Position numbers and translations under genes: made by a program
The notes under the pieces: model-generated
Databases searched by the model: none
Told to the model about the DNA's origin: nothing
Seen by the model: the letters and a program-made list of their open reading frames with translations, nothing else
In this document: piece after piece, positions 1 to 53,362 of the stretch
How the letters are laid out: each line of letters begins with the position of its first letter
Numbering within the stretch: position 1 is the first letter of the stretch
Source: a virus
Reading direction: 5' to 3' (one strand)
DNA: 53,362 nt
Virus record (IMG/VR): IMGVR_UViG_3300047160_009474
Coordinates: 1 to 53,362 of that record

Positions 1-97
1 CAACTCTCAACCATTGGCGCGATGAGAGCACCGCATGGCGAACCGGCCACCAAAGTAGGCAAGGTCCTGGGCACCACCGGCAGGCTCCTCTCCTGGA
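1..97. repeat. Terminal overlap copy 1, identical to 53266-53362 (circular or terminally redundant genome, unit 53,265 bp)
   Basis: Base-by-base comparison of both window ends gives an identical 97-mer caactctcaaccattggcgcgatgagagc...ggctcctctcctgga. Confidence 0.95.
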
Positions 98-1143
98 CCG
101 ACCGGACCACCCGCTTAGTGCTGGATGATGCCTTTAAACAACTCACCGCTGAGGGGCTGGTCCCCAATACCGAAACGGCTCGGCGCGAATACACCAACCA
201 GCTGGGCCAATACAATCGCCGGGCTCAGGGGCTCATTGTGAAAATCTTCCGCGACACCGGCTTTGGACCTTTTGTCACTGCCGGGCGCACCTTCCTAGCC
301 ATGGGCTGGCGCATGGGGACCCTCTCCCCGGGAGTGCCCGCCACCAGTCTCAAGGCTGCCGCCGCCCTCCGCGCCAATGTCGCCACCAAATGGATCGGGG
401 CTTTCGCCCTGTTGGCCGCTGCCAATTATCTCCTGACCAAGCACCTGAAAAACGGCGGGGTCATGGGCCGACCGGGCACTAAGTTTGGCAACATTGATAT
501 GGGCTACAACGACAAGTCCGGGAAGATGGTTCAGTTCCCCCTGATGGATGCGCTGGGGTTGGGCAAGAGCCTCCATGTTGAGGGAATTCGCGGAGCGGTT
601 GATGCCTACCGGCTGGGGCTGACCCCGGGGGACATGGTCGATGCCGCCGCTCGCGACATCATCAACTCTGACATCGCGCCCTTCGCCGGTCCTCCGGTGA
701 AATTCGGAGTCACCGCCATCTCCGGTTATCCTGCTGCAGTGAATGTGGGCCGGGTCTCGACCATCGTTCCGCCCGGTCAGAGCCAGTTCGCCGAAAACCT
801 GAGTGAAGCGATGAAGCAGGCCAACCCCATGGTCACCGGGGCTCGCAAGCTTTATGCGGGTAAATCGGCTGCGGAAGTCCTCTCCACCCAAATCCCCCGC
901 TACTCTCTTGCTGCGGGCAAGACCGAGGCCACTGCCCAAAACTATCTCAAGATTGTCACCCTGGCCCAGGCCGCACAATACACCGATGGCATCGTGCATG
1001 ACGCACGGCGGCTCCCACCTGAGGAACGCCTCAAATTTGTCTCTGACCAGATCAATCGAATGGCCCCGGACCTGCGGCCCCATGCCTGGAAAGAAATGCG
1101 CCGTCGACGGGTCTTTGCCCTGCCTCAATCAATGGAGAAATAA
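1..1143 (+). CDS. 3' part (last 380 codons) of the giant ~2,280-aa virion-associated protein ORF that starts at 47566 and crosses the junction
   Basis: The frame from base 1 (QLSTIGAMRAPHGE...) is the same peptide that ends the window. Stop TAA is at 1141-1143. Track ORF 22..1143 is only the internal-Met remnant. Confidence 0.85.
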   Translation, partial: QLSTIGAMRAPHGEPATKVGKVLGTTGRLLSWTDRTTRLVLDDAFKQLTAEGLVPNTETARREYTNQLGQYNRRAQGLIVKIFRDTGFGPFVTAGRTFLAMGWRMGTLSPGVPATSLKAAAALRANVATKWIGAFALLAAANYLLTKHLKNGGVMGRPGTKFGNIDMGYNDKSGKMVQFPLMDALGLGKSLHVEGIRGAVDAYRLGLTPGDMVDAAARDIINSDIAPFAGPPVKFGVTAISGYPAAVNVGRVSTIVPPGQSQFAENLSEAMKQANPMVTGARKLYAGKSAAEVLSTQIPRYSLAAGKTEATAQNYLKIVTLAQAAQYTDGIVHDARRLPPEERLKFVSDQINRMAPDLRPHAWKEMRRRRVFALPQSMEK

Positions 1144-1148
1144 AAACT

Positions 1149-1346
1149 ATGAACATCAACCTGCACAACGCACTGGCGATTGCCATCCTCACCGTCCTGT
1201 CCCTGGCCTTCTGCGGCCTGTGGCATGATCGGGTCAACGTCTGGCAGTCCCTGAAGAAGACCGACACCATTGTCTTTGCCGTCATCTTCATCATCCTCTT
1301 CATGCTGGGCCAGCACTGGAACATCCTGCTCTTCGAACCCAGCTAG
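1149..1346 (+). CDS. Small membrane protein with two hydrophobic helices (holin-like size and position; function unproven)
   Basis: ATG lies 6 nt after the giant-ORF stop, with GGAGA about 10 nt upstream. Hydrophobic stretches AIAILTVLSLAFCGLW and IVFAVIFIILFML. Confidence 0.6.
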   Translation: MNINLHNALAIAILTVLSLAFCGLWHDRVNVWQSLKKTDTIVFAVIFIILFMLGQHWNILLFEPS

Positions 1347-1367
1347 AGCTAGATTTAGCGGACGGGT

Positions 1368-1424
1368 AAAAAAGGGCGGCACCAAGGGAGTTGCATGACT
1401 CAGGACTCGTTAATGATGCCGCCC
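1368..1424 (-). terminator. Putative intrinsic terminator for leftward (minus-strand) transcription
   Basis: GGGCGGCA (1374-1381) pairs with TGCCGCCC (1417-1424). On the minus strand the stem is followed by U6 (A6 at 1368-1373 on plus). The ~35-nt loop is unusually long. Confidence 0.4.
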
Positions 1425-1639
1425 ATAGCCAATCCATACGAACCATTCCATTGCGAACGAAGCACGGGTCCGTATGCCAATCGGTTCCCCCCTTTTTTAA
1501 AACTGGCGCGGGGTCATTACCAAACCGCCGTTCAACCTTTCGGTCAATGTAGTCCGATAAGCGGACCCCGCATTAAAGCATGGGGCTGGTGTAAGCCAAA
1601 CCCCACACGCTTATCACAAGTAGTTTCCCAAAATAATCT

Positions 1640-1659
1640 GTTGACAGATTAGTGTCAAC
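1640..1659. promoter_or_regulatory. Late-type inverted-repeat motif, perfect palindrome GTTGACA-gattag-TGTCAAC (contains TTGACA)
   Basis: 1636-1665 shares ATCTGTTGACA-N9-CAACGTGCGA with the copy upstream of the capsid gene (27521-27550, minus strand). Confidence 0.6.
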
Positions 1660-2265
1660 GTGCGATTGGGGCTTCATGGTTTACGAGACCCAGGATAGTC
1701 GCGAAGTTCAGATTTCGGTCTACGCGCCGAAACTTCAGACTATCCAAAGCGTAACCGAGGGGCGTCCTAGTCCGACCACCCTCAAACCCTCTGGTGCTCG
1801 TAACGCCAGAGGACATTTTGCCCCGGGTCGAAGTAACAGGGTTATCTTATCAGCAATGGTAATTCGAACCCCCTGTGACAAACCTTATCCGGGGCTTTCC
1901 GCACAAACCCATGGCCACCCTTTGGCCTGGCACTCCCACATCCTCAAAGGCATTGCTGCCCTTGGAAAGCGGGGAGTCCACCGGCCTAGGTCCCCCGCAG
2001 AGAGGATTAACACCTCCGCAGGATATCGACCGAATCCGCCCGCCCTGGACTGTGTCTGCGGAAGAAGTAAGAATCCCGGCTAAGGCCCTGCAGCCTCGTC
2101 ACAGATTATAGCCCTGGATTCGACCGGAGCAGTCGGAAGCTCTCCGACCCCGGAACCAACCATTGGGGGCGGTGTGTGTACAAGAGAAAGGCTCCCGGAG
2201 AATGCAACAACCCCAGGAGCCTCAAGGAAGCCAAACGAACCAATGACGTTAACCACCCTACCTCC

Positions 2266-2285
2266 GTCGCCACTCCACTGTCAAC
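2266..2285 (-). promoter_or_regulatory. Late-type inverted-repeat motif copy (minus-strand reading GTTGACA-gtggag-TGGCGAC)
   Basis: Minus strand GGTGTTGACAGtggaGTGGCgACGG closely matches the copy at 33229-33248, GGTGTTGACAGaataGTGGCaACGG. Confidence 0.5.
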
Positions 2286-2707
2286 ACCCCCCGAGGGGGC
2301 TCCCCCCAAAAGCCCGGACGCTAAGACCACAGATCGAAAGCACCGACACTCCCAGGGGACCCCCCTCCCACCAAGAGCTGGAGTTACCACAAAACCTACC
2401 CCCTGTCCAGTAACCCGTTGTGCCGCCAAATCTCCACCACCACGTCCTGCTGACGAAACCGCGCCTCGTTAATCCGTGAACGCACCTCCACCGGAAAGAC
2501 CCGCTCGGTCGCCATCGCCCGACACTCCCGCTGCCATAACCTCCCAACCGCAACCACATCCCGAGGCCGAGGTGCCCGCAACCGCACCGTTCTACGTGGA
2601 ACCGTTGCCATATCCCTGACACTGCCACATCGTCAGGCGAATCGTCAAAATACCCGGTGGATCGTCGGGGTGATCATCGCATAGCCCCCGGCGGCAAAAG
2701 GGATCAT

Positions 2708-2732
2708 GGGGTGGGGGGCGGTGGGGGTGGGG
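2708..2732 (+). other. Canonical G-quadruplex-forming tract GGGGTGGGGGGCGGTGGGGGTGGGG
   Basis: Four or more G-runs of at least 4 separated by 1-4 nt, read directly. It lies 19-43 nt beyond the stop of the minus-strand gene 2751..3215. Confidence 0.5.
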
Positions 2733-2750
2733 CTCGACACAAAGCATGCT

Positions 2751-3215
2751 TCATCCTGGCTCACTGGCTCCATTGTCACTCGACTGGCAACCATTGCTTT
2801 CCTGCTTTGGTGTAACTGGCTCAATATCAAGTACTTGTCCATTGTCGAGTGGACTACTACCAATAGTCGATTCTAGATTAAGTGACGAAAGCCCGTGATA
2901 CGTGGGGGGTTTTTCGGGGTGATACTGGCCCGGCCCGGGGATTTGGGCAACGTATGTCCATGCTCGGAATATGCGATCATACGCTCGGGTTAACCCGTCG
3001 TAAGCCTTAAAGCCAGTCGCTTTCAATAGGGCTTCATACAATCTCTCTTTCAATACGCTTAGGCGGGCAAGCTCCACCGCAATGGCTTCCGCACTGATTA
3101 CGGGTACTACCGGGCCGAGCGTACCGGGGTAAAGCTTCGCCAGTTTGTTCTGTTTCCGCTTTTCGTGGCCCCGGGCGGACATCTCCCGGGCATTTTGCGG
3201 AGTAAATAGCGGCAT
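2751..3215 (-). CDS. Hypothetical protein with a basic N-terminus (possible DNA-binding or small-terminase-like role, unverified)
   Basis: Track ORF 2751..3326 trimmed to the internal Met (MPLFTPQNAREMSARGHEKRKQNK...). Its acidic or polar C-terminus looks disordered. Confidence 0.45.
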   Translation of the reverse strand: MPLFTPQNAREMSARGHEKRKQNKLAKLYPGTLGPVVPVISAEAIAVELARLSVLKERLYEALLKATGFKAYDGLTRAYDRIFRAWTYVAQIPGPGQYHPEKPPTYHGLSSLNLESTIGSSPLDNGQVLDIEPVTPKQESNGCQSSDNGASEPG

Positions 3216-3317
3216 GCTGGGAATAGTCGCCCCGGGCCGCAGTGGGGTCAAGCAGTCGACTGGCTTTTGTGTCCCCCCAGGATGGAAAAATAAACCACGG
3301 TTGAGCGGGGTACACTG

Positions 3318-3346
3318 TTGACACATTGTGCCACATTCGGTAACTT
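3318..3346 (+). promoter_or_regulatory. Sigma70-like early promoter TTGACA-17-TAACTT with operator ATTGTGCCACATT in the spacer
   Basis: -35 at 3318-3323, -10 at 3341-3346, operator at 3325-3337. It sits at the head of the plus-strand early block. Confidence 0.6.
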
Positions 3347-3388
3347 AGGAGGAGTCGGGGCAATGAAGCCCGGCGAAACAAATAGAAA

Positions 3389-3397
3389 GTGACGCAG
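3389..3397 (+). promoter_or_regulatory. GTGACGCAG box 3 nt upstream of the start codon
   Basis: aatagaaaGTGACGCAGtttATG. The same extended context, aatagaaagtgacgcag, occurs at 4895-4911. Confidence 0.5.
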
Positions 3398-3400
3398 TTT

Positions 3401-3733
3401 ATGACATCGATCGAATTATTCAACGTTGCCCGGCAATTGGGCTTTCAACTCCAAAGTGTACAGAAATGCCCCGACTGTGGGCAGGTCTCAACTAAGCTCA
3501 CAAATTCAGTAGTGAAGTACTGCAAACATTGCGAGCATAATGTTACCGGAGGAGTTTGTTATCACGGTCAAACCGATGCCACAATTGATATGCTCGACTG
3601 CCAGGATTGTGGCGTTGCCCGGGCTGATTTTATCCGGGGCGCACAAGATACCATCCGGGAACAAATCACCTTTTTAGAGGATGTGCCTTGTGTCGACTAT
3701 GACGACTACAAAGCCAAATTCGCCCGCCTTTAG
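3401..3733 (+). CDS. Small Cys-rich (zinc-ribbon-like) early protein
   Basis: ATG at 3401; the track start at 3389 is the GTG inside the box. CxxC pairs: CPDCG, CKHCEH, CQDCG. Confidence 0.7.
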   Translation: MTSIELFNVARQLGFQLQSVQKCPDCGQVSTKLTNSVVKYCKHCEHNVTGGVCYHGQTDATIDMLDCQDCGVARADFIRGAQDTIREQITFLEDVPCVDYDDYKAKFARL

Positions 3734-3742
3734 ATAGTGCCC

Positions 3743-3786
3743 CACGTTGAGCCCCGGGCCACGCCTAGGGGTTCACTGTGACGCAG
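3743..3786 (+). repeat. Early intergenic hairpin element copy 1 (13-bp stem) ending in TGTGACGCAG
   Basis: CACGTTGAGCCCC (3743-3755) pairs with GGGGTTCACTGTG (3768-3780). It lies just after the stop at 3733. Confidence 0.75.
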
Positions 3787-3873
3787 TATTTAAACAATCA
3801 ATCGCCCGGGGCGCATGCCATCCGGGGACTTTTGTCCCCACTGCGTCACCATGCTCCTGGGCAAATCATGAGA

Positions 3874-3882
3874 GTGACGCAG
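3874..3882 (+). promoter_or_regulatory. GTGACGCAG box 1 nt upstream of the start codon
   Basis: gagaGTGACGCAGcATG. An inverted copy ACTGCGTCAC lies at 3840-3849. Confidence 0.5.
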
Positions 3883-3883
3883 C

Positions 3884-4609
3884 ATGATCAATTCGATCGA
3901 AACTATCCCCAGTAGGGGAATAAAACCCACAGTACTAAAACATCATCCCCGGTTCACCATTCCTGAACTTGTCCCCCTCAACGTGGGGCTTGCTTGGGAA
4001 TTAACTGGCGGACTATCGGAGCCCAGTAAAATGCCTTGCCATGGCTTTTCTACCCCTGCCCGGCGTTGCAACGTGGGGACAAAATTGCGCGAAGTCCCCG
4101 GTTCAATTTGTGAAATCTGTTACGCATTTGAACGTGGCAGGTATGGCTTTGAAGTAGTCCAGTTAGCTTTGGAGCGTAGGTACGAAGCTTTAATGAATGA
4201 GCCCCGGTGGACTGAAGCAATGGTCTGGCTCATTAATCGCTTTGAAAAGTCGGGGTACTTCCGCTGGTTTGATTCCGGGGATGTTCCTGACTTTGCCGCA
4301 TTGGAGAAGATCATTGAAGTAGTCCGCCAAACCCCCAGGATTAAACACTGGCTCCCTACCAAGGAATACGGGCTGATATCGCAATGGGTCAAAGCCCATG
4401 GGGCTTTTCCTAAAAACCTGACTGTACGCTTGTCCGCCTACATGGTGAACGGTGCCCCCCCTCGCGAGCTCGCCAAGCGTTTAGGGGTTTTAACATCCGG
4501 GGTTAAAAAACGGGGCTTTTCCTGCCCGGCATCATTGCAAGGCAATCAATGCGGGGAATGCCGCACCTGCTGGCAAAAACGGGGCAACGTTAACTATCAC
4601 AAGCATTAA
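3884..4609 (+). CDS. Cys-rich early protein, 241 aa (resembles, from memory, the phage 'gene product 88' type family; unverified)
   Basis: Long ORF with an ATG start. Motifs CEICYAFERGRYG, FRWFDSGD and a C-terminal CGECRTCW. Confidence 0.7.
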   Translation: MINSIETIPSRGIKPTVLKHHPRFTIPELVPLNVGLAWELTGGLSEPSKMPCHGFSTPARRCNVGTKLREVPGSICEICYAFERGRYGFEVVQLALERRYEALMNEPRWTEAMVWLINRFEKSGYFRWFDSGDVPDFAALEKIIEVVRQTPRIKHWLPTKEYGLISQWVKAHGAFPKNLTVRLSAYMVNGAPPRELAKRLGVLTSGVKKRGFSCPASLQGNQCGECRTCWQKRGNVNYHKH

Positions 4610-4614
4610 TTCCT

Positions 4615-4821
4615 ATGGAAGCCAATCAAAAGATCGTCAAATTGCGCCTTGTACGTAAAAGCGAAACAGCGGAATGGCTTGTGAAAGTTTGGGTGTGGGT
4701 AGGTGGCAAGTGGCTTTATTCGGAACTGGCAACGTATTACACGGATGATAAAGGTGACGCAGTAGCCACATTGTCAACCATGGCCCGGCAGTACTCCGCA
4801 CAAGGCTATTCACTTCTTTAA
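4615..4821 (+). CDS. Hypothetical small protein (68 aa)
   Basis: ATG lies 6 nt after the preceding stop. The sequence is non-repetitive and contains an internal in-frame GTGACGCAG (4754-4762). Confidence 0.6.
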   Translation: MEANQKIVKLRLVRKSETAEWLVKVWVWVGGKWLYSELATYYTDDKGDAVATLSTMARQYSAQGYSLL

Positions 4822-4902
4822 GCGCAATGATCACCCCATGCCCCCGGGCTGCAATCCCGTGGGGTATTGGGTGGCAATTACGCCACAAAAAACCAATAGA
4901 AA

Positions 4903-4911
4903 GTGACGCAG
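4903..4911 (+). promoter_or_regulatory. GTGACGCAG box 1 nt upstream of the start codon
   Basis: aatagaaaGTGACGCAGcATG. Confidence 0.5.
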
Positions 4912-4912
4912 C

Positions 4913-5227
4913 ATGAAGATTAGAAAACTCGCAACACCCCTCGGAAAGTACCGAGGCAAAAAGTACTATCGTTTCACCGTGTACTTTGAACAGTCTGGCA
5001 TAGGCTGGAATATCTCACGACCCATGGCGATCATTGCCAGTAGCGCGATCGAGGCATGCAACGCCATTCGGAACGAATTCGCCCATACGCTGGAGTACCC
5101 GGCGGAGTTTATTTGTTGCGGCCCGGCAGGGGGCAGGGTTGATCGCTTTGTCGGGTGGGAGTCAATGATCTGGGCTAAAATGGTTTCGACAATTCGCGGG
5201 CAGGAACAAATCCCACTACCCCTCTAA
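4913..5227 (+). CDS. Hypothetical protein (104 aa)
   Basis: ATG-initiated ORF directly behind the box. Confidence 0.65.
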   Translation: MKIRKLATPLGKYRGKKYYRFTVYFEQSGIGWNISRPMAIIASSAIEACNAIRNEFAHTLEYPAEFICCGPAGGRVDRFVGWESMIWAKMVSTIRGQEQIPLPL

Positions 5228-5231
5228 ACTT

Positions 5232-5606
5232 ATGACATCCAAACATAAAGAGCTCTTTTTTGTGAGCTCAACCGATGGTTGCCTACTGAGGCAAGATACT
5301 TGTCAGGTCGTACGCAAAAACTATTGCGGCCACCATATGCACATTGCGGACAATGAGGATTTTAAGGCTACACTCCGGGCCGGGCCTTACACTTTCCCGG
5401 GCTGCTATCCGCTCTTCTTTATCACCCGGGATAGTGGCGCAATTTGCTTCCCATGTGCTCAGAGGGAAGCCCGGCGAATAATGTCGAGCATTCGATCGGA
5501 TTGTAATGACGGGTGGCGCATAGAGGCATGCGACGTAAACTATGAGGATCCTCAACTCATGTGTGACCATTGCTCAAAGCCGATCCAATCAGCCTACGGA
5601 GATTAG
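5232..5606 (+). CDS. Cys-rich hypothetical protein (124 aa)
   Basis: ATG lies 5 nt after the preceding stop. Motifs FPGCYPLFFITRDSGAICFPCA and LMCDHCSKPI. Confidence 0.7.
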   Translation: MTSKHKELFFVSSTDGCLLRQDTCQVVRKNYCGHHMHIADNEDFKATLRAGPYTFPGCYPLFFITRDSGAICFPCAQREARRIMSSIRSDCNDGWRIEACDVNYEDPQLMCDHCSKPIQSAYGD

Positions 5607-5676
5607 CTAACACATGGGGCCAGGACAAACATTCTGGCCCCTTTCCGCATAGAACCAAAAACCAAAAAAGAGGAAA

Positions 5677-5685
5677 GTGACGCGC
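5677..5685 (+). promoter_or_regulatory. Variant box GTGACGCGC 4 nt upstream of a start codon
   Basis: aggaaaGTGACGCGCtgatATG. Confidence 0.4.
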
Positions 5686-5689
5686 TGAT

Positions 5690-5860
5690 ATGGAAACAGT
5701 ACCAAGCACACAGACGGGGCCGATCGAGAGTTCGATCGAGAGCTCGAACCCGATCGAGAGGCCCGATGTCTTTGCCATCTACCAGCTCCTCCGCAGGCAC
5801 AAGATTGAGGCTAAATATGTGGTCGAGTTTGCCCGCATTTTGCTCAACTCCACAGCGTAA
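5690..5860 (+). CDS. Small ORF (56 aa), below the track threshold
   Basis: METVPSTQTGPIESSIESSNPIERPDVFAIYQLLRRHKIEAKYVVEFARILLNSTA. It is preceded by the box variant and carries CGATCGAGAG three times. Confidence 0.45.
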   Translation: METVPSTQTGPIESSIESSNPIERPDVFAIYQLLRRHKIEAKYVVEFARILLNSTA

Positions 5861-5871
5861 TCTGATTGATT

Positions 5872-5915
5872 CACATTGAGCCCCGGGCTAAGGTCTAGGG
5901 GTTCACTGTGACCCA
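5872..5915 (+). repeat. Early intergenic hairpin element copy 2
   Basis: CACATTGAGCCCC (5872-5884) pairs with GGGGTTCACTGTG (5898-5910). It lies just after the stop at 5860. Confidence 0.75.
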
Positions 5916-5953
5916 AATAGGCCACATTAACATTAACCATCAAAACTAAGAAA

Positions 5954-5962
5954 GTGACGCAG
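5954..5962 (+). promoter_or_regulatory. GTGACGCAG box 3 nt upstream of the start codon
   Basis: aagaaaGTGACGCAGaatATG. Confidence 0.5.
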
Positions 5963-5965
5963 AAT

Positions 5966-6352
5966 ATGAGTGAACAAAAACCGAAACCCGATCAAGAGCT
6001 CGACCACAGACGATCGAGAGCTAACCCAATGAGCATTCTCGACTACATCAAGGCAGTGGATGAGGCCTTGGAACATCGCTACTGTGTCAGCATTGCGGAG
6101 GCTGGCATTGATGCGGCTGAGTTACTCACCGCCCAGGCGGAAGGCTGGAGCCCAGAGCAGTATGTCGAGTGGTTTGGAGAGAAGCACGACCTGACCGAGA
6201 AGAGCCAGTGGGACCTAGCTAAGGCCGTTGCGGAGTTAGCCCCCCAGTTCTGTTCCATGTGCGAGGGTCCCTTGATGCTGTTAGGAAGCTTGGGAAACCT
6301 CGCGCACTACCGGTGCCGTAATTGTGGCTTAGACTTTTCCCGTGGAGTGTAG
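5966..6352 (+). CDS. Hypothetical protein with a C-terminal zinc-ribbon-like motif (128 aa)
   Basis: ATG at 5966; the track start at 5954 is the GTG of the box. C-terminal CSMCEG...YRCRNCG. Confidence 0.7.
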   Translation: MSEQKPKPDQELDHRRSRANPMSILDYIKAVDEALEHRYCVSIAEAGIDAAELLTAQAEGWSPEQYVEWFGEKHDLTEKSQWDLAKAVAELAPQFCSMCEGPLMLLGSLGNLAHYRCRNCGLDFSRGV

Positions 6353-6360
6353 CCTACTCT

Positions 6361-6407
6361 CACGTTGAGCCCTTCTCAGGCTGGGGGGAGGGTTCACCGT
6401 GGCGCAG
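6361..6407 (+). repeat. Early intergenic hairpin element copy 3 (compensatory changes keep the stem)
   Basis: CACGTTGAGCCCT (6361-6373) pairs with AGGGTTCACCGTG (6389-6401). It lies just after the stop at 6352. Confidence 0.75.
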
Positions 6408-6512
6408 GCATTTTAACGCAGGTGACACATCATCATGCGGATGAAAAACAGAATAACCACAAACAACATCGATCGAGGCATCAAAACTGCCTACGGGGCG
6501 ATCGGGGGAAAG

Positions 6513-6521
6513 GTGACGCAG
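6513..6521 (+). promoter_or_regulatory. GTGACGCAG box overlapping a candidate GTG start
   Basis: ggaaagGTGACGCAGTGgca. Confidence 0.4.
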
Positions 6522-6703
6522 TGGCACAAGAGACAAAATACAAAGTATGGATTCATGTGACTAAAACCGATGCCTTTGATCCTGAGGATTCGACCGATAT
6601 CGCGGCAATGGATGAAGTAGCCTCGTTTCAAAGCGAAGACGAGGCCTTTCGATTTGTCGAGCGGCTAAAGTCGTTTCTGCCGATCATCGACCAGTCGGAA
6701 TAA
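6521..6703 (+). CDS. Small acidic hypothetical protein (~60 aa; start uncertain)
   Basis: In frame with track ORF 6365..6703, whose TTG start would run through the hairpin repeat. The GTG at 6521 abuts the box. The C-terminal part, VWIHVTKTDAFDPEDSTDIAAMDEV..., looks protein-like. Confidence 0.4.
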   Translation: MAQETKYKVWIHVTKTDAFDPEDSTDIAAMDEVASFQSEDEAFRFVERLKSFLPIIDQSE

Positions 6704-6717
6704 AGCAAAGATTCCAG

Positions 6718-6747
6718 TTGCAGGTTGTGCCACAACGAGCCTACTTT
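6718..6747 (+). promoter_or_regulatory. Sigma70-like promoter TTGCAG-18-TACTTT with perfect palindromic operator GTTGTGCCACAAC
   Basis: Operator at 6724-6736 abuts the -35. It lies upstream of the coupled gene set 6882-7805. Confidence 0.5.
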
Positions 6748-6881
6748 AGGACGTTTGTGACACAGGGACACATAGAGATAGACTTTTGTCCTGCTCCCAG
6801 GGAGCCGTGGGTTGCGCCCCGGTCTTTCAGGCTTTGCGGCCTGACTGCGTCACCCCCTGGGGGTAGGGCATTTTCGCATTT

Positions 6882-7049
6882 ATGAAAGCACCACAACTAC
6901 TCACACCCTTCGAACTGGCAATGCTGGCCGCACCATTCATAACCAACCTCAACCTGACCACCGAGGAAGCCTTCCTCCGGGCTCAGGAGCTGTTCTATGC
7001 GGCGGCGGATTACCTTCGGGAAAATGAAATACACCCAGATCAAAAGTAA
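6882..7049 (+). CDS. Small ORF (55 aa), below the track threshold
   Basis: MKAPQLLTPFELAMLAAPFITNLNLTTEEAFLRAQELFYAAADYLRENEIHPDQK. Its stop overlaps the next ATG (TAATG). Confidence 0.5.
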   Translation: MKAPQLLTPFELAMLAAPFITNLNLTTEEAFLRAQELFYAAADYLRENEIHPDQK

Positions 7050-7309
7050 TGCACCCGCCGGTTGGAAGCATGATCACCATTTGGCCTGAGGGTTCTCCCG
7101 AGGCCGAGGCCACTGCCACGCTATTGCTTCTCTCGGACAATCAGTTGAGTGCGGCCTTCGCCTTTGAGCACCTGCCCCGGTGGTACAACTCCTTTCCCGG
7201 GACCTTTATCAGCCTGGGCGAGGTGATCATGTTGGTGATCCGCCAGGACAAGACCGACCCCTGGACGGATCTGCGCGACGGTAAACACTACACAGTTAAA
7301 GAATTATGA
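7049..7309 (+). CDS. Hypothetical protein (86 aa)
   Basis: ATG overlaps the upstream stop, and its own stop overlaps the next ATG (ATGA). Confidence 0.6.
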   Translation: MHPPVGSMITIWPEGSPEAEATATLLLLSDNQLSAAFAFEHLPRWYNSFPGTFISLGEVIMLVIRQDKTDPWTDLRDGKHYTVKEL

Positions 7310-7485
7310 AAAGCCACCGACAAAAGCCCACCGACCGCAGAATGGACGCAGCGATCAAGGTTAAACTTCCCCGGCCCTGGTACCAAGATCTGAAGTTCCT
7401 GGCTGCCTGCGACTACGAGACAATTTCAATGCAGGTCCGCAGGGCGATTCGCCTATACCTCGATACCCGCCGGATCCACAAATGA
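7306..7485 (+). CDS. Ribbon-helix-helix (CopG/Arc-like) small DNA-binding protein (59 aa), below the track threshold
   Basis: AAIKVKLPRPWYQDLKFLAACDYETISMQVRRAIRLYL fits a beta-strand plus two helices pattern. ATGA overlaps on both sides. Confidence 0.55.
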   Translation: MKSHRQKPTDRRMDAAIKVKLPRPWYQDLKFLAACDYETISMQVRRAIRLYLDTRRIHK

Positions 7486-7805
7486 AAAAGTTTGGCCGAT
7501 ATATCCTGGTCGATGGCAAGCCGGTGCCTGAGCTGGACCTGATCAGGTGGGCCGAGTGGTTTGGTAAAACCTCCAATCGCGCTGTGGCCAGCACCCAGGT
7601 GGGTAAATCCAACATCGATACCTGCTTTCTGGGGATCGACCACAATTTCCACGTTAATGGACCCCCCATCCTCTGGGAGACACTCGTCTTTGGCGGACCA
7701 CTCCAGGGCACCATGGACCGTTGCGCCGGGTCCCGGGAACAGGCCGAGGCCATGCATGCCAGCATGGTTGAACGGGTCAAGCAGGCAAAAAAGATTTGTC
7801 CCTAA
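7482..7805 (+). CDS. Hypothetical protein (107 aa)
   Basis: ATGA-coupled to the RHH gene. Motif FLGIDHNFHVNGPPILWETLVFGG. Confidence 0.65.
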   Translation: MKKFGRYILVDGKPVPELDLIRWAEWFGKTSNRAVASTQVGKSNIDTCFLGIDHNFHVNGPPILWETLVFGGPLQGTMDRCAGSREQAEAMHASMVERVKQAKKICP

Positions 7806-7845
7806 CCGTCCGTAACCAACAACACAAAAAAAGAAAGGTCTGAAA

Positions 7846-8064
7846 ATGAACGATACACCAGCAACAAAACAACCCGACCAACGCATTCGCGCTTTGGTTT
7901 GGATGATCCTGTGCATGCTCGCCTATCTGGCCGTGATCACCGCCACTTACTTCTTATTCTTCCAGAGGGGTGACTGGCGCAGTGGGGTCGGAGTCTTTGG
8001 GGGCCTGTGCGTGATCACGTACCTACTGGCGATAGTTGCGCTCTTCAAACCTCACCGCCAATAA
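7846..8064 (+). CDS. Small membrane protein with two hydrophobic helices (72 aa)
   Basis: Hydrophobic stretches LVWMILCMLAYLAVITATYFLFF and VGVFGGLCVITYLLAIVALF. Confidence 0.65.
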   Translation: MNDTPATKQPDQRIRALVWMILCMLAYLAVITATYFLFFQRGDWRSGVGVFGGLCVITYLLAIVALFKPHRQ

Positions 8065-8088
8065 CCTCCTAACCGAGCTAACCCTATT

Positions 8089-8910
8089 ATGAAGAACAAA
8101 TTCTGTGCTGGCCAGTTTGGCGTTTCGATCCTGCTGGCTTCAATCTTTGCGACTCTCACCCCCATGCAGGCCGGTGCCGACAGTGGCGTGACAGTCAAAG
8201 TGCAAACTCTCACCGTCTATGTGCCTGCACCACCAGCTGGCCAACCGTGGCAACTGCCTGCCTCCATCCCGGAGAAGCTGCGAGGCAAAGTTCTGGAGCT
8301 CATCGGAATCACTCCCCCAGGCGTTCCCATAGTCATCGCGCCGGAAGGAACCTCACCCACCCTCATTCAACAGGCCAAAACCGCCGCCATAAAGCAGTCC
8401 ATTGTCACGCAGGGAGCCGGGCCTGCCGGGCCAACTCCACAGTCCTGCCTGGCCTGTGTTCTGGTCATCATCCTGGTCGTTGTCTGCGGAGTGGCCATCT
8501 ACGTGGTTTGGAAATGCGCTAAAAAGATAGACAAGGTCAACACCAACACCGGTCCAGGCGACCCGGCCATTCTGCGCCAGCTTCCACCGGCTCAACCCTC
8601 GGCCTTCCCCCCAACCTTAAGCGGTGACGACTCCAACTCGACCAATGCCTTCTGCACCATCGAAGGGACTACCGACCTCTCCGCTCCCAACTGGGCACCG
8701 ATGTTCACGCTGGTGTGTGTCACCAATGCTGACGGGATCCCCAGCGTTTATGCCATGAACCCGAGCAATATTCTGGTCGGTGCCTCATCGGTAATAACCA
8801 ACTCGGCCAACCCGGCTGAACTGGATACCACCACTCCGCTCAACCTGCCCTATCCAGGTCCAGGCCCAACACCACCCAACCTCTTCTTTCGGATGAACCT
8901 GCACAACTAA
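8089..8910 (+). CDS. Signal-peptide-bearing, membrane-anchored surface protein (273 aa); candidate lysogenic-conversion or exclusion gene
   Basis: N-terminal VSILLASIFATLTPMQAGA, a central helix CLACVLVIILVVVCGVAIYVVW, a Pro-rich linker, and a position next to the integrase. Confidence 0.65.
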   Translation: MKNKFCAGQFGVSILLASIFATLTPMQAGADSGVTVKVQTLTVYVPAPPAGQPWQLPASIPEKLRGKVLELIGITPPGVPIVIAPEGTSPTLIQQAKTAAIKQSIVTQGAGPAGPTPQSCLACVLVIILVVVCGVAIYVVWKCAKKIDKVNTNTGPGDPAILRQLPPAQPSAFPPTLSGDDSNSTNAFCTIEGTTDLSAPNWAPMFTLVCVTNADGIPSVYAMNPSNILVGASSVITNSANPAELDTTTPLNLPYPGPGPTPPNLFFRMNLHN

Positions 8911-8932
8911 AAGCAATCTCTTCTAAAAAGGG

Positions 8933-8975
8933 ACACCCCCTGGCTGATAAAGGCCAAGGGGTGTTTCTGTTTTTA
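8933..8975. terminator. Bidirectional intrinsic terminator between convergent genes
   Basis: ACACCCCCTGGC (8933-8944) pairs with GCCAAGGGGTGT (8953-8964) with one mismatch. A T-run follows at 8964-8975 and an A-run precedes at 8925-8930. Confidence 0.7.
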
Positions 8976-8987
8976 CTGCTGCCCTAC

Positions 8988-10199
8988 TCAGTCCTTCAGG
9001 ACAGCTTCGGGGGTTAACGCCCAGAACTTGGCAGCCTCCTCCGGTTTAACCAGTTTGCGGTAGTGGGAGAAGAGAATCCCCCAGTCGCCATGCCCCATTG
9101 CGGCCATGGTCTTGTCCACCCCGTGAATCGGCAGGAAGTTGGAGGCAAACGTGTGCCGCAGGACATCCTTGCCCCAACCATTCCAGAGGATTTTCTTGTA
9201 GTAATGGTGCTTGGTCGGATCCTTCTTGCGGGTCTTCTTGCCTTTGACGTTGGTTAACGTGATGAGCCCGGCTGCGGCCCGGACATCCCGGAACCGTTCG
9301 GCATGATTCTTGGGGTTGTACTCACCACCTGGGACCGCCAACCATGCCTTGAGTGTGTCATGGATTGGGACATAGCGTAACTGCTTGTCCTTGGCATGCG
9401 AGGCGGGGACTTCCAGCATGTCCCCCTGGATATGCACCTTGCTCAATTTGCGGGCTTCCCGTATCGGTCGGCACCCGGCAAACATCCCGCAAGCGATGAA
9501 GGGAATCAGGCCAGGATCGGTCTTCAAGGCGGCTCTCAGGAGTGCCCTGCATTGCTCCACAGTTAAGATATGAGGGGCTTTGTCGAACCCGGGCATCCTT
9601 TTCTTCGGAATCATCTTAAAAGCGTCCGTTGGCAGTTCTGTGACATACTTGTGTTTCTTGCAGTAACCAAAAAAGTTCTTCAAGGCGCACAGGTTGGCAT
9701 TCTTGTTCTGGGGGTGCATATCCTGCTGGGTAAACCACTGCCTGAGCATGTCAATGGTCACCAGGGCGACCTCCAGTTGCTCCCGGCCCCGGATGAACTT
9801 GTTAAGCTGGCACCGGTAAAACTTGAGCGTGTCCTTGGACAGACCGTCCGCCTTTTTATCGACCATGTATTCGTTAAAGGCATCCTCCAGGGTCCGCCGG
9901 GCCAGGGGTTTATTGGCAATGTTCTGGAAGGCCTGCCACACGGTGCGGAGCGCAATTCCCTTGCGGCTAATCTCCTCCAAGATCGTGAGCGTATCTAATC
10001 TGACTGCCGGGTTCATCTGGGTCCAAAACTCCGACTCCCCGTTCAGGGCCAGGACCGATTCCTGCTCGGCTTTGGCAGCCTCATACCCATCGAAGAACTT
10101 GCGCTGCCGTTTCTTCTCACCGTTCTCATCGGGCGTGAACCAGGACACCATGTATTGCTCTTTGTCCCGGACTTTTACTTTGTTGATCGTCACTTTCAT
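8988..10199 (-). CDS. int: Tyrosine recombinase (phage integrase), 403 aa
   Basis: C-terminal catalytic pattern ...LRHTFASNFL...GHGDWGILFSHYRK (R, HxxR, H, Y). N-terminal SAM-like or arm-binding region. Confidence 0.85.
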   Translation of the reverse strand: MKVTINKVKVRDKEQYMVSWFTPDENGEKKRQRKFFDGYEAAKAEQESVLALNGESEFWTQMNPAVRLDTLTILEEISRKGIALRTVWQAFQNIANKPLARRTLEDAFNEYMVDKKADGLSKDTLKFYRCQLNKFIRGREQLEVALVTIDMLRQWFTQQDMHPQNKNANLCALKNFFGYCKKHKYVTELPTDAFKMIPKKRMPGFDKAPHILTVEQCRALLRAALKTDPGLIPFIACGMFAGCRPIREARKLSKVHIQGDMLEVPASHAKDKQLRYVPIHDTLKAWLAVPGGEYNPKNHAERFRDVRAAAGLITLTNVKGKKTRKKDPTKHHYYKKILWNGWGKDVLRHTFASNFLPIHGVDKTMAAMGHGDWGILFSHYRKLVKPEEAAKFWALTPEAVLKD

Positions 10200-10432
10200 T
10201 TTTTAACCTTTCGTTTGATGTTGTTACTAACAGTTACAGTATGTGGCAGCAAAGTGACAACGGCAAGCAAAAGTTTGAGTTGGTCTGCAGCCGTTTCTAC
10301 GCAGTCGCGAATTCATGCACACGCTGGTACCATTGATTAAAAGCATGATCGCCTTTGTTTATGCGGGTGAAATCAATTTTCCGTAAGGTGCGATTCGATT
10401 TAATTTCCGGGATTGTCAGTTTCCTCAGGAAA

Positions 10433-10741
10433 TCACCGATTTTTCCCAGCATTGCCACTTTTGTTGACAGAATCGGCCCGGTAGAACCTAAAAACGAAGT
10501 ATCCAGGGACTGCGGCGAAGACCAAAAAGACCACCCCGCTGTAGCGGCGAGACTCGCGCCATTTTGCCTCAGGAACGTACTCGCCGCTCCAGCCGTCCAT
10601 CACCCCGCCATCGACCCTTGCGGCCTCCCCGCCAGTGCCCCACCACTCGACCCCGGCAGGGGTAAAACCGACCGAGAGAAAGTAACCAGCCAGGAGCAAA
10701 AGTCCGACCGTAACAACCATTAGTTTGGCTTTATCACTCAT
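10433..10741 (-). CDS. Membrane protein (102 aa) in the lysogeny region
   Basis: Hydrophobic stretches LMVVTVGLLLLAGYFLSVGF and VVFLVFAAVPGYFVFRF. Confidence 0.55.
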   Translation of the reverse strand: MSDKAKLMVVTVGLLLLAGYFLSVGFTPAGVEWWGTGGEAARVDGGVMDGWSGEYVPEAKWRESRRYSGVVFLVFAAVPGYFVFRFYRADSVNKSGNAGKNR

Positions 10742-10917
10742 GTGACCCTAAGTTCGGATTGTACTAAGGTGTAATAGGATCACTACGGAACAGGGATGCA
10801 ATAACCCTTTACACATAATCACTTGGTGTTACAGTCCTGTCGCGGGTATCCCTGTTGGAGAATCGACCATGAATATACCAAAAAACTATAGGTCCATGCC
10901 TGATGAACAGCTCAAGC

Positions 10918-11262
10918 TCATCTCTGCCGGGTTGCGGCAACGAGCTCGCGAGGTAGATGAATACGTCCGGTGCCGCCAGAAGCACCAGCACCGGCAATTA
11001 CCACCGCCGCCTCGCCACGTTCAGCCTGCTCAATGGCCGCATCGACTTCTTCTAAATTGATGCCGTGATTGTGCAGGTACTCGACCAGGGCATCCCGGGC
11101 CATCTGGCTCTCGGTGCTCTCCCTGATCACTGCCAAGGCAGCCCATCGCATCTTGAACTTCTCACCGACCCGGATGCGGATAAATTCGTCCTTAACTGCC
11201 TTTTTGAAGAATTTGCTGGAGAGTTTCTTCTGATTTTTCCGCGTTTTCATTGGTTTTTTCAT
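10918..11262 (-). CDS. Ribbon-helix-helix regulator (114 aa), candidate lysogeny repressor
   Basis: Trimmed to MKKPMKTRKNQKK.... RHH core FIRIRVGEKFKMRWAALAVIRESTESQMARDALVEYL. It is divergent from a second RHH gene. Confidence 0.6.
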   Translation of the reverse strand: MKKPMKTRKNQKKLSSKFFKKAVKDEFIRIRVGEKFKMRWAALAVIRESTESQMARDALVEYLHNHGINLEEVDAAIEQAERGEAAVVIAGAGASGGTGRIHLPRELVAATRQR

Positions 11263-11431
11263 CGTTGTTTGGTCGTTGTCGCCTGTCGGTGGATAAAAAG
11301 CTTGCACTTCTCTGTTTTGTACCACGTTTGGCCCACAAGTCAATCCGAATCACCAATGAAATCAGGGTAAGTGGCTGGTGAATAAGTACTTTTTGATTTT
11401 ATTTAAAAAACGTGCCACTCTAGTTGCACCT

Positions 11432-11614
11432 ATGGCGTACGAAGTTTTAAACGAAACCATTCGGACCAGGGTGTCGCAAAGAATGCGGCAGGCAGTGGAG
11501 GATCTGGCTAACCATCAAGGGATCAAGGTCTCTCGGCTGTGCCGACTGGCTTTCCATGAATATGTCCAGAAGAACACCCGCAAGGGCGGCAAGATAAAGG
11601 AGGTCGTCTGGTGA
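11432..11614 (+). CDS. Ribbon-helix-helix regulator (60 aa), candidate Cro-like antagonist
   Basis: MAYEVLNETIRTRVSQRMRQAVEDLANHQGIKVSRLCRLAFHEYV. It heads the plus-strand middle operon. Confidence 0.6.
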   Translation: MAYEVLNETIRTRVSQRMRQAVEDLANHQGIKVSRLCRLAFHEYVQKNTRKGGKIKEVVW

Positions 11615-11889
11615 GCCCCCCTGCCCCATTCCTGCAATCCTGGCTCAACCTGACCGAGGCTGCGGCCTGGATGCGGATAGCACCCCGCAAACTGGCGGCA
11701 TTATCCAAACACAGGGGCTCCCGGATACCTGCCGTCTGGTTTAACCGTCAGACTTGCATTTTCAACCCGGCAACCATCATCGCCAAACTGGCCGGTGAGC
11801 GCAATGTCGACCCGGAAATGATCCGGGCCATCCTCAACCAGGAACCAAATGGCAAGGACCATGAAGAACATCTACCCCTACAAACCTGA
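11611..11889 (+). CDS. Helix-turn-helix protein, excisionase/AlpA-like (92 aa)
   Basis: GTG start overlaps the upstream stop (GTGA). The WLNLTEAAAWMRIAPRKLAALSK motif is typical of Xis-type HTH. Confidence 0.5.
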   Translation: MSPPAPFLQSWLNLTEAAAWMRIAPRKLAALSKHRGSRIPAVWFNRQTCIFNPATIIAKLAGERNVDPEMIRAILNQEPNGKDHEEHLPLQT

Positions 11890-12169
11890 TGAAGCCGGGG
11901 AAGAGTTGCTGGCCTGGGCCAGGAATAACGACCCCCAGACTTCGCACGATGCGGCCCGGCGAATCACCCCGAAGGTCAATAAGCTGGAAGCCGAGACCGT
12001 CAAAGTCCTGAAGGAAAAACCAGAAGGCCTAACCACCCAGGAGATTTCGGATGCCACCGGCATCGAATATCGTTCGATAACCCCGCGCATGCAGCCCTTG
12101 GTCCGCAAGGGACTGGTGTTTAATTCGGGAGCCCGCCGGGATGGGCGCATCGTCTGGAAACCAGTATGA
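11849..12169 (+). CDS. Winged-helix (MarR-like) DNA-binding protein (106 aa)
   Basis: LTTQEISDATGIEYRSITPRMQPLVRKGLV... fits a wHTH pattern. It overlaps the upstream gene by 41 nt, so the start is uncertain. Confidence 0.55.
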   Translation: MARTMKNIYPYKPDEAGEELLAWARNNDPQTSHDAARRITPKVNKLEAETVKVLKEKPEGLTTQEISDATGIEYRSITPRMQPLVRKGLVFNSGARRDGRIVWKPV

Positions 12170-12693
12170 AAAACGCCGACATGCCGATGATGACTGCCGC
12201 TAGCTACGGCACATCGACTGACATTACCTGGTCGGAAAACACCACTGGCGCAACCGGGTGGGGACCTGCCGGGCCGCAGGGTTCACCTGGGCCACTCGCA
12301 CAGGAATTTCAACGATTGGCGCAGCAGTCGCACATCGATTACCGCTCGCCCCAGCGGGAACGCAGAATAGTTCAAACCGAAACATCAATCGAAAGTGAAA
12401 CACACATGTCATCACCCAACCGCAGAATTGTTCAAGTCTTCATCGCCGACCCCAATGAAAATGTCCCGCTGGAAGAGTCGGTGCTTTTCAAGGGCGACCA
12501 GAAGCTCACCGATGCCACCGACACTGAGCTCTTCTTTGAAGTGCCCATCGCCGACATCCTTAAAACCCACAACGAGAAACGAGTGAAGCTCCTGGATAAG
12601 GATGCCACTAAGAAAGCCGGGAAGGATGTCCTCCTGGACCCGGTAAAGATCCGCGAATTGAAAATGGTCGTCGTCACCATTGCCTCGTTCTAG
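12166..12693 (+). CDS. Hypothetical protein (175 aa)
   Basis: ATGA-coupled. The C-terminal half, RRIVQVFIADPNENVPLEESVLFKGDQKLTD..., looks globular. Confidence 0.6.
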   Translation: MKNADMPMMTAASYGTSTDITWSENTTGATGWGPAGPQGSPGPLAQEFQRLAQQSHIDYRSPQRERRIVQTETSIESETHMSSPNRRIVQVFIADPNENVPLEESVLFKGDQKLTDATDTELFFEVPIADILKTHNEKRVKLLDKDATKKAGKDVLLDPVKIRELKMVVVTIASF

Positions 12694-13157
12694 TGAACCG
12701 GAAACAGAAAATCTTCACCACTGAGAAGCAGGTCCTGGATGCGATCGAGGCCAACCTGAGCAAAGCCCAAACCAAATGGCAGGAGAGTTTCAAACACTGC
12801 GAGATATCCAGGGAGAAGTTCCTGCAGGCCGGTCAGTTCGAAGATGCTGCTTCCCTGAGCACCGGCTGGGTTCCCTGCCCCCAGTGCGGCGGCAAATCCA
12901 AGGGCAAGGTCAACACCGAGGACTTCTGTGTGGTCTGCCGGGGGATGGGCAAGGTCAATCGCGAGGCCCTGCTCTCTTATGCCGCCGGGATCCGCGAGCA
13001 GGCCAAATGGCACCGGGGCGAGGCCGACCGGCAGGCCCGTGGGGCAAAGCGATTGATCGACAAGAAAGGACCGGTCTTAAAGCAGGCCCTGGCCGAAATG
13101 CGAACCCCCAGTTTCGACTTTGCGCCTCAACTGCCGGTCGTCATGAAACCCGTATGA
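12693..13157 (+). CDS. Protein with a DnaJ-type CxxCxGxG zinc-finger pair (154 aa)
   Basis: CPQCGGKSKG...CVVCRGMGKV. GTG start overlaps the upstream TAG by 1 nt. Confidence 0.55.
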   Translation: MNRKQKIFTTEKQVLDAIEANLSKAQTKWQESFKHCEISREKFLQAGQFEDAASLSTGWVPCPQCGGKSKGKVNTEDFCVVCRGMGKVNREALLSYAAGIREQAKWHRGEADRQARGAKRLIDKKGPVLKQALAEMRTPSFDFAPQLPVVMKPV

Positions 13158-13429
13158 GAAAAGTCTGCAGAATGTGCGGTGAACAAAAGGACCCGTCACT
13201 TTTCACGGGACCCAATCCCAACATCTGCCTGCCCTGCGAGTGGTCGATTTACGAAGGGGAGGAAGCCAGGGACGATTCAAATGCATTTTCGGGGCCGCAG
13301 TGCCTGGCTCCCGCCGGGCAGAGCTCTCACCTCCCCGTAGGGCTCGGGTTTACTGACCTGCGGTCCCTCTCTTTTGGAACCGAAAACGCTACGGACGGTT
13401 CCGTTAGCCAGCGACGAAAGGGAGATTAA
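13154..13429 (+). CDS. Small zinc-ribbon-like protein (91 aa; the C-terminal half is suspicious)
   Basis: ATGA-coupled ATG at 13154. MRKVCRMCGEQ...ICLPCEW. The rest of track ORF 12776..13429 is an overlapping-frame artefact. Confidence 0.45.
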   Translation: MRKVCRMCGEQKDPSLFTGPNPNICLPCEWSIYEGEEARDDSNAFSGPQCLAPAGQSSHLPVGLGFTDLRSLSFGTENATDGSVSQRRKGD

Positions 13430-13481
13430 CGGACGCAACTAGCAACCCCTGGTCCGGGTCGCTGGCACCATTTAAAAGCCT

Positions 13482-13688
13482 ATGGATCTAATGACAGAAG
13501 TTATCGAGAGCCGGGTACGCAATCGCATCCTCCATTTCCTGCTCATGCGAAACGAGCAACTGCTGCAGGAAGCCAAGAAGTCGACCGGCGAGAACATTCA
13601 GGAACTCAAGATTCGGGCCGATGAGCTCACCAAGCTCAAGGCATTACTGGACTATGACCAGAAAGAAACAATCGAGGTGCAAGCATGA
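13482..13688 (+). CDS. Small coiled-coil protein (68 aa)
   Basis: Heptad-like charged sequence. Its stop overlaps the next ATG. Confidence 0.55.
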   Translation: MDLMTEVIESRVRNRILHFLLMRNEQLLQEAKKSTGENIQELKIRADELTKLKALLDYDQKETIEVQA

Positions 13689-14473
13689 GCGAAGCAGTTG
13701 AACTAGTGAAAGAGGAAAAGCCTGCGCTGCCCCAGCAGCCCGATGACCTGTTGCGGCTGGCGGTTGAACGTGGAGCCAGCGTCGACACCATCGAGCGGCT
13801 CATGGTGGTGCGCCGGGAGTTAAATGCCGAAAGAGCCAAGGCCGAATACGATGAGGCACTCTCAGCCTTTCAGGAGGAATGCCCCATCATCAACAAGACT
13901 AAATCTGGTGCCAGGGATGCGTATCGCTATGCCCCGCTCGACTCCATTGTCGCCCAGGTCAAACACCTGATCCGCAAACACGGTTTCTCCTACAAGGCCA
14001 ACGCACCGACCATTCCCAAACCCAACTGGGTCAAGGCAACCATCACCGTGACGCATAAAGCGGGTCACTCGGAGACTTCCGAATTCGAAGTACCGGTCGA
14101 TGACAAGAATCCACTGATGACCGGCCCCCAGCGTTTTGGAGCTTCCCTGACCTTCGCCAAACGCTATGTCTTCTGCAACGCATTCGGGATTTTAACGCAA
14201 GACGAGGACATGGACGGTGCCACTAACCGCCCCAAACCCAAAGGCCCCTCCACGGTCGCGCCCGATGAGCCCACCAAGAAAGAGTTGGCCAGTCAACTCT
14301 GGAAAGTTTTAAAGACCGTCCGGGGCACCGAGGCCAATTGGAATGCCGCCAACCAGTGGCTCTGGCGCGAGGAAATTCTGGATGCGGCGGTGCCGGAAGC
14401 TGCGCCCAACCTTTCCAATGCCCGGTTCAAGGAAGTCATCACCAAAGCCAAAGAGATTCTATGTCCTTCTTAA
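13685..14473 (+). CDS. erf: ERF-family single-strand annealing protein (262 aa)
   Basis: ...YRYAPLDSIVAQVKHLIRKHGFSY...HKAGHSE...GPQRFGASLTFAKRYVFCNAFGILTQDEDMDG matches the ERF signature as I remember it. Confidence 0.7.
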   Translation: MSEAVELVKEEKPALPQQPDDLLRLAVERGASVDTIERLMVVRRELNAERAKAEYDEALSAFQEECPIINKTKSGARDAYRYAPLDSIVAQVKHLIRKHGFSYKANAPTIPKPNWVKATITVTHKAGHSETSEFEVPVDDKNPLMTGPQRFGASLTFAKRYVFCNAFGILTQDEDMDGATNRPKPKGPSTVAPDEPTKKELASQLWKVLKTVRGTEANWNAANQWLWREEILDAAVPEAAPNLSNARFKEVITKAKEILCPS

Positions 14474-15483
14474 ACTGCACTGCCAGACTGGGGGTCAAGA
14501 CCGACCCTCGCCTCTACCATGCCGCCAAAGGCGAACGAGGCAACCCGGACTACATCATGTCCCCCTCCCAAATCATCAACTTCGACCGGCTGCCCTCACG
14601 CTGGCTCAAGGGATGGAACCCTCCAGCCGCCAGGGCGATGCGCTGGGGCAACATCATCGATACCCTGGCTCTGACACCCGAGATCTTCATGGAGCGGTAC
14701 GTGGTGCGGCCCGAAAGCTACCCGGCCAAAGACGGCAAGACCAAGAAGTGGAATGGCAACTCCACCTGGTGCCAGACCTGGATGGCTGAACACGCACTCA
14801 ATGGGGTGGGGATTCTGACCTGCCAGGAAAGTATTGCCGCCGCCGCTGCCGTCATGGAGATAGTCATCCCCAAGAATGGCGATGACACCATCCGCCGGTG
14901 GTTTGATGCCTCCGACAAGCAAGTGATGGTCGCAGGCGAGTGGAAAGATGAAGACACCGGGCTCACCATTCCCATCTCGGCACTGCTGGATTTTGTTCCC
15001 AAGGCCGACAGTGAGTTTCCCTCCTGTCTAGGGGACTTAAAAACCGTGGCGAGTGGGGAGCCTCAGATGTTTGCCCGCAAGGCTTTCAGGTTTGGCTATC
15101 ACATTCAGGCAGCCTTCGACCTGGATATCTTCAACGCCGCGACCGGCCAGAAACGGGATACCTGGTGCTTCATCCTGAGTGAAAGTTTCGAGCCCTGGGA
15201 AAGCACTCGCGCCATGTTTGGCATGGAAGGCGAACAAGGCAACCCGGGGTTCATTGAACTGGGCCGGGACGCTTACAAACGGATCCTGGCCACTTACTGT
15301 CGGTGCCTGGCGACCGGCAAATGGCCCGGCTACAACCAAACCGATGAAGCCGTGCAAGGCTGGTGCATCCTGAGGCCTGAGCCATTCATGGCGCAGAAGG
15401 CATTGTTCGCACCCAGGTACGAAATCGAAGACGAAGACATCGAGCAAGAGGACTTAGAACCTGACGATGTCCCGACACCGTGA
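14461..15483 (+). CDS. PD-(D/E)xK recombination exonuclease (YqaJ/Cas4-like fold), 340 aa
   Basis: ATG at 14461 (the track start at 14338 lies inside erf). Motif CLGDLKTV (D..ExK-type). Adjacent to the annealase. Confidence 0.55.
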   Translation: MSFLNCTARLGVKTDPRLYHAAKGERGNPDYIMSPSQIINFDRLPSRWLKGWNPPAARAMRWGNIIDTLALTPEIFMERYVVRPESYPAKDGKTKKWNGNSTWCQTWMAEHALNGVGILTCQESIAAAAAVMEIVIPKNGDDTIRRWFDASDKQVMVAGEWKDEDTGLTIPISALLDFVPKADSEFPSCLGDLKTVASGEPQMFARKAFRFGYHIQAAFDLDIFNAATGQKRDTWCFILSESFEPWESTRAMFGMEGEQGNPGFIELGRDAYKRILATYCRCLATGKWPGYNQTDEAVQGWCILRPEPFMAQKALFAPRYEIEDEDIEQEDLEPDDVPTP

Positions 15484-15495
15484 ACAAGGAACCAT

Positions 15496-15759
15496 ATGCC
15501 TCACTTAGACATACGCATCTGCGATAAGGACCAGACAGGTCCCGCATTCCCGGAACCGGAATATAACGACATCCCGGAAGGTAAACTGCTGGCTGCTGCG
15601 GTGCTGGAGGATGGCATGTCCAGCGGCAAGACCTCGGTCGGGTTCATCATTGAGGCTGCAAGCGGCAAGGTCCTGGTGCAGACCAGTGCCGCCATTCTTG
15701 ATGGACTCACGGCTGCCATACGTGGAGCCGAGCAGAGGTGGAGGGAGAGAGGAAATTGA
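15496..15759 (+). CDS. Hypothetical protein (87 aa)
   Basis: ATG-initiated ORF of ordinary composition. Confidence 0.5.
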   Translation: MPHLDIRICDKDQTGPAFPEPEYNDIPEGKLLAAAVLEDGMSSGKTSVGFIIEAASGKVLVQTSAAILDGLTAAIRGAEQRWRERGN

Positions 15760-15992
15760 ACCAGCACCCGTGATGTATGTCCTTGGTCACGGTGAACAAA
15801 ATCAAGGCCCATGCTTCCCTCGGGTAGGGACTCCGCAAGAGTGCGGGGCCGGTCAGGAAAACCGAGGTTAAATAAGCGACCGGGGGTTCCCTCCTACACT
15901 GCCTCCTAGGCGGACTCGGCTTAGGGGGGGTAGGGGGGTTCTGCCTGAGACAGACTTTGATGAGGAAGAGAAGAAATGTTGAGAGTTCGATT

Positions 15993-16226
15993 ATGAAACC
16001 CGGTGACGCTCATTACATGCAGGCAGCCGCTGAAGTGGTGGACGAGATGATCCCGGACGGGCACGGGTTTATTCTCTTCGTTGCCCCCTACCGCAGCAAA
16101 GAGGACGGCAGCAAAGGGACCTGCCGCTACGTCTCGACCATAAAGCGCGAGTCGGTGGTGAATCTTCTCAAGGAGTGGCTGATCAAATCCTCAGGCGAGG
16201 AGGAATGGATGAGGCACATCAAATGA
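15993..16226 (+). CDS. Hypothetical protein (77 aa)
   Basis: Trimmed to MKPGDAHYMQAAAEVVDEMIPDGHGFILFVAPY.... Its stop overlaps the next ATG. Confidence 0.5.
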   Translation: MKPGDAHYMQAAAEVVDEMIPDGHGFILFVAPYRSKEDGSKGTCRYVSTIKRESVVNLLKEWLIKSSGEEEWMRHIK

Positions 16227-16621
16227 CACCCCAGGAAGTTAAGAATCTGAACCGCTGTTACGAGGCCTTAACCGGATACAAGGTGTCACTAAACATGGGC
16301 ACCGAGTACACCTGGTGTGTCTGGTGCAACTATCCCGATGCGGGCAGATTCGGCCTGGAGGAGCTGGCCACGGTGGTGAGGTATCTGAAGGCCAACCAGA
16401 AGCCCAAAGGCCCTTACACCCCCAATTCCATGCGATTCTCAAGGCTTATCGGGCAGCCTGACCTGTTTGAAGAATTGCTCTCCTTAGCAAAGCTGGAGCG
16501 CAAGGCAGCCCGGCGCGAGAGCCCCGTCCAGAAACCAGACAAGCCCTTGAGCCAGGAGACACAAAAGGAACGGACCAAGCTTGGCAACATGCTGGGGGAT
16601 TGGAGCAAGAAGAACCTATGA
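16223..16621 (+). CDS. Hypothetical protein (132 aa)
   Basis: ATGA-coupled ATG at 16223 (MTPQEVKNLNRCYEALTGYKV...). Confidence 0.55.
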   Translation: MTPQEVKNLNRCYEALTGYKVSLNMGTEYTWCVWCNYPDAGRFGLEELATVVRYLKANQKPKGPYTPNSMRFSRLIGQPDLFEELLSLAKLERKAARRESPVQKPDKPLSQETQKERTKLGNMLGDWSKKNL

Positions 16622-16926
16622 AGTGCAAGTATGGAGGCCGGTGGGGCGATTACCTGATTTACTGGAAGGGCGAGTGCAAGATCATGCTCAGTGGTCCGCT
16701 GGAACGGGAGAAGCAAGGCTGGCATTTCTCCATCTCGCATCCGACCCGTTACCCGACCTGGGAGGAGATGCGGAATGTTCGCTACGAACTTATTCCCGAT
16801 GACCTTTACATGGTGATGATTCTGCCCCCCAAGAGGGAGTATGTAAACCTTCACCCCAATTGCTTTCACTGGTATGAAGCCGGGCCAAAGTTCTTCGACC
16901 AAATCAGCGGCAGGCCCAAACCATGA
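16618..16926 (+). CDS. Hypothetical protein (102 aa)
   Basis: ATGA-coupled ATG at 16618 (MKCKYGGRWGDYLIYWKGECK...). Confidence 0.55.
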   Translation: MKCKYGGRWGDYLIYWKGECKIMLSGPLEREKQGWHFSISHPTRYPTWEEMRNVRYELIPDDLYMVMILPPKREYVNLHPNCFHWYEAGPKFFDQISGRPKP

Positions 16927-17282
16927 ATGAACAAGAGCTCAAAGCCTCCATCAAAAGCAAGAGCACCCAGGCCCTCAACCCGCATCTCTTTAGTGATCCG
17001 GGTCCCGTGGGTGGGCCGTTCCCTGAACGAGCAATTGACTCACTGGAAGAGCCGATACTTGAACTCAAAAAGCGCAACCGCTGCCTGGTCGAGGTGTGTC
17101 TCATCGCTCTGCGAAAAGGAGAACTCGATGATGACAACCTTGTGGGAAGCTTTAAACCACTTCGAGACCTCATCGCCGCCCAGCTCGGGGTCGACGACGG
17201 GGACAAGCGAATCCGCTGGCGATACGGCCAGTGTCAAACCCGGGGCAGACCCGAAACCCTAGTGAGAATGGAACTGTTATGA
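16923..17282 (+). CDS. rusA: RusA-like Holliday-junction resolvase (119 aa)
   Basis: ELDDDNLVGSFKPLRDLIAAQLGVDDGDKRI parallels the RusA D-x-DN-L-x-K...D-x-L...DD motif. ATGA-coupled. Confidence 0.55.
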   Translation: MNEQELKASIKSKSTQALNPHLFSDPGPVGGPFPERAIDSLEEPILELKKRNRCLVEVCLIALRKGELDDDNLVGSFKPLRDLIAAQLGVDDGDKRIRWRYGQCQTRGRPETLVRMELL

Positions 17283-17479
17283 CGGTGATGATCATAGCCG
17301 CCCGTTCAGTGGTTGACCAGCACACGGACATCTACTTCCTGGACCCCAAAGACATCGTCTCGATTCAGTCGACCCTCGACAAGATCGTCGTCTTTTTGTT
17401 TAACGGAAAGGAACTGCACACCCAAAAACCCATCCGATTTGTTGAGAAATATGGGGTGGACACGATTGTGCCACATTAG
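17279..17479 (+). CDS. Small hypothetical protein (66 aa), weakly LytTR-like
   Basis: ATGA-coupled ATG at 17279. DIYFLDPKDIVSIQSTLDKIVVFLFNGKELHTQKPI. Confidence 0.45.
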   Translation: MTVMIIAARSVVDQHTDIYFLDPKDIVSIQSTLDKIVVFLFNGKELHTQKPIRFVEKYGVDTIVPH

Positions 17480-17485
17480 TATAGT
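17457..17485 (+). promoter_or_regulatory. Sigma70-like promoter TGGACA-17-TATAGT with operator ATTGTGCCACATT in the spacer
   Basis: Operator at 17465-17477 is identical to 3325-3337. It overlaps the stop of 17279..17479 and lies upstream of 17547. Confidence 0.55.
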
Positions 17486-17546
17486 GTCGAGTAACGGGGC
17501 GAGTCACCTCGCAAGGGACCAAAACACGAAACCAAAAGGTTAACAA

Positions 17547-18218
17547 ATGACAATGGCACTAACAGACCTCGGTGAGCGCAAGAAGCTCATCCTGGACATC
17601 ATCAGCAAACTCAAGCAAAGCCCGGATGGCAGGCTCGATTGGAAAACCTACTTCGATGCCCACCCCGCGCATAGTGAACAGTTGGGCTACCCAGGCACCA
17701 AAGGGACTGCGACGTTCAAAATCTGGGCAGCCAATAACGTGATGGCTCGCTACATGTTTCGCAACGGCAACGGCAACAGTTCTCGGGTCTCTTCGGCGGT
17801 GAAGAAGGCCCTGGCACCCTACAAGGTTCAGGTCGCGAAGCCTCGCCGCAAAAAGAGTGTTAAGTGGACCAAGGCGGATTACAAGCTGGCTGCGGCCATC
17901 GCCGAGGTTTATTCCGAGCCCAACACCAAGGGTCAGCGTGAGATTAAATGGGAGCGGGCGTTTGTAGCACACCCCGAATGGAAGGAGCAGCTTTCGAAGG
18001 GGTCGGAGAAATCCATGCTATCATTTTTGTCCCGGGTGCGGAGGAAACTGCAAGAAGGGACGCTGGTTCCTGAAACTGCTGCGACATCACTGCCCAATGG
18101 CACACCGGCGGCACCACCGCCACCCCCACCTCCGCAGATTCATTTCTGTCCGGGCTGTGGACTCAATCTCCTGATGTTCTCCAAAGCATTCTCCATCGCA
18201 ATGAAACACTCAGCATAA
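17547..18218 (+). CDS. Hypothetical protein (223 aa) with a poly-Pro tract and a C-terminal CxxC
   Basis: ATG start; PPPPPPPQIHFCPGCG near the C-terminus. Confidence 0.6.
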   Translation: MTMALTDLGERKKLILDIISKLKQSPDGRLDWKTYFDAHPAHSEQLGYPGTKGTATFKIWAANNVMARYMFRNGNGNSSRVSSAVKKALAPYKVQVAKPRRKKSVKWTKADYKLAAAIAEVYSEPNTKGQREIKWERAFVAHPEWKEQLSKGSEKSMLSFLSRVRRKLQEGTLVPETAATSLPNGTPAAPPPPPPPQIHFCPGCGLNLLMFSKAFSIAMKHSA

Positions 18219-18227
18219 AAAAGCAGC

Positions 18228-18575
18228 ATGAAACAAGTCGTTAAAAAAATACCACGGCACTTGGTGACCTTCCAAGATGCGGCAGACATCGAGACCATCT
18301 GTCTGGCCGAGTTGGGTTTGAGCACCCGGTGTATTCAAGACTCGACCGGCCTCTCGCCTAACCAGATCAGCTATCGCTTGTTCAAAGCCAAGAAAGCGGA
18401 AGGCTATGAGAGTGGGCATACCTATCGCAGTGAGTGGCGCAACGGCACCGGCCAGGCGGTGCGGGCGGTGATGAACTCACTGGTCCCCTCGCTCCGCAAA
18501 GATGCGAAGTCTCGTTTGCCAGAACTCTTCGAACATCCGACACCCGAAATCTCGCCCAACGGGAAACGGGAATGA
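18228..18575 (+). CDS. HTH protein (115 aa), possibly a sigma-region-4-like or late regulator
   Basis: ICLAELGLSTRCIQDSTGLSPNQISYRL resembles an HTH. It is the last regulator-like gene before the late genes. Confidence 0.45.
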   Translation: MKQVVKKIPRHLVTFQDAADIETICLAELGLSTRCIQDSTGLSPNQISYRLFKAKKAEGYESGHTYRSEWRNGTGQAVRAVMNSLVPSLRKDAKSRLPELFEHPTPEISPNGKRE

Positions 18576-18829
18576 AGGAGCAGTTCCTCGTTGAGTGGGT
18601 GGACAGTGGCCATGAGCCGCAGCAGGTGCCCGACCTGCGTTACCCCGATGGCATCCACCTGGATGTCTCGAAGGGAGCGCAGTCCTGCCAGGCTTTCCTG
18701 CCCTACCCGGCCAGACGATGCGGTTTCTTCTACGTGGAATGCAAGAAATGCGGAGTTAACGCAGTTGTAAGCACAGCAGGCCGGATCGACGACCCACGTT
18801 CCATCAGACTGCCCTGCAAGAAAGATTAG
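18572..18829 (+). CDS. Small Cys-containing hypothetical protein (85 aa)
   Basis: ATGA-coupled ATG at 18572 (MKEQFLVEWVDSGHEPQQ...). The track ORF from 18434 is an upstream extension. Confidence 0.5.
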   Translation: MKEQFLVEWVDSGHEPQQVPDLRYPDGIHLDVSKGAQSCQAFLPYPARRCGFFYVECKKCGVNAVVSTAGRIDDPRSIRLPCKKD

Positions 18830-18848
18830 CCGCATCCCCCACTGCGGC

Positions 18849-18891
18849 CAGCCCCGGACTCTAACCCACACTGGAGCCGGGGCTGTTTCGT
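18849..18891 (+). terminator. Putative intrinsic terminator closing the middle operon
   Basis: CAGCCCCGG (18849-18857) pairs with CCGGGGCTG (18877-18885), followed by TTTCGT (a weak U-tract). Confidence 0.4.
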
Positions 18892-18944
18892 CACTGGGTG
18901 TGATTGCGTGACGGCTCCAGCTCTGCGCCATATCCTGGCTGACT

Positions 18945-20213
18945 GTGAAACTCTTCCTGCCTTTACTCTTCTCGGGCAGCCTGTTTGCCCAAACCCAAAT
19001 CTGGATTGCTCCTGGCCCCACTCATGCCGGTAGCGGCACACTCACCGGCGGGGGCACCGCCTCTAACCCCTTCAGCGGCGACTTCGATTTAATCCTGTCC
19101 AATGCGCCCGACCATGCCGAGCTACGCCTTTTGTCTGGCGTGTTCTGGACCCAGGCCACCAGCAACCTCAAGGAAGGACAACGACTGCTGGGTTGCGGGA
19201 AGGATATCACCATCGTCCGCCGGGACCCGGCCTTCAACGGTGCCGTCAACCTGTCCACCATGGCCAACAACGTCGAGGTCTCTGACCTGACCGCCGACTG
19301 CAACGCCACCGGCTCGGAACCTTACGCCATTGCCGGGGTCCACACGGGCGGGAACCATGAGACCGTGCGCCGTGTCAAAGTGATCAACCCCTCGGGCAGC
19401 GGGGCCACCGGCAGTGAATGCTTCGCCATTTTCATTAACGACCTGTCCGCTAACAAAGCCAACAAAGCCTACTCAGGCAATCTCGTCACCGAATGCGAAG
19501 TCGCCCAGGTCAAAGGCGATTACGTTTGCGGCGTGGCCCTGCTCTCCCAGGGAGTGGTGGAAAAGTGCCGAGTGGAATTGCCGCCTTACACCGGCACCAA
19601 TGGCTATCCCATGTTCAACGCCTACCAGGCCACCGAATCCGTTAACGCCACCTTTATGAACAACCTGGCCATCGGCGGCTATATCAGCCTCTATTCGGAT
19701 TCCTTCTGGGAAACCAACCTGACCATTGCCTACAACCAGTTCCTCGGGGCCAGCCAGGGAATCAATATCACCAAGGCCTCGACCGGCATTGACGGGGTCA
19801 CGGTCGTCGGCAACGTGGTCGAATTGAGTCCGCTCGCAACCGCCAGTTCGCCGGGAGCGGCGATACGACTATGGGGCGGGGCCGGGATGAAGAATGCCAC
19901 CGTGAGCGGGAACCTGCTGCGTAACCCAGGCCAGAGCCCCATGGACGGGATCACCTTCAGGGTTTACTCCAACCTCGCCAACCTGAAGATCATTTACAAC
20001 ACCCTGGACACCAACCTCACCATTACCACCGGCACACCCAACTGCGTCTTTACCGGGAACACCGACACCTCGGGCAACCTGCTCACTTACTCGTCTCTGC
20101 CGCTGAACTCTGCGCTAGCTTGGCCCGGTAGTCGGTATACGAACCGGACAGAAACGCCAGAAGTTGCGTGGCCGCGCCGACCGCACAACCCGAAATGGCA
20201 ATTACCCAGGTAA
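18945..20213 (+). CDS. Secreted right-handed beta-helix (pectate-lyase-like) protein, 422 aa; tailspike or depolymerase, or a lysogenic-conversion enzyme
   Basis: GTG start. Signal-like MKLFLPLLFSGSLFAQT. Repetitive N/G/T-rich beta-helix-type sequence. It is a stand-alone gene behind a terminator. Confidence 0.55.
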   Translation: MKLFLPLLFSGSLFAQTQIWIAPGPTHAGSGTLTGGGTASNPFSGDFDLILSNAPDHAELRLLSGVFWTQATSNLKEGQRLLGCGKDITIVRRDPAFNGAVNLSTMANNVEVSDLTADCNATGSEPYAIAGVHTGGNHETVRRVKVINPSGSGATGSECFAIFINDLSANKANKAYSGNLVTECEVAQVKGDYVCGVALLSQGVVEKCRVELPPYTGTNGYPMFNAYQATESVNATFMNNLAIGGYISLYSDSFWETNLTIAYNQFLGASQGINITKASTGIDGVTVVGNVVELSPLATASSPGAAIRLWGGAGMKNATVSGNLLRNPGQSPMDGITFRVYSNLANLKIIYNTLDTNLTITTGTPNCVFTGNTDTSGNLLTYSSLPLNSALAWPGSRYTNRTETPEVAWPRRPHNPKWQLPR

Positions 20214-20334
20214 CCTTAGTGGGCCAGACCCCGTCATGCGCGTACTGCTGCAACGCTTCCGCCAATGGGGTCAGTGCGCCAATGGTCACGTAGCACAAAG
20301 CCTTCAGGACAACCACCAGGGTGTCGTGTTTCAT
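20083..20334 (-). CDS. Small membrane protein with two hydrophobic helices (83 aa), holin-like
   Basis: Its ATG overlaps the stop of the fibre gene (ATGA at 20331-20334). Hydrophobic stretches LVVVLKALCYVTIGAL and VTWVIAISGCAVGAATQLLAFL. Confidence 0.55.
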   Translation of the reverse strand: MKHDTLVVVLKALCYVTIGALTPLAEALQQYAHDGVWPTKVTWVIAISGCAVGAATQLLAFLSGSYTDYRAKLAQSSAAETSK

Positions 20335-23300
20335 GGTCCGATAGCTAGGGCTTTCCAAGTTCCATTAGTTCTCATGTAGGCATTGCCACTTCCAGCTTGA
20401 AGTATGAGCAAGCTGCCATTAGCTGCAGAATTATTGGTAACAAAGTACAGTCCTGGTCCAGTATTTGTGGCAATAACTGAAGCGGTTCCAGCACCGCCAA
20501 GGATTAACTGTGAGTTTTGAAGAGATGCTACTTGAGTGCCGCCTGCGTTCAGCCAATCCCACTCATTGCCTATCGAGGTAAAGTAGAAATGATTACCAAA
20601 GCCGAATATTTCGTGGTATTTGGTCTTGTCAACATCCCCGCCTAATAGAAAAGGCTGGAGGCTTCCACCGATCCCCGTAAAAGTCATCTGCGAAGCATTC
20701 CCAATGGTAAGCGTTGCCCCACCGGAAACATTGGTGCAAAGAAGTGTAGCGGCTGTGTTTCCCCAGTCATCATAAGCACATCCGGCACTCGCAAAACCAC
20801 CGTTGTTGAAAACCGCATAATAGTGGTTTCCATCACCCAGGTCTGCGCTGGCCAGCAAAACCCCGCCAGTCACACGAAAAGAGCCGTTGTTGGTACAGAA
20901 GAATGTTGGCTGCCCACCGAGATCACAGTCCCCACCAATCATGTTGAATCTGGTGTTGTCCAGGTAGATGGGATAAAACCCAGACCGATTGATCAATCCC
21001 TGCCCTTCCAGATGGCAGTTGATAGCGGTTATCCTGCAGCCCCTGAAATAAGTTAAATGATGGTTGGTGTTCCCGGCACCACCCAAGTCCAGGTCATAAA
21101 GCGACCACTCACCAGCACTGCCGTAAAGGCCATCAATCAGTAAATGGGTCCCATAACAATTTGCCCGATATTCTGAAATCTTGCACCCCTGTTGGGTCGT
21201 CGAGTTGCCGGAAGCCCACGAACCTACAACGATCCCGTTGGTGCAATTATTTACGTGCAGGCCATAAAGGGCCGTGTCGTTGATATTGGTGAAAGCAAAG
21301 CCATTATCAAATCCGCCTGCCCCGCAATTGTTAACGTTAAAAGTCTGAAAGTTGGAGTTGGTGCATACGAACACGAACCCGTTTTGGCCAGCAGTTATTT
21401 TACCCGCACCATTAAAAAACGCGTTGCTGCTGGCTACCGTAATTCCTTCGATTACAGAACCAGCCGGGAAGATATTGGTTAAATTGCAAGTGAGTGCAGG
21501 GTTGGCACTGGAAACGAAAGTTGGAAGCTGGGCACCACCGAAGACCCCGCCCCAGGTCTTGCCATGGCTGTAGATATTGAACCGGTTGGTCAGGTTCAGT
21601 GTTCCGGTCATCTTATAATAAAGCCTGGGATTATATTGAGACTGGACATTGAAACCTTTGAGGATTAACGCCTCTGCCTTTGCCTCGCAGGTGTTGCAGG
21701 GAACAGTGTCGTCGGCAACCCCGTCCCCTTTCGCGCCGAACATTTCCGGTGTTAAAATCTGCTGGTCATTACTATAAGCCATCCAAAGATTAGTTAGTCC
21801 GGTTGCACTACCATTAATATTCCAGCCAAAATTAACCTGCCCAGTATTGGTTACGACCACGGGTGCTGGATAGATGTTGTATTTAAAGTTGAGAAATTTA
21901 AACGTCTCATCCACATCTGCTGCACTTTGCGGGTATTTATCACTGGTGTAGGTGTCAGCAATGTAGCCCTGAAAATAATTATACGGTGATGCCAGATTCT
22001 GGTCGTTATCCGCACCGATGATATTTGTGAAATTGCCAAAAGTGCCAAAGGAATTAATGCCATTGGTATCCTGTTTGCCGTTCACGTAAATCGAGAAATT
22101 GCCGGTGAGATTACTGTATGTTGCCATCACGGCATACCAGGTGTTGGTGTTGAATATGGTCTGTGAATTGCCAAATGTTGCGTGTCCTGCGAACAGAAGC
22201 TCCAGCTGAGACGAGGGATTAAGTCGAAGACCAACACCACCCGACCCCTGTGTTCCCAGGATGGTTCGATAAACAGGAGAGTTATTGGTGCAGTTAAATA
22301 CTGCGATCACTGTTCCCTGAGATTGTCCGGTATACACACCGGACTGGAGATATTGGTTGGTTCCAAAATTGGCAACATTATGGCCATTCAATCCCGAGAT
22401 GATGAAGGTGGGTGCTTTAGGTCCGCCATTAGTAGCTGGGTATAGACCGAGAATGGATTCGGGCCAGTTAACTATTGTGGAGCCATTCACAGTGTTGGTG
22501 ATCGTATCCGAATCAAACCAGTTCCGGTTGATGCCTCCTAAATTAATAATGCCGAACGTGGATGATTTCTGGATCAAACCATTGGTAACACTGTTGATCG
22601 TGTATGGGGCATTCTGAACCGTGGAGGGAGTGTTGATGTTCGTAGTGACACCGGAAGTAATCACGCCGCCGCTGGTAACGAGGCCATATTTATTCTGGAA
22701 GTATGTCGTTATGGAGGCCACGTCACCATCCGATAAGGTAAAACTGGAGAGCCCGATGTCTGCCATCTGACCACTAAACTGTTCCTGAAGCGTTCCCGCA
22801 CATTTGTTTGCGCCTATCAGCATCGGAACAGGGGTGAAAGAGGGGTTTAAAATTGAAACCAGATTTGTAACCAACGCTCCATTTAACCACAACTTGGAAG
22901 TTCCATCATTGGCATAGGTGGCCACAATAATATACCATGGCCCATTTGCTATGGGAGATGGGCTGATAGCAAGAGAGCCGCCGCAAGGATAAAAGAATTC
23001 AACCAATCCTCCAGGTGTTAATCTAAGAGAAGGGCCTGGATTATTACCTGATGTTCCAGCGGGGGCAAAAAAGTCCTGAAAAGATGGAACCCCAGCGGAT
23101 TTAATTACCGCAAACACAGACGCAGGTTTAAAATAATCCTTGGCAAGTGATTGTAAGAACTGTGAGCCATTAAAGTTAACAACTGGATGACCATTTAACT
23201 GGTTCGTTACATATGTGGGAGCAGTTGCTCCAGCATTGGTGGCTGCTAAAGTTCCACCAAAAACAGACTCGGGCCATCTGACAATCGTTGAGTTATTTAC

Positions 23301-24725
23301 CGTGTTGGTGATGCTGTCACTATCAAACCAAAAACTCATTCCCGTTAGGCCGGTGATACTCCAGTTGGTTACGCCAACCACCTGCCCATTAAGAACATTT
23401 AAGATGGATTGCCCAGCGATGCTGACCGATTGACTAACCCCGTTATTATTACCGAGGTTCTTCGGCAGTAAGTTGAATGTGTTGGCACCGTTGGTAATAT
23501 AGAAATTATCAGTGTTGGTCATCAAGATCCACCTGTGATGGCCATTGACATCCCCTACAAAATAGTTGGAGGCTGGATATCCTGGAATGGGAGTAAACCT
23601 TTGCCATCCATTGGTGACTGTGAAGGCAGCACCACCCCAGGTGTTGGTTCCATAAATGGCCCACGGAACTTGCCATTCTTCATCCAGATACCATCCAGCA
23701 TAAGGAGCAAAATGGGGGAACGGCACGTCACCATACAGCGGGTTCCAGTTTGTAGTGCAGGCGTTAACGGCTTGTGGCAATAAGCTGCTGCCAACCATCC
23801 CATTAATAACGGCACCACTGTCTTGAACAAAATGACCCATGGCCCCATTCATCCAAAGAAAGGTCTCGGGAATTCCAAAATCATTTGAGCAAACAAAGGA
23901 TGAAAGTTGCGGGTCAGGAACGATATCAAAGTTGGACACCTTGTATCCATTGGCAACCGGGTCCCGATTGCCTGACACAATAATGATTTCCCGACAAGAC
24001 CTCTTGATCAAGTCTGGTCCCGATAAAGAGCTGTATTGGTCAGGCCCACTGTGATATAGGTTATACAAGTTATAAAGAGGGCCTGCGAATATCATCGTAA
24101 CCGAATTAGTTGGAACTTTTCCCAGGGCTTTGCGATACACCGTAAGAGCACTGGGATACGAGATCGAATTGGTGTAGGTGGAGGAGAAGAGCGGATTAGC
24201 CAAATACAACGGGCTCGGATTACCAGACCATCCTAATACCCCATTGTTGTTGGTTATCCCAATATACCCCCCTTGATAAGCAGAAGGAGACGTTCCGATT
24301 GGAATAAAAGGGTATTTAAAGTACTTGTTAACAACATCATACAGTGGACCGCCCGATACATCAGAGCGATTGTCTGTGGAAGAAACTGCTGCAATGATAT
24401 TAACCAGCCCCTTATCCATGAAACCCAGGGCGGCGTAGTAGGCCTCAATCCCATCAAAGTCCAGCCCGATATCATCATCCCAGATGACCATGGGTGCGGT
24501 GTTGTTTGGACCTTGAATATTGCCGATGGCAATGTCGGTGGTGATGTTCAGGTTTGTCAATCCCGCGCCATTCCCTGAATACGTACCATTGTAAAGGTTC
24601 GCCGTATTGGTCAGCTTCAGCGCATTGGGCACGCTGCCGTCTGGATACATGGGCACGTAAGGGGAACCCGCACCAAAGGCCGAGAGCGCACAGCAGAGAC
24701 AGCAAAGTGAGATCAACTTTTTCAT
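20331..24725 (-). CDS. Giant tail fibre / depolymerase-like protein (1,464 aa) with two tandem LamG/ConA-like lectin repeats and a C-terminal beta-helix region
   Basis: A ~270-aa internal duplication (WFDSDSITNTVNNSTIVRWPES... / WFDSDTITNTVNGSTIVNWPES...). Beta-helix-like NNCGAGGFDNGFAF...HVNNCTNGIVVG. Last large gene of the morphogenesis operon. Confidence 0.7.
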   Translation of the reverse strand: MKKLISLCCLCCALSAFGAGSPYVPMYPDGSVPNALKLTNTANLYNGTYSGNGAGLTNLNITTDIAIGNIQGPNNTAPMVIWDDDIGLDFDGIEAYYAALGFMDKGLVNIIAAVSSTDNRSDVSGGPLYDVVNKYFKYPFIPIGTSPSAYQGGYIGITNNNGVLGWSGNPSPLYLANPLFSSTYTNSISYPSALTVYRKALGKVPTNSVTMIFAGPLYNLYNLYHSGPDQYSSLSGPDLIKRSCREIIIVSGNRDPVANGYKVSNFDIVPDPQLSSFVCSNDFGIPETFLWMNGAMGHFVQDSGAVINGMVGSSLLPQAVNACTTNWNPLYGDVPFPHFAPYAGWYLDEEWQVPWAIYGTNTWGGAAFTVTNGWQRFTPIPGYPASNYFVGDVNGHHRWILMTNTDNFYITNGANTFNLLPKNLGNNNGVSQSVSIAGQSILNVLNGQVVGVTNWSITGLTGMSFWFDSDSITNTVNNSTIVRWPESVFGGTLAATNAGATAPTYVTNQLNGHPVVNFNGSQFLQSLAKDYFKPASVFAVIKSAGVPSFQDFFAPAGTSGNNPGPSLRLTPGGLVEFFYPCGGSLAISPSPIANGPWYIIVATYANDGTSKLWLNGALVTNLVSILNPSFTPVPMLIGANKCAGTLQEQFSGQMADIGLSSFTLSDGDVASITTYFQNKYGLVTSGGVITSGVTTNINTPSTVQNAPYTINSVTNGLIQKSSTFGIINLGGINRNWFDSDTITNTVNGSTIVNWPESILGLYPATNGGPKAPTFIISGLNGHNVANFGTNQYLQSGVYTGQSQGTVIAVFNCTNNSPVYRTILGTQGSGGVGLRLNPSSQLELLFAGHATFGNSQTIFNTNTWYAVMATYSNLTGNFSIYVNGKQDTNGINSFGTFGNFTNIIGADNDQNLASPYNYFQGYIADTYTSDKYPQSAADVDETFKFLNFKYNIYPAPVVVTNTGQVNFGWNINGSATGLTNLWMAYSNDQQILTPEMFGAKGDGVADDTVPCNTCEAKAEALILKGFNVQSQYNPRLYYKMTGTLNLTNRFNIYSHGKTWGGVFGGAQLPTFVSSANPALTCNLTNIFPAGSVIEGITVASSNAFFNGAGKITAGQNGFVFVCTNSNFQTFNVNNCGAGGFDNGFAFTNINDTALYGLHVNNCTNGIVVGSWASGNSTTQQGCKISEYRANCYGTHLLIDGLYGSAGEWSLYDLDLGGAGNTNHHLTYFRGCRITAINCHLEGQGLINRSGFYPIYLDNTRFNMIGGDCDLGGQPTFFCTNNGSFRVTGGVLLASADLGDGNHYYAVFNNGGFASAGCAYDDWGNTAATLLCTNVSGGATLTIGNASQMTFTGIGGSLQPFLLGGDVDKTKYHEIFGFGNHFYFTSIGNEWDWLNAGGTQVASLQNSQLILGGAGTASVIATNTGPGLYFVTNNSAANGSLLILQAGSGNAYMRTNGTWKALAIGP

Positions 24726-25054
24726 GACACGAAGTAAAGCTGGGCTGTTACCGCGACGAACGCACCAGACCCGCCGAAGACGAGAGGGTTTGAGACTGGC
24801 GTGAAGGTGTAGGTCCCGGCTCCATTCCCATAGACATTGTTTTGGTCACTGACGCTTACGTCGTTAGGCGCAACCAACACGGCGCGATACGTGTGCCCAA
24901 TTTGAATGTTGACGTTATAATGTTGGTTGAAGTCATAAGTGGACCCTGCAGGGATCAGGTTGGTTCCGCCTCCCTTCACTGCTAGCATTTTGGCCAGCAG
25001 CACCCGTATCCCGTCAGCCGCCTGCGGTGCGAAATTACTAAAGCCCATGCTCAC
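24722..25054 (-). CDS. Structural-module hypothetical protein (110 aa)
   Basis: ATGA-coupled to the fibre gene. Confidence 0.55.
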   Translation of the reverse strand: MSMGFSNFAPQAADGIRVLLAKMLAVKGGGTNLIPAGSTYDFNQHYNVNIQIGHTYRAVLVAPNDVSVSDQNNVYGNGAGTYTFTPVSNPLVFGGSGAFVAVTAQLYFVS

Positions 25055-25218
25055 GGTTGGCCCCTGAGCGTTCGCAGCACCTTGACCTGGGTCGCTCGCC
25101 GTGTGTCGGTCTGCTTAGAGACATTGCGGCCCGTTGGGACCAACTGCTGTAGGAATTTCTTCCAGAGCATCAGCCGCGTATCCCCCGCTTTGGGTGGTGT
25201 GTTGGGAGGAAAGGGCAT
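25051..25218 (-). CDS. Small hypothetical protein (55 aa)
   Basis: Trimmed to the Met directly after the upstream stop (MPFPPNTPPKAGDTRLMLWKKF...). Confidence 0.4.
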   Translation of the reverse strand: MPFPPNTPPKAGDTRLMLWKKFLQQLVPTGRNVSKQTDTRRATQVKVLRTLRGQP

Positions 25219-25219
25219 G

Positions 25220-25510
25220 CTACCAGTCCCGCATCGCGTCCTCGGTGGCGACAATGAATGGATAGAGAAGTTCAACCGCAGCACCGGCGACCGCAGTGAA
25301 CGTGGCCCCCTGCCAGTACTTCACCCGGCCAGTGCTGGTGCATCGGTAGCCTTTGCCCTTCCACCGGTCCTGGGTGGGCGCGGCGTAGGTCCTCATTCCG
25401 GTCTTCACCCAGGTTGTGCCGGGGCTGCTGACAAACTTGAACTGTTGACGTGTGGGCAGCTCATGGAACTGGGAGCGGTAATGGACTCCCTGGTGTAGGA
25501 AGGTGCTCAT
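25220..25510 (-). CDS. Structural-module hypothetical protein (96 aa)
   Basis: ATGA-coupled ORF in the operon. Confidence 0.55.
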   Translation of the reverse strand: MSTFLHQGVHYRSQFHELPTRQQFKFVSSPGTTWVKTGMRTYAAPTQDRWKGKGYRCTSTGRVKYWQGATFTAVAGAAVELLYPFIVATEDAMRDW

Positions 25511-25749
25511 GCGTTGGGATAACCTTGTTGCCTCATGCTGCCGACATAACCGCCGTAGTCCGGTTTAGCCTCATTCATCTTCTCCTTGCCATAGCCCGGC
25601 ATGGGCGCATCACCGAACTGCGTCATGCAGACTCGTCCGTCTGGCTTGCGCCGGAACGTGCAGACGAGGTCGAACTCCTGCGCTCCTTCGCCCTCAGGCA
25701 CCGCCGCATTCTGGGGCGGATGGAACTCCACCTTTTCGTAGTCCTTCAT
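25507..25749 (-). CDS. Structural-module hypothetical protein (80 aa)
   Basis: ATG-initiated ORF tightly packed in the operon. Confidence 0.55.
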   Translation of the reverse strand: MKDYEKVEFHPPQNAAVPEGEGAQEFDLVCTFRRKPDGRVCMTQFGDAPMPGYGKEKMNEAKPDYGGYVGSMRQQGYPNA

Positions 25750-25750
25750 A

Positions 25751-25885
25751 TCAGCAGTTCACCGGGTGACCACCTTTGAAATTCGATGGCTTGCCGCCGG
25801 GGGCATGTTTATATCCGCCTCTGCCGCCGCCTGCGGATTTAATGACAGCAGTCCCCCTGGCCTTTTTTGGTTTCTTACCTTTCAT
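25751..25885 (-). CDS. Very basic Gly/Lys-rich small protein (44 aa)
   Basis: MKGKKPKKARGTAVIKSAGGGRGGYKHAPGGKPSNFKGGHPVNC, with AAAGG upstream. Confidence 0.35.
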   Translation of the reverse strand: MKGKKPKKARGTAVIKSAGGGRGGYKHAPGGKPSNFKGGHPVNC

Positions 25886-25965
25886 AGTTAACCTTTCTTT
25901 GAAGTGGGGAAAACCCCGGTGAGGACCAACCGCCACCCCACCGGGGAGCCCAAGTACACTACCAA

Positions 25966-27333
25966 TCAGCTGCAGCTGACACAGTCGAAGTCAGCAACGC
26001 ATCGGGTAAAGATGAGCAGCCGTCCGTAATCAGGGAAAATCGGCTTGGCCGCATGCCGGTATTCGGCAACGTGCCGTCCCAGTTTGTGGGTCGGGTCCTG
26101 GGTGCCAGCCGGGCAATCCGGGAAGCCGATCAATGCATCGTTGCCGGTGATGAAATTCCATTCCCCCATATAATTTTGGGCCATCCATTTCATGCCCGGC
26201 GCAGAGTTGACGGGCCGCAGAACCTCTTCGGTGTAGACCCATGGGTTGAGCACAATGCAGCCTTCGTAGGTGGCGATGTTGGGGTTCTGCCAGTAGGGGT
26301 TCACGATGGATACCTGCCCCTTCGTCGCATTGACCTGAGCGGTCGACATGTTCCAGGTCGGCACCCGGTAGTAACCGGTCGCCGTGGCGACAGTCGGTGG
26401 CAGTCCGGGAGCCAGTGACAGGGCCTGGCCGGAAGTCAGCCATGCCCACCGTGGCGGAAACATCGTGATGATGTGCCGAAAGTTCTTGATGACCCGCGAG
26501 GCACCCATGCGGGCAATCACCGGGTTGGCATCGCCAAAGGCTTCAAAGGCCGAGCGGTAATCACGGCGAAGCTCGCTGTTGTTAAGCAGGATTTTATTCG
26601 AAGCTTCCTGACCAATGAGCAGCGAATAGATAGGACCCTCAGGACCCAGCGTCATCCAACCGTTGCTGTTGGGATCGAATGCGCCGGTCTCGTTTAAGTT
26701 GAGTGCCGTCAGGTCCAGAAAGTCCTGCGAGAGATTGCAGGAAGCCTGGCCGATGGCAGTGCTGCCCGCCGTCACACCGTTCAAGTCAACAATGGAGGGT
26801 GGCGGCTGGGCTGCGGCCTGGTTGAAGATGCCCGGCACGAAGGTGAAAGGGCTGGAGGTCGAATTAATACAAGCCGCCTTGCTTGAATAATTCATGTAAA
26901 TGTTGGCGAGCCGATTGATGATGGATTTGGCATTTCTTTTCTCCAATGCCATAAAATACTTTTCCCAAAAATCGGTCGAGTTCCAATGCAGCGTGAGGTC
27001 GTCCTGACAGATGAGCGGGCCGACCAGGCCGAACTCTTCGGGCTTGTACACGACCTCCAGGTGACCCACATAGGTCTGGTTGTAGGTGACGGCACAGCTG
27101 CCCACAAAGGTTCCGCCGGAAGTGGTTTGGATGGGGGGCCAGGTTTCTTCATCGGTCGCCGGTTCGCTTCGACCAATCGTGAAGGCCGAGCGGTTCAGAC
27201 CGGCTCCCACCGGCCATTCAGCGCGGGGGACCAGGTTCAACCAGGGGTCTTGCCAGGAGGCACGAACGTAGAGTTGCGGGCCGAGATCTTCGACGCGCAT
27301 TCTCAGGACATCGAACGGATTTAAACAGGCCAT
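25966..27333 (-). CDS. Probable major capsid protein (455 aa)
   Basis: Follows the scaffold gene in the canonical portal-scaffold-capsid order. It has its own late motif upstream and a non-repetitive globular sequence. No homology search was run. Confidence 0.6.
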   Translation of the reverse strand: MACLNPFDVLRMRVEDLGPQLYVRASWQDPWLNLVPRAEWPVGAGLNRSAFTIGRSEPATDEETWPPIQTTSGGTFVGSCAVTYNQTYVGHLEVVYKPEEFGLVGPLICQDDLTLHWNSTDFWEKYFMALEKRNAKSIINRLANIYMNYSSKAACINSTSSPFTFVPGIFNQAAAQPPPSIVDLNGVTAGSTAIGQASCNLSQDFLDLTALNLNETGAFDPNSNGWMTLGPEGPIYSLLIGQEASNKILLNNSELRRDYRSAFEAFGDANPVIARMGASRVIKNFRHIITMFPPRWAWLTSGQALSLAPGLPPTVATATGYYRVPTWNMSTAQVNATKGQVSIVNPYWQNPNIATYEGCIVLNPWVYTEEVLRPVNSAPGMKWMAQNYMGEWNFITGNDALIGFPDCPAGTQDPTHKLGRHVAEYRHAAKPIFPDYGRLLIFTRCVADFDCVSCS

Positions 27334-27526
27334 AAAAATCTCAAAGTTGCCAACGTGTTTGCAGGGGAAGACCGCATGCCGATGCGGCGACACACTGCGG
27401 GTGTTTTGGATTTTTACGCGATGAAGTCGGCGCGTAACGCCGGTGCTCCTGGTCCTGTTACCGAGCTTTAATGACCTGAGGCTGTTTTATGTCGGTTGCA
27501 GCCTTCAACCAAGGCATCTGTCGCAC

Positions 27527-27546
27527 GTTGCCAAAAACGTGTCAAC
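27527..27546 (-). promoter_or_regulatory. Late-type inverted-repeat motif upstream of the capsid gene (minus reading GTTGACA-cgtttt-TGGCAAC)
   Basis: Forward GTTGCCAaaaacgTGTCAAC. The extended match to 1636-1665 comprises ATCTGTTGACA and CAACGTGCGA at identical spacing. Confidence 0.6.
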
Positions 27547-27550
27547 AGAT

Positions 27551-27700
27551 TTATTTCCGAATCGTAGTGCGGTAGGGCTCTGTGCGCCTGAGCAAGTCCT
27601 TGCCTCGCTGTCGCTCAAAGGTCATCCCGATGCTAAAGCCAATAGCGAACACATATCCCAGTATCAGCAGGGCCAGCAGGATGGCCCCTGCGATTATCAT
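27551..27700 (-). CDS. Small single-pass membrane protein (49 aa)
   Basis: Its ATG overlaps the scaffold stop (ATGA). MIIAGAILLALLILGYVFAIGFSIGM... Confidence 0.4.
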   Translation of the reverse strand: MIIAGAILLALLILGYVFAIGFSIGMTFERQRGKDLLRRTEPYRTTIRK

Positions 27701-28869
27701 TGCTCGTCCAACCTCGGCAGGTTCGCAACCCACGGGGCCATGGCCTGCCGGGGGCTGGAGCCGGGAGCAATCAGGACTTTCCTGGGCTCGTTGCCGTTGG
27801 TGGTGGTCTCAGTGTTCTGGACTCGCGCATTCGGTTGAGCCGCACTGAGACTCTTGATTTGCTCCTGCGCTTTGGCTAACTGGTCCCGCAAAGCAAGGTT
27901 CTCCTCCAGCACTGGCTCCGAGCCGGTCCCCGCCACAATCAGCCGCAGGATGCTATCCGCGCTGCCCTTGCCACTGAAAAGGTTCCTCACCACCTGGACC
28001 CGCTGGTCGACTGCCTTGTTCCACTCCTCCTGCCCTTCCCGTTTCTGGAAGGCCGGGTGCCCATTCTTGGCATTCTGTGCGGCCAAGAGCACTGAATCCA
28101 CAGCCTTGTTGAGCATGACACCCTGGTCGGCAACCCGTTTGGCTTCAGTCTCCTGCATCTGGCGGAAGTTCTCCTGGCTCTTCTTGATTTCGCCCTGCCG
28201 CTCATTCTCCAGTATCGCCAGGCTATTAACCACCCCACCGATTCGGGCCGCAGCCATGGAGGTAAGGTCCGCCGTGAATTCGTCCAGCTGCGTGTCTTTG
28301 TATTCACCCTCGGGCATCTCCAGAATCTTGGCGATTTGGTCAGCCCTTTCCTTCCCGACAATGGAGCGAGCCACATCAATCTGCGCCTTCCTCTTGTCCC
28401 CGAAGTAAGCCTGGAACCTCGGGTGCTGGGTGACATCGACCACCTTCAGACGCTCGCTCAGAGCATCCCGCTCCTCCTGCAATGATTTGTACTCTGAGCT
28501 CTCGGTCGCCGGTGTGGCCGTGGTCTTCTTGGCATCATCGCGCTCCGACTCAAGCGTCTTTATCCGGGTCTCATATTCAGCGTATTTACTATCCCGGACC
28601 TTCTTAAACTCTTTCCACTGGTCAGCCGAGCGGGGCCACTTGTCCTCGGTGGTCACCGGCTCCCGGGCGGGCTCTTTGGCCGGTTCCTTCTGCGGCTCCT
28701 TGGGTGGCTCTTTGTCGGGCTCCTTCGGTGGCTCAGGCTCAACCAGTTTGTCTTTATTGGGAATATTCGCGGGCGTTCCGATTTGCGGGTTGGGCAACTC
28801 TGCGGAGAGTGCGCCCATGAAATCTTTCAACGCCTGCGCCGGTGGTGCTAGTGTCGGTGCATCAGGCAT
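27697..28869 (-). CDS. Probable scaffolding protein (~390 aa)
   Basis: Charged, coiled-coil-rich, with an EPxKEP repeat tract, lying immediately upstream of the capsid gene. Start is ATG 28869 or GTG 28875. Confidence 0.6.
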   Translation of the reverse strand: MPDAPTLAPPAQALKDFMGALSAELPNPQIGTPANIPNKDKLVEPEPPKEPDKEPPKEPQKEPAKEPAREPVTTEDKWPRSADQWKEFKKVRDSKYAEYETRIKTLESERDDAKKTTATPATESSEYKSLQEERDALSERLKVVDVTQHPRFQAYFGDKRKAQIDVARSIVGKERADQIAKILEMPEGEYKDTQLDEFTADLTSMAAARIGGVVNSLAILENERQGEIKKSQENFRQMQETEAKRVADQGVMLNKAVDSVLLAAQNAKNGHPAFQKREGQEEWNKAVDQRVQVVRNLFSGKGSADSILRLIVAGTGSEPVLEENLALRDQLAKAQEQIKSLSAAQPNARVQNTETTTNGNEPRKVLIAPGSSPRQAMAPWVANLPRLDEQ

Positions 28870-28886
28870 AATCACTACATGAAACC

Positions 28887-28906
28887 GTTGTCAGTAACCT
28901 GTCAAC
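28887..28906 (-). promoter_or_regulatory. Late-type inverted-repeat motif upstream of the scaffold gene (minus reading GTTGACA-ggttac-TGACAAC)
   Basis: Forward GTTGTCAgtaaccTGTCAAC, 17 nt from the scaffold ATG. Confidence 0.6.
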
Positions 28907-28909
28907 AAC

Positions 28910-29245
28910 TTACTTGCGTAATTCCTCGGGCTCGAACGTGGCATCGGGTGCCGTGCCGATGGCTTTGAACTGTCCCAGTGCCTCCAGGTTAGCCAGGCAC
29001 ATCGAGTAGCCCTCGGCCCTGGCCTGCAGGATAGCCCGCATCTCCAGGGATGAATTGTGGTGGTCCTCAACCACCAGGGCCGGGTGTTCGTTGTGCAGCA
29101 CCGCCAGCATGAGCTGGAGCCGGGAATCCCCCAGCAGGATCTTCGCCTGCCCGGAGAGCTCCTTATCGGCCTGCCACTCATGCAATCGCAATTCTGTAAC
29201 CGTGCGGGTTACGATTTGGATCTTGAGCTGTCTTTTACCGAACAT
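28910..29245 (-). CDS. Hypothetical protein (111 aa)
   Basis: Trimmed to MFGKRQLKIQIVTRTV.... Last gene of the inserted cassette. Confidence 0.5.
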   Translation of the reverse strand: MFGKRQLKIQIVTRTVTELRLHEWQADKELSGQAKILLGDSRLQLMLAVLHNEHPALVVEDHHNSSLEMRAILQARAEGYSMCLANLEALGQFKAIGTAPDATFEPEELRK

Positions 29246-29558
29246 CGGGATCCACTTTATGAGGCGGGATAATTGTGCCCGCAGCTTTAACAATGACATC
29301 CATTTCCTCCCAACTCTTGAGTTCCAGCACCAGAAACTTGCGGCCAATCACGGTGAGACCCCGGAAGATCGTAACCATGTTGCCCTCCTGCTCGATGCGA
29401 TAGCCCCGTTCCTTCATCCAGCCCAGGGCATCCTGGTCCTTGTAGTGCATGCCATGGTAGATATGCGGCGGCAGTTCCTTCTTCAGGGTCTGGTCCACCC
29501 ACTTGAACTTCATCCGCTCGATGCCTTTGCGAATATCGTCTCTGGCTATTCGTTTCAT
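29235..29558 (-). CDS. Hypothetical protein (107 aa)
   Basis: Its ATG overlaps the upstream TAA (TAATG). MKRIARDDIRKGIERMKFKWVDQ... Confidence 0.5.
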   Translation of the reverse strand: MKRIARDDIRKGIERMKFKWVDQTLKKELPPHIYHGMHYKDQDALGWMKERGYRIEQEGNMVTIFRGLTVIGRKFLVLELKSWEEMDVIVKAAGTIIPPHKVDPDVR

Positions 29559-29902
29559 TAGTATGGCCCCCACTGAACTGGACCCGGGGGCACAGGTTTT
29601 ACCGGCGGGGTTAGTTCCACAATCCATCCACACTTGGAGCAGAAGGCTCTTTGTATGGGCATCGATTGCAGCTGGGGATGTGTGTTGCCAGCTACCGGGT
29701 TCTGGCAGGGCGCATACATCTGCACGTAGTTATGTCCCGCAGCAAGGCAGGGGTGGGTTGCCGGTGAGGGTTTCGGCGGTGCCGGTCGAGGCGGGTCTTT
29801 CGGTGGTGGTGTCCTGACCGTCCTCTTGTCAACGGTCCTTTGGGTCCTGGAGCCAAATGACTCCCGTCTGTGTTTTTGTCTTCGTTTGGTTTTCTTTTTC
29901 AT
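29558..29902 (-). CDS. Basic/Pro-rich protein with a Cys cluster (114 aa)
   Basis: MKKKTKRRQKHRR... then PPPKDPPRPAPPKPSP and FCSKCGW. ATGA-coupled. Confidence 0.5.
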   Translation of the reverse strand: MKKKTKRRQKHRRESFGSRTQRTVDKRTVRTPPPKDPPRPAPPKPSPATHPCLAAGHNYVQMYAPCQNPVAGNTHPQLQSMPIQRAFCSKCGWIVELTPPVKPVPPGPVQWGPY

Positions 29903-30900
29903 AAATCGCTCACCAGTATCGTGAGGTCATCGTGCGGAATCTCGACCCACCCGCATTTCAAATCATTCACCCCCAGTGTGATGAGCCACTTGCCCTCCCG
30001 CAACAGTGCCCCGCAGGGGAACACCACCAGGGGTTTGCGCGGGAACCAGTAATCGTTCTGGCTCCCGATGAGCAAGGGCTCTGCCGTAACTTTTGTTACG
30101 TTGAACGGTGGCTCTGCTTTGAAGGCGTAGGCTCCCATAAAGTATCGCCGGTAGGGCGGCTTCCATTCCATCGAACTGTGAAAGAAGGTCCAGTATTCAT
30201 CACCTACCCGAACCGGCGGGGTGCCCCCGCGAATCACACCATGCGGCCAGGGGCATTCACTGGTGGTCTTGTAGACCTGGCTCTGGCGCATCTCCCCATC
30301 GAACTCGACAATCTCATGGTTGGGTGGACCGGCATAAAGCATGTGGGGTTTCTGGGAGTGGAACCACCAGAGCCAGTTCTTTTCATGCCCCCGGTTCTGT
30401 CCCAGCCCGCCGCCATTCTTGCCGTAGTCAGGATCATACCGGGATACGGCGACCCACTTGTCATCCACCGGCACCAGGATCTGGTGTCCACCGGTCCAGC
30501 GGTTGCGGTCACCAAACCAAACGAAGTTGCAGGCACCAATCCAGGTGCGCCCGCCAAAGACAACGGCGCGAGGATCCTCAAACTGCTCCTCGGGCTTGCT
30601 CGGCATCATTTGGACTTTCACCCCGCGCAGTGGAGTGATGCCATCAGGCTCTCCCAGGGCAAAGGCGTAAATGGCATTGCGGCCAAAGCGCAGCCGGTCT
30701 TCGAAGATGGAGCGTCGGACCAAGAGCCAAAGTCCATCGGGCCGCTCAACGATGCCGGGATTGAAGTAGTCAACGTGGTCCTTTTCGGCCAGACCAAAGG
30801 AGAAGATCCCGGCCTTCCACCCGGAGTGTGCGGCCTGCTCGGTGAGCTTGGGAACCAGGTCGTCCCGCTTGAGGTGATGTTTTTCCAGCTGGTCGTTCAT
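29899..30900 (-). CDS. Beta-propeller glycosidase/phosphorylase-like or glycosyltransferase-like protein (333 aa)
   Basis: Motifs FEDPRAV and GHEKNWLWW recall GH130/GH43-type propellers and EKNW-type mannosyl enzymes (from memory). ATGA-coupled within the cassette. Confidence 0.4.
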   Translation of the reverse strand: MNDQLEKHHLKRDDLVPKLTEQAAHSGWKAGIFSFGLAEKDHVDYFNPGIVERPDGLWLLVRRSIFEDRLRFGRNAIYAFALGEPDGITPLRGVKVQMMPSKPEEQFEDPRAVVFGGRTWIGACNFVWFGDRNRWTGGHQILVPVDDKWVAVSRYDPDYGKNGGGLGQNRGHEKNWLWWFHSQKPHMLYAGPPNHEIVEFDGEMRQSQVYKTTSECPWPHGVIRGGTPPVRVGDEYWTFFHSSMEWKPPYRRYFMGAYAFKAEPPFNVTKVTAEPLLIGSQNDYWFPRKPLVVFPCGALLREGKWLITLGVNDLKCGWVEIPHDDLTILVSDL

Positions 30901-31511
30901 CGCACCTTGAAAATCTTGTAGGTCGCGCCGTCCTTAACACAGTCGGCGTAATCGAGGATGAGGCCCTGAGCTTTTCGCGTGGTCTCCCAGTCGCAGTCGT
31001 CAAACAGGATGATTCCATCTTTTCGCACTTTGGGGACATAGTTTTGAACGTCGCGGCAGGAGGGCACCTCGGCGTGATTGCCGTCGATGTTGAGCATGTC
31101 AATATTTGTGAATAACTGGTGAACATATTGGGACTGAGCTCGAATCGGAATCACGTACTCATCCAGGCCCAATCGCCAGAAAGCTTCCATCGCCCCCTTG
31201 TGTACCCAGTCCAGGTCGATGGATTGCCACCAGCCCTTGTTGGCATCGTTCTCAGACTCCAGGCAATCGGAACGCTTCCACGGGTCGATGGTGTAAAGCT
31301 TCCCGCGCCCCAGCTCTTTAAGAGCCAGCCCCATCGCAATGGTCGAGCGTCCCCCGAAACACCCGATTTCTACGATGAGGCCAGGCTCAAAATTAATAAC
31401 CAGTTCCGCCATCTCCACGCCGCGCTCCGGGGTGGTCCAGCCCTGCAGACACCCTTCCCGGTCCAGAACCAGTTCCCGGCGCAGTTGCACAATGAGAGCT
31501 TCAGCAATCAT
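30897..31511 (-). CDS. Class I SAM-dependent methyltransferase (204 aa)
   Basis: LIVEIGCFGGRSTIAMGLAL (SAM-binding loop) then ...YTIDPW...LNIDGNH, an O-methyltransferase / Methyltransf_24-like layout. Confidence 0.6.
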   Translation of the reverse strand: MIAEALIVQLRRELVLDREGCLQGWTTPERGVEMAELVINFEPGLIVEIGCFGGRSTIAMGLALKELGRGKLYTIDPWKRSDCLESENDANKGWWQSIDLDWVHKGAMEAFWRLGLDEYVIPIRAQSQYVHQLFTNIDMLNIDGNHAEVPSCRDVQNYVPKVRKDGIILFDDCDWETTRKAQGLILDYADCVKDGATYKIFKVR

Positions 31512-32062
31512 CGGCCCCTCCCATCGTGATGCCAGTGGATGTCACGCAGAGCCTCAATCTGCCTGCCTTGTTTGTGACACTCGTCAAACCAGCAGTAATC
31601 AATCGGCAGGTAATTCTCCAACGACTTGGCCCATGCCGTGGGCACCACCATGCCGCCCACTCCATACGGAAAGGGATAACAACTTCCACCCAGTTCGTAG
31701 AATTCGGCCATGTAAGCCTTGCCCTCATTGGCGGTTCGCAGTTGCGGCTGCCAGTTGCCGACCAGCCACGCATCATCATCGAGAAACCAGGACCATTTGC
31801 CCTGCGCTGCACTGAGCATCTCCTCGGTGAACCGCAGCATGTCCCCGCCTTTTGTCTTGCCCCGGTCGCTGACCACCACTCTGACCGGTACTTGCAGATT
31901 CAGCGTTTTAACGAACCACTCCCGCTCCGGCTGGTCCGCATCCACCTTCAGCACCACCTCGACCTCTGTCCGGTCCAGAGCTGTGTTGTCAATTGAACGC
32001 AGTGCCCTCTCCAGCCACTCATGCCGGTGGCGGCTGGGCATCAAGAACGACACCAGCTTCAT
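31508..32062 (-). CDS. GT-A fold glycosyltransferase-like protein (184 aa)
   Basis: VSFLMPSRHRHEWLERALRSI (family-2-like N-terminus) and a DxD motif, WFLDDDAW. Confidence 0.5.
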   Translation of the reverse strand: MKLVSFLMPSRHRHEWLERALRSIDNTALDRTEVEVVLKVDADQPEREWFVKTLNLQVPVRVVVSDRGKTKGGDMLRFTEEMLSAAQGKWSWFLDDDAWLVGNWQPQLRTANEGKAYMAEFYELGGSCYPFPYGVGGMVVPTAWAKSLENYLPIDYCWFDECHKQGRQIEALRDIHWHHDGRGR

Positions 32063-33045
32063 AGTTCCCTCAGTGGCATCCGGGTATACCAGTCATGCTC
32101 CGGGGTGCAGCGAACGGGAAACTCTCCGCCGTTCAGAATGGCCTGTCTCAGTGTCCCGATGTCGTCAAAGCCATTGCCGAAATACTGCTCAAAACGGGTG
32201 CTCCCCCGGGCCTGGTTGAGCGCACTGTGCGACTTGTCGTTCTGTCCATTGCCGCCGATGACAGGCCGGTCCCCTTCCCAATGCCAGTCCTCCTTTCGGA
32301 AGGCAGGCTCCAGGTGGTGGTGCTCCTCGCTTTCCAAGGTCAGCATGTTCCGGTTGTAACGGAAGCCATAGCGGTTGGTGTTGCCCAGGGTGATGCCGGT
32401 GCAAACGTCCTCAAACCCCAGACCATCACACAGGGCCTCACCCCACCCGTTGATGTCCAGGAACGCCTGCACCGGCGCAATCAAAGAGCAGCCATACATC
32501 CAGTCGCCGCCAACCGAAACCAGGTCGGATGCGGCCTGGTCCCAGCGACCGTCCTTGTCCTGGAGCTTAAACGATTCGGCTCGACCATTGGTGACCACTA
32601 AGTCCCTGACCTTCAGGTAGGCACCCAGGCCGATGTAACCCTTCTGAATGGCATCGGTCACCGAGTTGACCCAGCCGGGCATGAGGACCGACAGGTCATC
32701 CACGTAAGCAATCCATCCATCGGGGGCATAACACAGCCCAGTGTTGCGAGCGTTGGCCATGGCAAACCAATCCTCCTTGGTGAGCCGGTGCTTGCCCTGC
32801 CAGACACACGGTTTTGGCTCGACTAACTTGTAGGGAAACCGGGGCGGGAAGAATTCAACCGGCCTCTCCTTGGCGTAGAAGTCAACCAGCACCACGTTGG
32901 TCGCAAAGGGAAGCGACTCTCCATCATCGAGCAGCCTCAATAACGAATCGAGGAACCACTCAATCTTGCAGTTCCTCCGGGCCGTGCAGTAGCAAATGGT
33001 GAGGTTGATGGCGTGGCCCTTCAGGTCTGCCGCATCACGGTTCAT
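32059..33045 (-). CDS. GT-A fold glycosyltransferase-like protein (328 aa)
   Basis: Its ATG overlaps the RHH stop (ATGA). ANARNTGLCYAPDGWIAYVDDLS fits an NxARN...DxD pattern. Confidence 0.5.
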   Translation of the reverse strand: MNRDAADLKGHAINLTICYCTARRNCKIEWFLDSLLRLLDDGESLPFATNVVLVDFYAKERPVEFFPPRFPYKLVEPKPCVWQGKHRLTKEDWFAMANARNTGLCYAPDGWIAYVDDLSVLMPGWVNSVTDAIQKGYIGLGAYLKVRDLVVTNGRAESFKLQDKDGRWDQAASDLVSVGGDWMYGCSLIAPVQAFLDINGWGEALCDGLGFEDVCTGITLGNTNRYGFRYNRNMLTLESEEHHHLEPAFRKEDWHWEGDRPVIGGNGQNDKSHSALNQARGSTRFEQYFGNGFDDIGTLRQAILNGGEFPVRCTPEHDWYTRMPLREL

Positions 33046-33209
33046 GCCTTGGGCTGTTGTGCGAAGAGCTCCTCCAGCTTCTCCCGGCACTTGCCGAGCA
33101 TGAAGTCCACGATGAAGGCCACGCTCACATGGTTCTTCTGTGCCATCTCAGTCAGTGATTCGTGAGCGTTCTTGCTCACCCGGACAGTTTTAGTGTCATC
33201 CAGTAGCAT
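33042..33209 (-). CDS. Ribbon-helix-helix small regulator (55 aa) heading the enzyme cassette
   Basis: MLLDDTKTVRVSKNAHESLTEMAQKNHVSVAFIVDFMLGKC.... The late motif ends 19 nt upstream of its ATG. Confidence 0.5.
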   Translation of the reverse strand: MLLDDTKTVRVSKNAHESLTEMAQKNHVSVAFIVDFMLGKCREKLEELFAQQPKA

Positions 33210-33228
33210 TGCGTTACTACTCGACACC

Positions 33229-33248
33229 GTTGCCACTATTCTGTCAAC
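33229..33248 (-). promoter_or_regulatory. Late-type inverted-repeat motif upstream of the RHH/glycosyltransferase cassette (minus reading GTTGACA-gaatag-TGGCAAC)
   Basis: Forward GTTGCCActattcTGTCAAC, lying between the stop at 33253 and the ATG at 33209. Confidence 0.6.
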
Positions 33249-33252
33249 ACCT

Positions 33253-33471
33253 TTAATGCCGCTTCTTGTGCCGGGGGCCGAAGTGAATGCCCGTCCTGGC
33301 AAATCCGCTGTTGCTCTTGCCTTTGGGAGTCTTGTCGCTCATGGGCTTGCGGGGCCAGGGCATGCGGAACACATCCTTCATCGGGTCCATGACCGGGGGC
33401 CGGTCCTGCGCTGGCGGCTTGTGGTAATCGAACGGGTTATTCGGATACGTTGAATCGGTTTCTCTTTCCAT
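33253..33471 (-). CDS. Small basic/Pro-rich hypothetical protein (72 aa)
   Basis: ATG-initiated ORF between the ATP-grasp-like gene and the cassette promoter. Confidence 0.45.
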   Translation of the reverse strand: MERETDSTYPNNPFDYHKPPAQDRPPVMDPMKDVFRMPWPRKPMSDKTPKGKSNSGFARTGIHFGPRHKKRH

Positions 33472-33555
33472 AACTTTGGTCTGCGTGTTGTTGGCGAGAT
33501 GCGTCAGCCCCTCGCGCTCTCAAACCTGGGTTTGCTGGCTGCTCTTCAGGCGGCA

Positions 33556-34857
33556 TTAATCATCACCTCCTAACACAATCTCGGGTTCAGGTATGGTCTG
33601 TTCAGTGAATTGCATACCACTGTCCTCGGCCTCCTTGATCTGCTTCAGCAAATCGGAGAGCTCGGAGAATTCGCAGGAGGCACCATCGGGCAGCATGGCA
33701 GCGTGGTTTTTAAGTTCCCCAATCGCTTGCTCAATGGTGTCTCCAATCGCAACCAGCCAGCCAACGTCACTATCGTTGGAATCATCTGGCGGGAACCAAA
33801 GCTTGCCACCCTCCCGGACACAGTTGCCACATTTGATCCAACGGTCCAACTCCTCGGGCAGGTTCATGGCCGACCAGGTGGTGCGGTCGCCTTTCAATTT
33901 AATGAGCCCCTGCACTCCAATTTTGGCGGCGGGTTCCGGGTCGATGAGGTTTCCGTTAGCCCCCTGCCAGATGATGTCCGAGAAATTGGCGAAGAGCTCG
34001 GCCATTACCTGGGAGGGTGGCGAGCCCGCCCGGCAGGTGGGGTCGGTAAAGTAGCTCTCGCCCTCTTCGGTTATTCGAACCTCGGAGGAGAAGAACGACC
34101 GGTACCCGTATTTGGCCAGTACCGGCCCGAAGGCCTCGTTAACCACCGACAATTCTTTGGGTAGATCTTCGAACTTTTGCACCGCCCCCAGGAACGCCTT
34201 GTCCTTGGCCTCCATGCCATGAACGCAAAGACTAGGCCAATTGCCGTCAATGTTATAGCCGTCGTAACCGTCCTCAATTTTGGTTTCGATAGGGTCAAAG
34301 ACATAGAACACCACCTGTTCCCGGTAGGGACCAAACTTCACGGCGTAATGGTCCAGGGTATTTTCATCCTCATCCCAGCTCCTCCAGTGCAAGGTTTCCC
34401 AGTCCCCGCGATAGCGGCTGATCTTGATCCACTTGTCCTCCCGCTTTTTGAGATGCTCCCGCAGGTCGGTGATCCCGTAAATCGGCACACACCTGGGGAC
34501 CGGCAACTCAGTCTCGTTCTGCAATACGTTCAGGAATTTGCCCCGCAGGATTTCCAGTGAATCACCGGCGCGGGCACCCCACACAATGCGGCCATCCCGC
34601 AAGAGCTTCCTCTGGATCCCGGATAGTCCGATGTCAGGACAGACCCACAGGTCGGTCTCCTCTTCCCGGTCCCACTCACTCTCCAGCCGGGTGAGTTCCG
34701 GGAAGCCATCGCCAATCTGGTCTTTGCACGTTTCAAAGGCTCGCTCATGCGGCGACCAGTAGTTCACGCGCTTAACGTCGCGGGCGATGCGCCTGGCAAT
34801 GGGCACAAAGAGCCCCTTGTCCAGCACCGTCACTTCGATTTCAGAAAGCTCTTTCAC
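33556..34857 (-). CDS. ATP-grasp-like enzyme (433 aa), tentative
   Basis: GTG start overlapping the upstream stop. Strings KISRYRGDWETL and SSEVRITEEGESYFTDPTCRAGSPPS resemble ATP-grasp core motifs (by eye only). Confidence 0.4.
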   Translation of the reverse strand: MKELSEIEVTVLDKGLFVPIARRIARDVKRVNYWSPHERAFETCKDQIGDGFPELTRLESEWDREEETDLWVCPDIGLSGIQRKLLRDGRIVWGARAGDSLEILRGKFLNVLQNETELPVPRCVPIYGITDLREHLKKREDKWIKISRYRGDWETLHWRSWDEDENTLDHYAVKFGPYREQVVFYVFDPIETKIEDGYDGYNIDGNWPSLCVHGMEAKDKAFLGAVQKFEDLPKELSVVNEAFGPVLAKYGYRSFFSSEVRITEEGESYFTDPTCRAGSPPSQVMAELFANFSDIIWQGANGNLIDPEPAAKIGVQGLIKLKGDRTTWSAMNLPEELDRWIKCGNCVREGGKLWFPPDDSNDSDVGWLVAIGDTIEQAIGELKNHAAMLPDGASCEFSELSDLLKQIKEAEDSGMQFTEQTIPEPEIVLGGDD

Positions 34858-34973
34858 TCGTCCAAATCCTCAGTTCGCATCCGCAGCACATCCGCCGGTT
34901 CCTCACAGTCCTCGTCCTCATCGAGCTCATCAGGCAGTCCCTCATCCGGCAATTCAGGATCGCCTTCAGGCAT
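34854..34973 (-). CDS. Very acidic mini-ORF (39 aa), below the track threshold
   Basis: MPEGDPELPDEGLPDELDEDEDCEEPADVLRMRTEDLDE. Its stop overlaps the next GTG (GTGA). Confidence 0.3.
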   Translation of the reverse strand: MPEGDPELPDEGLPDELDEDEDCEEPADVLRMRTEDLDE

Positions 34974-35265
34974 AAAACTCAAAAAAGAATGGATGCTTTA
35001 CGGCAACCTTGATATGTCCAAGGAGTTCCAAGGACATCCACCGCATGGGATTGCGGTGAGCTTCTATCCCGATTGATACTCCAGCCTCAGTCAGGCTCGC
35101 AAAGCCGGTATCAGCCTTCGTAACACCAAACGCCTTGGCCAGTTCCTGCAAATACCGGCGGTCTTTTTCCGCACGGCTATTCCTTTCAAAACCCTTCAGC
35201 ACACCATCCCATAACCAGTAGCAACCGTTAGGTTTTTCGATTGTGATAATTCTATTGCTCCTCAT
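34966..35265 (-). CDS. Hypothetical protein (99 aa)
   Basis: ATGA-coupled to the portal gene. Confidence 0.5.
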   Translation of the reverse strand: MRSNRIITIEKPNGCYWLWDGVLKGFERNSRAEKDRRYLQELAKAFGVTKADTGFASLTEAGVSIGIEAHRNPMRWMSLELLGHIKVAVKHPFFFEFYA

Positions 35266-37520
35266 TCAGTCTCCGCGAATGCCTTGAGGTTGCTGCGGTG
35301 GATCTCGCTGGCGGTCGAGGCATCAGCCAGGGCCATCCCCTGCCGGTGCTGCTGGTCTTTAATCTGCATCTGCTGGCGGGCCTTGGCCGTCTTGATGGCG
35401 AGGTCCGACTGCGTCTTGGCGTTCTTTAACTGCAAGTCGCTCATCACCTGTTGTGTCCGACCGGCCTGTGCCTTCTGTTGTTCCGCCTGGCGTTGGGCCA
35501 TGGCCTTCAACTGGTCGGTCATCTTCATCAGTTGCTGCATCTGTTTCTCCATCTGTTTGTAAACGGATTGTCGCAATGGGTCTTGGGCGAAGCGTTTCAT
35601 GTGCGCCATGATCGCCGGGCCGCAGATATTTAAGAACGCAACCACCGTATTGATGTCCGCTCCCTGCTGTACGCTTTGGATGGCACTGACGGCTGCCGAG
35701 AGGAACACACCGGCGAAGGTCACCGGGTTCTGTTGGGAGGTAATGATGGGCTTAACCCCCGTCTTCATCGCGGCAACCTGGGTCATGGCAAAGGCAGTCT
35801 GGTCGTTGGGCATCCGCTGCTGGATGGTCTTGGGGAAGTAGCGGGACACTGCCGTCTGCCCGGCCTCCACCGCAATCTTGTCGGCAATGAGATTCTCCCG
35901 CCCCTCCTCGGGCAGCGAACCGGCCAACTGCATCAGGGAATCCACTGCGTTCTTCCGCATGAAGGTGCTCCCCTGGCCGATCACCCGCAGTGCCCTCACC
36001 CGTTCGATGCGGCCAAAGCACTGGCGTGGCACTCCGCGCTTTTCACATCGCTTCTGGATTTCTTTGGCGCGAGGGTCGGTCGAGTTCAAGTCGAACATCC
36101 GGCGGACAATCTCGCCATACAAAGCGTCCATCTGTTTGTAATAGCGGTTGTAAGTCGTCTTGTTGAGCGAGCTCTGCTGGCTGGCATCCAGCATGATTTG
36201 TTTGGCGGTCACCGGGTTGCCGGTCTGTTTAGTGGGCACCTGCTGGCGGTACTGCGAGAGGGTCGACTGCATGATTTGGGTCAACTCCCCGTTCATCGCC
36301 AGTCCCTCCTGCAGCATGCCGCCAATGGGGTTTTGCACCACATCGTAACCGGAGGGCAAAAGGCCATAGTCGCCGTGATGCGCCAGGTTGAACCGCTGGG
36401 TGGCCTCGGTGGTCGTGGGCTTAAAGAGGGTTTTGGGCGAATTGGCCTTATCCACCAGGTTGCAGATCATTCGGTTCTGGTGCTCCATGGCCGCATACAT
36501 CTTGACCCCCAGGCCGGTGACCGAGTGATGCATGCCGCCATTGCCCCGGTCGAAGTACATCGGGTGGCAGCATTCCTCCCAGGTGCGGTAACGTCCCCGG
36601 TTGAAATAGAGATAGCGAATGTCGGTGGGCTCCGGGCTCTGGCTGCTGACCTGCCGGGGGCCGGTGCCGGTCGAGCTTTCGCGCTCCACGATGGCCTGCG
36701 TGATCGACTGGTCAAACTCCTGCCAGAACACATAAGCCAACTGGATCCACTTGGAATCATCCCACATGTAAGCCAGTGAGTTGTTCTTCAACTCCTGTTG
36801 GACAAAGGTCCACTCCCGGCGGATGCCCTCCTGGGTCCGCAGGTCCATGGCGTTCTCAATCACGCACTTGGTGTAAGGCACATCCCAGCCCACTTTGCTG
36901 GCAGCCTCCTCATCCAGGATGAACTTGTAGAGTTGGGGCGGGTAGTAGTTGACCACCAGGGCGCAAGCCTCCCAGTAATGGGTATCGGAGGGAGTGAATT
37001 CCGGGACGAAGAGTTTCCACACGGCCCGGGGCAGGATGGAGTATTTGTCTTCGAACATGAGCGGACCCTTGCCGTGCAGCACCATCTTCCACTGGCTCTG
37101 CTGCATCTCGTAATCCCACACCGGATCCCGGTCGAGCATCGCATCGGCTTCCTCGCTCATCACCCGGGAATACTGCAGGCGCATCTCGTCGGTGCCGTAA
37201 CTGGTCTCAATGCTCACATAGCCCGGTGCCTCGGAGAATAAATCGTAGAAGGCCCCCGACCCATTCTCCATGTATGAGCGGCCAATGCCCCAGTTGACGT
37301 TGCACTTATTGGTCATCCCCGCTTCCCTGAGTTTGGAATAGCGGAAGGGCGGATTGCCATCCACCAGTCCATTGACCCGTGACTCCTTGTAGTCGCGCTG
37401 CTCGTCGTTATCGGAAAGCCGCCTGACCCAGTCCTGGGTCGAGCGGGCATCGGACATCCGAGTCTCGGGCACTTCCCCGTGGTCGATGGTCTTTAATGTT
37501 TCAGTTCCGTAAGTAGCCAT
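35262..37520 (-). CDS. Probable portal protein (752 aa)
   Basis: Its size, its position just downstream of TerL (one small gene between) and a long Q/K/A-rich C-terminal coiled coil (P22-barrel-like) support the call. No search was run. Confidence 0.6.
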   Translation of the reverse strand: MATYGTETLKTIDHGEVPETRMSDARSTQDWVRRLSDNDEQRDYKESRVNGLVDGNPPFRYSKLREAGMTNKCNVNWGIGRSYMENGSGAFYDLFSEAPGYVSIETSYGTDEMRLQYSRVMSEEADAMLDRDPVWDYEMQQSQWKMVLHGKGPLMFEDKYSILPRAVWKLFVPEFTPSDTHYWEACALVVNYYPPQLYKFILDEEAASKVGWDVPYTKCVIENAMDLRTQEGIRREWTFVQQELKNNSLAYMWDDSKWIQLAYVFWQEFDQSITQAIVERESSTGTGPRQVSSQSPEPTDIRYLYFNRGRYRTWEECCHPMYFDRGNGGMHHSVTGLGVKMYAAMEHQNRMICNLVDKANSPKTLFKPTTTEATQRFNLAHHGDYGLLPSGYDVVQNPIGGMLQEGLAMNGELTQIMQSTLSQYRQQVPTKQTGNPVTAKQIMLDASQQSSLNKTTYNRYYKQMDALYGEIVRRMFDLNSTDPRAKEIQKRCEKRGVPRQCFGRIERVRALRVIGQGSTFMRKNAVDSLMQLAGSLPEEGRENLIADKIAVEAGQTAVSRYFPKTIQQRMPNDQTAFAMTQVAAMKTGVKPIITSQQNPVTFAGVFLSAAVSAIQSVQQGADINTVVAFLNICGPAIMAHMKRFAQDPLRQSVYKQMEKQMQQLMKMTDQLKAMAQRQAEQQKAQAGRTQQVMSDLQLKNAKTQSDLAIKTAKARQQMQIKDQQHRQGMALADASTASEIHRSNLKAFAETE

Positions 37521-37524
37521 AAGT

Positions 37525-38121
37525 TCAGGTGGTGCATTGCTTCCAGCACCTGGGCACGGCTGCGAATTGTTTGGCCATTTCCTCGTTCACATCGGGACAC
37601 TGGGTGTCCAACGGGAACCACACGGCCACTCGGGTCCAGCAGCCGCAGATGCCGCAGGCCCGCAGGTCATGGTCGTAAGGAGTGGATTTGCTGCCGGTGC
37701 CCGAAAGGACATTCACCAGTTCCGAGCACAGACCGGCGCAGGGTTTGGAAAAGAAGACTGCCTGGGGACAGCTCGCGCAGATTGCGGCCCGCTCGTTTGC
37801 GGTGGCCTGGGCCACTAACTGCGAGCCGGTGAGCTTGTGCCGGGCAAAGGTCATCGTGCCCCGCACGATTTCGCCCATGCTCCAATGGCTCTTGCGCCGG
37901 GTGCCGGGCGGAACATTCTCGCAGTCATCGGGGTAGTTGGCGCAGATGTCCCGCTCCACCTCCTGCTCGAAGTCCAATCCCACCGGGACACCGTTGGCCT
38001 TGCGCTCCTGGTAGGCGAAGTGCATCAACTGCTCGAAGGTGGTGCCCCTGACTTCCTGGCGGGTCAGCGGGTCACGCCAGAGAAAAGAACCGCCATAGGG
38101 GATTTGCGAGATGATCCTCAT
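37525..38121 (-). CDS. Cys-rich hypothetical protein between terminase and portal (198 aa)
   Basis: ATGA-coupled to terL. CASCPQ...CAGLC...CGICGC cluster. Confidence 0.55.
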   Translation of the reverse strand: MRIISQIPYGGSFLWRDPLTRQEVRGTTFEQLMHFAYQERKANGVPVGLDFEQEVERDICANYPDDCENVPPGTRRKSHWSMGEIVRGTMTFARHKLTGSQLVAQATANERAAICASCPQAVFFSKPCAGLCSELVNVLSGTGSKSTPYDHDLRACGICGCWTRVAVWFPLDTQCPDVNEEMAKQFAAVPRCWKQCTT

Positions 38122-39875
38122 GCCTCGATTTCCTCCGGGACATAGCCCACCTGGTCTGACTCCTCGTACACGCTGTTAACCTCCTGGGCGTAGTTGAAGA
38201 ATTCCTCACTGCGGGCGACCGTCTCGCCGATGGGTTGGATGCGGAAACCCCGCTGGCGGGCAACCTCGATGATCATCACAAAGCAGTCGGACAAGTCGGG
38301 CGACTCACCGAACTGCTCCTTGTAATCCCGCTTGTTCATCATCACGATCCGCTGCTTCGAATCGTCAAACTCGATGGTGCAAAGCTCTCGGGCCGTCAGC
38401 TGGTCCAACCCGCGCAACTGCTCATGGTTCATCGCATCGCGAGAGCGGAAGTACATCTCAGTGCGCTTATTCCAGTAAACCTCCTTTGCGGGTCGGATGT
38501 CCTCGGGCGAGCAGGAGTCTTCACTGGCCGCTCCCGCGAATTCGATGCGGATGATCTTCGGGCTCCAGATGCGTTGGACGATGTCGCACAGACCCCCGCC
38601 CTCGCCGGTGGCATCGATGCCCAGGTTTTGGGGTTCGCAGGAGTATTCGACTCCGTTGTATTGAAAGGATTCGCATTGGCGTTTTAACTGTTCCGCAAGT
38701 TGGAAGTGGACCGGGTTTTTCGATGAGGCGTCGATGGTGAGGATGACGGGCGGCATGCATTCGATGCCGGTGTTCCCGTTAGAGATTTCTCCCATTTTGG
38801 CAAATCGAAGAGCGGGCCGGTCGCCCCCGCCGAAAGCTGGGTCGAAAGCTCCAATAATTCGGAAATTTCTTCCGGTGAATACGTGGCGTTCGAAACCTTT
38901 TGCATTGATGATTCCTACTTCGCTAAAGACAGTTTTAGTGAGCCCGATGGGTGGCCAGAACCCCCGTTCGTTCGACCAATAGGAGGGGCTGTTCTCCCCG
39001 CCTGCCAGTGCCCGGCGGCTCTCCACCCGGCGCAGGGAAGGCAAGTGCCTGGAAACAGTTTTACCATTCAGAATGTTGGGCGACTTCTCGGCATCGAACC
39101 GCAGCACAATGCCGGTCCTGCCGTTCTGTTGGGGCTTGCTCTCCCACTCCTCGGTCTCGACGCTGACACTTGCCCACCCGTCCTTGGGCTCGCAGAACTT
39201 CCCCATCTCATCCAGCCGCGAGCGGGGGTTGCCGATGACCACCATTAGGAATTCTTCGCAGGCCGCAGACAGGTTGAACCCCGCTTCGAAGATGGCATGC
39301 GGCACGGCTGTTGCCTCATCTATGACAACCATCTGGCGGCGGGTGTGGTGGCCTTTGATGTTGTCGGCCACCTTGAAGACTGAGCCCTCGCGCACGGCGA
39401 TGCCGATGATGGCATGTTTATCGTCGCCCTTGTTGGACTGCCAGATCATGCGCGAATCCACAAAGTTGCCGTACTGCCGAGGACCCAAAGCCGAGAAGAG
39501 CCGCTGGATCTCCGACCAGCCCCGCCGCCTCAGAGCCTTGGCGGTGGTGGAGCAAAAGATGACGCTGGATTCCTCGGGGCAACAGAGCCACCAAATCCCC
39601 GCAAACCCAGCGACATTAAAGGTTTTTGCGCTCCCCGCGCAGCCCGCCAGGCCGACCCACTCATTGAAGCAGCAGGCATCGATGATGTTGTTAGTCCAAG
39701 GGTGATACTCGAAATGCTTGGGCAGGAGCAGATTGGCAACCGCCCGGAAAAGGTCAGGCCGTGGCGGCATTCCCCGCATCGGGCCATTGCGATGACTGAA
39801 CGCCCAGCGGTCGTAGGAGAGCTGATCCAGGCCAGGTTTTAAGCCATAGGTTCTGACCGTAGCCGTGGTAGGCAT
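38118..39875 (-). CDS. terL: Terminase large subunit (585 aa)
   Basis: Walker A-like GCAGSAKT, Walker B MVVIDEAT, then VIGNP and a C-terminal nuclease-sized half. First gene of the morphogenesis operon. Confidence 0.8.
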   Translation of the reverse strand: MPTTATVRTYGLKPGLDQLSYDRWAFSHRNGPMRGMPPRPDLFRAVANLLLPKHFEYHPWTNNIIDACCFNEWVGLAGCAGSAKTFNVAGFAGIWWLCCPEESSVIFCSTTAKALRRRGWSEIQRLFSALGPRQYGNFVDSRMIWQSNKGDDKHAIIGIAVREGSVFKVADNIKGHHTRRQMVVIDEATAVPHAIFEAGFNLSAACEEFLMVVIGNPRSRLDEMGKFCEPKDGWASVSVETEEWESKPQQNGRTGIVLRFDAEKSPNILNGKTVSRHLPSLRRVESRRALAGGENSPSYWSNERGFWPPIGLTKTVFSEVGIINAKGFERHVFTGRNFRIIGAFDPAFGGGDRPALRFAKMGEISNGNTGIECMPPVILTIDASSKNPVHFQLAEQLKRQCESFQYNGVEYSCEPQNLGIDATGEGGGLCDIVQRIWSPKIIRIEFAGAASEDSCSPEDIRPAKEVYWNKRTEMYFRSRDAMNHEQLRGLDQLTARELCTIEFDDSKQRIVMMNKRDYKEQFGESPDLSDCFVMIIEVARQRGFRIQPIGETVARSEEFFNYAQEVNSVYEESDQVGYVPEEIEA

Positions 39876-39919
39876 TTGTGTTGACCCTACATCATCTGGG
39901 GGTTATCAGTAAAGCGTAC

Positions 39920-39939
39920 GTTGGCAGAAAAGTGGCAAC
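39920..39939. promoter_or_regulatory. Late-type inverted-repeat motif in the divergent terL / tail-operon control region (GTTGGCA-gaaaag-TGGCAAC)
   Basis: The minus-strand reading TTGCCA-N9-CAACG lies 44 nt upstream of the terL ATG. The near-symmetric site could serve both directions. Confidence 0.5.
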
Positions 39940-39945
39940 ACTAAT

Positions 39946-40197
39946 ATGACGACTTTGCCGTGCGATTGTAGCTTCACCTCCTGGAATCCATGTTCCTGCT
40001 CTAACTTTCCCAGCACCGCTCCTCTTCCGCCAGGTAGTGGCACCACTGAAGTTTTTGGCGGCACCGGCAGTCCGCTCACTGGCAACGCTGTTCCCGATCC
40101 CGGCGTCCCAACCGCTCCGGTGGCGATCTGGATTCAGAGTGATTCCTTCCCGCCATTCCAGACCACCGCTATTTGGATGGATGGGGCGTGGCACTAA
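39946..40197 (+). CDS. Possible small protein (83 aa) preceding the fibre gene
   Basis: ATG ORF ending 5 nt before the fibre ATG. Its C-terminus, VAIWIQSDSFPPFQTTAIWMDGAWH, looks protein-like, but the N-terminus is Cys/Ser/Pro-rich. Confidence 0.3.
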   Translation: MTTLPCDCSFTSWNPCSCSNFPSTAPLPPGSGTTEVFGGTGSPLTGNAVPDPGVPTAPVAIWIQSDSFPPFQTTAIWMDGAWH

Positions 40198-40202
40198 ACC
40201 TT

Positions 40203-41624
40203 ATGGCTTGCGACCCAGTCCAAATTCCCATCATCACTCAAGTGCCAGGACCGCAGGGACCCTCCGGTCCACCGGGGCCGCAAGGCCAGACCGGTCCAGC
40301 GGGACCACAAGGTCCGAAAGGCGACACTGGCTCACAAGGACCGCCGGGTACTTCGATCAGTTTCCCCACCACCACCCGTGGCGACCTGATGGTGGATAAC
40401 GGGAACAACACCCCCAATCCCAGCGTGGTGCGGCTGGGAACCGGCGGTGCGCCCAATGACGGTTTGCTTCTACTAGCCGACAGCAGTCAGCCCACCGGGT
40501 TGCATTGGTTGCCCCTTAGCACGGCTGAGACTGACAAGGGCATCCCGCGATTTAATGGCGTTAATGGGCTTCCGCCGTTGGAAAGTTCCAATGTTACTAT
40601 CACTGACAACGGGGCCATTCAAACGACCGGCGGCAATGTTCGTGGAACCGACTCAGTGGACTTGCAGGCCAACCGCAGTTCAGCTGCCCAGGTCGCCAGC
40701 GGCAATCAATCGACTATCGGTGGGGGAACCAATAATACCGCTTCGGGCCAGTTTTCCACCGTCGCCGGGGGTGGCACTAATCAGGCCACGCAGGCCCAGG
40801 CCACGGTCGGCGGCGGCTTCACCAATAACGCTACCGGCGCGGAAAGCACAGTGGCGGGTGGCAACACCAATACCGCCAGCGGCTCTGCGGCCACCGTGGG
40901 CGGCGGACAGGGTAATACCGCCAATGGTCCCAGTGCCACCATCGCTGGCGGTCTTAGTAATACCGTCAGTGGGGCTCGCTCAGTCGTTGGCGGCGGTCAG
41001 AGCAATAACGCCTCGGGCGGTAACGCTACGATTGCCGGTGGAGCTAATAATACCTGTTCCGCCACAAGCGATGGCACAGTGGGGGGTGGAGCTTTCAATA
41101 CTGTCAGTGCCTCTTTTGCTACCGTGTTTGGCGGATACGGGGCCAATGCTTACCTGATGGGGCAAGTCGCCTGGGCTGGTGGAGTCTTTGCGTCATATGG
41201 GGACGCGCAGGTCAGCATTCTTCAGGCGCGTTGCCTGACCAAGGACGGGACGACGGCGACCCCCATGACCCTGGATGGCGGGGCCTCTGACTCATTCGGC
41301 ATCTTTAACATGGTCATTCCCACCGATACCGCCTGGGCTTTCGATGGACAGATTGTTTGCCGTTCCAACGAAAGTCCGCCTAAAGGGGCCATGTGGACCT
41401 TCACGGGGATCATTCAAAACAATGCCGGGACGGTCTCTATGATCGGTTCAAATGTTGCCAACGGGGTGGAAAACTTCAGTCCGAATCTGGCCAACCCCGT
41501 CGTGACGGCGGATAACACCAATAAGGCTCTGAAGATTACGGTGGTGGGTCAGGGCTCGACCAATATCCGGTGGCTGGCTCGCACCATTTTAACAGAAGTG
41601 TTTGGGGCTGCGGGATTCTCTTAA
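40203..41624 (+). CDS. Tail fibre with a collagen-like G-X-Y tract and ~10 tandem 14-aa GGxNxAxG repeats (473 aa)
   Basis: [35 protein letters not shown] (about 40245-40349). Repeats such as [17 protein letters not shown] span about 40719-41140. The track start at 40173 is a TTG extension. Confidence 0.7.
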
Positions 41625-41628
41625 ACCC

Positions 41629-43932
41629 ATGTCGGATAAAGCAAGAGTCCTGGACGGGTTTACCAATCTTTCCACCGGGATGGATGCTGGAAAAAGTAAG
41701 TCCCTCATCCTGGCCAGTTCCGTCGCCAACGCTTGCAATGTTTCCTTTCGCGGCAGTTACGTCCACACCCGTCCGCCCTGGACCAATATTCCGATCACTG
41801 TTCCCGCCAGCCTCACTTCCCGATGGACTGGAATTTATCAGGGTGCGGAATTTTACGATGGGCAGGGCGTGGCCAGTGGCTGGATTATTTCGCGGGGCGG
41901 TCTGATTTTCTTTCTCGATTCCTCCAACTTCACGCTCAAGGAAATCACCGTTCAAACCCCCGTCACCGTCACCGTTGATTTCACGGTCCCGGCCCTAAAC
42001 GCCACGCTCAACATTGAGGTGACCACTCAATCGGTCTTTTCGGTCGGCCAAACCATCGTCATTGATGGCGGTCAATACCAGGTCCAGAACCTCTTCACCA
42101 ATGAGATTCTGGCGGAATATCTGGGCGGGTCGACAACCGGGGCCACCGTCAAGTCGGGCGATGCCATCACCGACACCTCGGGCAACCAGCTGATTTTTTA
42201 CGATGCCAACCAGAGCACCGATGATTTTGTTTACATCTTCCAGGCCGAACAATACGGCATCATTTTGGCAGGCCAGGAATCCCCGCTCATCTGGGATGGC
42301 AACAGTCTTCGCCGCGCCGGGGTCAATGAAATCCCTCCCGGCATTCTCGGTGCCTATGGCTGGGGACGGATCTGGATCACCCTGCCCGACCAGCGTTCCT
42401 TTGTCGCCGGAAACCTGGTGGGCGACCAATCAAGCGGCACTGCCCAGGCCGGGTTCCGCGATGCCATTCTCAAGTTCACCGACAATAATTTCTTAAACGG
42501 TGGCGGCACCTTCACCATTCCGGTCAATGCCGGGAAGATCACCACCATGCAGTTTTTGGCCACCCAGGACACTAGCCTGGGGGTTGGGGTTCTTCTGGTC
42601 GGCACCACCAACGCCGTCTTTTCGGTCAACGCGCCGGTGGACCGCACCACCTGGCAGAATCTCTCCTACCCCATCCAAACCGTCTCGCTCATCGATTACG
42701 GGCCGGAAGGTCCACGCAACTCGGTCTCGGTCAACGGGGACATGTGGTACCGGTCGGTGGACGGCATTCGCGCCTTCATGGTCGTGCGCCGTTATTTCGG
42801 CGACCCCGGCAATGTGCCCATGAGCCATGAGATGGACCCGGTGCTCTCCGATGACACCGACGACCTGCTTTTCTATGGCAGTGGAATTTATTTCGACAAC
42901 AAGCTCTTGGAAACTTTCTCCCCCTTGCGGACCCCTAACGGGGTCCAGCACCGGGGAATGGTGAGCATCAACTATGACCTCATCTCGGACCTGCGCCAGA
43001 AACTCCCACCCGCCTGGGAAGGGGTGCATACCGGCGTTCAAATTCTGCAACTGACCAAAGGCCGGATTAACGATGTCGAGCGGGGCTTCATGTTCGTGGC
43101 GGGACCCAGCAACCTGGAACTTTGGGAGATTCAAAGACAGGGACTGCATGACAGCATTACCCCGATTAAGACCTACATTGCCTCCTGGATGATAACCCGT
43201 TCGTTTTCTTTCTCTTCCACGTTCCAACTCAAGAAGCTTTACATGCTGGAACTCTACCTGGACGACATCGCGGACGAGGTCCGCATGACGGTGAAGTTTC
43301 AGCCCGACCAGTATCCCGACTGGGTTCTCTGGGGGACCTTGCAGTTCTGCGCCTCGGTAACGCAATGCCAGTTATCCGCCACCGTCAACGGGGTTTGCCA
43401 GGTGTTCAAGACCAATGCCAGGCAATACGCCGCCCGGGTGCTTCTGCCCCAACCGCCGGAAGCCTTGTGCAATTCCATCCCCGGCATGCCCCCGCTCAAC
43501 CTGGGTTACGAATTCGCTTTAAAGATCGAATGGCAGGGTCATGTGCAGGTGCGCCATTGTCAGCTTCACGCCAAGGTGGTCGACCAGCCCATGGAAGGTT
43601 ACTGCCAGGCTGCTGCGGCCTGCGCGGCTTTCCCCATCTGTGGCCTTAATTACTTCACTTACAGTTCCTACACGGGTGACTTTGCCGACAACCTCGTTCC
43701 ACCGGGGCAATTCTATCCAGACTTTCCAAGTCCCTACGGATGTGTCTACCAGCTATCCGGCCTGTTGGTCGGCCAGAATTATATCTATCTCCACGGAAGT
43801 CCCAACGATGTCCAGTTGCGTGATGGAATCAATACCTATGTCAGCGGGGAGACTTTTGCCGCTCAGAACACCCAGGTCCTGCTCAGTGGCACTTGTGGCG
43901 CACCCGTCACCGCCATCGTTCAAGCAGTCTAA
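41629..43932 (+). CDS. Large tail structural protein (767 aa; nozzle or tubular-B-like position)
   Basis: ATG at 41629, 5 nt after the fibre stop. Its size and its position in the tail/internal-protein operon support the call. No motif was recognised. Confidence 0.5.
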   Translation: MSDKARVLDGFTNLSTGMDAGKSKSLILASSVANACNVSFRGSYVHTRPPWTNIPITVPASLTSRWTGIYQGAEFYDGQGVASGWIISRGGLIFFLDSSNFTLKEITVQTPVTVTVDFTVPALNATLNIEVTTQSVFSVGQTIVIDGGQYQVQNLFTNEILAEYLGGSTTGATVKSGDAITDTSGNQLIFYDANQSTDDFVYIFQAEQYGIILAGQESPLIWDGNSLRRAGVNEIPPGILGAYGWGRIWITLPDQRSFVAGNLVGDQSSGTAQAGFRDAILKFTDNNFLNGGGTFTIPVNAGKITTMQFLATQDTSLGVGVLLVGTTNAVFSVNAPVDRTTWQNLSYPIQTVSLIDYGPEGPRNSVSVNGDMWYRSVDGIRAFMVVRRYFGDPGNVPMSHEMDPVLSDDTDDLLFYGSGIYFDNKLLETFSPLRTPNGVQHRGMVSINYDLISDLRQKLPPAWEGVHTGVQILQLTKGRINDVERGFMFVAGPSNLELWEIQRQGLHDSITPIKTYIASWMITRSFSFSSTFQLKKLYMLELYLDDIADEVRMTVKFQPDQYPDWVLWGTLQFCASVTQCQLSATVNGVCQVFKTNARQYAARVLLPQPPEALCNSIPGMPPLNLGYEFALKIEWQGHVQVRHCQLHAKVVDQPMEGYCQAAAACAAFPICGLNYFTYSSYTGDFADNLVPPGQFYPDFPSPYGCVYQLSGLLVGQNYIYLHGSPNDVQLRDGINTYVSGETFAAQNTQVLLSGTCGAPVTAIVQAV

Positions 43933-43935
43933 TTT

Positions 43936-44712
43936 ATGGCTAACCAACTCTTACTCCCCATCCAAGCTGGTCAGCTTCCCTTGGGTTTCTGCCCCTCCAC
44001 TTATCAGGACATGCTCAATGGTTTTTCCGCCGTCCAGAATGCGGTCTTAAATCCCTCCGGTGGCAGTGCCCCGATTGCCAGTGGTTTTGTCGTTAGTCCC
44101 ACCCCGCCCAGCGATCACACGGTCGCCTGGTTGCAACTGGATTCATTGGGACGACCCACCCGGCTTTACTTTTTCGCGCAGGGGGCCTGGCTCTCGCTGC
44201 ACCCCACCAACTCTGGCTTAACCATGTGGTGGTTTAACGCCCTGCCGGATTTCACCACCTTCGATGGCGGGGATGGCACTTCGCCTACGCCTACGCCCCT
44301 TTCGGGTCCCATGTGGCAGCAGGCCCTGGATGCCAATAACAAAATGATCGTCGCCCAGTTTCCAGTCGCGGCAGGGGCGATGCCCAGCCCCAGCACCACG
44401 GTCCTGTCGGTGCCGGGCTCCGGCGGCTACGAAAAGGTCCAGCTCGTTGCCGCTGAAATTGCGCCTCACATCCATGTGCTCGACAACGTGGGAATAAACG
44501 CTCAGGCCAGTGGCAATACCGTCAATCACACCACCAATGGCCTTTTGGCCGGTGACCGCAATAACGCCACCTCGGTCCCGGGCGTGGATATCTTGACCAA
44601 GAATAATGTCGGCGACGGTTCCAGCGTTACCGCCCAGGGACACAACAATATGCCCCCGTATGTGGTGGGCTATCTCTTGCAGCGGACCATACGCCTCTAC
44701 TATCGAGTCTAA
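43936..44712 (+). CDS. Tail-collar-domain fibre protein (258 aa)
   Basis: EIAPHIH...GHNNMPPYVVGYLL matches the phage tail-collar / MdpB-type signature (H-x-H ... H-N-N-x-P-P-Y). Confidence 0.6.
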   Translation: MANQLLLPIQAGQLPLGFCPSTYQDMLNGFSAVQNAVLNPSGGSAPIASGFVVSPTPPSDHTVAWLQLDSLGRPTRLYFFAQGAWLSLHPTNSGLTMWWFNALPDFTTFDGGDGTSPTPTPLSGPMWQQALDANNKMIVAQFPVAAGAMPSPSTTVLSVPGSGGYEKVQLVAAEIAPHIHVLDNVGINAQASGNTVNHTTNGLLAGDRNNATSVPGVDILTKNNVGDGSSVTAQGHNNMPPYVVGYLLQRTIRLYYRV

Positions 44713-45761
44713 TGAGAGTCACCCTTCAAGACGCAATTGACTTTGGTATCCCCACGGTAATCGGGGCCTGTGGTCTGGACCCTCGTTTCCTGCGCGTTCT
44801 AAACGAAGGAATACAACGGCTGCTGTTCAAAGGCAAATGGTGGGGCACCGTGCAGCGTTTCCGTTTCTGTGTCACCGATGGCGAAGTCACCCTGCCCAAG
44901 CAGATTGCCACGATTGAAGCCGCTGCGGTCTGCGGTTATCCCGTCCAGGTTCGTGACATGTGGTACGAGTTCCTGGAGAATGGGTTTGGCATCCGGCAGG
45001 CCCAGTTCGACCAACCCTCCACTTCCAACGGGAGTAATTTTAACCGGGTGTGGGGCACCAACGAATGCCTTTACCGGGGACGTTACCCGACCTTCTCCAA
45101 CGTCATGGGCACCGATAAAAGGCTGAACCTCTTCTGTGACCGTTCCAGTGACATCGGCAAACCCGTCCTGCTTTTGGGTTGGGACCAGAACAATAACTGG
45201 ATCCGCACCCTGCAGAGCGGCACCATGGCGGATGGGGAAGTAGTGCAGCTGCTGCAAGCTCCCGGAAGCCAGACCATCAATCTCTTTTCTTCCGTCACCG
45301 ACATTCAACCGCCCAATAATCTCGATGGGCAATGGTGGCTCTATGAATTCTCCACAACCGCACTCACGAACCGGCTCATCGGTCACTACCAGTATGATGA
45401 TACTCGTCCTTCCTTTGCCCGCTACCTCCTGCCCGGAATCAATCAGCAGCAGCCGACTCCCTCAACCTGCAACTACACCCCCATTGAACTGGCTGGTAAG
45501 TTGGACTTCATCCCCGCCAAAAAACCTACCGATTACCTCATCATCGGTAATCTCCCCGCCTTAAAAGAGATCTGCATGGGGATTAACAACTCTGAAAACG
45601 AACCGGATGGGCGGGTCAAAGTGTCGATCATCAATAGCGCAATGCAATCGGCGGCAGTGCTCTTGGACCAGGAACTGGACCATTACCTGGGCTCTGGCCG
45701 CAAGCAGGGCATGAACGTCCAGTTTTACAGCGACGATTATCCAATCGAAAACTTCATCTGA
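44712..45761 (+). CDS. Tail/virion structural protein (349 aa)
   Basis: TAATG-coupled, within the tail operon. Confidence 0.5.
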   Translation: MRVTLQDAIDFGIPTVIGACGLDPRFLRVLNEGIQRLLFKGKWWGTVQRFRFCVTDGEVTLPKQIATIEAAAVCGYPVQVRDMWYEFLENGFGIRQAQFDQPSTSNGSNFNRVWGTNECLYRGRYPTFSNVMGTDKRLNLFCDRSSDIGKPVLLLGWDQNNNWIRTLQSGTMADGEVVQLLQAPGSQTINLFSSVTDIQPPNNLDGQWWLYEFSTTALTNRLIGHYQYDDTRPSFARYLLPGINQQQPTPSTCNYTPIELAGKLDFIPAKKPTDYLIIGNLPALKEICMGINNSENEPDGRVKVSIINSAMQSAAVLLDQELDHYLGSGRKQGMNVQFYSDDYPIENFI

Positions 45762-45764
45762 TTT

Positions 45765-46487
45765 ATGGCGATTCCCTGGCTATCTGGCGTCTTTGGTTCC
45801 AAACCGACCGTCCCTAATCTTCCGCACCTGAACCTCTCGACCGAGCAGGGCAAGGCCATTGCCTCCAACCAGGCCAACCTCCCGGCGGCTGAACAGCTGA
45901 CCAGTGCGGCCAACGCTTTCTCCCAGCAACAGATTCAGGCGATGCTGGCCCAGGCCATCCCCGGATACCAGAATCTGGTTCAAGGCGTGACCGGCGACAT
46001 CTCTTCCATGGTCTCCGGTCAGTTGCCTGCGGATGTGCGGGCGCAGATCCAGCAGAGCACCGCAGCCTCGGCAGTGGCCGGTGGTTATGGGGGCAGCGGC
46101 ATGGCGGGCAACTTGACGGCGCGGGACCTGGGGCTCACCAGCCTGAACCTCACCCAGCAGGGCATCAGCTCCGCGCAGAGTTGGATGCAGCAGATGAACA
46201 ACATGTTTGGCCCCAGTATGCTCAACGTGTCCTCGATGTTCGTCTCCCCGCAGCAGCAAGCCGCCTTCGATGTCGAGGAACGCAACGCCCAATTCCAGCG
46301 GCAATGGATGGAGAGCCAAATCTCTGCCATGCCTGATCCCATGCTGCGCGGGCTGCATGACACCATCATGCAACTAGCGACTGCCTACCTGAGCAAAGGT
46401 GGCGGCAGCAGTTACAAGTCGATGGATACCACTGCGGCCTACGGCGAGGCTGGCGCAGATTTCAGTGGCGGCGGCTTTGCCTACTAG
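45765..46487 (+). CDS. Probable internal virion (ejection) protein (240 aa)
   Basis: Q/A/S/G-rich with a Gly-rich C-terminus. It is the first of three consecutive genes of increasing size ending in the giant ORF, a T7 gp14-16-like arrangement. Confidence 0.45.
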   Translation: MAIPWLSGVFGSKPTVPNLPHLNLSTEQGKAIASNQANLPAAEQLTSAANAFSQQQIQAMLAQAIPGYQNLVQGVTGDISSMVSGQLPADVRAQIQQSTAASAVAGGYGGSGMAGNLTARDLGLTSLNLTQQGISSAQSWMQQMNNMFGPSMLNVSSMFVSPQQQAAFDVEERNAQFQRQWMESQISAMPDPMLRGLHDTIMQLATAYLSKGGGSSYKSMDTTAAYGEAGADFSGGGFAY

Positions 46488-46491
46488 TTTT

Positions 46492-47565
46492 ATGGCGAAC
46501 ATCTTTGCAGGAACCGAACCACCGGCCTGGCTGGAAGCCATCGCTAAACCCATTGACACGAAGCTCACCGGCCAGGTCTTTGGGGCTATTCTGGGCGGTC
46601 TCAGCAATGCCCACCAGGAAGCCAAAGAGAAAAACCAGAACCTGCCGCCTGATAAACAGACCAGCTTCTGGGAACAACTCCCCGACAGTTTCCACAATGC
46701 GGCCATGCGGATCCGGGACCCGATGTATGACATCCACATGAAGCAGTCCCAGCTCCAACTGGGGCAGCAGTCCCTCAACATGCAGGCCACTCAGCAGAAG
46801 ATGAACTTTGCCGCGCAGGATATGGTGATGAGGGCGCATGACCAACAAGCCCTGGCTGATTGGCTCACGAAGTATCCCACGCTCAAAAGTCGCCAGGACG
46901 CAGAGGCACCGATACTGGAGAGCGATGAGGGCTGGCAGCACTACGAGGCTATTCGCAAGGGGGATTCGGCACAGGAAAACCAGAAAGAAAATGACCGCAT
47001 GGGCCAAAGGTTCAATGAGATGCTCAGGCTGGCCGATGACCCAACCAGAGCAAAAATCAACGGGATGATGGCGCAGAGCGGAGGCAAGATCACCTTTGAG
47101 ATGTACGAGGAGTTAGCCAAAGGGGAAGCAGCCCAGATACCCAAGGGAGAGGGTCCTGAGGGCAAATGGATCCACGATGAGCAGACCATCAGCCGGATCT
47201 ATGGCGGGCGAGAGAGTCAGGTGTATAAAGATTTCATCGCGAAATCAGACAAGAACTTGCAAGGAACGATTTGGACCGATGAGAAGACCGGTGAGCGGCT
47301 CTTCCTGTATGGCAAGACTGTTCGCAAGCTCGCTGACTACAGTGCGGCAGATCAGGACCGAATCAATGTGGCGATGGCTAATGTGAAGGGCGCACTGGAC
47401 CCGACCACAAAGGCCAAAGCACAGGAGGACTTTGATAACCTCATGAAGTCATTGGACTCAGGCAAAGCCGCACCGTCCGGGAAACCGCAACCCAAAGTCA
47501 TTAGGATTGAACGAGCCCAACCAGCCGCACCGACCAATGCGATCCCGCCGATCACCCAGCAATAA
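46492..47565 (+). CDS. Probable internal virion (ejection) protein (357 aa)
   Basis: ATG at 46492; the track start at 46399 overlaps the previous gene. The giant-ORF ATG begins on the base immediately after its stop (TAAATG). Confidence 0.45.
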   Translation: MANIFAGTEPPAWLEAIAKPIDTKLTGQVFGAILGGLSNAHQEAKEKNQNLPPDKQTSFWEQLPDSFHNAAMRIRDPMYDIHMKQSQLQLGQQSLNMQATQQKMNFAAQDMVMRAHDQQALADWLTKYPTLKSRQDAEAPILESDEGWQHYEAIRKGDSAQENQKENDRMGQRFNEMLRLADDPTRAKINGMMAQSGGKITFEMYEELAKGEAAQIPKGEGPEGKWIHDEQTISRIYGGRESQVYKDFIAKSDKNLQGTIWTDEKTGERLFLYGKTVRKLADYSAADQDRINVAMANVKGALDPTTKAKAQEDFDNLMKSLDSGKAAPSGKPQPKVIRIERAQPAAPTNAIPPITQQ

Positions 47566-50500
47566 ATGAGCGAGTGGAAAGCAACATTAGACGATGGGCG
47601 CACCATTGTCCTGGAGGGTGATGAAAAGCCCACTGAGTCGCAGGTTCTCTCCGCGCTGAACGAATACAACGCTGGCCGCAAAGCCGAGCTCGCGGAGAAA
47701 CGCGCAGCCATTCAAGCTGAAGGAGAACGCTCCTACGTTTTCGGTGGTGACGAGGAAGGCAAGCCCACAGCCAAAACCCTGCCCCGCCGCTCAGGCCGGT
47801 TGCTCGATACGGGCGAGGAGGCCCCACCGGCACCGGTCGAAAAGATTGTCTCAGCCGCAGTCACTGAGGGTGGCGACATCCACACCGGTGCCAACCATCC
47901 AGAAATCCTGAACCGGTTGGGCATCAAAGGCTACGAGGACAGGGAGTCGCGCAACACCAACAAGTTTGGATTCACCACCAACACCGGGCGATTCGTTTCC
48001 CGGGAGGAAGCGGGCCGCATTGCCACTAACGCCGGTCAGAATCTCGACACCTTCGGGCCGGGTGAGTTAGTCCACAGCGACCAGATTGCCTCACCCAAAG
48101 ACCCGGACAAAGCACTGGGTGATGTGCCGCAGGAACCCGGGATTCGGCAAGCCAGTATGTATGAGCGGGCGCGGATGTCGCCATTGGCCCAGGCAGTCTT
48201 TGGAGAAACCGAAGCGGGCAAGCAGTTGCAGAAAGAATACGGCGGAGGCGGCACTCCTTCCCCCAGTGAAGTGCTGGGTGCTTCCAGCATGATCGCAGGG
48301 GTTGGTCCCGGTGGGTTGCTTGGCAAGGGGCTCATGATTTATTTCGCCGGGAATTATCTCTGGCATTCACCCGGGCAGATGAAAGCCGCTCTCAAAGCCT
48401 ACAACGCAGGCGACTACCAGACCGCCAGAAACATCATCATTGAGCAAGCACTGGGCGGTGGTCTCACAGCGGTTGGGCTCCATGGCGCATTTCAAAAGGG
48501 AGCACCCGACCTGGGTCCAGCTAAAGAAGTTCCACTGGAATATCAGGGCACCTTTAAAGAGCGCAAGCCAGGTGAAGCCCCCGAGGCTCCCATCGACGTT
48601 CAGGCCGAGGTAGTCAAACCCAAACAGTTGTCCTTCGTGGACCCTCGCACTGGTGTGGTCTATGACTCCAGTGGCAAGGTCAGTTCCATCTCCAGCCCGG
48701 GGGGACTCACCCTGGCTGCGACCGGCGATGAGATTGCCAGGAACGGTGCCCCTGCGACTGCAGCGGCACTCAATGAACAAGTAGCGAAAGGAGAAGCACA
48801 TGCCATTCAAGAGCGAAGCGCAGCGGCGGTACCTGTGGAAGCACCACCCGCAGCTGGCCCGGAAGTGGGCGCACGAACACCCGGGACAAAAGAACCTGCC
48901 GTACCACAAACGGAAAAAGAAACGGTAACCGAGCCCACACGGGAACAACTGCAACAGGCAGCCCGCGAGAGTGCCGCTGAGTATGAGGAGGAGCATGCCG
49001 AGGACATAGCGGACGAGGAGGAGGAAACACCCGCACCGGCGGCAGAGCCGACTACAGTTTTCCTCTCTGGCACCGAGCGCAACAAGGCAGACCGACAATC
49101 GCGGATGGAGCAGGGTTTGCCGATGGGCGTGACTGCCACTGGACCGGGTAGCAAGGGTGGAGAACGGACACTTTCACCAGCCGTGCGACAGGATGTAGTC
49201 AAACATTTGAATGCGGGTGGCGAGGTGTTCATGGATTCCGGTGCTTATGCCGCAACCAAACCAGACGAACCAGAGAAGCAGCGTGAAGTGAACTGGGGGA
49301 CTGTGCTGCATGCCTATAATGAAATCGCGGATCAGGCTAGCCGCCCGGTCCATTCAACTCTTTACGTGGTTGCGCCAGACAAGCTGCGCGATCCAACCAC
49401 CACACAAGAACTGTGGAATAAGTACCACACGCAACTTGGGGACTTGATCGGCAAGGGAGTGAACGTAATTGCGCCCGTTCAGAAAGCACCAGGGAAAACC
49501 TTAGCGGAGTCCATGAAGGAAGTGCCCACCTCGTTTCGAGGCCAGCAATACCGGGATAAAATTCCAGGCGATGTGATTGTCGGCATCCCGATGAAGCAGT
49601 GGACGATGCAAGACCTGACCGACATGCTGGCTGCGAGCAAGGGCAAAACGCTCAGTGTGCATTTGCTGGGTGGCGGGGAGGAAATGGTTAACTGGTTCAA
49701 GGATATCGCCAAAGAGCAGGGTGTAAACCTGCGCCATGTGTCCGGTGATGCTTCGGTCACCAAAGATATTCGCGAGCGCAAATTCGGTCCACCAGAGAAG
49801 GCCGCAGAACCACCTCCAGCCGAGGCACCCGAAAGGCCAAACCTGTCGAAGTGGGGGGTCCCTCAGGCGCAATGGGATGAGATGGCGAAATATAATGACT
49901 TCGACCAGATGAAAATCTGGGGCACCACCCGCGCCAAAATTATTGAGAAAGTTTCACTGGAGCAATTCGGGAAAAAGAAAGAGGAGGAAGCAGTAGCCAA
50001 ACCGGCCAAGGCGTTGCCGACCCAGATGAAGGCGAGCGATGCCCCACCACCCAAACCGGGCGAGCCAGACCTGGTGATGATCGGTTGCGGTGTCGACAAG
50101 GTTAAGACCAAGACACCGGTGCCGATCGCGGACCTGTACACCGGCAGGCTCACTAAAGCCCGGGTGAATTGGGCCAAAGGCCAGGACCGTCCATGGATGA
50201 TCCTTTCGGCAATGCATGCAGCCATTGAACCGGGCCAACCGGTAATGCCATACAATGTAAGCATTGACCAGTTGACCCCTGAAGAACTGCCGGGTTGGCG
50301 GCAACGGGTTAGGCAGAAAATCCTTGATTACTTCGGCGGCAGTCGCGAGGGCACCATTGGCAAGACCATCGAGATCCATGCTGGAAAGAAGTACGTAGCG
50401 GAGTTCAATAAAGCGGTGGAGGGACTGGGGGTCACGGTCAAACCTGCGTTCACTGGCGGCGAAGGTTCCGCCAAACAGGAGGTCGCCTACAAAAAGGGAT

Positions 50501-53362
50501 ACCAACGACCGGCAGCCGAGGCTCCAGCAGCTGCACCCGCGCCGGTGGAGAAACCGGCGGCACCGGCAAAGCCACAGCCCTTAGCCGAGTTCTCCACCAA
50601 GCAGGACTTCAATAAGGACTTCGACCCGGGCCAGTTGACCGGCGAGTACCAATACGTTGCCGACTTCCACAATTCCCAGAACGACGCGCAGGCCAGGAAG
50701 GCACTGAGCAAAGCCACAGTCGATCAGTTGAAGCAACTGGCTGAGTGGCACGGCATCGCCGTAGGCGGCAACGCAAAGCAGCTGACCGACCGGCTGGTGG
50801 AGTTGAAGGGCCTGGCTCGCAAACTCAAGACCACCCCGGAGTCAGAGCTCGCCAAGCTAACCAACTATGAGCTCAACGAGATGCTTAAAAAGACCGGCGG
50901 CTATCGGGGTCTGCCCAAAGACACCAAGGTCAGGCAACTCAAAGCCTTCCCGGAAAAGTTCGAAGGCACTCTCAGGGTTGAAGCTGCGGAGCAAATCCAG
51001 CATGACCAGTTCGCGGCAGCCATCAAAGCTCGCAAACCGGTGGGTAGAAAGGCCGCAGAGTCCTGGGACATTGAGTCTCAGCTGGAGCAACTGGGTTACC
51101 AGTGGAACGAGAAGACCCAGCAACTTGAGTTCGTCGGTCCCCCAGACATCGTCCGGGTCGGTGAGAGGCGCATGCCCGAGGAAACCCTCAGGCGCAAGGT
51201 TGCCGAGATGGAGCGATTACTGGAAGGGCATGAGAAGGGAACAGCTGAACTTGAAAAGCAGATCGCAAAGTATGCGGAGGAAAGCCGACCGGAAAATCCC
51301 GACGTTGAGCGGCGTGAATTTGCCCAGAAACATTTGGGGACTGCTAAGGGGATGCTGCCAGAACGCAGGGCGCAGATAGAGAAGGAGCAACGCGAGTTGG
51401 CCCAGATGAAGGAAGCCCTGAAGGGACCCAAGCAAAAGGCTCGTCCTGGTGTTCAGCATCTGCGGAGAGCTGAGAAGCCAGAAAGAGGCAGTGGTCGGTT
51501 CATCGATGAGAACAGTAATGAGTACGTCCTCGAAAACGATTCCGGTCAGAGGCTGGATAGTCTCAGCGTCACTCGCTATGGGCAGGATAAAACCAAACCT
51601 ATACTTCGGCTGCCCAAGACATTGCAGAAGAACCCGGACGCAGCACAGTCCAAGTTCTGGCGGGATAACCTGGCGAACGTAGCCAAAGCCGAGGGTGGCA
51701 AACTCTACTCCGGTGACCCGGTCAGGAGCCTGAGCAAAGCCGACAAGGCAGTGTGGGAGAAATTGAACACCGGCACTGAGAAGCTCGGTGATGCCGAGTA
51801 TTATGTTTTCGAACCCGAACCCCAAACCAAAGAGGGCAAATCAAAACGAATAGCTAATCTCATCGAGCAACGATTTGGAGAGAAGGCCCAACTCGAAAAA
51901 CAAACCGCTGCGGCCAGTGAAGGCAAACCCATTCCTCCCGGGCATGAGGGTCCTGGTGGTGCCTCTGTCGGTGATGTTCCCAATACCCCGCCCCAGGCCC
52001 GAGCCGCAGGCGCACGGGTCGAGCAGGCCCCACCGGCGGAAAGACCCCTGGGTCCGGTGTCAACGGTTGCCAATGCGCTCAAGAATGTCGGCAACTGGAT
52101 TGTCGCGGAAGCCAAGGGGATGGCGGGAGCCACCATGCCTCACACCACTGCCGCGCACCGGGAAACCGGAGAAGCCGGGGCACGTTACCTTTCTTCCCGC
52201 ATCGCCGCTCTACCCAACGCCCATGCCTTCTCCACCCAGGTATTGGAAGGCACCAACGTCGACCCGCACAAATTCGGTGCCGCTCTGACCGAAGACAACC
52301 TGCGCTCCATCCGGGAAGCCTTGCGAGCCAAAGCCACTGAGCTGCTGGCCATCGGGGATGATGAAGGTGCCGACGAAGCCAGCGCACAAGCCGATGAAGT
52401 CCGCACCATGATCGGTGCCCGGGGTTCGCCCTTCCGCACCGAGGATGAATACTTCGATTTCCTGGCTGACCCCCAAACCCAACGGGCCATCGACCAGCAC
52501 ATCCAGTTGTGGCAGGAAGTCATTGACCCGCAGTACAAGCAGGCCATGGACCTGGACCCCTCCACCCAGCTGCCCACCCGGGGTCAGCAAACCGGGGCTC
52601 GCGTTAATCTAAAACCCATCTTTGGCGATGAGGAATTGCCGGTGGGTAAAACCGTCAAGGGGGCCGATGGTCCCCGGCTCACCGCCACTTTCAAACGCAA
52701 GTCGCCCTTCGCCCGCAAGGCCAAAGGCACCGGCGAATCCTATGCCATCAACTATCACGAAATCATTGCCAACACCTTTGAGAAGCAACTGGAGGTGGCC
52801 AATAAAAACGCCTTCGATAAATCCCTGGTGGATTCGGGCAATGCCCTCATTGGCGACCCGGGCCAGCGCATCACCCTCGGCGGGGAAGCCACGGTCGCAT
52901 TCCCGCTCACCCGCAAGACCATCGTTACCTCCAGTGAGGGAGTCACCAAGGCCTTCCCCCTTTCCAAAAACATCTACGTTCGCAAAAGCCTGGCCGGTGA
53001 GTACGCCTCTGCGGCCAACGTCGACCGCAAGTTCAGAGTCCCCATTGTCACCCCGATAATGAATGCGCTCAATAAAGTGGCTCTGGCTGGGCTGACCGAT
53101 GCCACGGCTCACATCTCCAACCAGATGTCGTTACTCTTTAATCGCCCCATCTCCGGTCCCCTGTGGGCTGACTCACTGCTCTCTGCCGCCGGTCGGCTCG
53201 ATGTCCCGGTGGCCATTGGCCGGGCTCTAGTCAAAGCCTTCCAGAACAACACCCAGCAAATTGCCCAACTCTCAACCATTGGCGCGATGAGAGCACCGCA
53301 TGGCGAACCGGCCACCAAAGTAGGCAAGGTCCTGGGCACCACCGGCAGGCTCCTCTCCTGGA
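47566..53362 (+). CDS. 5' part of the giant ~2,280-aa multidomain virion-associated protein (continues at 1..1143)
   Basis: The frame of ATG 47566 has no stop to the window end, and no frame-1 ORF is closed in the track. It joins the 1..1143 frame through the 97-bp overlap. Total length is 6,843 nt. Confidence 0.85.
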   Translation, partial: MSEWKATLDDGRTIVLEGDEKPTESQVLSALNEYNAGRKAELAEKRAAIQAEGERSYVFGGDEEGKPTAKTLPRRSGRLLDTGEEAPPAPVEKIVSAAVTEGGDIHTGANHPEILNRLGIKGYEDRESRNTNKFGFTTNTGRFVSREEAGRIATNAGQNLDTFGPGELVHSDQIASPKDPDKALGDVPQEPGIRQASMYERARMSPLAQAVFGETEAGKQLQKEYGGGGTPSPSEVLGASSMIAGVGPGGLLGKGLMIYFAGNYLWHSPGQMKAALKAYNAGDYQTARNIIIEQALGGGLTAVGLHGAFQKGAPDLGPAKEVPLEYQGTFKERKPGEAPEAPIDVQAEVVKPKQLSFVDPRTGVVYDSSGKVSSISSPGGLTLAATGDEIARNGAPATAAALNEQVAKGEAHAIQERSAAAVPVEAPPAAGPEVGARTPGTKEPAVPQTEKETVTEPTREQLQQAARESAAEYEEEHAEDIADEEEETPAPAAEPTTVFLSGTERNKADRQSRMEQGLPMGVTATGPGSKGGERTLSPAVRQDVVKHLNAGGEVFMDSGAYAATKPDEPEKQREVNWGTVLHAYNEIADQASRPVHSTLYVVAPDKLRDPTTTQELWNKYHTQLGDLIGKGVNVIAPVQKAPGKTLAESMKEVPTSFRGQQYRDKIPGDVIVGIPMKQWTMQDLTDMLAASKGKTLSVHLLGGGEEMVNWFKDIAKEQGVNLRHVSGDASVTKDIRERKFGPPEKAAEPPPAEAPERPNLSKWGVPQAQWDEMAKYNDFDQMKIWGTTRAKIIEKVSLEQFGKKKEEEAVAKPAKALPTQMKASDAPPPKPGEPDLVMIGCGVDKVKTKTPVPIADLYTGRLTKARVNWAKGQDRPWMILSAMHAAIEPGQPVMPYNVSIDQLTPEELPGWRQRVRQKILDYFGGSREGTIGKTIEIHAGKKYVAEFNKAVEGLGVTVKPAFTGGEGSAKQEVAYKKGYQRPAAEAPAAAPAPVEKPAAPAKPQPLAEFSTKQDFNKDFDPGQLTGEYQYVADFHNSQNDAQARKALSKATVDQLKQLAEWHGIAVGGNAKQLTDRLVELKGLARKLKTTPESELAKLTNYELNEMLKKTGGYRGLPKDTKVRQLKAFPEKFEGTLRVEAAEQIQHDQFAAAIKARKPVGRKAAESWDIESQLEQLGYQWNEKTQQLEFVGPPDIVRVGERRMPEETLRRKVAEMERLLEGHEKGTAELEKQIAKYAEESRPENPDVERREFAQKHLGTAKGMLPERRAQIEKEQRELAQMKEALKGPKQKARPGVQHLRRAEKPERGSGRFIDENSNEYVLENDSGQRLDSLSVTRYGQDKTKPILRLPKTLQKNPDAAQSKFWRDNLANVAKAEGGKLYSGDPVRSLSKADKAVWEKLNTGTEKLGDAEYYVFEPEPQTKEGKSKRIANLIEQRFGEKAQLEKQTAAASEGKPIPPGHEGPGGASVGDVPNTPPQARAAGARVEQAPPAERPLGPVSTVANALKNVGNWIVAEAKGMAGATMPHTTAAHRETGEAGARYLSSRIAALPNAHAFSTQVLEGTNVDPHKFGAALTEDNLRSIREALRAKATELLAIGDDEGADEASAQADEVRTMIGARGSPFRTEDEYFDFLADPQTQRAIDQHIQLWQEVIDPQYKQAMDLDPSTQLPTRGQQTGARVNLKPIFGDEELPVGKTVKGADGPRLTATFKRKSPFARKAKGTGESYAINYHEIIANTFEKQLEVANKNAFDKSLVDSGNALIGDPGQRITLGGEATVAFPLTRKTIVTSSEGVTKAFPLSKNIYVRKSLAGEYASAANVDRKFRVPIVTPIMNALNKVALAGLTDATAHISNQMSLLFNRPISGPLWADSLLSAAGRLDVPVAIGRALVKAFQNNTQQIAQLSTIGAMRAPHGEPATKVGKVLGTTGRLLSW
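48800..48928 (+). CDS. Embedded alternative-frame small ORF (42 aa) with a strong Shine-Dalgarno sequence
   Basis: AAAGGAGAAgcacATG. MPFKSEAQRRYLWKHHPQLARKWAHEHPGQKNLPYHKRKKKR. It lies in the +1 frame over an Ala/Pro/Glu-rich linker of the giant ORF. Confidence 0.35.
   Translation: MPFKSEAQRRYLWKHHPQLARKWAHEHPGQKNLPYHKRKKKR
53266..53362. repeat. Terminal overlap copy 2, identical to 1-97
   Basis: See 1-97. Confidence 0.95.

What the first reader, a model, noticed from the sequence alone, without database searches (positions are those of the whole stretch)
3743..6407. Thrice-repeated early intergenic hairpin with compensatory base changes
Each copy sits immediately after a stop codon (3733, 5860, 6352) and 50-115 nt before the next gene:
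- 3743-3786 CACGTTGAGCCCC-12 nt-GGGGTTCACTGTG
- 5872-5915 CACATTGAGCCCC-13 nt-GGGGTTCACTGTG
- 6361-6407 CACGTTGAGCCCT-15 nt-AGGGTTCACCGTG

Stem position 4 is G-U, A-U and G-C in the three copies. Position 13 is C-G, C-G and U-A. The loops are unrelated. Pairing rather than sequence is therefore being preserved.

No U-tract follows, so these are not standard intrinsic terminators. The 3' arm runs into the GTGACGCAG box (GTGGCGCAG in copy 3; copy 2 has GTGACCCAA).

Candidate roles are an RNA processing or stability element, a protein-binding (antitermination or translational control) site, or a hairpin-type promoter. Hairpin promoters are used by the virion RNA polymerase of N4-like phages, although the N4 hairpins are much smaller.
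Basis: seen in the sequence. Interest (0 to 1): 0.65.

Follow-up and report, generated by a model that had tools for sequence, protein, structure and literature searches.

The report
Repeated RNA hairpins between phage genes
A novel soil phage carries four copies of a roughly 60-nt structured RNA hairpin, each starting at the stop codon of a gene in one operon; they most likely cut or protect the long messenger RNA between genes, which is a familiar kind of phage element in a new sequence form.

Summary
The three hairpins are at the stated coordinates. They match a 20-base two-arm pattern found 3 times in the window and never in shuffles, and they fold 8-9 kcal/mol better on the + (mRNA) strand.

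The flanks add lower helices, so each element is about 60 nt with 22-25 stacked bp, starting at the stop codon.

A fourth, sequence-diverged copy (4822-4883) has the same layout of helices, mismatches and a bulge. Across the four copies, 15 of 27 pairs change on both sides and stay paired.

None has a usable U-tract, although the same operon ends in a textbook bidirectional U-tract terminator. No sigma-70-like promoter lies in these spacers.

No copy exists in IMG/VR, GTDB genomes, JGI metagenomes, Rfam or INPHARED, so cross-genome covariation cannot be tested.

Best reading (about 0.4): intercistronic punctuation hairpins of a repressor-controlled early polycistronic mRNA. They resemble the T7 RNase III processing and 3'-stabiliser signals in size and design, and T4-type PeSL cassettes in layout. 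The N4 hairpin-promoter idea is not supported. Function is inferred, not shown.

The parts
3731..3792 (+). HP1. Full structure, 25 bp: P0 UAGAUA/UAUUUA (includes the UAG stop of the 110-aa gene), 1x1, P1 UGC/GCA, 2x2 loop, P2 CACG/UGUG, U.C mismatch, P3 UGAGCCCC/GGGGUUCA, bulged A, P4 GGGC/GCCU, loop CAC.
   Evidence: -32.5 kcal/mol on +, -23.8 on -; CM 73.8 bits
4822..4883 (+). HP4, a fourth, diverged member found here. It has the same order of helices and interruptions (P0 GCG/CGC, P1 AAU/AUU, 2x2, P2 UCACCC/GGGUGG, C.U mismatch, P3 AUGCCCC/GGGGUAU, bulged U, P4 CGGG/CCCG, 7-nt loop) and starts right after the UAA of the 68-aa gene.
   Evidence: Best + strand CM hit outside the training set (12.2 bits, E 0.23). 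Rank 4 of 763 hairpins by tree-edit distance to HP1/HP2.
5861..5921 (+). HP2. Full structure, 24 bp, starting right after the UAA of the 56-aa gene.
   Evidence: CM 79.3 bits
6352..6409 (+). HP3. Full structure, 22 bp, starting at the last base of the UAG of the 128-aa gene. The apical part is different sequence but still helical, with no bulge.
   Evidence: CM 54.9 bits
5616..5641 (+). HP5. An unrelated simple perfect 10-bp hairpin (GGGGCCAGGA/UUCUGGCCCC) followed by UUUCC, in the fifth intergenic gap of the same unit. It is a different class and a possible weak terminator or attenuator.
3778..3786 (+). GTGACGCAG box at the 3' base of HP1. It forms the 3' strands of P2 and P1. Variants lie at 6399-6407 (GTGGCGCAG, HP3) and 5908-5916 (GTGACCCAA, HP2).
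   Evidence: (family D7)
3389..3397 (+). First of six AGAAAGTGACGCAG boxes that sit 0-4 nt before start codons. The starts are at 3401, 3884, 4913, 5690 (variant box 5677-5685), 5966 and 6521; the other boxes are at 3874-3882, 4903-4911, 5954-5962 and 6513-6521.
   Evidence: (families D1-D4)
3841..3849 (+). Anti-box CUGCGUCAC (the box on the - strand). In the predicted fold it forms a perfect 9-bp helix with the box at 3874-3882, in front of the GP88-family gene.
   Evidence: probability that the box is unpaired about 0.1
3318..3346 (+). Promoter-like site P1: TTGACA-N17-TAACTT, with ATTGTGCCACATT in the spacer. It lies upstream of the unit that holds all the hairpins and boxes. Sister sites are at 6718-6747 and 17457-17485.
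   Evidence: read from the sequence
8929..8975 (.). Canonical bidirectional intrinsic terminator (A5, 12-bp GC-rich stem, T-tract) between the end of the + strand operon and the convergent integrase gene. It serves as the internal control for what a terminator looks like in this genome.

Best explanation
HP1-HP4 are cis-acting RNA structures on the sense strand of one early polycistronic transcript, which runs from promoter-like P1 at 3318 to about 6700. Each starts at the stop codon of a cistron and stacks 22-25 bp, interrupted by a 2x2 internal loop, a pyrimidine-pyrimidine mismatch and usually a 3' bulge.

I propose they punctuate the mRNA in two steps. A double-strand-specific endonuclease (host RNase III type) nicks the 3' side near the internal loop. 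Alternatively, 3'-to-5' exonucleases simply stall at the hairpin. Either way, the upstream cistron keeps a protective 16-17 bp hairpin at its 3' end. The downstream cistron is released with its own A-rich leader and AGAAAGUGACGCAG start region.

Shown here: the structure, its strand specificity, its position, the covariation among four copies, and the lack of terminator or promoter features. Inferred: cleavage or protection, the enzyme, and the effect on expression.
For: 1. The elements are real and repeated: 3 exact-pattern copies against 0 in shuffles, and z-scores of -2.4 to -4.2.
2. They act at the RNA level on the sense strand. HP1-3 fold 8-9 kcal/mol better on the + strand, and one G.U pair is invariant in all four copies.
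3. The architecture is conserved while the sequence diverges. All four MFE structures show the same order of helices and interruptions. On the structure-registered alignment, 15 of 27 pairs change on both sides and all cells pair, against 76% in shuffles and 25-50% when the 3' partners are slid by 1-3 columns. RNAalifold recovers the structure. HP4 is the best + strand CM hit outside the training set and ranks 4 of 763 hairpins by architecture.
4. The lower helices are built from unrelated flank sequences more often than chance, p about 0.005. This brings every copy to 22-25 bp. The ideal RNase III substrate is 22 bp, two A-helical turns. [quoted passage not shown] T7 has five such signals in its early polycistronic precursor (PMC3867540).
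5. They are not terminators. None has a U-tract adjacent to the stem, while the operon ends in a canonical A5-stem-T5 terminator.
6. They are not promoters. No sigma-70-like site lies in these spacers, while the genome's recognisable promoters are consensus-like.
7. A conserved Y.Y mismatch, a G.U, a bulge and a 2x2 loop are more than a generic stable hairpin needs. The plain hairpin HP5 in the same unit shows that a generic form exists alongside.
Against: There are no RNA data: no RNA run holds the sequence. The host is unknown, so its RNase III and its terminator rules are unknown.

Only four copies exist, all from one genome, so covariation counts copies that may share ancestry. The four-way alignment was hand-fitted to each copy's own predicted fold, which inflates the paired percentage (caveat).

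HP4's CM score alone is not significant (E 0.23), and HP4 folds equally well on both strands. Arm identity of 92-100% among HP1-3 could reflect recent duplication or gene conversion rather than selection. Stable hairpins without a U-tract can still attenuate transcription in some bacteria.
Confidence: 0.4

Rival explanations
1. PeSL-like composite cassettes. The hairpin is a transcription attenuator or leaky terminator (factor-independent without a U-tract, or Rho-assisted through the C/A-rich, G-poor spacer that follows). The downstream conserved AGAAAGTGACGCAG region restarts or boosts expression. The repeated cassettes also serve as recombination points for shuffling ORFan genes.
For: The layout from stop codon to ATG is: GC-rich stem-loop with C and G runs, an A-rich spacer, a conserved motif, then the start. 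It recurs between ORFans. Most genes of the unit have no homologs. This matches the published PeSL description, where the stem-loop alone reduced downstream expression like a strong terminator (PMC2839356; PMC4122927). HP5 with UUU looks like a weak terminator.
Against: No sigma-70-like promoter lies in any of these spacers, although the genome's own promoters are consensus-like. There is no U-tract. The conserved mismatch, bulge and internal loop are unnecessary for a terminator. No relatives are available to show cassette exchange. The phage is not T4-like: it has an integrase and a distant terminase.
Confidence: 0.25
2. Binding sites for a specific RNA-binding regulator, phage-encoded or host. 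This could be a nut/put-style antitermination signal loaded onto RNA polymerase at each intergenic gap. It could also be a translational operator that shares the GUGAC(G)CAG recognition element with the six start-codon boxes.
For: Arm sequence is 92-100% conserved, including a non-Watson-Crick U.C, a G.U and a bulged base; such irregularities are the kind of feature RNA-binding proteins commonly recognise. Invariant CAC/GUG and GCCC/GGGU blocks survive even in HP4. HP1 and HP3 carry the same 9-mer that precedes the start codons. Several small zinc-ribbon proteins are encoded in the unit.
Against: No recognisable N, Q or other RNA-binding family is present. Lambda-type boxB is a 5-bp stem with a pentaloop and there are two sites per genome, not four 60-nt hairpins. 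HP2 and HP4 lack the box. No canonical terminators downstream of the hairpins within the unit would need antitermination.
Confidence: 0.15
3. A DNA-level element: single-stranded DNA hairpins or imperfect palindromes used as recombination or cassette boundaries (attC-like, or IS200/REP-like), or as operator sites for a DNA-binding protein.
For: The structure is conserved while the sequence varies. There are extrahelical bases, an unpaired central bubble and a variable terminal loop, and the element sits directly after each ORF, which echoes integron attC sites. G.T pairs are tolerated in ssDNA. A tyrosine recombinase gene lies at the end of the operon.
Against: There is no RYYYAAC/GTTRRRY pair at the base. 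The GTTGAGC in the 5' arm faces ACY, not AAC. The integrase matches only generic Xer-like models well below cutoff, and no match to an integron-integrase model was reported. The distance between arms varies (14, 15 and 17 nt between the pattern's two arm blocks in HP1-3), which is unfavourable for a dimeric dsDNA operator. No HUH or transposase family was found among the 52 proteins scanned, which cover the unit's 14 genes and the largest ORFs but not the whole window. No copies occur in any other genome.
Confidence: 0.08
4. A recently duplicated, functionally neutral or selfish short palindromic repeat (MITE- or REP-like) that happens to sit in the intergenic gaps.
For: Similarity boundaries are sharp at the ends of the roughly 45-nt core in HP1-3. 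The family is private to this contig.
Against: All copies share one orientation and all start at a stop codon. The apical and lower helices are rebuilt from different sequence. No target-site duplications were noticed by eye (not tested systematically), and there are no copies elsewhere in the 53 kb.
Confidence: 0.07

Closest known systems
Bacteriophage T7/T3 early-mRNA RNase III processing signals (R0.3, R0.5, R1, R1.1, R1.3)
   Same: Several related irregular hairpins of about 60 nt, roughly two helical turns long, with an internal loop. They lie between cistrons of an early polycistronic mRNA. Single-strand cleavage leaves a stabilising 3' hairpin (PMC3867540; Dunn and Studier 1983, from my own knowledge).
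   Different: There is no sequence similarity. The host and its RNase III are unknown and cleavage is untested. This is a temperate phage using host-type promoters. The internal loop is a small symmetric 2x2 rather than the larger asymmetric T7 loop. Each element starts exactly at the stop codon.
PeSL (promoter-early stem-loop) cassettes of T4-type phages
   Same: A repeated intergenic cassette running from the upstream stop to the downstream ATG: a G/C-run stem-loop, an A(T)-rich stretch, a conserved motif, then the start codon. It flanks ORFans in an early region (PMC2839356, PMC4122927).
   Different: No sigma-70 promoter was detected in the cassette. The stem-loop here is a long irregular structure with conserved defects rather than a simple terminator stem. 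The phage lineage is unrelated, and recombination is untested.
Intercistronic decay-barrier hairpins and REP elements (Rhodobacter puf operon, E. coli malE-malF)
   Same: Stable stem-loops lacking a U-tract, placed just after a stop codon inside an operon. They protect the upstream segment from 3' exonucleases (established knowledge, not re-read here).
   Different: Those are generic stable stems or host-wide repeats. This family has conserved irregularities and occurs only in this phage unit.
Lambda nut (boxA/boxB) and HK022 put antitermination RNAs
   Same: Repeated RNA hairpins in early operons, just downstream of a gene's stop (nutR lies after cro), with an adjacent conserved linear box.
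   Different: boxB is a 15-nt hairpin and boxA precedes it. There are two sites per genome. No N-like protein was found here.
Integron attC sites
   Same: Structure rather than sequence is conserved. There are extrahelical bases, a central unpaired bubble and a variable terminal loop, placed directly after each cassette ORF in one orientation.
   Different: The core-site consensus and an integron integrase were looked for and not found.

Membership tests
Canonical intrinsic (Rho-independent) terminator | GC-rich stem-loop immediately followed by a run of U (at least 4-5 U within about 8 nt) | tested here: not met
   The terminator scan of 2600-9200 lists none of HP1-4. The tails are ACGCAGUA, CCCAAAUA, CGCAGGCA and CAAUUACG. 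A positive control exists at 8929-8975.
Canonical intrinsic (Rho-independent) terminator | Position at the end of a transcription unit | tested here: not met
   All four lie between co-oriented genes of one unit, with the next start 30-115 nt downstream.
N4-type virion-RNAP hairpin promoter | Short DNA hairpin (5-7 bp stem, 3-nt loop) upstream of early genes | tested here: not met
   Stems are 16-17 bp in the core and 22-25 bp in full, with loops of 3-7 nt, and they sit directly after stop codons. The N4 dimensions are from my own knowledge.
N4-type virion-RNAP hairpin promoter | A giant virion RNA polymerase encoded by the phage | tested here: inconclusive
   No polymerase family was found in the ORFs of 403-1464 aa tested with Pfam, PHROGs or NCBIfam. 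The largest ORF is 1464 aa, and the phage carries an integrase. Divergent polymerases could escape these profiles.
T7-type RNase III processing signal | Irregular hairpin of about two helical turns (about 22 bp) with an internal loop or mismatches | tested here: met
   25, 24, 22 and 23 stacked bp, with a 2x2 loop, a 1x1 Y.Y mismatch and a bulge. The criterion is from PMC3867540.
T7-type RNase III processing signal | Intercistronic position in an early polycistronic transcript | tested here: met
   All copies lie between genes downstream of promoter-like P1 and upstream of P2. That this unit is 'early' is inferred from the operator-bearing promoters.
T7-type RNase III processing signal | Site-specific cleavage by RNase III | not testable with these tools
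   No RNA-seq run holds the region, and the host is unknown.
PeSL cassette (T4-type phages) | Repeated intergenic unit of stem-loop, AT-rich stretch and start region, flanking ORFans | tested here: met
   ORFan status
PeSL cassette (T4-type phages) | Strong sigma-70-like early promoter inside the cassette | tested here: not met
   No promoter-like site in the five spacers. By eye, the best -10-like strings (TAGAAA, TAAGAA) lack the final T.
PeSL cassette (T4-type phages) | Cassette-mediated indels between related genomes, or mini-circles | not testable with these tools
   No related genome was found.
Lambda nut site | boxB 5-bp stem with a pentaloop, preceded by boxA, plus an N-type protein | tested here: not met
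   The hairpin dimensions differ. The linear box follows rather than precedes the hairpin. No N-like family was found.
Integron attC | R'' RYYYAAC and R' GTTRRRY pairing at the base of the structure | tested here: not met
   The basal helices are CAC(R)/(Y)GUG, and the outer helices have no conserved sequence.
Integron attC | Integron integrase (IntI) nearby | tested here: not met
   The integrase gives only weak XerC/XerD-like hits far below cutoff, and no match to an integron-integrase model was reported.
Any Rfam family | Match to a curated covariance model | tested here: not met
   A permissive cmscan of 2600-9200 gives only one chance-level hit elsewhere, on the - strand.

The most novel reading that the evidence does not exclude
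The hairpins, the nine GTGACGCAG boxes and the two anti-boxes form one private post-transcriptional regulon of the first early unit. A single RNA-binding protein or endonuclease, possibly one of the unit's zinc-ribbon ORFans, would recognise GUGAC(G)CAG in two settings: single-stranded in front of six start codons, and presented at the base of a defined irregular hairpin. It would thereby couple mRNA cutting or protection to translation start-site control across the whole unit. The anti-box at 3841-3849 would act as a built-in switch for the GP88-family gene.
Probability: 0.1. Interest if true: 0.7.

Novelty: new member of a known kind. Interest (0 to 1): 0.42.

Why it matters
If the hairpins are processing or stability signals, this temperate soil phage, from a lineage with no cultured or sequenced relatives, has independently arrived at the T7 design. 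In that design, one promoter makes one long early RNA, and structured punctuation marks set the dose of each small gene.

The four copies carry natural compensatory variation and precisely conserved defects: a Y.Y mismatch, a G.U pair, a bulge and a 2x2 loop. Together they form a ready-made mutational series for asking what a non-model RNase III, or an unknown RNA-binding protein, reads in its substrate.

The co-occurring start-codon box, 9 exact copies in 3.5 kb, is the less ordinary feature and deserves its own follow-up.

Tried and rejected
1. Searching for relatives in order to test covariation.
- INPHARED blastn of 3300-7300: no match.
- IMG/VR: the hairpin pattern gave 96 single hits; all 96 were re-read and only one showed even a partial 5' extension, so none is a real copy.
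- GTDB genomes: 29 single hits, about the number I estimated by hand for chance (about 37), none with the 5' CAYR extension or the box.
- JGI metagenomes: 31 single hits, likewise none with the extension or the box.
- The 128-aa protein and the 191-aa divergent protein have no relatives.
- GP88 homologs reach at most 62% identity. They sit in unrelated gene neighbourhoods without hairpin or box, and the CM finds nothing in 447 kb of those loci.
- Integrase homologs reach at most 41% identity. Their one readable locus lacks the element.
- Soil runs hold only near-identical low-depth fragments with no variants, and there are no RNA runs.

2. The box as a generic Shine-Dalgarno sequence. Rejected, because most genes of the contig have no such motif upstream.

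3. The box or spacer as a sigma-70 promoter or a leaderless-mRNA promoter. Neither a consensus match nor a fixed distance supports it (read by eye).

4. A ribosome-driven switch in which termination at 3731-3733 frees the first box to capture the anti-box. In constrained folds, the switch appears only if 22 nt from the stop (3731-3752) are held open, which is more than a terminating ribosome should cover. It is kept only as a side note.

5. tRNA-like or T-loop reading of GGTTCA: ARAGORN finds nothing.

6. Coding explanations. The TTG inside the 5' arm opens ORFs of 46, 11 and 112 codons in the three copies, so no conserved frame exists.

7. SECIS, PYLIS or readthrough signals. The stops are UAG, UAA, UAG and UAA, with no consistent downstream frame.

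8. CRISPR-repeat mimicry. GTTCACTG resembles the start of type I-F repeats (recalled from memory), but the rest does not align and the unit length is wrong.

Full report
**What the window is.**
The window is a complete 53,362-bp contig. The protein database lists the window's own proteins on a contig of exactly that length. Near-identical fragments occur only in low-depth soil metagenomes.

It is phage-like and probably temperate. A tyrosine integrase lies at 8988-10199 on the - strand and a large terminase at 38118-39875 on the - strand. Nothing close exists in INPHARED. Most of its genes have no family assignment.

**The observation.**
The three hairpins are exactly as described. The two-arm pattern TTGAGCCC-N8-24-GGGTTCACYGTG occurs three times on the + strand and never in 100 shuffles.

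As RNA, the + strand versions fold at -28, -26.2 and -27.8 kcal/mol (z = -4.2, -3.3, -2.4). The - strand versions fold at -23.3, -17.6 and -19.8 kcal/mol. With flanks included, the gap is 8-9 kcal/mol.

The asymmetry comes from G.U pairs. One of them, at stem position 9, is present in every copy. A U.C mismatch at position 5 is also present in every copy.

In HP1 and HP2 they hold a bulged A and a 4-bp helix (GGGC/GCCU, GGGC/GUCU). In HP3 a different sequence (UCUC/GGGG) continues the stem. True loops are 3, 4 and 7 nt.

**Gene context.**
A promoter-like site, TTGACA-N17-TAACTT (3318-3346), carries ATTGTGCCACATT in its spacer. It lies next to a divergently oriented 191-aa ORF.
- The same 13-mer sits in the spacer of a second, better promoter, TGGACA-N17-TATAGT, at 17457-17485.
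- A variant sits in TTGCAG-N18-TACTTT at 6718-6747.
- This looks like one operator shared by several early promoters. That is my basis for accepting "early"; it is an inference.

Downstream of P1, the + strand genes are:

| Gene | Coordinates |
|---|---|
| g1 | 3401-3733 |
| g2 (GP88 family, PF17338) | 3884-4609 |
| g3 | 4615-4821 |
| g4 | 4913-5227 |
| g5 | 5232-5606 |
| g6 | 5690-5860 |
| g7 | 5966-6352 |
| g8 | probably 6521-6703 |

After P2, the genes are tightly packed, with no hairpins or boxes. The operon ends at a textbook bidirectional terminator: A5, a 12-bp GC-rich stem and a T-tract at 8929-8975.

**A fourth copy and a fuller structure.**
Every intergenic gap of the P1 unit starts with a strong hairpin right at the stop codon.
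- The gap after g3 holds HP4 (4822-4883). Its sequence differs from HP1-3, but its predicted structure has the same order of elements.
- That order is: outer helix P0; a 1x1 mismatch; a 3-bp P1; a 2x2 internal loop; P2 closing with CAC/GUG; a pyrimidine-pyrimidine 1x1 mismatch; P3 with the G.U followed by CCC/GGG; a single bulged base on the 3' side; a 4-bp P4; and the loop.
- The gap after g5 holds an unrelated plain 10-bp hairpin followed by UUUCC (HP5, 5616-5641).

Independent support for HP4 comes from two tests.
- A covariance model built only from HP1-3 ranks HP4 as the best + strand hit outside its training set in the whole window. The score is 12.2 bits with E = 0.23, which is not significant on its own.
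- Among 763 single hairpins of at least 20 bp predicted on both strands of the window, HP4 is fourth closest in tree-edit distance to HP1 and HP2.

The flanks of all four cores pair more than shuffled flanks do. The summed gain is -26.9 kcal/mol against -14.1 +/- 4.4, p about 0.005, although each copy taken alone gives only p = 0.04-0.17. The complete elements are 58-62 nt with 25, 24, 22 and 23 stacked base pairs.

**Covariation.**
Within HP1-3 there are only four arm substitutions, and all of them keep pairing. Position 4 shows G.U, A-U and G-C. Position 13 shows C-G changing to U-A.

I also made a structure-registered four-way alignment, padded with N so that MAFFT kept the register.
- 27 pairs were counted; 15 have changes on both sides and 100% of cells pair.
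- The control values are 76% paired in column shuffles and 25-50% when the 3' partners are slid by 1-3 columns.
- RNAalifold returns the same structure, with 15 of 25 pairs compensated.

One caveat applies. The alignment was fitted by hand to each copy's own fold, and the four copies come from one genome. The numbers therefore show consistency, not independent evolutionary events. Invariant columns are CAC/GUG in P2 and GCCC/GGGU in P3.

**What they are not.**
- Not canonical terminators. None is listed by the terminator scan, none has a U-run next to the stem, and the genome does use canonical terminators.
- Not promoters of the type this genome visibly uses.
- Not N4-type hairpin promoters. 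The dimensions and position are wrong, and no polymerase was detected.
- Not attC sites. There is no core-site pair and no integron integrase.
- Not any Rfam family.
- Not tRNA-like.
- Not coding. The frames opened by the TTG in the 5' arm are inconsistent.

**No relatives.**
Exact-pattern scans of IMG/VR, GTDB species genomes and JGI metagenomes returned only single hits: 96, 29 and 31. For GTDB this is about the number I estimated by hand for chance (about 37). None of these hits has the extended arms or the box; one IMG/VR hit shows a partial 5' extension only.

Protein-anchored searches reached only distant, non-syntenic loci without the element.

**The GTGACGCAG box.**
The exact 9-mer occurs 9 times against 0.41 expected. 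All copies lie in 3389-6853: seven on the + strand and two on the - strand.
- Five exact + strand copies and one variant (5677-5685) lie 0-4 nt before the start codons of g1, g2, g4, g6, g7 and g8, within the longer motif AGAAAGTGACGCAG.
- Most other genes of the contig have nothing like it, nor a clear Shine-Dalgarno sequence. It is therefore specific to this unit.
- At the hairpins, the box is exact in HP1 and 8/9 in HP3. It is only 6/9 in HP2 and 4/9 in HP4.
- In every copy these positions are the 3' strands of P2 and P1, and they pair with the 5' flank. The box is thus not a constant part of the hairpin.
- One - strand copy (3841-3849) reads on the mRNA as a perfect anti-box. It is predicted to sequester the box in front of g2; the probability that the box is unpaired is about 0.1.
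- A ribosome-triggered switch between the two boxes is not well supported.

**Mechanism.**
I commit to intercistronic punctuation of the early mRNA.
- The hairpins begin exactly where translation ends. They are about two helical turns long and carry the kinds of defects (internal loop, mismatch, bulge) that confine RNase III to one strand. The result would be a 3'-terminal stabilising hairpin, as at the five T7 early signals (PMC3867540).
- Even without cleavage, they would block 3' exonucleases and protect the upstream cistron.
- The conserved defects, together with a plain hairpin (HP5) in the same unit, argue for specific recognition rather than mere stability.

The layout (stem-loop, A-rich spacer, conserved start region, ORFan genes) is closest to PeSL cassettes (PMC2839356, PMC4122927). 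Membership fails, however, on the promoter.

My estimates are:

| Reading | Probability |
|---|---|
| Processing / stability | about 0.40 |
| Attenuator / PeSL-like cassette | 0.25 |
| Specific RNA-binding regulator site | 0.15 |
| DNA-level recombination or operator element | 0.08 |
| Neutral repeat | 0.07 |

**Verdict.**
This is a real, well-defined, strand-specific structured RNA family with four copies, private to a novel soil phage. It is a new member of a familiar class of phage intercistronic elements. Its function is inferred from anatomy only. Interest is moderate. The accompanying start-codon box and anti-box are the more unusual features.

Noticed in passing
window 3389-6853 (boxes at 3389, 3778, 3874, 4754, 4903, 5954, 6513 on +; 3841, 6845 on -; variant 5677-5685): GTGACGCAG occurs 9 times exactly (0.41 expected), only in the first early unit. 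Six copies or variants, within AGAAAGTGACGCAG, sit 0-4 nt before start codons. Genes elsewhere in the contig lack it and mostly lack a Shine-Dalgarno sequence. It is a unit-specific start-region motif of unknown role: a translational operator, a nuclease target, or a stoperator-like DNA site.
   Followed up: partly
window 3841-3849 with 3874-3882: A perfect 9-nt anti-box is predicted to sequester the box directly in front of the GP88-family gene (unpaired probability about 0.1). The alternative pairing with the hairpin-associated box at 3778-3786 costs about 7.6 kcal/mol. This may be a cis switch on that gene's translation.
   Followed up: partly
window 3318-3346, 6718-6747, 17457-17485: Three sigma-70-like promoters carry the same palindromic element in their spacers: ATTGTGCCACATT twice and GTTGTGCCACAAC once. 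This is probably a shared repressor operator defining the early promoters. The divergent 191-aa ORF (2751-3326, - strand) has no family hit.
   Followed up: partly
window 3347-3392: A canonical AGGAGG lies 10 nt before a 9-codon upstream ORF (MKPGETNRK, 3363-3392). Its UGA stop lies inside the box in front of g1, suggesting a possible leader peptide or termination-reinitiation arrangement. If transcription starts about 7 nt after the -10, the AGGAGG may not be in the RNA at all.
   Followed up: no
window 5616-5641: A plain perfect 10-bp hairpin plus UUUCC sits after the stop of the 124-aa gene. It is a second, simpler class of intergenic hairpin in the same unit.
   Followed up: partly
window 8929-8975: A textbook bidirectional intrinsic terminator (A5, 12-bp stem, T-tract) lies between the end of the + strand operon and the convergent integrase gene.
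   Followed up: yes
window 5721-5747 and 5989-6022: CGATCGAGAGCT(CGA) is repeated four times inside the 5' parts of two neighbouring genes (g6 and g7), and a strong coding-region hairpin lies at 5716-5765 on both strands. This may be a shared short peptide repeat or a recombination scar.
   Followed up: no
window 6410-6520: The long gap after HP3 holds a second predicted hairpin that covers a GGUGA and an AUG (6435). There is also a 41-codon ORF (6435-6560) overlapping the box and the GTG start at 6521. The true start of the next gene is uncertain.
   Followed up: no
L205 2380-2425, 3140-3175, 7800-7840: The closest integrase relative (41% identity) sits on a contig with its own, different repeated intergenic cassette: TTGACA followed by the palindrome (T/C)ACCCTGAT(T/G)(A/T)A(T/A)GGGTAAC, a few bases before ATG. 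This looks like promoter-operator units giving near-leaderless mRNAs.
   Followed up: no
L102 1880-1990 and L104 2240-2340: Dense arrays of short ATTGG / CACATTGG-type repeats lie next to GP88 homologs in two IMG/VR contigs. They are unrelated to the hairpins.
   Followed up: no
window 15889-15938 and 42909-42959: These are the most stable local hairpins of the contig outside the early unit (-31.9 and about -30 kcal/mol). The first is a C/G-run stem followed by UUCUG in an apparent gene gap.
   Followed up: no

Follow-up and report, generated by a model that had tools for sequence, protein, structure and literature searches.

In the chlorovirus PBCV-1, the protein A064R combines two glycosyltransferase (GT) domains with a methyltransferase, which act on the capsid glycan (PMC7826918), and a passage of PMC12363180 that cites Freeman 2023 describes mycobacteriophage capsids as glycosylated by the phages' own GTs. 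In the GH130 enzyme family, cytoplasmic members are phosphorylases and secreted members are hydrolases (PMC4599007), and those active on beta-1,2/1,3-mannosides are both phosphorylases and transferases (PMC12814180). The cassette described here likewise carries two GTs and a methyltransferase, the enzyme set that finishes the capsid glycan of PBCV-1, and its likeness to the glycosylated mycobacteriophages lies in the proposed glycan on a virion protein. It belongs to an uncultured temperate phage with an integrase (phrog_1 match, E 3e-20). The window, that is, the whole stretch of DNA analysed, is the 53,362-nucleotide record IMGVR_UViG_3300047160_009474.

A core unit and an accessory module among the head genes

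Positions 28910-34973 hold tightly packed minus-strand ORFs, listed here in transcription order with their flanking genes.

35262..37520, minus strand: putative portal (flank), 752 aa, following the terminase large subunit and a 198-aa ORF
34966..35265, minus strand: 99-aa ORF, function unknown, ATGA-coupled to the portal
34854..34973, minus strand: acidic mini-ORF, 39 aa from its ATG, MPEGDPELPDEGLPDELDEDEDCEEPADVLRMRTEDLDE, stop overlapping the ATP-grasp start
33556..34857, minus strand: ATP-grasp carboxylate-amine ligase-like protein, 433 aa, from AF2 and Foldseek fold match
33253..33471, minus strand: small basic ORF, 72 aa, K+R 15, D+E 8, conserved after ATP-grasp
33042..33209, minus strand: putative RHH regulator, 55 aa, ATGA-coupled to GT343
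32059..33045, minus strand: GT343, GT-A fold glycosyltransferase 1, 328 aa, from family PF00535 matches and DxD
31508..32062, minus strand: GT184, GT-A/GT2 glycosyltransferase 2, 184 aa, PF00535, DxD in WFLDDDAW
30897..31511, minus strand: class I SAM-dependent methyltransferase (Methyltransf_24, MT24), 204 aa, PF13578
29899..30900, minus strand: GH130-family protein ("propeller"), 333 aa, PF04041
29558..29902, minus strand: 114-aa ORF, basic, Pro-rich, Cys-containing, ATGA-coupled to GH130, window-specific
29235..29561, minus strand: 108-aa ORF, small conserved head-module ORF, true start the ATG in TAATG
28910..29245, minus strand: 111-aa ORF, small conserved head-module ORF directly before the scaffold gene
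27697..28875, minus strand: putative scaffolding protein (flank), 392 aa, directly upstream of the capsid gene
25966..27333, minus strand: putative major capsid protein (flank), 455 aa, ATG at 27333, candidate acceptor

The ORFs were confirmed, and almost all fold calls of an earlier sequence-only reading stand. ATGA start/stop overlaps, read directly, join portal/g99, RHH/GT343, GT343/GT184, GT184/MT, MT/GH130 and GH130/g114; ATP-grasp/g39 and g114/g132 are coupled through TAATG, and the mini-ORF and ATP-grasp through GTGA. Starts were corrected for GT343 (most likely the ATG at 33045) and for three ORFs previously called unknown (most likely 29902, 29561 and 29245). The conserved small basic ORF was placed at 33253-33471; for an overlapping 39-aa ORF at 33437-33556, the TAATG coupling was the only support.

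Two units make up this region. The first, the core, comprises the portal and the ATP-grasp ligase together with one or two small ORFs; in this phage and a subset of relatives it also includes, ahead of the ligase and translationally coupled to it, the acidic micro-protein. The second (RHH, GT, GT, MT, GH130) is a recombinationally mobile glycan-assembly module, whose slot is a variable site between ATP-grasp and the small ORFs preceding the scaffold gene. The claim of a self-contained sugar-modification module inside the head gene cluster, with two GT-A enzymes, one SAM methyltransferase and one GH130-type propeller, was upheld, whereas the view that portal and scaffold genes are normally adjacent and here separated by an insertion of ~6 kb was overstated: in the minimal layout of the lineage, ATP-grasp and three to four small ORFs already lie between them, and the extra material in the window amounts to ~3.3 kb. 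The GC content of the cassette equals that of its flanks, no terminator was found to bracket it, and PADLOC gave no match to known defence systems.

The terminase large subunit was identified through PHROG (phrog_2, E 6.5e-17). Because Pfam, PHROG and PDB sequence searches gave no match, the portal was assigned by position; 29-31 related loci contain homologues of it, in every case immediately upstream of ATP-grasp. The putative scaffold and capsid likewise had no matches in these searches, and all three were named from their position, size and conservation only. The putative scaffold is highly charged (K+R 58, D+E 64) and is 31-33% identical to the same-position gene of the related contigs L071 and L082. 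The putative capsid has 245 homologues and is 77-78% identical to those of L071 and L082, both cassette-bearing; its AF2 model was poor (pLDDT 55), and its three best Foldseek matches were phage capsids, at E of at least 0.2.

Among the small ORFs, the 111-aa ORF has homologues in L071 and L082 (48-49% identical), and ORFs of 95-116 aa occupy its position in L001, L003 and L004. The 108-aa ORF has same-position homologues in L071 and L082 (32-34% identical), and the small basic ORF in L071 (40%), L082 (42%) and L084 (49%, E 9e-19). No homologue of the 99-aa ORF was present in any fetched locus, and L071 and L082 carry in its place a ~126-aa family (HELxEV...EPGDDPxAPY). The 114-aa ORF had neither family matches nor a homologue in any locus.

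ATP-grasp and the acidic mini-ORF are core genes

The ATP-grasp protein had no match in Pfam and no close viral structure in BFVD. Along its whole length, its AF2 model (pLDDT 92.3, pTM 0.91) matched GAR synthetase (PurD), PurK, PurT and biotin carboxylase in a Foldseek search of the PDB (E 1.9e-17 to 1e-13, TM 0.6-0.7), in agreement with the earlier fold call. The family includes 403 homologues with identities of 50-79% and, at E <= 1e-30, 864 cluster representatives, with inteins at two sites in some members; invariant residues include K145, E259, R261, D272 and R276 and the motif DPTCRAGSPP. All 31 loci of the closer clade have a portal-like ORF immediately upstream of ATP-grasp. The ATP-grasp protein is 53-56% identical, compared with about 21% for the portals and 25-28% for the terminases. 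The sequence-only reading had counted ATP-grasp and the acidic mini-ORF as cassette members; both follow the portal even in relatives without glyco genes, and they are core lineage genes outside the glyco cassette.

Acidic mini-ORFs that begin with MPEG and end in E (usually DE) precede ATP-grasp in 13 of ~70 loci, and that of L084 is 79% identical to the window copy. Its tail, EPADVLRMRTEDL, is identical in L084 despite five synonymous codon changes and is a copy of the N-terminus of the capsid (tblastn E 0.001, the sole match below 0.2 in the window), where the motif PFDVLRMRVEDLGP is nearly invariant across the capsid family.

Enzymes of the accessory module

Both GT-A calls were borne out. 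GT184 exceeds the PF00535 cutoff (24.8 bits against 23.3, E 2.3e-5), and while GT343 alone reached only E 0.034 in Pfam, 15 of 27 members of its family match PF00535. GT343 has 807 homologues, and D116, D117 and S119 of its DxD motif (YVDDLS) are invariant. The methyltransferase call also stands (PF13578, E 2.2e-19; motif I VEIGCFGGRST), and 21 of 73 loci contain an MT24 homologue, in most cases immediately ahead of the portal.

The propeller belongs to GH130 (PF04041, 37.1 bits, cutoff 26). Its family profile matches the beta-1,2-mannobiose phosphorylase 7fip (E 5.8e-10), with FEDPR of the window protein aligned to VEDPR, as well as Lin0857, 9fj8 and the mannoside synthase Uhgb_MS (9eqq); among solved structures, the closest are beta-1,2-mannoside phosphorylases/synthases. 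A hydrophobic N-terminus and a membrane segment are both absent, and membrane segments are absent from all cassette proteins (maximum Kyte-Doolittle 19-residue window < 1.6). The GH130 protein is therefore predicted to be cytoplasmic and beta-mannoside phosphorylase/transferase-like.

The RHH regulator proposed earlier is putative. A beta-alpha-alpha pattern is readable in the sequence, and L084 encodes a 55-aa homologue (50% identity, E 5e-17) that is also ATGA-coupled to a GT; however, the profile match is weak (Pfam HicB, E 0.025) and the PDB search was uninformative. The gene is absent from four or five of the five other full module copies (L071, L082, L070, L072, L002).

Recurrence of the module in related contigs

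The synteny survey proposed in the sequence-only reading found the trio of GT, MT24 and GH130 in five related contigs. The combination had been described as unfamiliar: no GenBank phage matched it, yet it recurs in L002, L070, L071, L072 and L082, with varying gene order, strand and slot. L071 and L082, the closest copies, carry the trio in the same slot as the window; a GT184 homologue is absent from both and present in L002, L070, L072 and L003. In L002, all four enzymes are encoded on the other strand, in the interval from ATP-grasp to the capsid gene. The L070 copy (GH130, GT, GT2, acetyltransferase, DegT aminotransferase, epimerase/dehydratase, MT24), directly upstream of the portal, is accompanied by NDP-amino-sugar synthesis genes. 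GT343 and GH130 occur together in all six contigs, and the module lies beside head genes in five; in the sixth, L072 (GT, HNH, MT24, GT2, GH130), it adjoins a 571-aa ORF that has no annotation and is similar in size to a terminase. No copy lies at the integrase end.

A palindromic motif shared with head genes

The earlier reading had placed a late motif at 33229-33248; it is real and palindromic, and has the following coordinates and copies.

33228..33249, minus strand: palindromic motif GTTGACAgaatagTGGCAAC, GTTGACA-N6-TGNCAAC, 19 nt upstream of the RHH start
28886-28907: copy before the scaffold gene
27526-27547: copy before the capsid gene
39919-39940: copy before the terminase gene
1639-1660, 2265-2285, 2771-2792: further copies

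The window holds 18 matches against 1.9 expected, a number reached in none of 100 shuffles. The RHH and scaffold copies also share a downstream CAACGGT.TC..GTAGT.A..ATG. Since the palindrome, with similarity extending beyond it, is likewise found ahead of the scaffold, capsid and terminase genes, the cassette appears to be co-regulated with them and not, as had been claimed, separately. From its position and the shared motif, we assume that the cassette is expressed late.

Possible acceptors of the glycan

Our tentative preference, which we hold to be a real possibility somewhat short of probable, is that a methylated glycan is made late and in the cytoplasm, on an acceptor that the phage specifies and that is probably a virion (head) protein. 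Of the three targets proposed earlier (virion proteins, host envelope, DNA), a virion protein is the most likely and DNA the least. The putative capsid is a candidate acceptor. Its 10 N-x-S/T sequons, against 3.85 expected, are an excess specific to the window phage: 110 homologues show no such excess (mean z 0.24), and seven of the ten sites are missing in L071 and L073. Moreover, the capsids of the window type and of L002 are not detectably homologous, so the module accompanies at least two capsid families and a single capsid acceptor is not obvious.

An unlikely alternative is that the soluble enzymes alter cytoplasmic LPS, EPS or wall-glycan intermediates of the host (lysogenic conversion or receptor masking), such that a changed cell surface would block superinfection or stop progeny from re-adsorbing. 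The phage is temperate, GT184 is weakly similar to PglI (NCBIfam), which works on a lipid-linked glycan, and the RHH with its own motif copy could allow independent control. The best, weak PDB match of GT343 is the prophage-encoded WTA GlcNAc-transferase TarP (6h1j), and an Acidobacteriota MAG carries distant GT343 and MT24 pairs in a chromosomal locus of glycan type, together with a GT25 "LPS biosynthesis" protein; these two observations fit an envelope target and count against the virion reading. On the other hand, the module adjoins head genes in most contigs, is ATGA-coupled in the window to conserved head-module ORFs, shares the motif of the scaffold, capsid and terminase genes, includes no flippase or Gtr-type membrane GT, and is not set apart as a moron by a terminator.

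Less likely still, the module may decorate the product of the core ATP-grasp system rather than a structural protein. The acidic micro-protein, or another carboxylate, would be joined by ATP-grasp to an amine (a polyamine or amino acid), and the GTs and methyltransferase would tailor the conjugate. The cassette begins no more than ~350 nt from the ATP-grasp stop in the window, L071, L082 and L084, ATP-grasp is the most conserved protein common to all cassette-bearing phages, and genes for AdoMet_dc-type pyruvoyl decarboxylases directly precede it in some relatives, which indicates an amine substrate. However, GTs occur in only 5 of 73 loci, most ATP-grasp-bearing loci being without them, the modules of L070 and L072 are not adjacent to ATP-grasp, and we know of no example of glycan tailoring of an ATP-grasp conjugate.

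We consider it very improbable that sugars, possibly methylated, are placed on phage genome bases for restriction evasion. Some phage GTs are known to glycosylate phage DNA, the closest PHROG of the methyltransferase carries the label "DNA methyltransferase" (E 1.5e-8), and radical-SAM and other methyltransferase genes lie near the portal in relatives; but Pfam scans of the larger window ORFs detected neither a dCMP/dUMP hydroxymethylase nor a base-exchange enzyme nor a DNA polymerase of the phage's own, the temperate phage depends on host replication, and GH130-type and Methyltransf_24 proteins are glycan rather than DNA enzymes. Equally remote is auxiliary catabolism, in which a GH130 phosphorylase would supply energy during infection by breaking down host mannosides, next to GTs and a methyltransferase that are unrelated passengers: most of the cytoplasmic GH130 enzymes characterised are catabolic phosphorylases (PMC4599007), and the nearest solved relatives are mannobiose phosphorylases, but transporter or isomerase partners are absent, and the strict linkage of GH130 to GT-A and MT24 in six of six contigs, and once to NDP-sugar biosynthesis genes, is a biosynthetic signature.

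The sugar chain assembled by the cassette is most likely methyl-capped and probably contains mannose; we infer the sugar identity, the order of reactions, the late timing and, above all, the acceptor. The cassette genes, which share the palindromic control element and are translationally coupled, would be expressed with the head genes. In the cytoplasm, the GT-A enzymes would use nucleotide sugars as donors to glycosylate an acceptor specified by the phage. Beta-linked mannose, from Man-1-P or GDP-Man, would be added or edited by the GH130-type enzyme, and the Methyltransf_24 O-methyltransferase would cap a terminal sugar. Placed on a virion (head) protein, such a glycan would give the particle a glycan coat.

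Gene order in the head region

The window, which corresponds to an entire 53,362-bp JGI contig, is a temperate tailed phage, encoding an integrase (phrog_1), a terminase large subunit (phrog_2), an ERF recombinase, and a PDDEXK nuclease according to PHROG and Pfam matches. No tRNAs were found in it, and no GenBank phage relative was recovered by megablast of 14 kb or tblastn of the putative portal (50,697 phage records). A host search over genome contigs with the ATP-grasp protein gave no match, while the cassette glycosyltransferase GT343 returned distant matches only, in MAGs of Verrucomicrobiota, Parachlamydiales, and Acidobacteriota. One giant ORF (47566-53362, plus strand, and 22-1143), at least 1932 aa long and containing a DUF6884 domain, runs off the contig end; it may resume at the contig start, if the contig is a complete genome in circularly permuted form. 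The genes of the head region follow one another on the minus strand in this order:

38118-39875, minus strand: terminase, then a 198-aa ORF
Minus strand: 752-aa portal-sized protein, then a 99-aa ORF
34854-34973, minus strand: 39-aa acidic mini-ORF
33556-34857, minus strand: 433-aa ATP-grasp protein
Minus strand: 72-aa basic ORF, then a palindromic motif
33042-33209, minus strand: 55-aa putative ribbon-helix-helix regulator (RHH)
Minus strand: glycosyltransferases GT343 and GT184, a Methyltransf_24 methyltransferase (MT24), and a GH130-like protein
Minus strand: three small ORFs, the motif again, and a 392-aa scaffold-like protein
27551-27733, minus strand: small membrane ORF, then a third motif copy
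25966-27333, minus strand: 455-aa capsid-like protein

The ATGA overlaps noticed earlier are real at six junctions, with other junctions overlapping in related ways, and GC content is flat across the cassette region. The small ORF between the scaffold and capsid genes has an ATGA overlap with the scaffold stop and carries one strongly hydrophobic segment (IIAGAILLALLILGYVFAI). Portal, scaffold, and capsid are putative identities, as none had a family match in Pfam, PHROGs, or profile-against-PDB searches. The AF2 model of the capsid was poor (pLDDT 55, 32-sequence alignment), and its Foldseek matches were capsids, at non-significant scores. For a presence/absence comparison, a scan of IMG/VR yielded no capsid relatives and a scan of JGI metagenomes yielded truncated contigs only.

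The sequence-only reading had described these genes as a self-contained, separately regulated sugar-modification module inserted between the portal and scaffold genes. The observation as a whole was confirmed and, in its interpretation, the sugar-enzyme module within the head gene cluster stands; the inclusion of the ATP-grasp gene and mini-ORF in the cassette, and the claim of separate regulation, are not supported.

The ATP-grasp ligase as a core gene

The ATP-grasp protein has no sequence match in Pfam, PHROG, NCBIfam, or PDB, yet the original assignment of its fold was correct. The AF2 model (pLDDT 92.3, 29-sequence alignment) has three domains, and Foldseek aligned it over its full length with GAR synthetase (PurD), PurK, PurT, and biotin carboxylase (E from 1.9e-17, TM 0.6-0.7), among more than 600 PDB structure matches at E <= 0.001. 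The likeness to these ligases is that of the complete three-domain fold; the phage protein differs from them in lacking Pfam or NCBIfam membership and in its head-module context. Invariant residues in the alignment are K145 (IKISR), E259-x-R261, and the DPTCRAGSPP segment including R276, and K145, E259-x-R261, and D272-P-T-C-R276-A-G-S look like the canonical ATP/metal motifs.

The family is large, with 403 homologues at 50-79% identity, many carried by 50-57-kb contigs, and 864 cluster representatives at E <= 1e-30 in an exhaustive profile search. In four relatives fetched with 10-kb flanks (loci L001-L004), the gene directly follows the portal, and in L001, L003, and L004, three to four small ORFs alone separate it from the scaffold and capsid genes. 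Of 73 loci compared, 31 belong to the closer clade, and in every one of these a same-strand, portal-like ORF begins the upstream neighborhood at a distance of 16-951 nt. Identity between the window and L001-L004 is 53-56% for the ATP-grasp protein, 25-28% for the terminases, and ~21% for the portals, and is undetectable for the capsids. Long forms of 770-800 aa make up ~20 of the top 150 representatives (~13%), and both long members inspected contain LAGLIDADG-type inteins, one inserted exactly before Cys275 in the catalytic loop (DPT|CRAGSPP) and the other near K218; the intein observation concerns P0367 and P0363 and loci L050, L063, and L068. Therefore, given the conserved portal linkage, the high identity, and the inteins, the ATP-grasp protein is a constrained core enzyme of the lineage rather than cargo, and the region is made of two units: the mini-ORF and ATP-grasp gene on the one hand and the glycan cassette on the other.

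The window enzyme is closer to those of phages with unrelated capsids (53-56%, and 79% for the fragment L084) than to those of L071 and L082 (50-51%), the closest whole-genome relatives. Sequence comparison suggests that the block of mini-ORF and ATP-grasp gene may have been swapped between phages by recombination. No description of a portal-adjacent ATP-grasp protein was found in the literature; the ATP-grasp protein of LUZ24-type phages was considered as a precedent and set aside, being a different, early-gene protein of 291 aa.

Enzyme families of the cassette

The two GT-A assignments fared differently. GT184 was upheld, scoring 24.8 bits against PF00535 (cutoff, 23.3) over residues 5-112, with the DDD of WFLDDDAW. 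For GT343, the DxD motif is invariant and part of the family matches PF00535, although the window protein alone reaches 14.5 bits against 23.3. Within this family of 807 members, 15 of 27 sampled proteins matched PF00535 at E <= 0.01 (best, 2.1e-5), D116, D117, and S119 (YVDDLSV) were invariant in 27 sequences, and the best match of the profile in PDB was a weak one to TarP (E 0.098). The methyltransferase call was borne out by PF13578 (E 2.2e-19; 70.7 bits versus 26.3) and by a glycine-rich motif I, VEIGCFGGRST.

What had been read as a beta-propeller protein is a member of the GH130 family, although the Pfam match (37.1 bits versus 26) covers residues 196-326 only. A five-sequence profile matched the beta-1,2-mannobiose phosphorylase 7fip at 5.8e-10 over residues 105-325, and further matches were Lin0857, a 1,2-beta-oligomannan phosphorylase, and the "mannoside synthase" Uhgb_MS. 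The FEDPR motif (E108 and D109 invariant in the five sequences) aligns with VEDPR of 7fip. The Asp of EDPR-type motifs is the catalytic residue in GH130. In the sequence-profile alignment, the invariant H241 and Y253 fall on YHG and YRLG of 7fip. Characterized GH130 phosphorylases have three basic phosphate-binding residues where hydrolases have carboxylates, and cytoplasmic members are phosphorylases while secreted members are hydrolases (PMC4599007). Enzymes of the family that act on beta-1,2/1,3-mannosides show both phosphorylase and transferase activity (PMC12814180).

The regulator is a real gene, since L084 has a 55-aa ORF that is 50% identical and ATGA-coupled to its glycosyltransferase. 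Its best profile evidence, HicB at E 0.025, is below cutoff; the strand-then-two-helices pattern fits by eye, and a search against PDB sequences was uninformative. None of the cassette proteins has a membrane segment (no hydrophobic 19-residue window above 1.6).

Recurrence and mobility of the glycan module

In an iterated HMM search, GT343 and GH130 were confined to the window and to L002, L070, L071, and L072, where they are always paired; L082 is a further case. In L071 and L082 (portal, 62-63%; capsid, 77-78%), the glycosyltransferase, MT24, and GH130 occupy the same slot as in the window, without GT184 and the RHH, while L084, the closest fragment, has the mini-ORF, ATP-grasp gene, basic ORF, RHH, and glycosyltransferase. 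All four enzymes are present in L002 in a different order and on the opposite strand. In L070, the module closely precedes the portal and is accompanied by genes for an acetyltransferase, a DegT aminotransferase, and an epimerase/dehydratase, which together make up a typical route to an N-acetylated amino-deoxy sugar. In L072, where an HNH gene interrupts it, the module's neighbor is a 571-aa ORF, unannotated but similar in size to a terminase. Overall, it adjoins identified head genes in five of six contigs. Thus, co-occurrence in differing orders and slots marks GT-A, MT24, and GH130 as a functionally linked, mobile module.

Taken by itself, MT24 is more widespread, occurring in 21 of 73 loci and in most cases immediately ahead of the portal (L001, L003, L004, and L007-L027, region 5-7 kb). 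These genes often occur with radical-SAM enzymes, C-methyltransferases, or epimerases, even with no glycosyltransferase nearby. When 150 neighboring ORFs drawn from 24 loci were compared with Pfam, the matches comprised methyltransferases, radical-SAM enzymes, an epimerase, a cytidylyltransferase, a GDP-mannose-dehydratase-like protein, and a GT2, which makes the lineage's head region a tailoring-enzyme hot spot.

A palindromic motif shared with the head genes

The late motif noticed before the regulator gene is real. It is a palindrome, GTTGACA-N6-TGNCAAC, with 18 matches in the window versus 1.9 expected, among them:

33228-33249: 19 nt before the RHH start
28886-28907: 11-17 nt before the scaffold start
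27526-27547: ~190 nt before the capsid start
39919-39940: 44 nt before the terminase start
1639-1660, 2265-2285, and 2771-2792: early region

For the RHH and scaffold copies, the similarity extends downstream through CAACGGT.TC..GTAGT.A..ATG. The control element of the head genes is therefore present at the cassette too, no terminator was found to bracket the cassette, and separate regulation is not supported. In L071, which has no RHH, the palindrome is not enriched, and this single comparison fits a role for the RHH as the protein that binds it. No Shine-Dalgarno sequence lies between the RHH and scaffold copies and their start codons (11-19 nt), which could mean leaderless mRNAs or an RNA hairpin operator. 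The element may thus act in DNA, as an operator or promoter, or in RNA, as a hairpin close to start codons. The palindrome was also read by hand as a sigma-70 or sigma-54 promoter, and its spacing fits neither; a promoter consensus scan of the minus strand over 25.5-40.5 kb found no promoter.

Probable function and acceptor of the glycan

On the best-supported reading, the cassette enzymes would act late and in the cytoplasm to build a short glycan, capped by methylation and probably containing beta-mannose, on an acceptor that the phage specifies and that is most plausibly a virion protein. This reading is supported by the solubility and biosynthetic character of the enzymes, the nucleotide-sugar genes of L070, and the positional and regulatory tie to the head genes. 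Modification of the host envelope instead of the virion is a less likely but live alternative. The weak similarity of GT343 to TarP speaks for it, as does the occurrence of distant GT343 and MT24 pairs in a chromosomal glycan-type locus. TarP of Staphylococcus aureus prophages and the Gtr clusters likewise place GT-A enzymes in temperate phages. In contrast, a Gtr-type seroconversion cluster would bring a GtrA flippase, GtrB, and a serotype-specific membrane glycosyltransferase, and the cassette has no GtrA/GtrB/GtrV-like membrane proteins, its proteins have no hydrophobic segment, and the module sits inside the head gene cluster and not at a prophage end. Phage systems that glycosylate DNA combine a DNA glycosyltransferase with a pathway to a hydroxymethylated or otherwise activated base. 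Glycosylation of DNA by the cassette is highly improbable, as Pfam scans of ~45 larger window ORFs, which matched ERF, PDDEXK nuclease, integrase, and GP88, found no thymidylate-synthase-like hydroxymethylase and no polymerase. A known anti-phage defense system was dismissed after PADLOC gave 0 matches for 10 proteins.

With glycan assembly on a virion protein as the preferred reading, the capsid was considered as an N-glycosylation target. The window capsid has 10 N-x-S/T sequons versus 3.85 expected (at least 10 in 5 of 2000 shuffles), the most extreme excess among 110 homologues, and 7 of the 10 sites arose in this lineage. Sequon glycosylation was rejected, since the sites lack conservation among close relatives and the family overall is not enriched; the excess could be chance.

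Genes preceding the ATP-grasp ligase

In 13 of ~70 loci, the ATP-grasp start is overlapped by the stop of a micro-ORF of the form "MPEG...acidic...E*", usually DE-terminated. In the window (34854-34973, minus strand) and in L084 (541-654), the tail of this peptide, EPADVLRMRTEDL, copies the nearly invariant capsid N terminus, PFDVLRMRVEDLGP (27283-27327, minus strand). Synonymous differences separate the DNA of the tail from that of the capsid N terminus, and L084 encodes the same tail in spite of five nucleotide changes, all of them synonymous. The tail appears to be a peptide that mimics the capsid N-arm, set directly before the ATP-grasp gene.

Graspetides, the ATP-grasp RiPPs, have a ligase-adjacent precursor with Ser/Thr/Lys and Asp/Glu for side-chain macrocycles. 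The mini-ORFs are almost purely acidic, and a graspetide precursor was rejected for want of such Ser, Thr, and Lys residues: the L002 peptide (MPEGWAWDEDDDPPEDCENDE) has none of the three, and that of the window has a single Thr but neither Lys nor Ser. LysW is a small acidic carrier or substrate protein paired with the ligase LysX. The window micro-protein resembles it in being a very acidic small protein that ends in Glu and is encoded beside a ligase and differs in having no zinc-ribbon domain.

In one subclade, the gene immediately upstream of the ATP-grasp gene encodes a pyruvoyl decarboxylase of the AdoMet_dc family, scoring above cutoff for PF02675 (L032, 9559-9969; L047, 7102-7470; also L028, L041, L048, L067, and L038), which hints that the ligase may use an amine made by decarboxylation. 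In L071 (7704-8087), L082 (2284-2691), and ~25 other loci, the gap between portal and ATP-grasp genes is filled by a conserved ~126-aa protein (MKIxIxTIPH...HELxEV...EPGDDPxAPY...ATGIER) with no Pfam match, where the window has the 99-aa ORF and the mini-ORF.

Together, the micro-ORF mimicry and the decarboxylase neighbors point, as conjecture, to a head-protein-linked carboxylate-amine ligation. A still broader proposal, which we regard as a long shot, is that the head module encodes a post-translational modification system that acts on head components in two layers: (i) the universally conserved, intein-prone ATP-grasp ligase would recognize the capsid N-arm motif (PFDVLRMRVEDL), mimicked by the acidic micro-protein, and ligate to that arm an amine, which the linked AdoMetDC-type decarboxylase could supply in some relatives; and (ii) the swappable glycan cassette would coat the virion.

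Comparison with known systems and significance

Giant algal viruses and a small number of mycobacteriophages are established cases of virus-encoded virion glycosylation, with effects on recognition by antibodies. The nearest precedents for the cassette are the mycobacteriophage system (PMC12363180) and the two-glycosyltransferase-plus-methyltransferase logic of PBCV-1 A064R (PMC7826918). Virion glycosylation in mycobacteriophages Che8, Corndog, and Myrna (Freeman et al. 2023, as summarized in PMC12363180) likewise involves glycosyltransferases of tailed phages encoded by accessory, variable genes, with a proposed glycan coat on capsid or tail. However, no sequence relationship to it was found in the searches of GenBank phages, and the system, as far as its account in PMC12363180 extends, has no GH130-type or Methyltransf_24 enzymes. 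The window also belongs to a different, uncultured lineage, and glycosylation by its module is a prediction. In the chlorovirus PBCV-1, A064R carries two rhamnosyltransferase domains and a 2-O-methyltransferase domain that act on the capsid N-glycan (PMC7826918). The logic is the same, with two virus-encoded cytoplasmic glycosyltransferases and a methyltransferase that caps the terminal sugar, whereas A064R is one polypeptide and the window, from a bacterial virus, has separate genes and an extra GH130-type enzyme.

The GH130 beta-1,2-mannoside phosphorylases and dual mannosyltransferase-phosphorylases (Teth514_1788, Lin0857, and Uhgb_MS; PMC12814180, PMC4264767) resemble the window protein in the best profile match, the EDPR motif, and cytoplasmic location. 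They differ in that the C-terminal two thirds alone align, with 27 bits against a cutoff of 550 for the NCBIfam equivalog, and in lying in a catabolic locus rather than a phage head operon with glycosyltransferases.

What is new here is an unusual enzyme set in an undescribed phage lineage, adjoining an unexplained conserved ATP-grasp step. If the virions are glycosylated, the phenomenon would reach a large uncultured environmental lineage (at least 800 homologues of the glycosyltransferase family and 864 ATP-grasp cluster representatives), viral tools for building glycans would come to include a GH130-type enzyme, and swappable natural glyco-cassettes would be available for phage-surface engineering. 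Once the core ATP-grasp gene and its micro-protein are set apart from the cassette, an enzymatic step in head-gene clusters comes to light that is conserved and unexplained. If it proves true, ATP-grasp amide modification of the capsid protein would represent a previously unseen type of maturation step for phage heads.

What the first reader, a model, noticed from the sequence alone, without database searches (positions are those of the whole stretch)
47566..53362. A 2,280-aa mosaic virion protein spanning the genome junction, with enzyme-like inserts
This single ORF of 6,843 nt makes up about 13% of the genome. It follows two smaller putative internal proteins, a T7 gp14-16-like layout.

Modules along it that do not look structural:
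- About 49060-49790: a segment with GGEVFMDSGAY ... YVVAPD ... VIAPVQ ... VGIPMK ... VHLLGGG ... SGDAS. This recalls TIM-barrel transglycosylases of the TGT/DpdA type (D-S-G and L-G-x-G strings).
- About 50070-50410: MIGCGVDKV...ADLYTGRL...PWMILSAMHAAI...MPYNVSI. This resembles the DUF6884 pattern as I remember it.
- About 50713-50940: two SAP-like helix-extended-helix motifs (QLKQLAEWHGIAVGGNAKQLTDRLVEL).

Gly- and hydrophobic-rich stretches and long charged linkers separate the modules. An injected protein carrying nucleic-acid-modifying or DNA-binding modules would be an attractive early anti-defence or takeover factor.

I saw no DxDGD or T7-type polymerase motifs.
Basis: partly seen in the sequence, partly recalled or inferred. 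Interest (0 to 1): 0.65.

Follow-up and report, generated by a model that had tools for sequence, protein, structure and literature searches.

The report
Giant phage protein carrying DpdA-like enzymes
A soil phage encodes a 2,280-residue multi-domain ("polyvalent") protein whose middle section holds relatives of two enzymes that bacteria use to put 7-deazaguanine into DNA, which suggests a DNA-modifying anti-restriction tool built into a structural-module protein.

Summary
The ORF is real. The contig ends overlap by 97 nt, and 47566..53362 joined to 98..1143 reads as one 6,843-nt, 2,280-aa frame. Homologues align across the join without a break.

The protein has a conserved scaffold: module A (aa 83-193) and C-terminal module D (aa 1461-2273). 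Related phages carry both in a 1,283-aa "short" orthologue at the syntenic position. Here about 1,270 aa of cargo sit between A and D.

- **Cargo 1 (aa 495-745):** a confident (β/α)8 TIM barrel from an unannotated family of 159 relatives. About 39 of these lie in giant polyvalent proteins. Profile-profile comparison links the family specifically to phage DpdA DNA-guanine transglycosylases (97.7%, E 2e-12; controls ≤0.4%). The three catalytic Asp positions are invariant, but the Zn/Ins8 subdomain is missing.
- **Cargo 2 (aa 837-962):** Pfam DUF6884, which I link to YaaA/DUF328, the DpdC family (88.9%).
- **Fusions:** the two domains are also fused in five small proteins, in both orders.
- **SAP:** the call is sub-threshold.

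Virion packaging and a T7-like layout are untested. My reading is a new cargo variant of the known polyvalent-protein class.

The parts
47566..53362 (+). Giant ORF, first part (aa 1-1932 plus one base). It runs off the contig end.
   Evidence: Translation has no stop. The frame continues at window 98.
98..1143 (+). Giant ORF, second part (rest of aa 1933 to aa 2280, then TAA at 1141-1143). Window 1-97 duplicates 53266-53362.
   Evidence: 97-nt terminal overlap and a 6,843-nt joined frame. Homologues align across the join.
47812..48144 (+). Module A (aa 83-193). A conserved ~100-aa domain of unknown fold with motifs G.NHPEIL, ESRNT.FGF.T, F..R.EA, GQNL and VHSD. It is shared by nine other 1.3-2.5-kaa proteins.
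   Evidence: BLAST identity of 43-66% to P0001, 2, 5, 6, 7, 8, 10, 11 and 12. Alignment A6 has 23 invariant columns. phrog_839, unknown function, E 1.5e-7. No relative in PDB or in the phage collection.
48238..48525 (+). Gly- and hydrophobic-rich stretch (aa ~225-320). No homologue found.
   Evidence: Read from the sequence. jackhmmer found no relatives among the collected proteins.
49048..49800 (+). Module B (aa 495-745). A DpdA-like (β/α)8 TIM barrel. Predicted active-site residues are D557 (DSGAY), Y561, D605 (APD), Q639, H699-G702 (HLLGGG) and D728.
   Evidence: AF2 model with pLDDT 87 and pTM 0.84, eight β/α units. 159 relatives. D, D, H, G and D are invariant across 41 sequences. hhalign against the DpdA/TGT set gives 97.7%, E 2e-12. 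Controls ≤0.4%.
50074..50451 (+). Module C (aa 837-962). DUF6884, related to YaaA/DpdC. Motifs are C841xxxK845, DLYTG and LSA(881-882).
   Evidence: Pfam PF21818, E 3.4e-17. AF2 pLDDT 84.7. hhalign against the YaaA family gives 88.9%, E 2.4e-6, controls ≤0.4%.
50704..50946 (+). Possible tandem SAP/HEH-like DNA-binding motifs (aa 1047-1127).
   Evidence: Pfam SAP at E 0.081, below the gathering score. The pattern is only visible by eye.
51148..51945 (+). Charged, probably coiled-coil stretch (aa ~1195-1300) followed by an unassigned segment (aa ~1300-1460). This is the end of the cargo region.
   Evidence: Read from the sequence. No family or homologue hits.
51946..53362 (+). Module D, first part (aa 1461-1932). 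The conserved C-terminal scaffold.
   Evidence: 51-53% identity to the C-termini of P0001, P0002 and P0003. Alignment A5.
98..1119 (+). Module D, second part (to aa 2273). It contains the only TM-like segment (aa 2027-2045, weak).

Best explanation
The ORF encodes a polyvalent protein in the sense of Iyer et al. 2017, in a temperate soil phage. It has a lineage-conserved scaffold (module A plus the ~810-aa C-terminal module D), encoded among the phage's structural and packaging genes. About 1,270 aa of exchangeable cargo have been inserted into this scaffold.

The cargo is a DNA-directed enzyme pair. One part is a minimal DpdA-like TIM barrel that keeps the acid/base Asp, the stacking aromatic, the base-recognising Asp and Gln, and the nucleophile Asp of TGT/DpdA. 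The other is a DUF6884 domain related to YaaA/DpdC. Possible SAP/HEH DNA-binding motifs follow.

By analogy with the bacterial Dpd system, the most likely chemistry is base exchange or excision at guanines in DNA by module B. A host-made 7-deazaguanine such as preQ0 would be inserted, and module C would then bind or process the flipped or modified nucleotide. In the Dpd system DpdA inserts preQ0 and DpdC converts it to 7-amido-7-deazaguanine. The biological role would be protection of phage DNA from restriction. That is the same job proposed for the DNA methylase-helicase dyads found in other proteins that carry module B or module D.

Shown here: the ORF, the domain boundaries, the folds, the homology links, the conserved catalytic positions, and the recurrence of the B+C fusion.

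Inferred: the catalytic activity, the substrate base, the target DNA, and virion packaging or injection.
For: - **ORF and join:**
- **Scaffold and cargo architecture:**
  - The related phage contig L001 has a 1,283-aa orthologue (P0002) in which module A (aa 365-471) is followed directly by module D (aa 490-1282).
  - It sits at the syntenic position, after homologues of the window's 349-, 240- and 388-aa genes.
  - P0003 carries an Sbno-like helicase upstream of the same module D.
- **Module B:**
  - AF2 TIM barrel, pLDDT 87.
  - The invariant D63, D111, H205, G208 and D234 and the near-invariant Q145 all lie at the C-terminal ends of successive β-strands.
  - hhalign against 9 phage DpdA plus E. 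coli TGT gives 97.7%, E 2e-12 over 152 columns, aligning DSGAF, LD.IGD/APD..GD, FH.GE/PVQ.G, HGFG/HLLG.G and DSS/D.
  - Reversed and shuffled controls give ≤0.2%.
  - Against single sequences: 9g 94.9, Nicole72 93.7, CAjan 93.0 and Rosebush 89.7, against KdsA 0.2 and Nfo 0.4.
  - A plain DpdA/TGT HMM hits five stand-alone family members at E 3e-6 to 1e-4 in a small database.
  - The roles of the DpdA residues come from PMC10164549.
- **Module C:**
  - Pfam DUF6884.
  - hhalign against the YaaA family gives 88.9%.
  - Pfam's curators also relate DUF6884 to YaaA and predict base flipping (PMC11701544).
  - DpdC is a DUF328/PF03883 protein (PMC12839542) that converts preQ0-DNA to ADG-DNA (PMC10164549).
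- **Functional coupling:** B and C are fused in five other proteins of 475-889 aa, in both orders.
- **Polyvalent context:**
  - 5 of 13 giant proteins with module B carry an Sbno-like helicase plus LPD38, and several carry DNA methylases.
  - P0004, which has DUF6884, carries Kinase-PolyVal.
  - The best BFVD structural match is an ART-PolyVal protein.
- **Genomic context of stand-alone B genes:** they lie beside C5 DNA methylases, Mom, terminase, an LPD1 polyvalent protein and a Mu-type portal.
Against: - Foldseek does not single out TGT. The top PDB hits are generic TIM barrels (KDO8PS, aldolases) at TM 0.37-0.47, and a phage TGT ranks only 43rd in BFVD.
- Pfam's TGT model, NCBIfam and a PDB profile search do not reach module B.
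- Module B lacks the Zn-binding Ins8 subdomain, which makes up 30% of bacterial DpdA.
- No DpdB/ParB-like ATPase and no preQ0 synthesis genes were found in the window.
- For module C, Foldseek's best hit is a SMUG1 uracil-DNA glycosylase (E 0.016). YaaA is not in the top 50.
- Only 6 of 177 proteins with module B carry DUF6884.
- Modules A and D match nothing of known function, so virion association is unproven.
- No processing peptidase was detected in this protein.
Confidence: 0.6

Rival explanations
1. The cargo is a DNA glycosylase or lesion-making weapon rather than a base-exchange enzyme. Module B would excise a base, either guanine or a host modified base. Water would resolve the covalent Asp intermediate and leave abasic sites. 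DUF6884 would bind the abasic or flipped site. The target would be host DNA or host defence-marked DNA, and the purpose host takeover or removal of an epigenetic mark.
For: - The phage has no preQ0 pathway and no DpdB.
- The Zn/Ins8 subdomain is missing.
- The DUF6884 model's best PDB match is a uracil-DNA glycosylase fold (SMUG1).
- The DUF6884 member YfjM was recovered as a binder of abasic and RNA-base lesions (PMC11701544).
Against: - The residues that TGT and DpdA use to recognise the incoming or outgoing guanine-like base (Asp and Gln/His) are conserved.
- The pairing with a DpdC-like domain mirrors a modification pathway.
- Neighbouring genes of the stand-alone forms are DNA-modification genes such as methylases and Mom.
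Confidence: 0.2
2. The protein is essentially structural, for example a tape-measure, internal-core or ejection protein, and the inserted domains are non-catalytic relics or spacers.
For: - Modules A and D dominate conservation within the lineage, and the short orthologues lack cargo altogether.
- The gene lies among structural and packaging genes.
- Gly- and hydrophobic-rich stretches and long linkers are present.
Against: - The catalytic-type residues of module B are invariant across 41 diverse sequences, including stand-alone enzyme-sized proteins.
- DUF6884 keeps CxxxK and LSA.
- Both domains fold confidently on their own.
- Relics would not keep these positions.
Confidence: 0.08
3. Module B is a TIM-barrel enzyme unrelated in function to DpdA, for example one acting on a sugar or phospho-sugar or on the cell envelope. 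The DpdA resemblance would then reflect only shared barrel ancestry.
For: - Foldseek ranks KDO8PS, aldolases and xylose-isomerase-like barrels first.
- There is no Pfam TGT hit.
- The phage also encodes GH130 and GT2 sugar enzymes.
Against: - hhalign is specific for DpdA and negative for KdsA and Nfo.
- The motif order and spacing match DpdA.
- It is fused to a DNA-binding family and co-occurs with DNA methylases and helicases.
Confidence: 0.1

Closest known systems
Polyvalent proteins of phages and conjugative elements (Iyer, Burroughs, Anand, de Souza, Aravind 2017, PMC5512222)
   Same: - A very large single polypeptide joins unrelated enzymatic and DNA-binding domains through low-complexity linkers.
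- The gene lies near packaging and structural genes.
- Proteins that share its modules carry hallmark polyvalent domains: LPD38, Kinase-PolyVal, ART-PolyVal, and the Sbno-helicase/DNA-methylase dyad.
- Rho-N/SAP HEH domains are listed among rare polyvalent DNA-binding domains.
   Different: - This protein itself contains none of the Pfam polyvalent-specific families and no zincin-like processing peptidase.
- Its two enzyme-like domains, DpdA-like and DUF6884, do not appear in the 2017 paper's text: 'TGT' and 'YaaA' each occur zero times.
DpdA DNA-guanine transglycosylases (bacterial bDpdA, PDB 7UI4; phage DpdA1/DpdA2, e.g. phage 9g gp03, CAjan gp35)
   Same: - TIM barrel.
- The VF.DSGAF motif holds the acid/base Asp and the stacking aromatic.
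- It has a second Asp, a Gln/His, an H..G.G strand and a final nucleophile-position Asp in the same order.
   Different: - It lacks the C-terminal Ins8/Zn subdomain.
- Identity is only ~17% in the profile alignment.
- Pfam's TGT model does not recognise it.
- It is embedded in a 2,280-aa protein.
- The genome has no preQ0 synthesis genes and no DpdB.
- It is not detectably similar to DpdA3 of phage phiST (0.3%).
DpdC / YaaA (DUF328, PF03883), the enzyme that converts preQ0-DNA to ADG-DNA in the Dpd system
   Same: - The DUF6884 module aligns with the YaaA family over 106 columns (88.9%). The shared motifs are .YTG, LS(A/G)..G...P.....PY and A(G/S)..Y.
- It is paired with a DpdA-like domain, as DpdC is paired with DpdA.
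   Different: - It is a different Pfam family (PF21818), about half the size of YaaA.
- It has its own CxxxK motif.
- Foldseek does not recover YaaA.
- No nitrile-hydratase-type activity has been shown for any DUF6884 protein.
Phage P1 DarB and the methylase-helicase dyads of polyvalent proteins
   Same: - The proposed logic is the same: a large protein encoded with the virion genes that carries DNA-modifying enzymes to protect phage DNA from restriction (my own knowledge for DarB; PMC5512222 for the dyads).
- Proteins with module B or module D carry such dyads: P0009 with Eco57I-type methylase plus helicase, and P0003 with an Sbno helicase.
   Different: This protein has no methyltransferase and no helicase domain. 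The chemistry would be base exchange, not methylation.
T7 gp14/gp15/gp16 internal core proteins
   Same: The only shared feature is a large protein encoded in the late region after smaller ORFs.
   Different: - There is no sequence, profile or domain similarity and no lytic transglycosylase domain.
- The upstream ORFs have no matches.
- The phage is temperate, with an integrase.

Membership tests
Polyvalent proteins (Iyer et al. 2017) | Two or more domains of disparate biochemical activity in one large polypeptide of a phage or mobile element | tested here: met
   A DpdA-like TIM barrel, DUF6884, two unknown conserved modules and linkers in 2,280 aa. The phage context includes TerL, an integrase and a tail fibre.
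Polyvalent proteins (Iyer et al. 2017) | Shares domains with the established polyvalent-protein network (LPD, *-PolyVal, methylase-helicase dyad) | tested here: met
   Met indirectly. Module B recurs in giants with LPD38, an Sbno helicase and DNA methylases and in an ART-PolyVal protein. DUF6884 recurs in a Kinase-PolyVal protein. This protein itself has no such Pfam hit.
Polyvalent proteins (Iyer et al. 2017) | Delivered into the host with the DNA (virion-packaged or injected) | not testable with these tools
   The only support is its position among late, structural and packaging genes and its synteny with L001.
TGT/DpdA superfamily | (β/α)8 TIM-barrel fold | tested here: met
   AF2 model with pLDDT 87 and pTM 0.84, eight alternating β/α units. 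Foldseek hits are all TIM barrels.
TGT/DpdA superfamily | Three invariant active-site Asp (acid/base in DSG, base-recognising Asp, nucleophile Asp), plus the stacking aromatic and Gln/His | tested here: met
   D557, D605 and D728 are invariant in 41 sequences. Y/F561 is 80% F. Q639 is 91% conserved. All are aligned to the DpdA columns by hhalign. The roles come from PMC10164549.
TGT/DpdA superfamily | Statistically supported sequence homology | tested here: met
   hhalign 97.7%, E 2e-12. Controls ≤0.4%. Pfam's TGT HMM, NCBIfam and a PDB hmmsearch were negative.
TGT/DpdA superfamily | Structural Zn site and C-terminal insertion (Ins8 in bDpdA) | tested here: not met
   The domain ends about 20 residues after D728 in a P/A/E-rich linker, and there is no Cys/His cluster.
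TGT/DpdA superfamily | Closest structural neighbours are TGTs | tested here: not met
   There is no TGT among the top 50 PDB hits. A phage TGT ranks 43rd in BFVD (E 0.02, TM 0.24).
TGT/DpdA superfamily | Guanine/7-deazaguanine exchange activity on nucleic acid | not testable with these tools
   This needs a biochemical assay.
Phage 7-deazaguanine DNA-modification systems | DpdA accompanied by preQ0-pathway genes (FolE, QueD, QueE, QueC) in the phage | tested here: not met
   A Pfam scan of 50 window ORFs found only GP88, Methyltransf_24, GH130, DUF3799, GT2 and B-block_TFIIIC. PHROG hits include none of these genes. Contexts of stand-alone homologues also lack them.
DUF6884 (PF21818) | Pfam model above the gathering score | tested here: met
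   63.3 bits against a cut-off of 30, E 3.4e-17, aa 837-962.
DUF6884 (PF21818) | CxxxK and LSAxxG motifs (PMC11701544) | tested here: met
   C841-G-V-D-K845 is present. L880-S-A-M-H-A885 keeps LSA but has Ala in place of the final Gly.
YaaA/DpdC (DUF328, PF03883) | Homology to the YaaA family | tested here: inconclusive
   hhalign 88.9%, E 2.4e-6, controls ≤0.4%. A PDB hmmsearch hits 5CAJ only at E 1.4. Foldseek does not return 5CAJ. There is no Pfam PF03883 hit.
SAP/HEH domain (PF02037) | Pfam model at the gathering score | tested here: not met
   13 bits against a cut-off of 23.9, E 0.081, aa 1047-1079. The motif pattern is plausible by eye only.
T7-type internal core proteins (gp14-gp16) | Sequence or profile similarity, or a lytic transglycosylase domain | tested here: not met
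   No Pfam or PHROG hit of that kind in the giant ORF or in the two upstream ORFs.

The most novel reading that the evidence does not exclude
A phage protein, probably virion-borne, carries a self-contained, minimal Dpd-like DNA-modification unit: a DpdA-like transglycosylase without the Zn/Ins8 subdomain, fused to a DpdC-like DUF6884 domain. There is no DpdB ATPase and no phage-encoded preQ0 pathway. The unit would use the host's own 7-deazaguanine pool to modify DNA, either the incoming genome in cis at entry or progeny DNA before packaging. This would define a sixth DpdA subfamily, spread as exchangeable cargo through polyvalent proteins of phages and conjugative elements.
Probability: 0.22. 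Interest if true: 0.8.

Novelty: new variant of a known kind. Interest (0 to 1): 0.62.

Why it matters
Polyvalent proteins are thought to be the first molecules a mobile element deploys against host defences, but most of their cargo domains have never been characterised. This locus does three things.

- **It identifies a new family.** Module B belongs to an unannotated family of at least 159 sequence clusters, with no Pfam or NCBIfam model. The family is a remote but specific relative of the DpdA DNA transglycosylases, and it recurs in giant polyvalent proteins and as stand-alone genes beside DNA methylases and Mom.
- **It links DUF6884 to a pathway.** DUF6884 is tied to that family by repeated gene fusion and, through YaaA/DUF328, to DpdC. 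That gives an uncharacterised Pfam family a concrete, testable hypothesis.
- **It suggests a wider distribution.** 7-Deazaguanine-type DNA modification, or a related base-exchange or excision chemistry, may be much more widespread in mobile elements than the current DpdA1-4/bDpdA census shows. It may also occur in elements with no Que genes of their own.

The minimal barrel, about 250 aa with no Zn domain and no DpdB, would also be attractive as a compact DNA base-exchange enzyme if it proves active.

Tried and rejected
- **Word-indexed search with module B alone.** It returned nothing, although the exhaustive HMMER search later found 159 relatives. The first result was a sensitivity failure, not absence.
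- **PDB sequence and profile searches.** Searches for modules N-terminal, A, B, C and D gave only chance-level hits. The FabG hit to module D (E 4.5e-4, aa 129-231 of the profile) falls in an Ala-rich helical stretch, and I treat it as spurious.
- **Foldseek for module B.** It confirms a TIM barrel but does not discriminate TGT. I therefore do not claim structural proof of TGT membership and rely on profile-profile comparison with controls.
- **Foldseek for module C.** It gave only weak hits, the best being the SMUG1 UDG fold at E 0.016. I note this as a lead only.
- **tblastn against 50,697 deposited phage genomes.** No match for modules A, B or D, or for the 752-aa portal-position protein.
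- **DpdA3 of phage phiST.** Not significantly similar (0.3%). A weak DUF6610 (DpdA4 family) hit appears in only one stand-alone member (E 0.0027, below threshold).
- **T7-like internal-core reading.** Rejected for lack of any similarity.
- **Tape-measure reading.** Considered but not favoured. No tail-chaperone or tube genes were recognised, and in the relative L001 the gene is followed by a 205-aa gene and then a homologue of the window's 752-aa (portal-position) gene, not by baseplate genes. It is not excluded.
- **Separate DUF6884 or YaaA genes beside stand-alone module-B genes.** None found in seven contexts.
Full report
**1. The observation**

The window is a circularly permuted assembly. 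Its first 97 nt are identical to its last 97 nt, which leaves 53,265 unique bases at 56% G+C. The frame that starts at 47566 has no stop up to the window end. It continues from window 98 to a TAA at 1141-1143.

The join is confirmed independently. Three database proteins (P0001, P0002, P0003) align to aa 1461-2273 in single uninterrupted HSPs that cross the junction.

**2. The genome around it**

The window matches soil metagenome runs. It encodes:
- an integrase at 8988-10199(-);
- a RecE-type exonuclease at 14338-15483(+);
- a DNA methyltransferase;
- a large terminase at 38118-39875(-);
- a collagen-repeat tail fibre at 40173-41624(+).

Most other genes match nothing. The giant gene is the last of a + strand block: fibre, then 776, 258, 349, 240 and 388 aa, then the giant.

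A related contig, L001, keeps homologues of the 258-, 349-, 240- and 388-aa genes in the same order. They are followed by a 1,283-aa orthologue of the giant gene and then by homologues of the window's 198-, 752- and 433-aa genes. No deposited phage genome has a detectable relative of modules A, B or D, or of the 752-aa protein.

**3. Architecture**

BLAST and jackhmmer against the collected homologues divide the protein into modules.

- **Module A (aa 83-193):** shared at 43-66% identity with nine proteins of 1.3-2.5 kaa. It has 23 invariant positions and hits only phrog_839, of unknown function.
- **Module D (aa 1461-2273):** 51-53% identical to the C-termini of P0001, P0002 and P0003.
- **Cargo (between aa 193 and 1461):** in P0002, module A (365-471) abuts module D (490-1282), so this stretch in the window protein is inserted cargo. 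P0003 has a Strawberry-notch-type helicase N-terminal to its module D.
- **Linkers:** P/A/E-rich linkers at 423-461, 800-835 and 968-1017 bracket the two cargo domains.
- **Transmembrane segments:** only one weak TM-like segment exists, at 2027-2045.

**4. Module B (aa 495-745)**

Pfam, NCBIfam and PDB sequence searches are silent. An exhaustive HMMER scan of 1.84 billion representatives finds 159 relatives. 39 of the collected members exceed 1,500 aa and 80 are under 500 aa. Ten stand-alone members have no significant Pfam family. One has a sub-threshold hit to DUF6610, the family now called DpdA4.

In a 41-sequence alignment, D63, G65, P110, D111, H205, G208 and D234 are invariant. These correspond to protein residues D557, G559, P604, D605, H699, G702 and D728. 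S64, Q145, P181 and L206-207 are nearly invariant.

AlphaFold2 gives a confident eight-fold β/α barrel (pLDDT 87, pTM 0.84). Each conserved residue lies at or just after the C-terminal end of a successive β-strand, which is the canonical catalytic face.

Foldseek returns only generic TIM barrels from the PDB, at TM 0.37-0.47. In the viral library, the same domain inside an 'ART-PolyVal' protein comes first (E 3.7e-11). A 259-aa phiST protein of the same length as DpdA3 ranks 8th, and an annotated phage TGT ranks 43rd.

I tested the idea directly. I collected nine phage DpdA proteins (9g, CAjan, PSASB_03, RHEph06, VpKK5, Typha, Dp-1, Rosebush, Nicole72) and E. coli TGT, then compared profiles.

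| Comparison with the module-B profile | hhalign probability |
|---|---|
| 9 phage DpdA + E. coli TGT profile | 97.7% (E 2e-12, 152 columns) |
| Reversed or column-shuffled DpdA profiles | ≤0.2% |
| Phage 9g DpdA alone | 94.9% |
| Nicole72 DpdA alone | 93.7% |
| CAjan DpdA alone | 93.0% |
| Rosebush DpdA alone | 89.7% |
| E. coli TGT alone | 2.3% |
| E. coli KdsA alone | 0.2% |
| E. coli endonuclease IV (Nfo) alone | 0.4% |
| phiST DpdA3 alone | 0.3% |

The alignment pairs VF.DSGAF with VFLDSGAF, APD..GD with LD.IGD, PVQ.G with FH.GE, HLLG.G with HGFG, and the final D with DSS.

In Salmonella DpdA the corresponding residues are:
- Asp95, the acid/base;
- Phe99, the stacking residue;
- Asp130 and His181, which recognise the base (His181 is Gln in TGT);
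- Asp256, the nucleophile.

Mutating Asp95 or Asp256 abolishes exchange (PMC10164549). Module B keeps all of these positions. It lacks the Zn-binding Ins8 subdomain, because the domain ends about 20 residues after D728.

My conclusion is that module B is a minimal, divergent member of the DpdA/TGT superfamily. It is closest to the phage DpdA proteins in my comparison set (9g, Nicole72, CAjan, Rosebush), which I did not assign to subfamilies.

**5. Module C (aa 837-962)**

This is Pfam DUF6884, above threshold (E 3.4e-17). It has C841xxxK845 and LSA881-882, the two motifs Pfam's curators highlight. They describe the family as distantly related to YaaA (PF03883) and predict base flipping (PMC11701544).

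My own test compared seven DUF6884 segments with nine YaaA-family sequences. It gave 88.9%, E 2.4e-6 over 106 columns, with controls ≤0.4%. The AF2 model is confident (pLDDT 84.7). Foldseek gives only weak hits, led by the SMUG1 uracil-DNA glycosylase, and does not return YaaA. I rate the YaaA link as probable, not proven.

The link matters because DpdC, the enzyme that converts preQ0-DNA to ADG-DNA independently of DpdA and DpdB, is a DUF328/PF03883 protein (PMC12839542; PMC10164549). The two cargo domains therefore resemble the DpdA-DpdC pair.

Modules B and C are also fused in five other, much smaller proteins: P0105, P0156 and P0042 in the order B-C, and P0139 and P0187 in the order C-B. 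One of these lies just upstream of a Mu-type portal and prohead protease. Fusion in both orders in two-domain proteins argues for a functional couple rather than chance co-occurrence in a mosaic.

**6. Other segments**

The SAP call is sub-threshold (E 0.081). The pattern L..LK.LA...G.....G.K..L..RL is plausible, and HEH domains are known rare components of polyvalent proteins. The charged segment at aa 1195-1300 and the segment at aa 1300-1460 have no relatives.

**7. Class assignment**

Thirteen giant proteins with module B were scanned against Pfam. Five carry AAA_34, Helicase_C_4 and ResIII (an Sbno-like helicase) plus LPD38. Several carry DNA methyltransferase domains and one carries a metallopeptidase. 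P0009 combines module B with an Eco57I-type methylase and a helicase, and P0004 combines DUF6884 with Kinase-PolyVal. These are the signature architectures of the polyvalent proteins of Iyer et al. 2017 (PMC5512222). That paper's text never mentions TGT or YaaA.

Stand-alone module-B genes lie next to:
- C5 DNA methylases, a Mom homologue, terminase and an LPD1 polyvalent protein (L029);
- a DNA methylase and an SNF2 giant (L031);
- an N6 methylase (L028);
- a conjugative-type element (L005).

None of these contexts has Que genes or a separate DUF6884 or YaaA gene.

**8. Mechanism and confidence**

*Shown:* the ORF, the module boundaries, the two folds, the homology links, the conserved catalytic positions, the recurrent fusion, and the polyvalent-protein context.

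*Inferred:*
- Module B performs glycosidic-bond chemistry on a guanine-like base in DNA.
- Module C binds or processes the flipped or modified nucleotide.
- The base donor is host preQ0 or a relative, since the phage has no pathway of its own.
- The purpose is anti-restriction.
- The protein travels in the virion.

I put about 0.85 on 'polyvalent protein with DpdA-like and DUF6884 cargo', about 0.5 on virion delivery, and about 0.3 on 7-deazaguanine insertion specifically. That gives 0.6 for the combined best explanation as worded. The main rival is a glycosylase or lesion-making role (0.2).

**9. Novelty**

The class is known. The cargo is not. I found no paper in the searchable library that links polyvalent proteins with DpdA/TGT or DUF6884. 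The one co-mention is in an unrelated BREX study. Module B has no model in either Pfam or NCBIfam. This is a new variant of a known kind, with a testable biochemical hypothesis for two uncharacterised families.

Noticed in passing
window 1-97 and 53266-53362: An exact 97-nt direct repeat at the two contig ends. It shows a circular or terminally redundant assembly, and the giant gene is split by the arbitrary linearisation point.
   Followed up: yes
window 20331-24725 (-): A second very large ORF (1,464 aa) with no Pfam or PHROG match at all. Its function is unknown, and it has no tblastn match in the 17-kb part of the relative L001.
   Followed up: partly
window 8988-10199 (-) and 14338-15483 (+): A tyrosine-integrase PHROG hit (E 3e-20) and a RecE/exonuclease VIII-like protein (E 6.5e-33). 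The phage is therefore probably temperate.
   Followed up: partly
window 29899-31511 (-): A GH130 (β-1,4-mannooligosaccharide phosphorylase-like) gene next to a Methyltransf_24/DNA-methyltransferase-like gene. Both are conserved in the relative L001. The window scan also found a GT2 glycosyltransferase. These may be sugar or DNA modification functions. I did not examine them.
   Followed up: no
window 1149-1346 (+): A 65-aa ORF immediately after the giant gene has two hydrophobic stretches (MNINLHNALAIAILTVLSLAFCGLW... and ...IVFAVIFIILFMLGQHW). It could be a holin-like or other small membrane protein.
   Followed up: no
L029 8910-9710 and 12735-15317: In a 70-kb phage contig, a stand-alone module-B gene lies two genes upstream of a Mom (PF25680) homologue and two genes downstream of a C5 DNA methylase. 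Terminase and an LPD1 polyvalent protein follow. This looks like a DNA-modification island.
   Followed up: partly
L012 1-434 and L014 1-547 (mycobacteriophages Typha and Rosebush): In these annotated phages a ParB-like gene lies immediately (Rosebush) or one small ORF (Typha) upstream of DpdA. This recalls the bacterial DpdB (ParB-like ATPase)-DpdA pairing. No ParB-like domain was found in the window.
   Followed up: no
L003 1214-1669: A Macro-domain gene lies close to the DUF6884/module-B fusion protein P0187 in a Mu-like phage contig.
   Followed up: no
The word-indexed protein search returned no hit for module B alone. It did not even return P0009, which the same tool had found with the full-length query. 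The exhaustive HMMER search then found 159 relatives. Negative results from the indexed search should not be read as absence.
   Followed up: yes
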